A stretch of 63,541 bases of DNA, counting the filler, from Schmidtea nova (Eukaryota), in assembly GCA_044892505.1 (NCBI GenBank). It is 4 parts of one record of this genome, joined end to end, with 100 filler letters (N's around TTAATTAATTAA, not from the genome) between each part and the next. Parts side by side here need not be neighbours in the genome. Positions count along the whole stretch, not along the records: positions 20,314 to 41,242 come from CM097882.1; 3 more parts are not named here. One strand, 5' to 3'. Positions within the stretch are counted from its first letter, which is position 1. Each line of letters opens with the position of its first letter. Under the pieces are notes generated by a model. That model searched no databases and had not been told where the DNA came from. It saw nothing but the letters and a program-made list of their open reading frames with translations. The position numbers were made by a program, and so were the translations under genes. Positions 1 through 63,541 of this stretch are shown here, in pieces.

Positions 1-11039: not shown

Positions 11040-12060
11040 AAATATTATGAGTAAAAATTATAAAATTAAAATATTATGAGTAAAAATAAATATTTCAAAT
11101 AAGAGATTATTACCTATTAAGTTAATGATTAATATATTTTTATAACAAAAAAAAATAATATTTTTATTTTGATAAATATTTAAAATAATAGTTAATTGTT
11201 AAAAATAAACATTTACCTATTATTTTAAATATAATCAAAAGTTTTATATATATTATTTTTAAAACCTAATCATAAAAATAATATTACTTTTATATCATTA
11301 TAAAATCATCATTAAAATATTAAAAATTGTTCATCATTATAATATATTCGTCATAAAAAAAAAAATTTGAGCATAATAATATCATCTTCGTCATAAAAAA
11401 AAAAAATTGAGCGTAATAATATCATCTTCATCATAAGAAAAAATTGAACATCATCATATCATCTTCTTCATAAGAAAAAATTGAACATCATCATATAATC
11501 TTTTTTTTGTCATAAAAATTTCAACATCATATTTTTTATTCATAAAAATAATCTTATATATATATTAAAAATAATAAAAAAATATTATCATAAATATTAT
11601 CATAAATATATAAAAAATAATATCATTAATTTCATATAAATTCAACATTATTTCATCATAAAAAATTTGAGCATTATTATATCATCTTCATCAAAAGAAA
11701 AAATTGAACATCTTCATATAATATTTTTTTTCATCATAAAAATTTCAAAATCATATTTTTTTCTTCATAAAAAAAAAATTTATCTTTTTCTTCATAATAA
11801 ACATTTCTTTTCATTTCAAATTCATAATATCATAATTTTTCTTCATAATAAAAATATATCTTTTTTATTTTCATTTCAAATTCATAATATCATATTTTTT
11901 CTTCATAATAAACATTTATTTTCTTTTCATTTGAACATGTTAATATCATCTATATTTTTTATCTTTCTTCATAAAAATAATTTTTACTTTATCATAAAAA
12001 ATTAATTAATTTATTTAAAAATATTCCCATAGGAATTAATTAAAAATAATAAAAATATTA
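11040..12060. repeat. Extremely AT-rich block of short degenerate repeats (tcataaaaa, atcatcttc, ttcttcataa)
   Basis: Direct reading; lies in the predicted third pPolB intron. Confidence 0.6.
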
Positions 12061-12099
12061 TTATTATTATTATATAAAAAAATAAAAATAACAAATTAC

Positions 12100-12449
12100 A
12101 TTTTTTTGATTTATTCGAACTCGACATATTCAAATGTCCATCGTTACTCGGGACATCGTTACTCGGGACATCAAAATTCAGGACATCATCATCATCATCA
12201 TTAATCGAGGTATCAATATCAACAACATTTTCTGTAATTTGAATAATAAAGAAAATAATAATTTAAATAATATTAATTTTACCATTTAATCTGGTTTGAT
12301 TTGGGATTCTGAACGATGGTCCGGCCATATTGTTAGATAAATTAACACCTAAAAAAGAAGATAAATATAATTAAATAAAAAATAATAAATTTACTATTGA
12401 GGCCTCCTGCGATCCGTTTTGATAAATTTAAATTATTCATATTGTTCAT
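12100..12449 (-). CDS. Three predicted leader exons of pPolB: 12449-12395, 12348-12283, 12231-12100
   Basis: GT-AG introns of 46 and 51 nt. All junctions are phase 1, and the donor at 12099 is in frame with the acceptor at 10988 (joined CDS 4485 nt, 1494 aa). Confidence 0.6.
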
Positions 12450-12529
12450 TTTTCTTTTTTAAATTAGATAAAATAATTTGAAATAGTTTTTAAAATTTGT
12501 GAGTAAAAAGTGACGAAATAATTCAAGTA

Positions 12530-12720
12530 TATACTATATAAAGGTGAATTTTATTAACCGACCAATCAGAATCGAGATAGGATAGGCAAATACATGCACA
12601 CATACTGCACACATAATATACCTTTGTTTATGTGTGTTTGACGTCACGATATTGCTTTGTATCGTGACAAAGACATGACATGTGCTTATCACGCATTGAT
12701 CACGCACTAGTCATGCCTTT
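12530..12720 (-). promoter_or_regulatory. Putative pPolB promoter: TATA-like TATATAG, NF-Y box GACCAATCAG, CRE TGACGTCA
   Basis: CCAAT at 12562-12566, TGACGTCA at 12639-12646, CTTTGTT at 12622; lies 80-270 nt upstream of the predicted ATG. Confidence 0.5.
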
Positions 12721-12804
12721 GTGATGAAAATAATAATATTTATAATTAATAATAATAAAATTAATTAATAAAAAATAATAATTAATAAAAATAATAAAAT
12801 ACAT

Positions 12805-13206
12805 TTATTGTTTTAAATAATCGACAACAGCTGACAAGCATCCTTTATAGGCACACATGCAATGATCTTTATAGGGACATGAAATGTTTTCAGGAACATA
12901 TTCAACATCTTTATAATTATATTTAATTAATCGTAATTTGGGGAAATACTTCTTCAAAACATGCATCTTTTCATGATCTGTTACATAGAAAATAGCTCCT
13001 TTATCCGTGATATCATCCATTATACATTTTGGGCAAAAATAATCTTGTCCTTCAAACGATTCTATACGATCAGGCCATAAAGATAAATCACTGTATATAT
13101 AATACTGAGGTGTGAATATATTATTGACATTCATAATACATAATTCCTTAATTGTTGTTCCACCCATTTCATTATATCCATAAAAATCGATAAAATAACA
13201 AGACAT
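12805..13206 (-). CDS. Small DEDD/DnaQ-like Polinton protein, probably degenerate
   Basis: YFIDFYGY...IKELCI N-terminus and CPYKDHCMCAYK C-terminus; lacks the ExoI Glu. AATAAA overlaps the stop. Confidence 0.55.
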   Translation of the reverse strand: MSCYFIDFYGYNEMGGTTIKELCIMNVNNIFTPQYYIYSDLSLWPDRIESFEGQDYFCPKCIMDDITDKGAIFYVTDHEKMHVLKKYFPKLRLIKYNYKDVEYVPENISCPYKDHCMCAYKGCLSAVVDYLKQ

Positions 13207-13238
13207 TTTTTCAAATAAAATATATTAAAATAAATTGT

Positions 13239-13616
13239 TTATAACATTGATTTTAACCATGCAAGGCAATGTTCACCACAAGTGATTGTTAAAGGATGCT
13301 GATATCGAATTCTATTATACACAATAGGTTTACCAATAGTTTGAAGTTTTCGAACAAGTAAATTCGGATAATAATATCCAAAGGGATCAAATACATGTAT
13401 TCGATCTGGTTTCACATAAACTGCAATCCAATGTTCACCGCCCAACGTAGATGTCTGAGTATTTACAATGATGGCTTGATTCATTTTCAAATAAGGTATT
13501 TTATCCAGAGGAAATACTCCAATAAATTGATTTCCCAATAGTTTTTTACCTTGATGTAATACCTGAATAGAACTAATTAAAAATAAATAACTAATCAAAT
13601 AAAAATCTTACTCCAT
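13239..13616 (-). CDS. Adenain-like cysteine maturation protease, join(13616-13612,13572-13239), 112 aa
   Basis: GEHW, FDPFG, RYQ, TCGEHC catalytic motifs; a 39-nt GTAAGA..TTAG intron gives MDSIQVLHQG. Confidence 0.92.
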
Positions 13617-13687
13617 GATGATAATAATAATAATAATAATAACTTTGGTCATTTATACTGTTTAAACCAATAATGTTTGAACAGAGC

Positions 13688-14908
13688 TCAAACTAATATT
13701 GTTCGATTGGCAGTAATTTGTACTTCATTTTCAAAAACTCCATATATAATTACATGAACCGGTTCATCAATGGGTTTTGCAAACTTTATATCGAGTCGTA
13801 AATTCCCGTTTTGAGGGATTTGGCTTTGATTCAAATCGAAATCGGGAGCGAGCACAAATGTAAAGAATGGATATTTACTTTTAAATTCATCCAGACTTAT
13901 ACCACAATTCAAGTTTTTATCCAAATATCCTAGATTTCGGACAAGACTTTGCATATATGTGGCACTAAAATTATCATTTTCAAAATCTTGAGTATAAGTT
14001 TCTCGAAAATCAGTATTTTTCGATAACGATAATGAAGTCACATTGAAATGTTTGAATGTAGATGCAGATTCAGCATATGATCCATTATATTGATTTTCAG
14101 TTTGAAAAGCCACAAGAATGAAATTAGGCATTCTTCTATCTCCAAATATTTGCTCCTTGTAAAATGACGATGCCCCTTTACCGATTGCAAACGATACGAT
14201 TTCTTTGGATTTTAATGGATAAATTGCATGTTTACTATTTAAACCAATTTGATGACCGGCCAAAACTGAAGATTCACATCGAACTCTTCTTACCATTAAT
14301 TTTGCATCAACTATTTGGATTATAGGTTTCCCAGCTGCAGATTTCAATGATAATGAAGATTCAGATCTCTTCAATCTAATATGTACATTAACTCCGGGAA
14401 GTAAGTATTTTGGTTGATCCATAAAATCGAGTTGTAATGATGAACACATGTTGAAAAGTTTAGATCCCTTGATCCATTTTTTCCGATCGTCAGATGAACC
14501 ATATCCCATTGGAGTAAGACATGTTTCTTTTGTATCGCTAGTATAATTTAAAACAGTTTCGATTATGGCCTTGTGTGCATATGTATTGTTTCCACCCTCG
14601 ATTTTTATATTATTAAATCCAAGAATCGCATCTTTGAAAAGAGTATGAAATAGGTAATTATTAGGCACTACATCACTCGCATCAACTAATTTATTTTTAT
14701 CTTTATCTAGAACCTTGACAGTAACGGATAATAAAGTATCGTTCAAATCCAAATATTCGGTTGCCGATCCATTAATGTAAAATTCAACATCATTTCTACT
14801 ATCTGTAATAGAATTCATTGGAAAAACATCTTCAAACACCCCATATTCAATAACTGCTTGAGGTGATGGTCGATCAAAAAGACATAATTCAGATTTACCG
14901 CAAATCAT
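13688..14908 (-). CDS. Major capsid protein (double jelly-roll, hexon-like), 406 aa
   Basis: CGKSELCLF..P..Q start, VEFYI..S.TEYLDL, and C-terminal LRLDIKFAKP...VIIYG typical of group-2 Polinton MCP. Confidence 0.9.
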   Translation of the reverse strand: MICGKSELCLFDRPSPQAVIEYGVFEDVFPMNSITDSRNDVEFYINGSATEYLDLNDTLLSVTVKVLDKDKNKLVDASDVVPNNYLFHTLFKDAILGFNNIKIEGGNNTYAHKAIIETVLNYTSDTKETCLTPMGYGSSDDRKKWIKGSKLFNMCSSLQLDFMDQPKYLLPGVNVHIRLKRSESSLSLKSAAGKPIIQIVDAKLMVRRVRCESSVLAGHQIGLNSKHAIYPLKSKEIVSFAIGKGASSFYKEQIFGDRRMPNFILVAFQTENQYNGSYAESASTFKHFNVTSLSLSKNTDFRETYTQDFENDNFSATYMQSLVRNLGYLDKNLNCGISLDEFKSKYPFFTFVLAPDFDLNQSQIPQNGNLRLDIKFAKPIDEPVHVIIYGVFENEVQITANRTILV

Positions 14909-15270
14909 TCTTCAAATATAGTTCCATGACCTTTCATTCGTTTGTTTATACGTTTTCTAATCTTTTTACGTCTTGGTCCTACCGGTTCAGGTTGCGGTTC
15001 GTTTTTGGAAAACATATTTGAAATTGACGGTATCGCCTTGGATACAGCCTCCATAGCATTCGTTTTCAATGTAGGTAAAATTTTCTGATCTTTCATTATA
15101 ACGTCTTTAGCAGTTTTCATTCCAAAACTGCCCAGTCGCTTAAGTAGTGGAAGTGCAAATCTTCCAATAGTTTTCAACCAACCTGATCCATACTGTTTAC
15201 CTATAAAATACGGTAATTCGCCACCAGTTTGGCTATTACTGTACAATGAAATTATATCGGGATTACTCAT
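14905..15270 (-). CDS. Conserved Polinton core / membrane-active protein, 121 aa
   Basis: QTGG, KQYGSG, amphipathic WLKTIGRFALPLLKRLG helix and basic tail; sits between mCP and MCP. Confidence 0.75.
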   Translation of the reverse strand: MSNPDIISLYSNSQTGGELPYFIGKQYGSGWLKTIGRFALPLLKRLGSFGMKTAKDVIMKDQKILPTLKTNAMEAVSKAIPSISNMFSKNEPQPEPVGPRRKKIRKRINKRMKGHGTIFEE

Positions 15271-16288
15271 GATGTTTTCGAAAATGTAGAGTCAAATGAG
15301 TTTTTGAATTTTTTGGAAAGTTTATTAAATTACCTCTATCATCTCGGATATTTATTTCTATATTGTTTATACAGGATGTTGAAACAGATAAATACATTGG
15401 ATTTTCAACTTGTATTTGAACAACCTCATCCTGTTCATATTTTTCAATCCATACAGATTTCAACATGGGAACTAATGAATCACCGACAATTATAGGATTG
15501 ACTATATTACTGTAAATGAACATTTGCTGATGAAGTTTAATTATTTTTGGTTTATATATTCCAACAATGAAGCTTCCGTCTTGAGCATATGTAGCTTTCG
15601 CTAATCCCAATGTTTTTACAAGGTTATTGTCAAAAGTTATTTCGCTAACATCTGCATTCAAACTGAATTTGAAGTAACTATCATCTACCAATTCCAGAGA
15701 TTTAAAAATACTTGCACAATTTAGAATAAAATATGATTGCATTTCATCCAGTTTCGATATGTATAAATTATCGGTAAATGTATGTATAAATACAGAATCA
15801 GCCTTGTACTCCATCTTTATTCTAATTTTTTCCGTTAATGGACCATCTATACCATAATATGGTAACGGTATCTTGTATGTATCTGTAGGACTTACAATAC
15901 TCTGTTTCGTTAATCCCATTCTTTTTGCCATTGCCAAAGTATCAAAAGTTATAGTGAAGGGAAAATTATCACAGGTAAAATAAATAGAATGTCTATCGCT
16001 ACTGATTTGAGCAATATCATCGGCAGGATTAGATATATCAACTTCACAAAATTGATTGTTGATAATCAAATTTTTATATTTTGTATGTATAGTTTTCTTT
16101 TTGTACCGAATTTCTGATTTACTGTAAAATGGAAATGGATTATACACAAATGTAAAGTCTAAGAGAGCGACTTCCCAAATCCCGTCCAAATACATTGGAT
16201 TTTGGAGATTGACCATGAAATTACTGGAAGTATTATCTGGATGTATATCTGGACAACTGTTGCTAGGTAGAATCATATAAAAATTCAT
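15263..16288 (-). CDS. Minor capsid protein (penton-like); likely start MNFYMILPSN at 16288
   Basis: FYMILPSNS...WEVAL, MFIYSNIV..IIVGD, IEINIRDDRG..INF...LTLHFRK. Confidence 0.9.
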   Translation of the reverse strand: MNFYMILPSNSCPDIHPDNTSSNFMVNLQNPMYLDGIWEVALLDFTFVYNPFPFYSKSEIRYKKKTIHTKYKNLIINNQFCEVDISNPADDIAQISSDRHSIYFTCDNFPFTITFDTLAMAKRMGLTKQSIVSPTDTYKIPLPYYGIDGPLTEKIRIKMEYKADSVFIHTFTDNLYISKLDEMQSYFILNCASIFKSLELVDDSYFKFSLNADVSEITFDNNLVKTLGLAKATYAQDGSFIVGIYKPKIIKLHQQMFIYSNIVNPIIVGDSLVPMLKSVWIEKYEQDEVVQIQVENPMYLSVSTSCINNIEINIRDDRGNLINFPKNSKTHLTLHFRKHHE

Positions 16289-17331
16289 TTTACTAGGTTT
16301 TTTGATGATATCCATGATGGTTCTTTATATCCGTGCCACTTTACATAGTATTGTTTATCCTTACCCACCATTTTAGATTTCAGGATTTTTTGAATTCTAA
16401 ATATTGTCGGTGGAGGAATAACTTGTAATTCTTGTTCGTAGAATTTCCCACTGATTATATTGTTATCAGAGTCACAAATAGTATACATGACAGGATTCTG
16501 CACTGTGTTGACTTTCGATATTTGATATACCTCATCACTCCAATTATTATCAAAATTTTTAATGAATGGCGATGCACTAATCTTGCTAATTCGAACATGA
16601 TCACCAATTTTATATTTTGGTTTCTTTACTTTTACTTCACTCACAATATTTTCAGTATCAACTACTTCTGCCGGTTTCCTGCCATTTATACCCCGATGAG
16701 CACTATGATTATAACTATGAATCAATTGAGGTAAAACATTAATCCAGGTTTTATTGCCTTTAAAAACAAAGTATTTTTTCAATCGATCACGCAAAGTTCG
16801 ATTAAATCTCTCGACATGAGCGGCTTTGAATTGCGAGAATACCGAATAATGATTTATTCCCTTGATAACTTCCTTGACTTTACTGTTGTAAAATTCCTTT
16901 CCTAAAAAATATTAAAAATGTATAAATTTAAATTTAAATTTACCCAAATCGGTTTGTAAATTAGTTGGCCGATCCTTTTTCATCATTGTCTTGATAGCGA
17001 TTGCCATGTCATTAGCTGATTTAGATTTTACTCCAATTGCTCGAGCAAATCTACTGTAAACATCAATACATGTTAAAATATACTTGTACCCCTTGTTAAT
17101 AGCGGAATACGGAATCATTTCCATCAAATCCATTTGCCACAAATCATTGATTCTATATGTTTTATATGCTCGAGTTGGAAACCGTTTCAACATCGGTTTG
17201 TTTAGACTGTATGCAAGTTGCCCCGATAACCAACTTTGTGTCTGTTGTTTCGACTTCTGTGCTTTTTTCCTTAGCTTTTCGACTCCACCGAAACCGGCGT
17301 CGTCTTTTGGGTTCGTCCAGATCTTCTCCAT
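16285..17331 (-). CDS. Retroviral-like DDE integrase with C-terminal chromodomain, join(17331-16944,16901-16285), 334 aa
   Basis: WQMDL, QTDLG|KEF restored by a 42-nt GT-AG intron, VERFNRT, chromodomain YYVKWHGY...SWI. Confidence 0.95.
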
Positions 17332-17386
17332 TACAACAAGAAGATTTAAAGTTTAAATTTAAATTAGGTAATGATTGACCCATTGT

Positions 17387-17932
17387 TTATGACCTTTGTC
17401 CCAATAAACCAGCACCTCCCAATAATGATAAAGCTAGTGGTAATAATGCGGCAATAAATCCTTCTTGTTGTTTATATATTATTTTTCGCATAAGTTTTCG
17501 ATTTTTTGTTTTTACTAGCGACAACAATGGTTTCTTATGCTTGTTCAAAACACGTCGATTAGATGGACTGAGATGCATTTTACCTCGTACTACTTTAATT
17601 AAAATAGTGAGTAAATCATCGATAACGTAATTAGGAAACGATTGAAGAATACCCATTCTTCTAGCGGATGGGGCTTTAAGCAATGCATTAAAAAACGGAA
17701 AACTCCGATGATGTACTTGTTTAGTATTTGATTTCAAATTAATTGGAATTTGATTTTGTTTGGGAAAATTATCCATAATTAGTTTTTTCGATGGTGTATA
17801 ACTTGTTTTTGAAACTGATTTTAAAACGGATTTCTTTGTCGATTTCTTTCTTCGACCTGCTTTCTTACCTATTTTCATTGATTTTCGAGCTTTTATCAAT
17901 CGTTCAAACTTTACTCGAGATTTCATTAACAT
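17387..17932 (-). CDS. Basic core protein with an adenovirus pX-like hydrophobic C-terminus
   Basis: Lys/Arg-rich N-terminus; ends QQEGFIAALLPLALSLLGGAG (compare adenoviral pX GG.LP.LIP). Confidence 0.7.
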   Translation of the reverse strand: MLMKSRVKFERLIKARKSMKIGKKAGRRKKSTKKSVLKSVSKTSYTPSKKLIMDNFPKQNQIPINLKSNTKQVHHRSFPFFNALLKAPSARRMGILQSFPNYVIDDLLTILIKVVRGKMHLSPSNRRVLNKHKKPLLSLVKTKNRKLMRKIIYKQQEGFIAALLPLALSLLGGAGLLGQRS

Positions 17933-17952
17933 TATTATTACTGTAAATCAAT

Positions 17953-18576
17953 TTAACTTTGTTTATAAACCATGGCTCCTTCCTTGTTAAAAATATCAGT
18001 TCTAACCCTTAAATCATCACTGCATTGTTGAGTAAAATCCAAGAAAATATATCCATGAGGAGATTTTGTAGCATCCTGAAAGGCTTCAATCAAAAAGTTA
18101 CGATTTGAAGGATAAGCTTGTCTTGCCAGAAAATCAATAACTGTTGCATCTCTAGGATTTTTAAAAACAACAAGATATTGAACATTTAAATTACGAGTTC
18201 GATGACTACCGCCCTGATGAAATAAATTCTGAGTTATAAAAATAACAGTAACACCTTTATGTCTACTGATTTTCGTAAATAAATTATTAAAATCCTTTTC
18301 TTTATTTGCTTCTTGATACAAGTCGTCAATGATAATCACATCACCTTGTTTTAATCTAGATGACCAGTTTTTATCGAAACCTTTTATGATTGTCATTTTT
18401 ATTTTACAAAACTGATCTTGTGTCATTCCACTTTCGTCGTCAGCACCCCTATGCCAATAAATATTATTAAATTTTGACTTGAATAATTTCGATTGCAATA
18501 ATTTACAAACAAATAAAGTTTTTCCACTCCCGCTCGGACCAACAATTTGAAACACTGCATCATTTCTTAATTCCAT
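17953..18576 (-). CDS. FtsK/A32-like genome packaging ATPase
   Basis: Walker A GPSGSGKT, Walker B IIIDDL, RHKGVTVIFITQN. Confidence 0.95.
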   Translation of the reverse strand: MELRNDAVFQIVGPSGSGKTLFVCKLLQSKLFKSKFNNIYWHRGADDESGMTQDQFCKIKMTIIKGFDKNWSSRLKQGDVIIIDDLYQEANKEKDFNNLFTKISRHKGVTVIFITQNLFHQGGSHRTRNLNVQYLVVFKNPRDATVIDFLARQAYPSNRNFLIEAFQDATKSPHGYIFLDFTQQCSDDLRVRTDIFNKEGAMVYKQS

Positions 18577-18664
18577 ATTTAAAAATTATATTTTCTTAAT
18601 ATTATTGTTTATATTTGTTTTAAATACCTGTTCTCAAAGTAATCATTTAAAAATATTTTCAGTA

Positions 18665-19132
18665 ATGATTAGAAACATTAATTACAAAGGTAAGACAGAT
18701 GTATCACATATGAAATTTCCAAATGGAAAACCCCAGCAAATTGTTGATCGAAGTGGGAAATACCCAATAATATACTTTAAATCAGGAAGATATAGAATAA
18801 TGGGATGCAGGGAATTTATTAGTGACGAACAAGTTGAGTTTTACGATTTAAAGATACAATCGATAACTGTAACTGCAGATTTAGGATTTATTTGTAATTT
18901 GAATGAATTATCGAAATTAATACCGTGTGTTTACGAGCCAGAATTATTTCCAGCTTTGAGATATATCAAATATAATCCCATGTGTGTAAATATATTTGCA
19001 AGTGGGAAATTAGTCATATTAGGATTAAAAAACAAAGACTATAGTACTATAGTTGATGATATTATTAACGATATAAAATCAATTATAGAAGATAAAGCCT
19101 TTGTTGATTTCATACTAACATGTGACTCATGA
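18665..19132 (+). CDS. TATA-binding-protein (TBP)-like protein, 155 aa
   Basis: KIQSITVTADLG...YEPELFPALRY...VNIFASGKLVILGLK aligns to the TBP C-terminal repeat; degenerate first repeat RNINYKG...YFKSGRYRIMGCR. Confidence 0.85.
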   Translation: MIRNINYKGKTDVSHMKFPNGKPQQIVDRSGKYPIIYFKSGRYRIMGCREFISDEQVEFYDLKIQSITVTADLGFICNLNELSKLIPCVYEPELFPALRYIKYNPMCVNIFASGKLVILGLKNKDYSTIVDDIINDIKSIIEDKAFVDFILTCDS

Positions 19133-19159
19133 CTGCAATATCGATGCATTAGAAATGCA

Positions 19160-19272
19160 CGATTCTGATTGGCTCTGTGTGTATCGTTAGAATAAAGACA
19201 TGTTGTGCATGCTTCATTCTGATTGGTTCATTATGTGTGTTTGATATCATGTGTGTTTCTTTAATATATATA
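19160..19272 (+). promoter_or_regulatory. Putative promoter with two NF-Y boxes and a TATA-like element
   Basis: GATTCTGATTGG at 19161, CATTCTGATTGG at 19215, TAATATATATA at 19262. Confidence 0.5.
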
Positions 19273-19307
19273 CTATGAACAATCTCACATAGTTTATATT
19301 CACAATT

Positions 19308-19952
19308 ATGTCGATGACCCAAACACTAATTAAAAGCCGTAAGGGTTTTAATTTTTAATTTTTCATATTTTATATTATTATTATTTTAGATAAATTAATG
19401 AACGTGATATATCGGAAATTGGAGGAGCTGTTCCCGAACCTGATGCCGGCTCTGGTCTACACGGCTCCTGAGATGTTCCCGTACAAGATTATGGTCTTGA
19501 CGGGAATCGACATCAATCAGATTGTGCTCGATCATATGACGAGCCAGAATACGGATCTCCCAATGGTACCCGAGCACATTATGTGCGCTTATCAATGCGG
19601 GAGCTGCGTGGAAAGAATCCGGCAGTTTAATATCTGGGTTTTGAGGAATTCCCTCAAACTCTATGATGTTCAACAAATGGACAAAATCAATGAGGAGGAG
19701 GAGCAGGATGAACAAGTCAAGGAAACCTGGCCAAACTCTACTCCGGAGCCGATTGATGCCGATGATAATGATGATCAAACAACAGAATTGGAAGCACCAA
19801 CTCTAGATGGTCCATTTCCACCTGAATCTGATGAAACCCATGAATGCATAGAGTCACCACAATCACCAGATTGTGCCGAATGCCATAGACAGCCTGATGG
19901 TGTTGAGGAAGAGGAGGAAGAAGAAGAAGAAGAAAAAGAAGATGAACAATAA
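19308..19952 (+). CDS. Unknown Polinton accessory protein with Cys motifs and acidic tail, join(19308-19338,19390-19952), 197 aa
   Basis: 51-nt GTAAGG..TTTTAG intron in frame; CAYQCGSC, HECIE...DCAECH, poly-Glu tail; visibly more GC-rich than its neighbours. Confidence 0.75.
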
Positions 19953-20170
19953 TTATTAATGTTTAATTAGCTATGTTATTTTTAGTTTAGTTTACTTTAA
20001 TAAAAGTCTTTTTTATTGAATTTAGTTTTCATTTATTTAAATAATATTTTTTTATTAAAACATTTTTATTAGTAGTAATAGTTTTTTTTTTTATTAACCA
20101 TATATAAAAAAGTAAATAGTTTTTTTTTTTTTATAAAATATTAATTAGTATTTTATGTTTTATGTAAGAA

Positions 20171-20211
<41 letters not shown>

Positions 20212-31767: not shown

Positions 31768-33804
31768 CTAGTTATCCTTTGCGAATAGGTTTTGAGCTGC
31801 TCTTTTGCGAATATGTGCTTGCTCATTCTTGATTCGATCTTCCACTATATCTGGTCTATAGCTGACCACCAATGTTTCGCGTGTTTCGACTTCCTTATAT
31901 ACCAAAGACGAAATCACGTATGATTTTCCGTTGGCCTCCAATACGCCATAGTAAGGGAAGTTTGAAACTGATGATTGGTGTACCGGTTTCCCGTCGTATT
32001 CTTTTATCCGAGGTACCCAATTTCTCTCTGGTCGCTGCCAAAAACTAGGGTCTTCGTTATCCAAATCCTGGGGTGTCTTTGCTGAATTCCCCGTTCCAAC
32101 GAAATCCCCTTCTCTTATAATGATAGGTTCGCCCTTAACCTCAGGAATCTGTTCCATATCGGGTGGAATGAATGCTGTTTCGATTAAATCTTTGTCTTCC
32201 GTCGAGATGGGATTTAGTACTTTCTTTTTGATCTTTAGATCTTGTAACCTTACAACAGGTTCTTGACTTTTCTTTGGGGACGACTTCTCCACTGAAGTCA
32301 GTTTTTGAAAAGTCTTAGTAACTTTTTCCAAGAGCTTGTTCTCTTTCTTTGGTGGATTTTCTGGCACGATCTTTGTAATTGTACGGCTGTCTCCGTGTAA
32401 AGTTAAACGCATCTCTGTTTGCTCCTCACCCTCGCTTTCGCAGGTGGCATAATCGTCTTCATCCGCTAATGATATAGCTGGAGGAGATAGAGATTCTTCC
32501 TCAACTATCTTTTGTAATTTGGTTGATAATGGCTGTTCCTGGGGTAAGCTCTCAATAGCTTTCCTTTTACTCGTTTCTTGTGGCTGTATTGTATGAACCA
32601 TTTTGACTTCTGATGTAATCGTCCCACTACGATTACCTGGGGTAATGTCATCTACCCAAACTTCTCTCAGTTTAAGGTAAATATTACGTGTCGTTTCCAC
32701 GTCATTTTCCGTTTTCAGATCTGAACGGTTTAGTTCTTCCTTTTCGAGAATTGACTTTGATAAATACGCGAGTCGATAATGTCCGTTACATTTCTTTAGT
32801 TCTCTCGCTTCCAGGCATTTTGCTGCTCCTAGTTCCCTAATGCCCAAAACTCGTTGAGGGTGTAACTGGACTGCTTCCAAGAAATCGTTGACTTGGAGAC
32901 CTATTAGGATTTTCCCATCACATAATTTTCTAATACGGTCTGCGCAATCCTCTCCGTCAAATTGTCCGATGATTTCTTTTTCGGTCATACCATGCGCGTG
33001 CGATTGGTAATGTTTGACCTGGTTTCTGGGTGTAACCACCGTGTTTAATATTAAATCACCACAGTAGTTTGCTATCGAAACAGCCACCAAGGCTGGCTTT
33101 AAATAATCTCGCAAAGTTGCGTAATGCGCTGCAACAAATATTGACAATCTATCTTCTTGATTGGGGTGCAGATTCATCCGAACAAAGGATTTGAATGACT
33201 TGAGATCGTTCTCATTCACATTATAGGTCCAGGCAGGTTCATTTTTCCACAATGATTGCACTGCCTTGCTGGGTTCCAAAATCTCTAATACCACAATAGT
33301 ATTATATCCTTCACATTGGATGGAGATATTCTTTTCTCTGCCATCTCCGTTACTAATTTCTAGAGTTGATTCTGGTTGAAGTAGGATGGGTCCTGTGGCT
33401 CCTGCCATGAAGATTGTAAAGGGTTTATTGATCGCGTGAATCAGGAGATGGTGAGTAAATGTTGATCTGTTAAATTCCGCCATGTGTTCAGTCAACCGGG
33501 TGTTCTCACGGCTGGTGATTGTGACTATGCACATTTGTCTCTTAGGTGATCCAAGAAACTTAAAATTGTTCGGGATGCCGGTGCAGTGCCCGTAATACCA
33601 ATAGCGACGACCTTTCCGTGCTTCTGCGGATATCGCTTTTTCGATGTTTCGATAAATCAGTTTTTCCTTCTGTATTGTTTGCACATCGATAGTGCTGTAA
33701 CGCTGCTTGTATTGTGACACTTGATGCTTCATATCTGAAAGAAAAATAATTAACGTTAATATCAGATATACTGATATGCCAATATTGGCTAAAAAGAAAT
33801 GCAT
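31768..33804 (-). CDS. Retrotransposon ORF3 containing a degenerate REXO4/ISG20-like DEDD exonuclease domain; probably spliced (acceptor at 33735) or starting at Met 33732
   Basis: VAVSIANYCGDLILNTVVTP..VKHYQSHAHGM...GKILIG..NDF..IREL..ENDV parallels the REX4 motif order; ExoI acidic residues absent. Confidence 0.65.
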   Translation of the reverse strand: MHFFLANIGISVYLILTLIIFLSDMKHQVSQYKQRYSTIDVQTIQKEKLIYRNIEKAISAEARKGRRYWYYGHCTGIPNNFKFLGSPKRQMCIVTITSRENTRLTEHMAEFNRSTFTHHLLIHAINKPFTIFMAGATGPILLQPESTLEISNGDGREKNISIQCEGYNTIVVLEILEPSKAVQSLWKNEPAWTYNVNENDLKSFKSFVRMNLHPNQEDRLSIFVAAHYATLRDYLKPALVAVSIANYCGDLILNTVVTPRNQVKHYQSHAHGMTEKEIIGQFDGEDCADRIRKLCDGKILIGLQVNDFLEAVQLHPQRVLGIRELGAAKCLEARELKKCNGHYRLAYLSKSILEKEELNRSDLKTENDVETTRNIYLKLREVWVDDITPGNRSGTITSEVKMVHTIQPQETSKRKAIESLPQEQPLSTKLQKIVEEESLSPPAISLADEDDYATCESEGEEQTEMRLTLHGDSRTITKIVPENPPKKENKLLEKVTKTFQKLTSVEKSSPKKSQEPVVRLQDLKIKKKVLNPISTEDKDLIETAFIPPDMEQIPEVKGEPIIIREGDFVGTGNSAKTPQDLDNEDPSFWQRPERNWVPRIKEYDGKPVHQSSVSNFPYYGVLEANGKSYVISSLVYKEVETRETLVVSYRPDIVEDRIKNEQAHIRKRAAQNLFAKDN

Positions 33805-33918
33805 AAATCTCGATTTACGGGATCTACTTATGCTGTAAGTTAATGCTACTCGGAGCTCAACAAGATTATAGATTTTAATATATATATAAATACAAATATG
33901 TGATTTTATCTGTAATTG

Positions 33919-36900
33919 TCATAATCTCGTCATCATAATCCCATCAACCGACTCAATAGCCTGGCTGAAGAATAATTTCATCCAAACTCCCATTGCTATC
34001 AATGTAGTGATCATAGCTAATACGGCTGACGTAATAATCCATACCCCAACGGGTAATTTTCCCAAGTGAGTAATGGGGTTTACTTCATTAACTTCACACT
34101 GACAACTTTTAATATAGCTTTCTGTTGATACTGTTGGTTTTACCATCTTCAATCCTTTCAATCTCTGCCATATTGCAGGATGAATGACGTAACTATCTTT
34201 CCGTGTCAAGGATGTAACTGATTTCGTTGTCGTCAATGATTGTGGTAATTTCAAAGAGATTACTTCATAAAATACCTCATTCCATTCATCAACTCCGGGC
34301 TTTTGTTTATTATTCATATAAGTGATATGAGCTTCCCACTCCACTGAGCTGTTCCACTTGAGATTTTGTTTCTCAATATCTTCATTTAGCCATAATTCTT
34401 GTACTATTTCCTTGTCGGAATGGATTTCTATCTTTACCCTATCCACTCCTTGTTTTGGTTGGCTGAAGGTAATCATACCTTGTTGGATATTTATTCTAAC
34501 TTTCCTTTTGAAATCTGCTGTCTTCAGCTTCCATTGTGACTTTGAAAAGTCTGACCATCGTCCAAATATAAAATGTTGAACAAGTATATCTAATAAATAT
34601 TCCTTTTCTGCTCGCAAGTCCTTTATGACTTTCACTCTTGTGTTTGAATCCAATGTAAAATGGAAGCAACGTCGCTCGCAAAACGAGAACTTGAATTTGG
34701 TATCATTTTCAGCTAATGATATTATCCTAAATTCCTGAAAAGATCTTCTAAATGCGAGATCTTGAATTTGTACCGCTGTTGGAACAAATGTCTTTACACA
34801 GGATATAAGGCAACTTATTATTACCAAAAACGTAACTGATTTTGGCACGCCTCTTGATCGTAATGGATATCTGTCTGAGACTGGTTCTGACCCTTTATCC
34901 TCCTTTTTCTTAATCGGATCTTTCTCCGTGACCGCAACTTTCTTGCATCTGTTAGCATGTACCATTATTGGTTCCGCTTTTCTATTTGCTACTAATTGCA
35001 AGATTAAATTCGTGTCTGTGGTTCTCAAGACCTCATACGGTCCTTTGAAGTTTCTCATTAATTTTGGTGATAGGCCCTTTTTGTTATAATGGCTTTCCAA
35101 CATCACCTTGTCTCCCACTAACATTCCATGTCCTTTGGCTTTCTTATCATGATAATCTTTAGATGCTTCCTGACTGAATTTTATACTAAGACCTGCTTTT
35201 GTCCATGCTTCTTGCATTCTTTCTCTCATTTCCATGAGGTAATCCTCTTGGTCTAGATACTGTGTTGCTTTTGGGAAGAACAACAAATCTATAGGCATTT
35301 TACTTTGCCTTAAATACATGAGATAGAACGGGGTTTGTCCCGTACCCTCATGAACAGCATTTCTGTATGCGAATAGGCATGATGGAATATGTATATCCCA
35401 ATCCGTTTGCCCTGAATTTACGTATGATGCTAGCATATTTGCGAGAGTTCCGTTAAATCTCTCTACCAATCCGTCTGTTTGTGGATGGTATGGAGAGGTA
35501 TTCAGTTTTAAAATGTCGAAATAATCATTTATTCCTTTTAGCAGATTACTCATGAAATCTGCTCCTCTATCTGTAAGTAGTTTTGTAGGTACTCCATACC
35601 TAAAAACAATTTGCTCTACGAAAATCCTGGCTATCGTATCTGCCTTGTGATTCGGTATCGGATAAGCCTCCGGCCATTTTGTTAGGTAATCGCAAAATAC
35701 CAATATGTATTTGTTACCACTATTTGATTCTTTGAATGGCCCTAAAACATCCATTGCCGTCATTTCCATCGGTGTGGATGGTACTGGCATTGGTTTCATT
35801 GGTACATGCGGTTTCTTCCCCGTATTTCTTCTGGTGATACAGATCTTACATGTCTGACACCATTCCTGTACGTCTTGTTTGATTGTCGGCCAGAAATATT
35901 TCTGCTTCAACCTTGACAATGTTTTCCTGGAAGACAAATGCCCTCCCAGTGCTCCATCATGATATTGTAACATCAAGGCTTCCCGATATTTCTTAGGGAC
36001 CATTATGACATTATCCCTTACGTCTACATATTTGACTAATCCTTCTTCTAGAATAAATTTGTCTCGATTTTTCTCCCAATATTTATTAAATTCCGTCGGT
36101 ATGAACTTTGCTTCTAAAGCCTGTCTGATTTGGTTTATCTCTTCATCCGATTGTTGTGCTGCCATTAAATCCGCGAGTCTATTTGCTTCTCTTGTAAGTG
36201 CGAAGATTGTTCCTTCTAATCTTCCTTCTTTGATATCTTCTGCTTCATCACCCTGGTCCATTCGAGAAAATGCATCTGCATTCCCATTTAGATGTCCTTT
36301 TCGGTAATGTATTTCGATGTCATATGGCTGCAAGATCAATGCCCATCTAACCAATTTTGATGTATCCATAGTATGCTTTGTTAACCACTGTAATGGTCTA
36401 TGATCCGTATACACAATGATCTTTCGACCCCATAAATATGTCCTGAATTGGTGTATAGCATACACAATTGCTAATGCTTCTAATTCGATAACTGCGTAAT
36501 TCTTTTCATGTGGTTTTAGTCCTCTGCTAGCATACGCTATGGCATATTCGTCTCCTAGATCATCTCTTTGACCTAACACAGCACCAATACCCCGAGTGCT
36601 GGCGTCCGTCATGACCAAAAATTGTTTCTCAAAATCTGGAAACCGTAATATAGGAGGTTCCACGAGCATCCTCTTTAACATATCAAATGCTTCCTGTTGC
36701 TCTTTTCCCCATACAAATTTGACATTTTTGCCCTCTAATTGTGTTAAAGGAAATGCTATTGCCGAAAAATTCCTGATGAACTTCCTGTAATATCCCACTA
36801 AGCCCAAAAACCCTTTAATATGTTTGACTGTCTTTGGCTCTGGAAAATTCTTTGCTTTCTCAACATTTGCTGGATCTGGTTTTACTCCATCCTTCGAGAT

Positions 36901-39900
36901 AATGTGACCGACATAGACTACTTCTGATTCGGCCCATTTACATTTTGATGGTTTTACCTTGAGATTTGCATTAATTAACCTTTTGAATACGTCCTCTAAA
37001 TGTTCTAAATGTTTTTCCAAATCTGGAGAAAATACTATGATATCATCTATGTATACCATTGCATGATGAACATCCATTAACATTAGATTCATGGCTCTTT
37101 GAAACGTTGCCGGCGCTCCTGTGAGACCAAATGGCATTACTGTATATTCGAAGTGTCCAAGGCTTGTAGAAAAAGCCGTGATTGGTATTGTCTCCTCTTT
37201 TAACTTGATTTGGTAAAATCCCTTCTGCGCATCCATCACTGAGAAATATTTTGAATTTCTCATCCGTCCGTAGATGTAATCCAGTAATGGTAATGGGTGA
37301 CTATCCTTGCAAGTTGCTTCGTTTACCATTCGATAGTCGTTGCATAGTCGTACTGTTCCATCCTTTTTAGCCACTACTATCATTGGTGACTGGTATGGTG
37401 ATTTACTATGCCTGATGATGTTATGTTTTAACATCAGTTTTACCTGCTTATCGACAGGTTCTTCCAAGCTAAACGGAATTCGATACGGTCTCAGTTTTAT
37501 TGGTTTCGTGTTGTTAAGAACAATTTCATGTTCCAACAAGTTCGTCTTTCCCAGATCATATTCGTGCTTAGCGAATACTTGATCATATTTTCTTAACAAC
37601 ATGTTTACTTGAATATTCTCTCTTCGTGAAAGAGCTTTACTATTTGCCGTTGGCGCATCATAGTACTCGATGTCTGGTTCTCTATTCTCTGCCTTCACTG
37701 TCAGGACAGATCCCCCAATCGGTAATTGATCCGACTTTGATACTCTCCCTACTCTTGTATCTGGGTACAATTTTAATGGTTTTATATCTAAATTGGCTAC
37801 CCGAATTGGTATTCTGCCATTTTCAACTTTACCAACGCTATGCGTAATTGGTAGATTATATTTTGCTGAGAACCTTTCATCTGGTTCGAATACAACTTCT
37901 CCTTCCCACTGTTCGCTAGTGGACACGAAACATACTGTTTCTGCTCTGGGTGGTATTATCATCGTATGGTCGATGAAAACTGTATCATCATTATAAACTT
38001 TTCTTTTCTTACCGATTGATCTAACTAACAATCTGGTAGCACAGTCAAATACAACTCCTTTTAATCTTCTTAAAAGATCCATTCCTAGTAGACATTCTAC
38101 TGGACAAGTTCTCATGACTATAATATCATGACGAAATTCTTGGTCACATAGCTTGATGTTACAAGCTAGAGTACCAATAATATTCAATGATGTGCCTGTA
38201 GCACCTGTTAGCGAAACTCTTGAGGTTTCCATTGATTCCAATTCTTTTTGATTTAATAATGTTGCCTCTATGATGGTGCCGTCTGCTCCTGAATCTATCA
38301 CTGCATTAACTGTGTGTCTGTTTATTTTTATCTTTATCATGGGTTTCTTATCCAAGTTCACCCCATTTGCCATCAAAATAGTAGCATGTGTTATCCCGAT
38401 GGTATTTGCTCTGAATTTCTCTGCTTCATCTTGTTCGGTATCACTCAATTTTGGATTATATTCCTTGAATTTAGCTTTTATTGCTTCTAACGACTCGATA
38501 GGATACAGTTTCCCTTCATTTTCTAACGATAATGATATGCTTTTACCTGTTTCTCGAGCCTCTTTGTCGATAATTTGTTGATGTTTAGAAATGTACATTT
38601 TGTTTCTTGGTATGGTTAAAGCATAACTTGACTTGCCCTCTCCTGATGTCTTTTGAAACTCTGGCGATTCCCCCTTTGGCGCTGTTGGTAAGCTTCTAAG
38701 ATATGGCAATTGCATATATCTTGGGCTTCTTTTCAATCTAGGTGATGCTGTATTGATTGCAAATTTCTGGTCTGCACTATCGTATTCATCTTCTGAAATC
38801 ATACCTTTGTCGAAAATCTGTTTTGTCGTTTCGTAAGGTGGTTGATAATCCCGATATTTCATTTTCCTTAATTGATGATTCGGTTTTTTATTGTAGTTTC
38901 TTTTTCGACTTCTACTTTGCCTCTGAACTGTATTAAGAGAGTCTCCATTACCTCCTCCTTCCGAATTGTTATCGTCCCGATAACTTGTATTACCCTCCAT
39001 TTCGATTCCAATAATCTCGTGTTTAACCAAGCTTCTCTGTTTGATTGTCTTTATTTCTTTACGATGATGTTTAAACAATGCAAATTCCGCACACATAGGA
39101 CATAATCCTAGTATCAACTTCCAAGACCATCCACCGATTTTGAATATACTGTATGTGGAAATTAATTGTGTTATTATTAACTTTAGAATTACGAATATTG
39201 CATATATTCCTGAGCAGCCTGCCACGAAAATACCAAAATTGGTAAACCTTCCCCATATTTTCATCATCACATTTTTAGCTGCTTCTTTATAATGATCTGG
39301 ACCAAATAATAAATTGTAATCTGGTCTCATTTCGTTTGCTTGGTAAATTGTTCTTATGATTTCTGTGATACCTCTTTCTCTTACTTGAGGGAATAGCAAT
39401 GTCTGTCTTGCCTCCTCAATGTCTGCTGGAGTGTAAATTCCTCCTTGTGATAATTCATCGAGTGATTTAAATTCCATGTTTTCCTCGAGTTTCGTGACTT
39501 CCAATGTTTCCACCTTTCTATTAGATGGTTTTCTGTCAGGTAATGAGATCCATCTATCATTTACCTTGTATAACGGTGATATTGCTGGATTGCAAATTGA
39601 AGGTTGAGGCTTTTGTTTTTCATCCAAAAGTCTCCTTGTTACTGGCATTACAAATCGTATTTTGTTTTGATATGATACTGGTAATTCTAGAGTACATTCG
39701 TTATACCGTGTTAATTGTACCTCTATGGGTTGACATTGATAGCTGTATATAGCTTCCCCCATAATTCTGCCAAACATTCCATCTTCTAGCAACATAGGTG
39801 TCACTAGATCCGGATTCACGATTGATATTGCTAGTCGATTTCGAACTATTTCGCGATTTAGTTTGCAATCATTGAGTATTACTTCCTGATACATTTCCTG

Positions 39901-41242
39901 CATTTGTCCTTGCAGATCATGATATAAATAATCTATTTTATTATTTATATAGTTCGTGATTTTGATATCCTGGCTGTGAATATTCTTGGCTTTTTGGATG
40001 AATGTTTTTGACAAATATAATCCTTTATAGTTGGTCTCATACACCACTTTTCCGCATTTTGTCTTCTTATCTTTTCTGACAAATCTGATTGCATCTTTCT
40101 TATCTTCTGATACTAATACTAGAGGTGTGATTTCTTCACTAATATCCTCTTTTTGCTGTTTGTTGATCCTTTTCAACGTCTTTTCTTTATCCCAAATTCT
40201 TTCTCTTTTGGGTAAATCTCGATACTTTGTCCCGTTCAACTTATGGAAGTTAATTTTCTTCAGTAATGACAATTCGCAATGGTCGAGTATTTGATCGTAT
40301 AATAATGTAATGACCCCTGTTCTACAGCTTCCAAATTTCGCAAGGCACTGAGGGTGTGCCATTAATCTACCTGATAATACATCGAACGTCCCTTCGTATT
40401 CTCTTAATTCGATTGAATAGTCCTCAATATCTACGACAAAACTTACCAACTCCGATCCGCGAGTTTTCTTTCTTCCCGTACAGGTACCATCTGATCCGAT
40501 TGATCCTCCTCGTGTAATGGTTACTCCCAGTGTTTTTCCTACTTCCGCGGCGATGGTTACCTCGTTATCGATTCTTAAAGTACCCTTTCGAAAGGCGTCT
40601 AAACAATCTTCTGGCAATATGTTGACAGGTCTAGGTATTAGAGTGGCTGATAGAAAAGCCGTATAGCTGTGTGAACCACAATAATATTCAAATGTCGCTC
40701 TTTGGACTCTACATTCTCTTATCTTAGTTCTGAAGAATTCACTTTCTTGATAGACATAGTATTCGACCTTTTCTCCTGTTTGGACTTTCTCTGGATATGC
40801 CTCTTTGCACTCAATTGCATCTACGAGCGAATATATCCGAGCCAACTTTGGATCACTGCAATCAAACGCTGTCATTGTGTTTGTCTGTTTCATTATCCCC
40901 ATCATTACTAAAAACATTAATATCATATTCGTCATATTCCCCATTCCTCCATTTCCGAGGTGGTTGTTATTCATAGCCTCTTCCACAAATTCATATCGTG
41001 GTTTATGTTTCTCCTCTTCCCAGAAGTTATTTTCACTCATCCACGTTCCGAGATAATGCTCCGTTATCTCCGTGATCTGGTCTATTTCTCGATTAATAAG
41101 TTTCTTCTCATTGCCTGCGCGGGCTAAGGCATCTTGAATCAACATAGATAATGCTGTCACTATTTTTCCTTTAGATAACCCATCTTGTATGAGTGTCTCT
41201 AACATACTCTGTATCTCGTTTTGAGGTACCCCTTTAGGTAAT
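33919..41242 (-). CDS. Single Ty3/gypsy polyprotein: class III (gB/chuvirus-like) Env - PR - RT - RNase H - IN - extra membrane domain; open at the 5' contig edge
   Basis: Signal peptide then AFDC...YYCGSHSY, TM FGIFVAG...; PR IDSGA; RT YIDD; RH TDAS/ELE/TDH; IN HHCC, D-D-E, GPY; no stop in more than 2428 codons. Confidence 0.93.
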
Positions 41243-41342
41243 NNNNNNNNNNNNNNNNNNNNNNNNNNNNNNNNNNNNNNNNNNNNTTAATTAATTAANN
41301 NNNNNNNNNNNNNNNNNNNNNNNNNNNNNNNNNNNNNNNNNN
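41243..41342. other. Artificial contig linker
   Basis: N44-TTAATTAATTAA-N44. Confidence 0.95.
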
Positions 41343-41752
41343 AAAAAAATGATTTTATGTTTTTGTTTAAAGTAGTTATATCATGCATATAATGCTAGTT
41401 TTATGTATTGTGTAGCATATAAAATGATGATTTTAAAAGGTTAAAAGCATTAGAAAGTAAATTAGTTCAAATTTTCAGGCCGTAACGCACATAAATTAAT
41501 AATTCATTATCTCAATACCATTCTTATTGAAAAAGATATTAAAAAGCCAACAATTATTTGATAAGTAGTACAATTATTACTAAAATGATATTTTATCGTT
41601 GATTATCAATCATTTAACCCTTTTGTGGTATTATGTCTGCTCTCAAAGCAATTTTCATAAATTAATTATTAAATTAAATTAATTATTTTGTTTCATTTAT
41701 CTAAAGTAGAAAAAATGTATTTATTCTTTATAATATTGCATCATTTAATTAG

Positions 41753-42196
41753 CGTACCCCATCAAAATGGCTCGCAACAAAACGGCCCCGACATTAAGGC
41801 CCCGACAAAAACAGCCCCCGACATAAAGAGCCTCTGACAAAAGGCTCCTTACCCTAACCGTAACCCTAACCCAAACTCTAACTCGATCAATCTTGTAAGT
41901 GAAGAATTCACGCGATGCGTTAGCAAGGGTGGATGTATCAGGCTGGTCAGGAAGAGAATATGTGGCGGTGTGGTGTCAAATAGAATTTAGGGTTTTCCAG
42001 AGCGAGTGGGGATAAGTGTAAAGTTGTTTATGGGGTGTGAAACTGTTGGCCCTGTTGTCGGATGCCGTTTTGCCAAGGGCCCTTTTGTCAGAGGCCCTTT
42101 TGATGGGGTCTTTTTGTCACGCCGTTTTGCCGGGGCCGTAATGTCGGGGCCCTATTGATGGGGCCGTTTTGTCCATGGTCCTTTTGTCGGGTCACC
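41753..42196. mobile_element. Foldback MITE with 9-bp TSD (Merlin- or MULE-type)
   Basis: TSD tttaattag at 41744-41752 and 42197-42205; inverted arrays of ccccgacaaaa-type units; internal CCCTAA-like repeats. Confidence 0.75.
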
Positions 42197-42669
42197 TTTA
42201 ATTAGTGTTCGACCAATGAAAATAATTTCCCATCTGCATGCATATTTACCTTCGCGAATGGATAACATTGTGCATTTAAATTCTTGAATCTTTCTGCAAT
42301 TTGTGGACATTTTATTATTTAATATTTTCAATTTTCATTTAATTTTTTTCATTAGTAAAGTATAGGATTTTTTTTGAATATTTAATTATATATTTATTCC
42401 TGATTTTCAAGCTTAATTTGGATTTCGTTAAAGTTTGAAAACGAAAGTATTAGGTGCAATATAATGAAATCCACTTAACATTTATAATATTTTACTAAAC
42501 GGGCTTTATTTGGGCTCATTCCTGAAATTGTGATTGTACGAATTTTCCTAGCTTGAATTCTTTCGATTCGACGAGTAAGAACTCCCCCAAAGTTGATGAG
42601 AGATCTCGAATAGTAAATGATTTCAAGAATTTTTCTCATTATTTTAGACATAAAAATTATGTAAATGTA

Positions 42670-43530
42670 CCCCGGCCTACCAAAAGTCTCCAGTCAGGCA
42701 GTTATTTACATTTTGCAGTTTATAATGAACAGCAATGGGAACAAACGTCACAAACACACACGAATACTGAATGTCTGTAGAGCTGAGAGAGTTAGTACTT
42801 CGTTATATTACCTTTCATCTGGATAACAAGACGCACTCGTTTAGGCATTGTATTGACCACTATTGCCAGGAAATCAGGGGAGATGTGTGACCATTCTTCG
42901 TGCAGATGCGTTTCCTGTTCGGAGGCGTTACAGGCAATGGGAATCCTTTTGCGAACACGTCTACTAAGGACGTCCCACAGAAACTCAATAGGATTCAGAT
43001 CAGGGCTTTGTGGAACCCAATCCAAAACTATTATGATGTGCTGCAGAAAGAATTCCTTCATAATGTGCGAAGTATGGATTGGTGCAATATCCTGTTGGAA
43101 AATGAGCCCCTCAATTTCTGGGAGCTAATAGTTCCTTTGGGATGGCCAGCCAATGCAGCAGTTTCACTCTGACTTTTTCCACAAAGGTAACATCCATAAG
43201 TGATGCCTTTGTGAAAGTCTGTAGGCTTTCTCTGAGTAGCCATATTCTAAGAAAATGACAATCCTTCATTAGCATGACTCACTGTTATCCCTGTTGTGTG
43301 TCTGGTGTGAGTAGTCATATTCTAAGAAAGTGACAATCCTTCATTAACACGACTCACTGTTGTGTGTCTGGTGTGATTAGTCATATCCTGTGTTTGATTG
43401 CAGGTGTGTAAATGTGCGCATGCAGCATGTTTAAGGTGTTGGTAACCTTTGCTCCCATTGCTGTTCATATTTGCACTGCAGTCGTTCATTAGAAATAACT
43501 GCCTGGCTGGAGACTTTTGGTAGGCCGGGG
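42670..43530 (-). mobile_element. Internally deleted Tc1 element
   Basis: TIRs of about 38 bp with one mismatch, TA TSD; N-terminus MATQRKPTDFHKG joined to C-terminus LDWVPQSPDLNPIEFLW. Confidence 0.9.
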
Positions 43531-43985
43531 TATGTAATCGGAAATTTAAACAAATATAAATTTTATTTTTATATAAAATATTATTTTTAATAAATGTAAA
43601 TAATCAAGTACACCTAAACCTCTTTTTGTACGATAGATACGTTCCTAAAAATTAAGCGTAAAAAGAATTCGTGTTAAAAACAACTAGCACCATAGAAAAA
43701 GTGGAAGTTGGTTCCAAATCTGAATTATAAAACATAAATATCTTTTTTATAAATCTATAATTTCATGCATTTTACATATATTTTGTAAACAATAAAACAC
43801 AGACAACAGGCATATGGTGCAGTATATTCTTACTGAACTTAATTTTAGGTAATGTTTATCACTTTTATTATTTGCGTTTAAAAATTTTGTTATGATTACA
43901 AATATTTTAGAGATAATATTATTTTATAAATAGTTTAAGAATATACTTAAGAATATACATAATATACATATTATTAAAATATTTA

Positions 43986-44262
43986 TATCAATAATTTTCA
44001 TAAATATATGACTAGATCAAATTTATTTTTTTTGTGTCTTTTGGTTGTTAAGTACACGATATTTTGGCACAGCCTTTATCAAGTGTGCATTTATGTATTA
44101 TGTGTAATACACACTTGTAAAGGCTGTGCCGAAATATCATGTACTTATCAACCAAAAAAAAAGAAAAAAAATTTGATCTATAGTCATACAATTGTGGAAA
44201 TTATTGATATAAATAAAAAGAAAACAAAGTTAAACCCAAAAAAAGATAATTATGATATTAAA
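43986..44262. mobile_element. Palindromic MITE, copy 1 of 3
   Basis: Arms tgactagatcaaa..ggttgttaagtacacgatattttggcacag and their inverse. Confidence 0.75.
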
Positions 44263-44273
44263 ATATTTATTTA

Positions 44274-45553
44274 TTGGGTTGTTCGGAAAGTCATTTAGTT
44301 TTTTTCCCAGCAGAGGACCAATTGTATTTTCATTATAATCATTATAATCAATTGTATAATCATTATATATTTTGACAACTGATATAGTAAGTTTTGTTTG
44401 TTAAAAAATTTGTTTGATTCTTTGCAATAGTTTTTTTTGGCGCCCCATGAAAGATGGAAATTTGAAAGCAGCATTTTCGGCATATTTTACTCTTTTACTA
44501 TTGCAAAGGTAAAAATGAAGTTTAACCAAGGCGAGAACCATGTGATGTGTATGGAGAATATGTATTGACCGAACGACAATGCCAAAATTCTTTTGCAAAT
44601 TTCGTTCCGGCAATTTCAAAGTTGAAGACGCACCACGTTCTAGAAGGCCCGCTGAATCTGATGAAGACAAAATAAAGGCAATAATAAATGCAAACCGCCG
44701 AATAACAACTCGTGAGATTGCTGAGAGGTTAAATTTGTCGAATTTGACTGTTCATGAACACGTGAAACGTCTTGGTTTAATTTCAAAGCTTGACATATGG
44801 GTTCCACATGTTCTTACAGAACGAAATTTGCTTCGTCGCATCAGCAACTGTGATTTGCTTCTCAAACGACAAAAAAAATCCATTTTTGAAGCGAATCATT
44901 ACTGGCGACGAGAAATGGGTTGTTTACAAAAATATTAAGGGCAAGAGATTATGGAGTAAAAAAGGATGAACCAGCCCAATCCCCTTCGAAGGCCGATATT
45001 CACTAAAAAAGATTATGCTATCTGTTTGGTGGGATTTTAAGGGGATCGTTTTTATTGAGCTTCTACCGGGTAATACCACGATAATTTTGAAGTGAACTGT
45101 TATCAACTGGATAAACTAAATGATTCGCTCAAACAGAAAAGGCCAGAATTGATGAATAGAAAAAGTAGAGTGTTCCACCACGATAATGCGAGACCTCATT
45201 ACAAATTTGGTAACTCGCCAAAAGCTTTTACAGCTTGAATGGGATGTACTACCACACATACTATATTCTCCAGATTTGGCACCTTCGGATTGTTACTTGT
45301 TCCAGTCTCTGCAAATCATTTTGGACGGGAAGACCTTCACTTCAAATCAAGACGTCAAATATCAGTTGGACCAGTTTTTTGCCAGCAAAAATCAGATGTT
45401 TTATGAGCGTGGAATCAATCTTCTGCCCGAAAGATGGCAAAAGGTATTGGACCAAAATGGAGAATATATAATTTAATAAAATGTTTATAAACTCTAAAAA
45501 AAATCGTGTTTTATTTTCACCAAAAAAACGAAATGACCTTCCGAACAACCTGA
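44274..45553 (+). mobile_element. Full-length (1280 bp) mariner with a frameshifted DD34D transposase
   Basis: TIR ttgggttgttcggaaagtcattt / aaatgaccttccgaacaacctga, TA TSD; WVPHVLT, TGDEKW, HHDNARPH, YSPDLAPSD. Confidence 0.92.
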
Positions 45554-46557
45554 TAGAATTCAAGCGAAATTTTCAATGACTTTATTTTGTTACCCATTAA
45601 GATTTGCAATTCTCTAAATACAATTCTACAACATTCTCAGATATTTATTTTAATTACAATTTTTTCCAAACTAGGACTTTAGGTTGGTTGGGTAGAGCTG
45701 AATAAAAATCGTGTAAAAACAATTTGTTTTTTATCCCAATTAGCGTAACTCCGAATTTGCTTAAAAAGAGGTTTAGATGTATACTAATTTATAATAAAAG
45801 TGAAATGTTCATCACAAAAGTATAAAATATAATGTAAATTTATTATTATCATTAATCAAAGATGATATATTCAATGGTTCAAGCATAGTTGTCTGATTTT
45901 AAAATGCTGTCTTGAAAAAAACGGTTAAGAGACTCTTATGACTTCCTTATTTCCACAAAAAACTTAATCTTTCACCTGATCCGACGAAAAAAAGAAAGCA
46001 AAAAAATGAATTTGTATTCGCCTAATGTGAAAGATCAGAACGAACGTAAATTTGAAATAATAATAAAAGGTTAATCACTATTAAATACTGAAAGGAATCG
46101 ACTGCTCGACTGAACTACTGAAGACGTTGAACTTGAAAATGAAAAACCTAGATGATACACAATTCAGTCTTACCTGTGAAGAGGGGTGCTAGATATAAAT
46201 AATAAAAAACAAAGTTTTCAACATATAAATCTTTCGTATTCAGGATAATGGGACAATGACAGCTAGAAAGTTATATGATTTACGACATAGAATTTTTGTT
46301 ATTAGATTGGAAATTAATTGTGTTACATGAGAATCTTCCACTCTAACCTGGATATCTGGCAACTGCGAATATGTACTAAAATTATCGTAAATGAATGGAT
46401 CAAGTGTTGAGTATTTATTAATTAGGTTGTCTGTTTATATGACTCCTTGGTGTTCTTAAGATTGATTCACAAAATAACCAAACACAGAAATATTTATTCG
46501 AAATCAGTATTTACACAAATCATTGATACAATTTCTGACAATAACAAGTCTCTATAC

Positions 46558-49440
46558 CATGGGTGGGCAAGTGCGGCCTTAAAGGCCGCATGCGGCCTAA
46601 AAAAAAAATTTGCGGCCTTCAGAACGATTAGAAATGTATAATGTTTGCGGCCTTCAAATCCTTTATAAGGGATTTCGTATATTATCGTTAATTAAAATCG
46701 TTCATTAAACTTTTATCAGTTGGTCATCTCATTCATTTCAAAGTTATCACCATTCAATAGTAGCCTACACGCCTTCAAAGACAATATATTCTTTGCTATC
46801 ATAACGAATTGGTCTCTGTAACACTCATAAGAAATTGTGGGTATAAATTACATTACATTCGTGAGCAAGAAGAATTAGTTGTTTGCCATATAAAGAGTCA
46901 TTGACAAAAGCAGTTGGGCTAGTCAATAAGGAAAGGCAATACCCGTACACACATATACTAGTGTGGTTAAATATCTATACGTGGGTGTGAAAACAGGAGA
47001 GTGTGAAGTATTGTTATTCGTTGTCAGATTGCGTGGTAGCTTATCTATTATTGGTTAACACTCAGTCGCGTGATAACAGCTGCCATTTTTCATTTCAAAT
47101 CATTATTTGTTGAGTGAAGCTGCCGAGCATACGTAAGTTCTATTGAGACGTATTTTCTTGTCTATTGGGATTACAGCGTTCTATCATAATGACAGGCAGA
47201 TCATGCTTGCTATTGACTTCTCATGTACTCTTATTCAGTATAATCAATTGATTAACAAATAATTAATTGAGTATTGACAATTTGTTATATTCCTTCTTTG
47301 CAGCTCATCATCCTTTGTTCTTTCCATGCCGAAACCACCTCTATGTAAGAAATCCAGAACATTGGAGAGTGAGAATCGACAATTCAGTGAAGAATGGAAG
47401 TTGGATTTCTACATGTCTAACAATGACAGCACAATGATGTGTCTGAGATGCAAACAACAAATAAAAACATTGAAACGATCTAATGCGAAACAACATTATG
47501 AGAGCTGCAAGTCGTATATGAAGTACATGACACTAGAAGGTGAGGCAGTGGTTGCTATTGTATGGGCATAAATAACTTGTAAATGTTTTATATTTTTCCG
47601 CACAAAGGTGAAGCAAGGAAGCAAGCCTACGATGCACTGAATAGTAATCATGCAAAAGAAGCGGGATTGTTTTCCACGTTCAAGTCAAGTGGTCACAATC
47701 CAGCGGTGGAGGCAACTTACCGTGTTGCATTCCAACTTGGTGCTGCAGGGAAGCCTTATTCTGATGTGGAATTATTTAAAACATGTCTTCTGGAAGTGGT
47801 GCAGTGCCTTGAACCATTTCAAATTCAAAAGTACAAGGAATTGCCTTTGTCTCGACGGACGATAGTAAGACGTCAAGAAGAGCTAGCAGTTGATATTAGA
47901 CGACAACTTGATGAGGTCTGTAAACAACCAGATGTACTGTTCTCTATGGCACTCGACGAATCGTGTGATGCTTCCGACACCTCACAATTACTTATCTATA
48001 TCCGTGCTACAACGTCGTCATTCCAAGTCCATGAAGAATTATTGGCTGTGATTAGTATGAAGTCAACCACACGTGCACCTGACATTCTTGCCCAATTCAA
48101 TAAAGTATGCGAAGAAAAACAATTGGACCTGGCCAAGCTGGTTTCCGTGTGCACTGATGGCGCACCCGCTATGATTGGCAGCACTGGAGGATTTGTCGCA
48201 CTTCTGACAAAGCAGCTACGATCTCAATGGCCACATTTACCAACCTTAATGTCACTACATTGCATCATTCATCAAGAGGCGCTGTGTGCAAAGTCTGTAA
48301 CATTAGACAATATTATGGAGGAAACAATCTCTATTGTGAATTTCATACGTTCCCGTGCACTTAACCACAGACAATTCCGGCAGCTACTTGTGGATGATAA
48401 TTCTACTGATAAGGAAGATGTTCTCTACTATTCGAATGTTCGTTGGTTATCCAAGGGAGCTGTCATCAAGAGAGTCTATGAACTGCAAAACAATATAAAG
48501 GAATTCTACTCTTCGAAAGGCTTGGAATGTAAGTTGAATAATCCTTCCTTCTGTCAGAAGCTTGCGTTCCTTGCAGATCTTCTGGATCATTTGAATGGCT
48601 TGAACACTCAACTTCAAGGTAAAGGCCAAAATGTTTGTGACCTGTGGCGATTCATCAAAGTGTTCCTGCGTAAATTGAAACTCTTCCATGCAAAGTTTAC
48701 CCAGAAACAACTGACAGAACACTTTCCCCTACTTCGGGATTTCGCCATCGCCCATCCCACAGAAGAGGTGACCTACGAGGAGTTCACTGATGTTTTCAGT
48801 ACACTAATTCAAGAGTTTGAAATGCGATTTCATGACTTTCGAAACCATGAAAATGACTTGCGCCTCGTGTCTGAGCCGCACTTGTTACAGCCAGAAACAG
48901 TGTCTGAGATGTATCAAATGGAGATTTTGGAACTGTGTGAGGATGCAAATTCTCGAAGCGTTCTGTCTCGTGCACCTGTCGATTTGGTTTCATTCTGGCA
49001 TGGTGCCTTTCAGTATCCAAATCTACGCAATCATGCTCGCCGAATTTTGACCTGTTTTGGCAGTACATATATATGTGAAAGCACATTTTCACACATGAAT
49101 TACATTAAAAATTGTCATCGTATTGCTCTCACTGACGGTCATTTAGAGGACCAGGTGCTCTTAAAGACTACCAGCTTCGTACCATGTTATTATGCTCTCT
49201 CCACTAACATACAAGCTCACAAGAGCCATTAATGTACATTTTCAGTATCCATTTGGTCTGTTTTCTCTCCTATCACAGAATAATTCTGACTTGTTTTGAT
49301 GTGTTATTGTAGGCAGTTGTTGAATTTCCTTGCGATATGAATAACAAACTAAAAAGTACATTATACAATTGTTTTGCGGCCTTGGAAGTTTTTAATGAAC
49401 GTAAATTGGCCTTCAGGTGTAAAAAGTTTGCCCACCCCTG
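46558..49440 (+). mobile_element. Autonomous-looking Buster-type hAT transposon
   Basis: TIR catgggtgggcaa / ttgcccacccctg; perfect TSD ctcTAtac at 46550-46557 and 49441-49448. Confidence 0.95.
47326..49232 (+). CDS. hAT transposase (SPIN/GTF2IRD2-like), join(47326-47539,47608-49232), 612 aa
   Basis: BED-like CLRC, ALDES, CTDGAPAM, HCIIH, VRWLS, YICESTFS; in-frame 68-nt intron. Confidence 0.9.
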
Positions 49441-51223
49441 CTCTATACTAATAATTCACAATAACTTTTTAACTGCTTTTATAATTTAGCGCAGGAATAC
49501 GTCTCCCAAAAGAAGGTCTCCGTTTCTGGTACACTGTGAAGAATAAATTCTAACTCATTTAACTTTTACTTTTTAACTTGTTTAACTTTCCTTTTCACTC
49601 GTTTAATTTTGTATTCTCTTTTATAATTTTTTGCTTACCGTTTTGTCTTCGACCACTATGGCAAATTCTGGGATTTTCTTCTAATGTATATACCGCTCGT
49701 TTTATTTAGTTTTCTCTACCAAGCTGTCTGGTGGTATCTCCCAATTGACATTCCTTAATTAATTTAATTAAAAATAACACATCAATTATCTCTTTACTAA
49801 TTATGCTCCTCGGGTTTCCTTTTGATATCAATTTTCTCAGCGCTAATTATCTCGTCTGGACTTCCCACACTACGCGGATTATTCATTGGCTCGGGTTTCT
49901 CATTAGCCAATTAATTTATTTATTAAATTTTAATTCTTTTCCTCTGGGGACCCCCAATTAATTTTTTTACCATTTTTGGATTCGTCTCCCAATTCGGCTT
50001 ACACCCATACCAATTTCCCCCGCTAAATCTTTATTTTTAAATTTTCTAAATTTTTATTTAATTTCCACGATTTAATTATTACTTTTAATCTTTTATATTT
50101 TTATTGATTTTTTACTAAGGTTTTATGGCTTTTATTTTTCTATTTTTCTAATTTTATTAAACACTAACAAAATGCTTTTCATATTTGGTTGACATTTTTA
50201 AGTTTCTGAATAAATTGAATTTGTAGATACAAAAACGAATACAAATATCATCAAATTCCTTGATTCCTGTCTCTACCAAACAGGGAAACTTGAAGACAAA
50301 TGTTACAATGTCAATAATTTTTGTGTTAATGGCGCAAAACCAAGAATGAAATTTTGAAGCTTTTGACAGCATTGAAGATAAATTGAGCCAACATTTTCCT
50401 CAACTCGGAGATGAATGGGATTTAATGCAAAAACCATTTAATTTGTTAAGTGAAAATAATGTAGGGGTTTTTTAATGAATTTAAGTCAGATGTCTGTAAA
50501 GTTTGGACTCCTGTGTTCTTTTTAATAATAACACAACCCAACAAATTAATAATTTTCATGTGAAAATATCACAGAACATTTACAGAACTGTTTAAAATAC
50601 TAAAAAGAATGTATTATTCCATAATTATTCTTTTTGATTTAATTAAAGAATTTCTCAAGTAAATATCTTGCAACAGCTCACCATTACAATTTCTCCCTCA
50701 ATCAGTTCGTTTAATTACAAGCATTTCTCATTATTCATCACAGGGGTTTTTTTATCTTATCTAGAGTTTTCTACGGGAATCCTTTTTGATTTTGAAACTC
50801 AATTCTCTTAATTCCCGTGCGTGACACTTTATCTTATGATTGTCAAACTGATTTTTTCTTTTTCTCTTTCACAATGATTGGTGGGTTAATTTAATTAGAA
50901 TTAATTATTTAATTAGTTTTTTTACATTTATTCATTTAGGGACTCCAATTCAATTTAATAATATTTTATGTTCATCTATATTTTCAAATGAAATCTGTTT
51001 CTACTTTCTCCGCATAACTATGTTGATTTTCAGTCTGAAACTCAAATAATTAAAATTGATAACTTTTGATTAATTATTGGTACCTTATATGTTATCCATA
51101 AATTCTGATTAATTTACATAATTTTATTAAGCCAAACATTTTATACAACATTTTATTTCTTCATTTAAAATATAATATAATTTTTAATAAAAATGTAATT
51201 TTTTGATATTTTTGTCCATTTAG

Positions 51224-54200
51224 GAGCTCCTCGGGTGCCTCAACTGACAGCATTGGCTTGGAAATATTCAATTCAAATGTGTACGCATTTGGAAAACTGT
51301 TGAATAAAGATTTTAAAATTAAACTTAACCCAGATAACATTATTGTATCAAACGGAAAATTTTATAAAGTTTCCATTCAAATACTATCTACAAATTACCT
51401 AGTAGTAAGTGTTTTCTTTTTATTTCTGTGTATTTCCCTGTCCCTTATTGTTCTTGAAGGGAAATGTCACAATTTTCATAAATAGTCTTTATTTAAATAT
51501 CAGATATCTAGTAACGTTTAGTGTCAAAAATAAAAGGTAAATTCCAGTTGAAATATGTTTAATTATATAATAAATTATTTATATGTAAATGCAATGGCAT
51601 CATGTACCATATATGTCTGGAAATAAGACAGCCCTAATTATATGATGTTCTCCAATTTTTATTGAAAAAAATCAGAAAAAAACATTTTTAAGACCTCTAT
51701 TATAAGATTATAATTTATTCAAAATCTAAGGATACAATTTATAAGACGATCTTCAATTTTTAATCAATTTTTGTCTTATATTCAGGTCAAAACCGTATTT
51801 CAACATGTATACAATAAAGGTTAAAAATATTCAAATGATAATTTCACTCAACATTTATAAGTCAATTGTCATTAGTTTAATGAATAATGTTTTCATTTAT
51901 TACATTTAGACGATAATGTTGATAAAAAAATTTTTATTTATCCTTTTTAATGTGCTTTCTTTAAATAGAATGAATCCATAAAAATGATTAACTTCTCAAA
52001 AAAAATAATCAGGTAGCTGTGGTGCTAAAGAAAATGAAACAAAAATTGTTATAAATTTTACTTATTTAGTTTTACAATAATTCTCCCTTTTTAAATCAGT
52101 GTTTCAAAAACTTTTTCATACCGCAACGTCCGAATCGCCGGAAAAATTAGACGTACGTGACATGAACCACCGCAAATAATGACCCATTCATTTTCAGCGA
52201 AAACATCCTGAATACAGGTTTTCATTTTTTTATAATGTTCAAAAATTTTTATTCCAATATCAAAAACTTCATAAATTACTAGCAAATTTTCTTTCAAAAT
52301 TCCAAAACGTTTTGAGGTCTCTGTGGGCGTTCAAAATGATATGAGTAGAATTGTTTTAAAAACAACTGTTTTTAAAATATTTTTAATATTAATTTAAAGC
52401 AAATATAATTTAAATTAAATCCAATTTTCTTTTTATTATAGTTAAAATTTGATGATGTGGAAATCAATGAAAAAATTCCAACTCCTGGAAAATTAGAATT
52501 TGATAGTTACACTTACATTGGAGGAGTGGATACTATTACTCGGTTGCCATGGAAAGCATTTTCCCAAACAGGATTTACAGGATGTATCAATTACATAAGG
52601 GTAAATGGAGAAAAGTTCCTCGACACAAAACAGTAAATTTTAATTTAAATTAACATTTCGACAATTATGAATGATATGAAATTCCCACTGTCACTAAGCT
52701 GCATTTTTAGTATTATTAATTTAATTGTAAATAAGCTTAAAATCGAATATTGCATAATATCAGTATATTATCATAATTATCTTTTGGTTTCACCTTTAAT
52801 ATATTTTTACTTATATCAATAATTTTCATATTTGTATGACTATAGATCAAAAAAAAATTTTGGGTTTTTTTGTTGTTAAGTACACAATATTTTGGCACAG
52901 ACTTTATCAAGTGTGTATATACATCTCTTAAATACACATTTAATATAGACTGTGCCGAAATATTGTATACTTAACAGCCAAAAAACCCAAAAAAATAATT
53001 TTGATTTATAGTGATGCAATTATGAATATTATTGATATAAATATATTATTTTTAATTTTTGTACAATTTTTACTTTAAATTCTTTAGTTATCGTATTTAG
53101 CTTAAACTTTACACAAACAATATAATTATAACTTCATATTTTTTTAAATTGGGAATCCCAAATCATTGACCATTCTAATTAATTGAGTATATTTGAGCAT
53201 TCTAAGAAATGATTTTAAATATGCGGAAAGGGATATCTTGAGATGTATAAAGCAAATAAATGTGAAATCAAGGAGAATCAACAAATGATTAATTTCTGGG
53301 AAATGAAAGGGAGATAAAAGTAACAATAATTATAATGGATTCAATAGATTCAATGTTCTTAAGAGCGCAGAAACCAGAAAATGCTTGAAAATATAAAATC
53401 GTTAATTAGTTAATTAATTTATTAAAAAACTACTATGTGAGTAAGTAACACAAATTTTCAACAAAATGGATTTGGTACGACTATTATCATGTCAACATGA
53501 CTAATGGTAGTTAAAAGTGAGAAATATTAGTGAGTAATGAAACTCAAACCAAATCATTAATCATTTTTCTTATTTTTGATGACAGCCAGAGAAATTGTGT
53601 TAATAGAAAGTTAGAACGTTAGATGAAAGTCATTAATTAATCGATTTCAAGAAGTATAAAAAGTAGAATCAAACTTTCGAAATTCGGAATTTTGTCTCCG
53701 TAGCGAAAGAAGAAAGCGAGAGTGTTACGTGAAATTATTTAATTGAAACGGAATTTGTAAGAAAATAAAGAAAATTAAAGGAATAAAGGAATTATTCAAA
53801 TTGAATCAAAAGATAACTAAAATATTTAAAAGATGATTATTGTTTTACATTCTGCAGAGTCTTTAGATTCCATAGCCGAGCCAGTCAAAGAGTTGAATAG
53901 TTCATTTTTGAAATGTGACAAGTGCGGTGTACGTTTTATCTATTATTTAAAATAGTAATTGGAAATCAAATTACGTTGGGAGTGTAATTAATTATTGAAT
54001 TGAAGGAACATAATGAGTCAGGCGCTAACTAATTTCTGATATTTAATTATTAAAATAGTATTAGCCGGAAAACGTAACAGGTGAGGCTTCAGTTGTCATT
54101 CTTTAGTTTCATCAGCATAAAAACATTTGGATTTATACTCGTATATATATTTTATTATTGAGACAAAATATTTAAAAAACGATTAAAATTTTATTTGTTA

Positions 54201-57200
54201 AATTTCAAGATTTTAAAAAATTAAATTATTTCAAGAATTAAAAAAATCATAATTATCATTTGGTTTCACCTTTGATCTCTTTTTATTTTTATCGATAATG
54301 TTCATAATTGTATGACTATGTATCTTTTGGTTGTTAAGTACACGATATTTCGGCACAACTTTTGAAATACACATTTGATAAAGGCTGTGCCAAAATATCA
54401 TGTACTTAACAACCAAAAAACCCAAAAAAAACTTTGATTTATAGTCATACAATTATGGAACTTATTGATGTAATTAAAAAAATATTTTTAAAAAATTTCG
54501 AGTTATCTTAGTCTTTTATTTCTAAATAAGTGGCTGTTAATCAACTAATAAACAAAAGGCACGCAAATAGTTTTGCATATTTCAAAAAAAATTCACAGAA
54601 AAAAATTCCCTTATTTTAGACAAATTAAGTTACATCCGCTGTTCTAATAAAATGTCGAATTTTGATCAAAAATATTGGTGGATTGAAAGGAAGAAGTTCA
54701 AAATCAAGGCAACTGACATTTAACCAGTTTAAAGNNNNNNNNNNNNNNNNNNNNNNNNNNNNNNNNNNNNNNNNNNNNNNNNNNNNNNNNNNNNNNNNNN
54801 NNNNNNNNNNNNNNNNNNNNNNNNNNNNNNNNNNNNNNNNNNNNNNNNNNNNNNNNNNNNNNNNNNNNNNNNNNNNNNNNNNNNNNNNNNNNNNNNNNNN
54901 NNNNNNNNNNNNNNNNNNNNNNNNNNNNNNNNNNNNNNNNNNNNNNNNNNNNNNNNNNNNNNNNNNNNNNNNNNNNNNNNNNNNNNNNNNNNNNNNNNNN
55001 NNNNNNNNNNNNNNNNNNNNNNNNNNNNNNNNAGATATAGTTAAAAAGAGAAAACAAACTAATTAAAAATTAATTAATCAGTAATGGAAAGTCCGAGTCA
55101 ATTGGATGCTCGGGTCAATAAGAAACCTGAGCGATGAGGAAAACTTGGAGCGCATTGGAGACTCGACGGATCAAAATTTGGGTAATTATTAAAGATAAAA
55201 CCCAACTGGGTGCTAGTAAAGGATGGACAATTTAATTTATAATTATCCAAATTAGGCCCAAAGATTTTCAGCAATAATTAATCAACCATCTTCTCGATAA
55301 TGATATAAAAAAGATTGTTTGAAGAAATTTAACTTAAAATTATTATTGACGCGGATTGAAAAGAATCGTAAAAAAACTTAAAGAGGTAAAAAAGGAAACC
55401 ACTGAAATAAATTCTTAACTCAATTAGACGTACCGGAAAAGGTGATTACCCCTTGGGTTACCTGCCTTACATTAAACAAAGTTATTACCGAAAAAAAGTG
55501 CAAATTATTTACAAAGTGTAATTTGTTATATCAGTGAAAATATACTGTTCTGTGTTGGGAGTTATTGACTTTCGATAAATAATAGGAGACGATGAGTCAG
55601 AAATTGCACCGGTCTAGTGTTTAAATAAAGTAACCCAACAAGTGTATTGAATCTTGGATTTTTTTTAATTTTTCGTATTATAATTCTCACAACATACAGC
55701 TTCACAGAGTAAAATTGATGAATTGGTTGAATAAGTGAAAAATGCATTTGAAGCTTTTTACCTTCAAACCCTTGAAAATGTTTTTCTAACATTTCAAACT
55801 TGTCTAGAAGCAACTCTGTTAGCAAAAAGAAGAAATTCTTATAAGATTCCACACATCAATAAGGCAAAACTTCATATAAAGGATGATTGTAAATGTTGGG
55901 GTTAGTATAAAAGTAAAATCAAAAAAAATATCAAAATTTATCAAAATTTATCAAAATTTATCAAAAATTAAAAATTAATATTCATTTAGGGAAATGGGTA
56001 TGATTGAACGCCAAATCAAAAGACGAATTCAATAATAGTAATAAAAATTGAGTGAGGGGTAATCAGAGAAAATTAAACTGAAAAAAACAAAATAATTAAA
56101 ATTAGTTAATCGCTCAATAGGAAGCCCGAGCCCATGGGAAAACCCGAGCGATGAGGAAAACCCGAACTGCAAGAAGATCAGAGATATCAAAGGTGGGTGA
56201 TTGCGCGAAGCAATTAGGGATAAAATCCACCTGCGTGTTAGTGAGGGATAGACAATTTCAATTGTTATTGCCCCAATTAGACCCAAAGGATTGCAGCGAT
56301 AATAACCCAGCTTTAGATAATTATTGCCTCGATTATAGTGTAAAAAGAGAACAGAAAAGACGCAAGTAGGTCGAAAAGAATAAAATTTTAAAAAACTAAA
56401 TTGCGGAGTTCCGAGGAAGCTAATGAAGAAAGTAAGAAACGATTTTAATAAACTTATTCAAATAAAACGTATCATAAAAGGCATGAACGTTGAGTCGAAT
56501 CAGATTTCGAGAGAAAGTTCAAATTATTGGAAAATTGTAAATTGTTTGTATCAAAGACGAATTTTATTGTGTGGTGACTATCAAATAAAATATTGTGTTG
56601 GGTTTTATTGATTTTCAACAGAAAAAAGGACACGATGAGTTATATATTTGAACCGATCTTAAAACAAATTAAAATAACCCAACACAAACATCATGTTCTT
56701 TAGAAGCAGAGGAGATGGTCACGTCATTGTTAAATTAAAACATTTTGTATTATTCTTCGTTTTACTAGATATTGGTAACTATTTCATAAATAAAATCATT
56801 CTAATTAATAAAAATCAAAATGTATATCATATTTTCGAACGAAGGGAGTAAAAAATTAGAACGCATTTGAAATTTTAGTTTAATGCTAAATTTGCATGAA
56901 ATTGCTATTTGAATTACTTAAAAATTTTTCAATAAGAACAGATTTTAATTTTTACAAGTTTTCGTTGAAAAAAATTTTGGAATTTATATTCCTATTTAGT
57001 TGATATGGAGCCAGGTGAGTTGAACATGAACAGCATTACTTACAAATTATATTCCTGCTCCTTTTATTTTATGTCAACATTCTAGCAAGATATGAGAATA
57101 TTATTAAATAAATCTTTTGTTCAACCTTTTTTGTGCATATGGAAAATTTTATAATTAAACTATTTACAGGCAACTTTTTTCAAAGATCTTTTCAATATTA

Positions 57201-57509
57201 GGTATTAAATAATAATTTAATAATATTTAAATAATATTTAAAATTAATAAATAAATATATAAAAAAGTCATGAATCTGGCTATATTTTAAGACATTCAAA
57301 ACAGGCTGAAATGCAAGGAGTTAAAACTGGTGTTTGCCAAACATCAACTGCCCGTTGCCTGCCTGGAATATGTGGTCCTGGAAAATGCTTCGAAAGAAGT
57401 TACAATTTGCTTGATCAAACAAAAAATTTCTATTGTGATTGCTCTGGAACATTCAAATCATATGCTTATTCTGCGGTAGATGTTCTTAGAGGAGAACCTT
57501 GTTTAGTTG
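51224..57509 (+). CDS. Host gene exons encoding Laminin-G + EGF (cadherin/neurexin/Crumbs-like): 51224-51404, 52442-52632, 57292-57509
   Basis: IGLEI...VSNGKFYKV; YIGG...GFTGCI..IRVNG; GVC..C..CGPGKC..FYCDC..GEPC. Junction phases are compatible (0, then 2). Confidence 0.7.
52770..53042. mobile_element. Palindromic MITE, copy 2
   Basis: Same arms as 43986-44262. Confidence 0.7.
54243..54470. mobile_element. Palindromic MITE, copy 3
   Basis: Same arms as 43986-44262. Confidence 0.7.
55060..56700. repeat. Two diverged direct repeats of about 600 bp (solo-LTR-like family); related inverted copy near 49800-50000
   Basis: Shared gaaacc(t/c)gagcgatgaggaaaac and gacgatgagt...aacccaaca blocks. Confidence 0.45.
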
Positions 57510-57615
57510 GTAAATTTTGATAATATCTTCCTTAAATTAAAAATCGCTGAACTTAGGATTTATTTTTTAAAGATTTATGCAATTCAGGAATTACATATTA
57601 ATATCACCGTGTAAC

Positions 57616-57872
57616 CAGGGGTGGGCTGGAGCCGGCTTGGTCCGGCTCGCGTGAGCCGGTTGTTAAAATTTTTTAAACTCGGCGAGCCGCTTTTTAAATT
57701 AGTAATTTAAAAGAAAAAACGGTAAATGAGTACATTGTCTTCATTTATTTTTGTATATATATATATATATATAATACTGTATAAAAATCAATGAAGACAA
57801 TGTACTCATTTACCGTTTTTTTCTTTGAAATAATAGCGAGCCGGTTGTTCAAAATTTGGCAGCCCACCCTTG
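57616..57872. mobile_element. hAT MITE with TIRs like those of the Buster element
   Basis: caggggtgggctg / cagcccacccttg; flanks cgtgtaac / cttataac (6/8); internal 30-bp inverted repeat. Confidence 0.75.
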
Positions 57873-60720
57873 CTTATAACCTTCGATAGTGAAAGGATTT
57901 TCTCCGATACTAATGAATAAAATAAAATTTGCAGACTTTTAGAGAAAAGAATACAAAAAGTTAACATAACTTTATTTTTGTTTCCTATGCATAGAGATTA
58001 CTATTACAAGAATAAAATAATCATTATTTTTCAATTATTTCTCAGATATAAAATTCTGTTTTCTGGAACTGTGCACATTCAATTTTTTCCTTAAAATAGA
58101 AACGCTCCCATTTAAACCTATCGGAAAAAAATTGTGTAAATTTTTTTTTATCCACAAAAATTAGAAAACTGGATCCGGTCCTTGGAGATCAGTGAAAACG
58201 ATATGATGAAAGTATACGAAATCATTATATATAAATAAAGACTATTGTCATTAATTTAATAAAAATTGATATATCTTATTAAAACAAAACTGATAAAATA
58301 TATCGAAATAATTAATTATTTAATTAATATAACTTTATGAAAATGAACGCATTTGTTTGCAAAAGACTTGAGTACCTTTTTCATTGCTAGAAATAGTTTC
58401 TATACGTTTGTATGTTTAAGCGATGTTGATATTTTGAGGGTTGTTTACCCTTCTAAAATAATTTCAAAAATTGTATTTTTCTTTTTGTCTTAATTTTATA
58501 CATTACACTATTCTGACAAAATAAAACGTTATTTTGAGTGAAAATATGTGGTAATATATAAATTATAAAGAAAATTTAAATCTTCAAATTTTATTGCCGT
58601 TTCATGGTAGACCCAACTTCCTGAGTAACTACTCATCACTAATTTTATCTGAAGATGAAACTTCCTAGTTTAGTTTTTCATAGGACTATATTTGCCAAAA
58701 TATTTGTCAAATTTACCAGTCGATATGAAGCCATCCTCTTCATCGTCTTCATTATTTTCTTTTAAATCTCGCATCACAATAATCACCCAAATTATTTCAT
58801 CCTATCTATACGCTTTATTTATTTCATAAAACGGTAGGGTAGGTCTTGTAAGGTGTAACGTGTTAAAAATTAATTCAATTTGCTAAAATGATCAAATCAC
58901 AAAAAAGGTTTCCCCAAAAATTCATATTAAAAAAAATATTGGTTTACAGTCTGAAAAGAAAGATAAATCGATTAAAATGGGAAATGGATCAATTGTTAGA
59001 AAGATAAAAGTTTCTACAAATAATAAAAAAACTCTTTAATCATAGAAACGTTTTGTTCCAAAACATATTGAGGTCCACCCATGAAAACTCCTAATTTCAC
59101 GATCATGCTAGAATGAGAGTTTTGAGTGTGATATGCAGTCCATTGATTAAAATATCAATTCAGAAATATGTAGGAATTTATAAAAATTTGTGAAAGTTTT
59201 TATAAAGTTTTTATTGTAATTTAAAAAATTTTAATTTTGAAAAATATTAAATGAAATTTAAAGAAATGTTTATTTTCATGAAAAGATGAAGAGTTGTTTT
59301 AATAATAAGTGAAAGCGAAGGGAATTTAAAAAAGTAATTAATCAAGTCATTTGTAATAAATAAAAATTGTCAAACTAAAAAAATTATGTCTTTTGATTTG
59401 CAGAATGAGACTACCGACAGCTTCGTTGCTGCTAACAATGAGCTTGAAATTTTACTTGGAATTTGAAATTTTTCAGATTTCACCATTTTAATTTTAATTA
59501 TTTTCATTTCGATTTTACGGAAATTTTTCAAAGTAAAATTTTAACTATTTTTCTCATTCATTTTTAAATATTATTTCAAAAATCTGTTCAAGTTGTGGAA
59601 CTTATTCTATCTATTTCCAATACTAAAAAGATTGTATTTAAATAAACTTATTTGAGCAGTTTCTTTAATGAAAAAGTTAAGAATCGTATATTAGATCCTT
59701 AATTGTATTATAGTTCTTTGTATAATTTTAAAATAACTTGTTGAATATTTATTTCAATATTAAAACAAAGTTCAACACTATTTTCTGAATTTTGACAATT
59801 TGTGGAAATTAAAAACCTCCAGATTCACCATCAATATAATGAAAACTTTATTATCAATAATTAGTCTGGTATGAAAGGGCGGATCCAGAAGTGGTGGTAG
59901 GGGCGACCATCCCCTCCACCCGACCTATCTTTTACACTACATAGTTTCAGTTTGGCAATATTTTACTGTATTACATTTCATTTCTGCTGAATTACTTTAA
60001 TTACTTACTTTTTTGCAATGAAAAGAACATTTCGTTTTAATTTTATTTCCCTTTATACTATAGCAATTAAAGAAATAGAATGCATAATATTTCTGTATTT
60101 AATGTTTCAATATCAATAATGAAATCCGTGTGTGTAGAAAAAGAATCAATTTAATATAAACCGGATAAAAATAACATATACTCGACATTGACATTGATGA
60201 TAGAATAGTTGTTGAATGAGTTCCTTGGCTTTCGTAATCTCTAATCTTTGACATCTTAAACCGTTGATTTTGATTTATTGTGCTGGGATTCGGCATTGTT
60301 TGAACATTACACGTATAGTGTTTGGGATTCGATGGTTTTTGGTTGAATTGCTTATTGGTTTCACTGTGCAAATTGTTGAAGTAAATGAGCATTTGCACTT
60401 CCAGGCGGAGGACATAATTGAGATGAGGATGAAAGAATTCCAGTATTCAATGATTAATGATTGACACAATCCAATAGTTTAAAAGTATTAGATTCAGATA
60501 GCTTTATTTCACTCGTTATTTCCGTAGATCTCTGATTCCTAGCCTCATTTGGAATTAAAAACATTTCATTGGATTTCATTTCAGATTTTGATTTTATAAT
60601 TGTAAATTCTTTTCTTGGAGCATGTTGGTTATTTTTGAAAGTGAAAAAAGTGCATTTTTTTGCTTATTTAAAACAAAAAAGTTCATTTAATATAATATTA
60701 CATTAATAATTTAATTATTA

Positions 60721-60820
60721 NNNNNNNNNNNNNNNNNNNNNNNNNNNNNNNNNNNNNNNNNNNNTTAATTAATTAANNNNNNNNNNNNNNNNNNNNNNNN
60801 NNNNNNNNNNNNNNNNNNNN
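60721..60820. other. Artificial contig linker
   Basis: N44-TTAATTAATTAA-N44. Confidence 0.95.
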
Positions 60821-60883
<63 letters not shown>

Positions 60884-60994
60884 AAAATTATAAAAAACTT
60901 ATACAAATTGTAATAATAAACTTATAAAAACAAAATCAAATCAAAATGTTAGTTTTAATTCTTTTCGGAATTTATTTATACAATCCAAAATGTT

Positions 60995-61010
60995 GGCCCT
61001 GAAGAGGGCC
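60995..61010 (-). promoter_or_regulatory. Histone-type stem-loop downstream of the second pPolB
   Basis: CAAUC GGCCCU-CUUC-AGGGCC AACA; hairpin identical to 6573-6588. Confidence 0.75.
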
Positions 61011-61146
61011 GATTGTACGATCTCATTTCTTTTGGTTTTCTGATTTTCTTTATCCTTTTGATTTTCTTTCTTTTGATTTTCTGTTTTTGATTATCTTTTT
61101 TTTGATTACATTTTTTTTGATTATCTTTTTCGTTTATTTCCAACCA

Positions 61147-63541
61147 TCATTGCAAATAGTTATGCTCCGGCTCTTCGTANNNNNNNNNNNNNNNNNNNNN
61201 NNNNNNNNNNNNNNNNNNNNNNNNNNNNNNNNNNNNNNNNNNNNNNNNNNNNNNNNNNNNNNNNNNNNNNNNNNNNNNNNNNNNNNNNNNNNNNNNNNNN
61301 NNNNNNNNTAAAATACTGCTACCCCATCTATAATGGCCGTATGTCAGGCTTTTAATTTTGCCTACCCAATTGCGCTTATCGTCCCTATAGCTTAAAGCCC
61401 TCTTATTATTTTTAACACTAAAAAGCTGGTGATTTTTAGATGTTATTCTAAGCTGGGGACCGTATAGATCTTATTATTTATATAACAATCCAAATATGAC
61501 TGATGTTTTAGTCTAGTATCCTTCATGCCAATCCTCTTCGCCCTCATACTCGCCTCATCACCAATTAAGCTATAGCATTTCGGTCGAAGAAACACCCACT
61601 CTTTATACATTATCCCTTTATTCTTGTCTTTGAACTTGCCAAAGACAGAATCACGGCTTCTGCTGTATAAAGAATGCATTGGGTCATAATTAAAAGTGTC
61701 CAGCAAGCGATCATTAACCATAGCCGGTAAAAGAAGGTCAAGACTACAGTTTTTGACGTTGCTATTTCTAAATCCACTTTTATATTGTAGCCATAATGAA
61801 GTTCATCTAAATCTACCGATGTACACTGCAAAATTATTTGATTTAATAAGTGGCCATCTGTGACCCATTGAAAATTTGAACAAGGTAAGGGTTGGCTTAA
61901 GGCCCACCCATACAAATTATTAATGTCGATGTAAAGCAATGCTGTATCCGGGCTTGTTTTTACATAATGTTTATTAATAAAGATTAGACCGCCACGGATA
62001 CCGCCCTCGAAAAAGCTGTATATCTCTATATCGGTGAGGAACTCAATTGGAGATTCTAAAGTCATTAATGCGGAACTCCAAGATAAACTTGGAATACCGA
62101 GGAAATTTAGAGGTTCTAGTCGGTTATGTGCAATTGATTTTGATCTAAATTGCTGGAAAAAGTCGGCAAGTATAAAAACATCGAGTTTCAAATAAACCAT
62201 CATGTAATCAAAAAGTGAATTACATGATGTTTCAACCCAAATTCGTTGTGCGATATCGTATTCGGCTTGTGTGACATCTTTCCAGATAGGTGGAAGAGAT
62301 AAAGTCGAATGTAAAACTTCTAAGGAAGTTGCAGCATCATAGGGAAAAATACCCTTGGCTGAAATTATTGTGCCTTGAAATTCTGATTCGGTGAGTGGCA
62401 AGGAAGTAAGAGTTTTGACAGCATTATTTAAAGACTCGCTGATGAATTGGTAAGAGTCTATGAATTTAACAGTTAAAGAGTCAATCTAGCAAAAAGACTA
62501 AGAAATTTCTCACTGGTTAAGGGAATACAACTGATATTCCATTTTCTATATTTTGATAAGCCATATTTTAGAATATGATGTAGATCATACCCTTTTAAAT
62601 TATGAAAGATAACAGGAAGGGTATGTCTAATCTGTCTCACTTTATTACATTCTGAGCAAGTTGCACCAAGAAAAAGACCGGAGAAATGGTCATCGTCCCT
62701 AACGGGTCTACATCAAAGTTTTTTGCACAAATAACAAATTGTGCTGTTAATAAATTCAATTTGTTGTTCATCAGTAATTATCATCTTTTTTTGATAATTT
62801 TTAAAAAAGTATGGTGTTACTATGTGACGACTGATAAGTTCAATTTCATTAAGAAATTGTTCTACACAATCAAGGCCGACAAAAGATTTATAGATTTTTT
62901 GGCCAGAAAGGTTGTTGATCAATAGTAAACCGGCAGAAATAGGCAAATGTTTTTGGAAATACCTAGTGTCAGCAGGTAAGATTGCCTCAAAGTCGGCATA
63001 AATAACAAAAGGAGGAGTCACTGTTTTACGCCAATCAGTAAATTTGAGCATTTTATTTTTTGATAATGTGTACAAAGTTGTACCAGTTTGATTTTTATCG
63101 CAAAGACCCCTATGTCTATTGAAAGCCTTCTCATTCCAAAACCCATTTAAGAATCTCGGACCCCATTTACTGCAAATCCTTACAGGGGTTATCGAACTAT
63201 TCTGACAATTCAAAAATCTATTTAAGTCGAAAATGGTAATGTAATGAAAATTGTTTTTTCTCAAGCAATAACAAATTTATTGGAGTGGCACCTACAACTT
63301 TTGACTTGTAAATTAAGTCGATAAATGGTGTTTCAGAAAAGTATCGTCATTGTCATCACTTACAACTATTAAGGCATTTTCATCATAAGACATCAGCGTC
63401 CATATCAACATTATATAATTACTAAAAAGATGATTAAATAATAATTAAATAATAATAATAAAATTACAATTCGATCGTCCCATTGACAAAAATGCATTCA
63501 TCCTTAATGATGATGCGACATGTTCAGCATTTTTGTTGTTC
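61147..63541 (-). pseudogene. polB: Second, diverged Polinton pPolB with frameshifts, stops and a deletion removing motifs B and C
   Basis: VIYADFEA, YLKLDV, YIDINNLYGWAL, FLRPKCYS; EIA jumps directly to ..MVNDRLLDT; the stop at 61147 is inferred across an N run. Confidence 0.9.

What the first reader, a model, noticed from the sequence alone, without database searches (positions are those of the whole stretch)
38250..41242. Env placed before pol in one uninterrupted polyprotein
Seen: internal signal peptide, about 580-aa Cys-rich ectodomain (AFDC, YYCGSHSY), TM, basic tail, then PR-RT-RH-IN with no stop or frameshift. Known: retroviruses and errantiviruses put env after pol as a separate spliced ORF; AFDC-type class III glycoproteins are related to herpes gB and chuvirus G and occur in some LTR elements. 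Inference: flavivirus-like membrane-threaded topology giving equimolar Env and Pol, with Pol membrane-tethered until proteolysis.
Basis: partly seen in the sequence, partly recalled or inferred. Interest (0 to 1): 0.76.

Follow-up and report, generated by a model that had tools for sequence, protein, structure and literature searches.

The report
Enveloped retrotransposon with Bcl-2-like domain
This is a jumping gene of a known kind that places its virus-like envelope gene between its capsid and enzyme genes in one long protein, and it also seems to carry a borrowed piece resembling the cell-death regulator Bcl-2, which would be unexpected in such an element.

Summary
On the minus strand one stop-free frame (41241-33919, 2440 aa, open at a 5' gap) reads: internal signal peptide, chuvirus/gB-type envelope, membrane anchor, then PR-RT-RH-IN of Ty3/gypsy type. 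It is not an assembly chimera: nine relatives keep env through integrase in one frame, several with gag in front, and env and RT trees largely agree. The gene order is already published (GAG-ENV-POL, HSV/gB-type errantiviruses), so the headline is not new. (1) The residues just before the env signal peptide resemble the BH1-BH2 half of Bcl-2/Bcl-xL. A profile of element sequences alone finds Bcl-xL at E 5.5e-6, and the domain recurs in at least ten relatives. All Pfam scores are below cut-off, and a low-confidence model did not confirm the fold. (2) A second signal peptide and type I membrane protein follow integrase. (3) A conserved downstream ORF has an ISG20/REX4-like exonuclease domain, apparently inactive here and with intact motifs in two relatives. 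Most likely: a polyprotein that crosses the membrane four times and is cut by signal peptidase and its own protease. New variant of a known kind.

The parts
33919..41241 (-). Stop-free polyprotein frame, 2440 aa, 5' end lost in an assembly gap (gag expected upstream, as in relatives)
   Evidence: gag in front of env in relatives:
41011..41229 (-). C-terminal half (BH1-BH2-like, aa 5-77) of a Bcl-2-like helical domain; its N-terminal half lies in the gap
   Evidence: 29 of 30 PDB hits Bcl-2/Bcl-xL, best E 0.41; Pfam Bcl-2 E 0.05; found at E 1e-14 by a profile of six relatives
40876..40932 (-). Internal signal peptide 1 (about aa 104-122), predicted cleavage two residues before AFDC; by position also the tail anchor of the Bcl-2-like domain (inferred)
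39241..40875 (-). Env ectodomain, chuvirus/Monjiviricetes G and herpes gB related (class III), 14 Cys
39142..39240 (-). Env membrane anchor (TM1, aa 668-700)
38353..39141 (-). Weakly hydrophobic segment ending in Cys-Pro, basic tail and low-complexity linker to the protease
38056..38352 (-). Aspartic protease (DSGA)
36898..37371 (-). Reverse transcriptase core (YIDD)
36322..36711 (-). RNase H
34972..36000 (-). Integrase (H2C2, core, C-terminal part; the lower end is approximate)
34789..34851 (-). Internal signal peptide 2, after integrase
   Evidence: same arrangement in P0002, P0004, P0005, P0009, P0019, L002, L005, L011
34066..34788 (-). Ectodomain of a second type I membrane protein, about 240 aa; fibronectin-III-like only as a lead
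   Evidence: against:
33964..34065 (-). Second membrane anchor (TM2), then a short tail
31768..33918 (-). ORF2, 716 codons stop to stop, first Met at 33804, hydrophobic segment aa 38-65; conserved in relatives
32650..33093 (-). ISG20/REX4-like DEDDh exonuclease domain inside ORF2; catalytic motifs degenerate in this copy
   Evidence: ISG20L2, E 5.7e-5
31475..31484 (-). Polypurine tract
30711..31472 (-). Probable 3' LTR, starting TG right after the purine tract; the lower end is uncertain
   Evidence: loose ends at 30712; 79% match to a related piece at 26655-26799

Best explanation
A recently multiplied Ty3/gypsy LTR retrotransposon of the GAG-ENV-POL, gB-type kind, translated as one polyprotein that crosses the ER membrane four times. 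The cytosolic N-terminal part (Gag, then in relatives a ubiquitin-like domain, then a Bcl-2-like domain) ends in signal peptide 1. Signal peptidase frees the luminal class III fusogen, which stays anchored by TM1. The cytosolic Pol block (PR-RT-RH-IN) then hangs between TM1 and signal peptide 2 until the element's own protease cuts it out. Signal peptide 2 sends a second small glycoprotein into the lumen, anchored by TM2. This puts capsid, enzymes and fusogen on one membrane for budding. After cleavage the Bcl-2-like domain would be a cytosolic helical domain with a C-terminal membrane anchor, the layout of cellular Bcl-2 proteins. I think it is a captured host gene that damps cell death or stress signalling in the producing cell. 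ORF2 is a separately translated accessory protein with an exonuclease fold that can at most bind nucleic acid in this copy. Shown: frame, domain order, conservation, signal-peptide pattern, sequence likeness to Bcl-2 and ISG20L2. Inferred: topology, cleavages, budding and all accessory functions.
For: Frame and order. Best solved relative of Pol is Ty3-G Gag-Pol, E 3e-117. Env through integrase in one frame in P0002, P0004, P0005, P0009, P0019, P0020 and loci L002, L005, L011 (L001 encodes P0002's cluster). Env and RT trees of 11 elements share their main groupings. Three runs of one study cover 30 of 30 bins at summed depths of several hundred or more, and a contig of depth 483 spans the polyprotein stop unchanged. 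Of the 35 listed coding differences 27 are synonymous (26% expected) and none is a stop. Signal-peptidase rule met in 19 of 21. Bcl-2: Pfam Bcl-2 is hit by 5 of 7 segments (best E 2.5e-5), and no other family by more than one. The profile finds Bcl-xL at E 5.5e-6, with 59 of the 60 rows shown in the Bcl-2 family. It also finds the domain just before env in four loci not used to build it, E 2.5e-21 to 1e-5. ORF2 relatives lie downstream in L001, L002 and L005, E 1e-19 to 5e-25.
Against: No gag, 5' LTR or primer site is visible in the window (gap). All Pfam Bcl-2 scores are below the curated cut-off of 31.4 bits; 2 of 7 first segments and 3 of 4 new ones get no Bcl-2 hit. The first seven segments were picked by eye for a BH2-like motif. 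A profile of the four new loci alone ranks five designed helical repeats above the first natural hits, which are fowlpox FPV039 (E 0.011) and Bcl-2 (E 0.014); a designed repeat also tops. The domain is absent from 14 of the 21 proteins with a long pre-env region, so it is dispensable or a later gain. The NWGR signature is not kept. A weak second hydrophobic segment follows TM1 (mean hydropathy 1.0-1.7 in 13 proteins); if it spanned the membrane the topology would differ. 9 of 13 fetched loci are broken or partial copies.
Confidence: 0.72

Rival explanations
1. Same element and topology, but the pre-env domain is an unrelated helical spacer or matrix-like membrane adaptor whose likeness to BH1-BH2 is convergent, or a Bcl-2 relic with no role in cell death.
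For: Sub-threshold Pfam scores; designed helical repeats score as well or better; patchy presence; NWGR not conserved.
Against: Single sequences and profiles built only from element sequences keep returning Bcl-2 family proteins over the same BH1-BH2 register and ending in the W..GGW motif. The first natural hit of the independent set is a viral Bcl-2.
Confidence: 0.35
2. The single frame is real but is not the main way Env is made. A spliced or subgenomic RNA starts Env at the Met-rich signal peptide, or joins gag to pol and skips env, so Gag, Env and Pol are not equimolar.
For: Several Met codons lie at the start of signal peptide 1 in the window. Assembly needs far more Gag than Pol (general knowledge). 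One low-depth joint skips 2960 nt inside the element in two runs, though it removes pol rather than env and may be a deleted copy.
Against: A Met at the signal start is missing in several relatives. The frame is kept open across both junctions in nine diverged relatives.
Confidence: 0.2
3. Assembly chimera or chance fusion of a chuvirus-derived endogenous glycoprotein gene with an env-less gypsy pol.
For: The window is a gapped, repeat-rich assembly, and no listed contig spans the whole element.
Against: Same order and frame in nine relatives; congruent env and RT trees; the 14 polyprotein-type envs form one clade apart from 16 other G proteins (SH-aLRT 100, quick tree).
Confidence: 0.02

Closest known systems
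GAG-ENV-POL HSV/gB-type Ty3/gypsy errantiviruses (Chary and Hayashi, PMC13524379; nematode elements of Sacco et al. 2022, cited there)
   Same: Ty3/gypsy pol, gB-type env, env between gag and pol. From recall only (paper not held), Sacco et al. describe a continuous gag-env-pro-pol ORF.
   Different: The main text of PMC13524379 has no occurrence of polyprotein, fused, in frame, Bcl-2, exonuclease, ubiquitin, fibronectin or accessory. Here there are a Bcl-2-like domain before env, a second membrane protein after integrase and an exonuclease-like ORF2.
Anakin (Pao elements with chuvirus glycoprotein, PMC7642597)
   Same: LTR retrotransposon carrying a chuvirus-like G.
   Different: BEL/Pao rather than Ty3/gypsy. 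In the one such protein seen here (P0068) G follows the DUF5641 domain, which I recall as lying behind the BEL/Pao integrase.
Atlas virus (nematode belpaovirus, PMC9094657)
   Same: Gag, Pol and Env in one stop-free polyprotein.
   Different: Env is last, is class II (phlebovirus-like), and the element is a belpaovirus.
Bdelloid Juno/Vesta LTR elements with DEDDy ORF3 (PMC5408684)
   Same: An LTR retrotransposon with an extra exonuclease-fold ORF downstream of pol.
   Different: Those are RNase D-like DEDDy enzymes in elements mostly lacking env. ORF2 here is ISG20/REX4-like (DEDDh), sits beside a gB-type env, and looks inactive in this copy.
Viral Bcl-2 homologues of large DNA viruses (for example fowlpox FPV039, hit)
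   Same: Compact, divergent Bcl-2-like domain in a mobile genome.
   Different: Those are free-standing genes of DNA viruses (recalled). Here the domain is inside a retroelement polyprotein and shares its anchor with the env signal peptide.

Membership tests
Ty3/gypsy LTR retrotransposons (Metaviridae) | Pol order PR-RT-RH-IN with intact motifs | tested here: met
Ty3/gypsy LTR retrotransposons (Metaviridae) | Pol closest to Ty3-type rather than retroviral enzymes | tested here: met
   Ty3-G E 3e-117; foamy-virus-type Pr125Pol E 2e-35; HIV about 1e-8 to 1e-11. The solved set holds few BEL/Pao or copia enzymes, and no reference RT tree was built.
Ty3/gypsy LTR retrotransposons (Metaviridae) | Two LTRs, primer binding site, polypurine tract | tested here: inconclusive
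   Purine tract and TG start found; 5' end lost in the gap; no LTR pair inside five fetched loci over 5 kb
Ty3/gypsy LTR retrotransposons (Metaviridae) | gag gene | tested here: inconclusive
   Not in the window. Present in the same frame in P0002, P0003, P0005, L005, L011.
GAG-ENV-POL HSV/gB-type errantiviruses | env lies upstream of pol | tested here: met
GAG-ENV-POL HSV/gB-type errantiviruses | env of gB/chuvirus type by sequence | tested here: met
   Pfam PF24664 E 5e-90; env profile against PDB: 31 of 33 hits are herpes gB, E 0.035-2
GAG-ENV-POL HSV/gB-type errantiviruses | Five-domain class III fold and cysteine-bridge type | not tested
   No env model was obtained; 11 Cys are nearly invariant across 102 sequences
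GAG-ENV-POL HSV/gB-type errantiviruses | Placement in a published POL clade | not testable with these tools
   The supplement rows seen give coordinates, not sequences
Bcl-2 family | Sequence likeness over BH1-BH2 | tested here: met
Bcl-2 family | Pfam PF00452 curated cut-off (31.4 bits) | tested here: not met
   Window 14.6 bits; P0011 20.1 bits. Filed as Bcl-2-like, not as a member.
Bcl-2 family | NWGR signature of BH1 | tested here: not met
   The window keeps the Gly and a basic residue only; relatives vary
Bcl-2 family | Bcl-2 helical fold | tested here: inconclusive
   Model of a relative's domain had pLDDT 58; see Tried and rejected
Bcl-2 family | C-terminal membrane anchor | tested here: met
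   A hydrophobic segment (signal peptide 1) follows the domain in all seven proteins; its use as an anchor is inferred
Bcl-2 family | BH3 binding or control of apoptosis | not testable with these tools
   needs experiment
DEDDh exonucleases (ISG20/REX4) | Domain homology | tested here: met
   ISG20L2 E 5.7e-5; relatives L002 and L005 hit Pfam RNase_T at 1.5e-5 and 6e-4
DEDDh exonucleases (ISG20/REX4) | Catalytic acidic residues and His | tested here: not met
   Degenerate in the window and in L001; present in L002 and L005
Fibronectin type III / cytokine-receptor domains | Detectable FN3 homology of the post-integrase ectodomain | tested here: inconclusive
   Atlas hits 0.87-0.91 with recognition 1959, below 2300; gp130 E 0.052; no Pfam hit; a profile without the window's units does not find them
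BEL/Pao (Anakin, Atlas) | env after integrase; BEL/Pao-specific domains such as DUF5641 | tested here: not met

The most novel reading that the evidence does not exclude
A lineage of enveloped Ty3/gypsy elements has become a complex virus in all but name. It has captured a Bcl-2 gene and uses that protein's tail anchor as the signal peptide of its fusogen, so every Env made leaves a membrane-bound death regulator behind. It adds a second surface glycoprotein (a possible attachment or decoy protein) after integrase, and an ISG20-like nuclease module that moves between positions. This would be a reverse-transcribing element that controls host apoptosis with its own Bcl-2 homologue.
Probability: 0.35. 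Interest if true: 0.85.

Novelty: new variant of a known kind. Interest (0 to 1): 0.62.

Why it matters
Env-carrying retrotransposons of invertebrates are usually drawn as three-gene elements. This lineage shows a membrane-threaded polyprotein with several host-derived accessory modules. Viral Bcl-2 homologues are known to me only from large DNA viruses (recalled). One in a retrotransposon would mean that such elements manipulate the survival of the cells that produce them, and it gives a small domain that can be tested directly. The conserved signal-peptide sites also make the biogenesis of the published but unexplained GAG-ENV-POL elements testable.

Tried and rejected
No genome is held for the window, so copies and the 5' end could not be read there. 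No RNA holder listed. Structure test of the Bcl-2-like domain gave no verdict. The AlphaFold model of a relative's domain (7 sequences) had pLDDT 58. Foldseek ranked Bcl-2/Bcl-xL chains in all rows shown but at E 0.05 or more, TM about 0.3 and rmsd about 13. The wide structural search listed no Bcl-2 chain in its top 50, best Z 6.4. The ESM Atlas gave no usable hit for that domain. No model of env or of the deeper Bcl-2-like alignment was obtained, so both folds stay unconfirmed by structure. A database search with the Bcl-2-like alignment among longer proteins returned only three of its own members. A search for ORF2 relatives of similar length found none; they were found later in fetched loci. 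The post-integrase domain found nothing meaningful in PDB (colicin nucleases, E 0.05 and 0.14) or Pfam. Locus scans with the single env, with the alignment in viral contigs and with P0004 in prokaryote genomes found nothing; P0004's bacterial label is probably a binning error (inference). Rejected: that the stop before ORF2 is a mutation of this copy (a depth-483 contig has it; ORF2 is in another frame in L002). Rejected as general: readthrough into ORF2 (same frame after one stop only in the window and L001). P0013 and P0033 look like gene-prediction or deletion chimeras and were not counted as intact elements, though P0013's pre-env segment was used in the alignments. Three look-ups of earlier findings returned nothing.
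Full report
1. Observation. The finding lies on the minus strand. One reading frame runs from the N gap at 41243-41342 to a TGA at 33919-33921 without a stop: 2440 residues. The other two frames over the same DNA have 217 and 162 stops, and the chance of such an open frame is about 1e-82. Pfam gives, in order, the Monjiviricetes fusion glycoprotein (E 5e-90), aspartic protease, RT, RNase H and integrase. AFDC is at residue 125 and YYCGSHSY at 186. The ectodomain is about 545 residues with 14 cysteines, and the anchor is at 668-700.

2. Not a chimera. A search with the first 760 residues gave 5 hits among long proteins; 3 carry env and the whole of Pol in one chain, and 2 of those also carry a gag signature in front. 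A search of cluster representatives gave 1451 hits at E 0.001, of which 150 were listed. I scanned 19 of the longer ones: 8 have env followed by protease or more of Pol, 3 of them through integrase. Of 13 loci fetched from metagenome contigs, 4 have one stop-free frame of 2693-3703 residues from before env through integrase, and 9 are broken or partial copies. Counting L001 and P0002 once, nine relatives keep env to integrase in one frame. Trees of env and of RT-RNase H for 11 elements share the same main groupings and differ only in weakly resolved inner branches (FastTree). A quick tree puts 14 polyprotein-type envs in one clade apart from 16 other G proteins (the careful search did not finish). 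Contigs of three runs from one study cover 30 of 30 bins at high summed depth, consistent with many copies, though no listed piece spans the element. Of the 35 listed differences in coding DNA, 27 are synonymous against 26% expected, and none is a stop (these come from the 40 best-supported of 211 rows, of which I used the 37 at or above 31709).

3. What kind of element. The best solved relative of Pol is Ty3-G Gag-Pol (E 3e-117). A purine tract at 31475-31484 is followed by TG at 31472, the likely start of the 3' LTR. The env profile (102 sequences) finds herpesvirus gB in 31 of 33 PDB hits, all weak. The host is not determined; the window is AT-rich, full of transposons, and I saw no clear host gene.

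4. Topology. In 19 of 21 proteins with an internal env start, the signal-peptidase -1/-3 rule is met exactly two residues before the conserved xY/FDC motif, behind a hydrophobic core. Other offsets score 3-8 of 21 and the background is 0.11. After integrase the window has a second hydrophobic segment ending in a fitting cleavage site, about 240 residues, and a final anchor. The same layout is seen in P0002, P0004, P0005, P0009, L002, L005 and L011, and the signal segment in P0019. The simplest reading is four membrane crossings with Pol cytosolic and tethered at both ends. This is inference; a weak second hydrophobic segment after TM1 is assumed not to cross.

5. A Bcl-2-like domain before env. 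The first 124 residues alone return 30 PDB hits at E up to 10, of which 29 are Bcl-2 or Bcl-xL, aligned over BH1-BH2 (best E 0.41). Six relatives show the same stretch. Each of the seven is found by a profile of the other six (E 5.7e-4 to 1e-16 among 154 proteins), and five hit Pfam Bcl-2 (best E 2.5e-5) while no other family is hit more than once. The seven-sequence profile finds Bcl-xL at E 5.5e-6. These seven were chosen by eye, so the better test is prospective: the profile found the domain just upstream of env in four new loci, L007, L002, L004 and L005. A profile of those four alone ranks five designed helical repeats first, then fowlpox FPV039 (E 0.011) and Bcl-2 (E 0.014). The 11-sequence profile gives Bcl-xL E 1.1e-4, below one designed repeat made of four weak matches. 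Against: no score reaches Pfam's cut-off, 3 of the 4 new segments get no Pfam Bcl-2 hit, NWGR is not kept, 14 of 21 proteins with a long pre-env region lack the domain, and the structure test gave no verdict. I put descent from Bcl-2 at about 0.8 and a role in cell-death control at about 0.35-0.4. After cleavage the env signal peptide would remain as the domain's C-terminal anchor, the layout of cellular Bcl-2 proteins (established knowledge plus inference).

6. Post-integrase protein. Language-model features point to fibronectin-III and cytokine-receptor proteins, with a recognition value below the reliable level. A profile of seven units gives gp130 at E 0.052. The units of L002 and L005 find each other, but without the window's own units the profile does not find the window. 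FN3 is only a lead.

7. ORF2. Behind the stop lies a 716-codon frame that matches ISG20L2 (E 5.7e-5). Relatives lie at the same place in L001, L002 and L005. L002 and L005 keep the DEDDh motifs and hit Pfam RNase_T; the window and L001 do not. The stop before ORF2 is present in a contig of depth 483, and ORF2 is in another frame in L002, so it is probably a separate gene.

8. Literature. PMC13524379: I read the abstract, section 5 (first of two parts), sections 6, 14 and 22, keyword passages, and rows of supplementary file 1 for three phyla. It reports GAG-ENV-POL elements with gB-type env in Nematoda, Bryozoa and Platyhelminthes, not monophyletic. Its figures and other supplements were not seen and may show ORF continuity or extra domains. 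Sacco et al. 2022 is not held; I recall a continuous gag-env-pro-pol ORF there, so the single frame is probably published too. PMC9094657 (passages) documents a single Gag-Pol-Env polyprotein. PMC7642597 (passages) documents chuvirus G in Pao elements. PMC5408684 (passages) documents DEDDy ORFs in rotifer LTR elements. Searches for a Bcl-2-encoding retrotransposon: 11 papers hold the terms, 10 listed; by title and abstract start none describes one; 0 papers. Two searches for the nematode elements gave 0; searches listed nothing closer. The library lacks most subscription papers, so absence from print is not shown.

9. Verdict. The env-before-pol order is a new member of a known kind. The accessory content, above all the Bcl-2-like domain that shares its anchor with the env signal peptide, makes it a new variant. 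Interest 0.62; 0.85 if the domain proves to be a working Bcl-2 homologue.

Noticed in passing
window 6757-18585 (-): Degenerate Polinton/Maverick-like element: protein-primed DNA polymerase B with an endonuclease VII domain, adenovirus-type protease, double jelly-roll-like capsid (weak), integrase with chromodomain, A32-like ATPase.
   Followed up: partly
window 18551-19132 (+): ORF with a TATA-binding-protein domain (Pfam TBP, E 2e-13), head to head with the Polinton ATPase; possibly a Polinton-borne TBP-like gene.
   Followed up: partly
window 61610-63276 (-): Second Polinton-type polymerase fragment, 73-81% identical in two 300-nt pieces to the first.
   Followed up: no
window 47583-49232 (+), 44546-45476 (+), 42792-43124 (-): An intact-looking 549-aa hAT-type transposase ORF, mariner-like fragments (by eye; only HTH hits in Pfam) and a Tc1-like DDE fragment.
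   Followed up: no
window 26655-26799: 79% match to part of the probable 3' LTR, cut by an N gap; likely a related LTR piece.
   Followed up: partly
L002 about 4380-5100: An extra signal peptide, ectodomain and membrane anchor cassette sits between duplicated protease-like domains, related to the post-integrase units of L002 and L005.
   Followed up: partly
P0003, P0008, P0009, P0010, L002, L005: Two to five protease-like DTG/DSG motifs per polyprotein, one of them after integrase in P0005 and P0009.
   Followed up: no
P0002, P0024, L007 (and by eye P0003, P0004, P0014, L002, L005): A ubiquitin-like domain, preceded by a short helical domain and doubled in some, lies between gag and the Bcl-2-like domain (Pfam ubiquitin E 2.5e-4 in L007, 0.03 in P0024; UBX 0.006 in P0002).
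   Followed up: partly
P0014 aa 665-755; P0019 N-terminal region: The ORF2 exonuclease-like module also occurs between gag and env in P0014 (profile E 2.2e-4); P0019 has a DEDD-like stretch before env by eye. The module changes position among relatives.
   Followed up: partly
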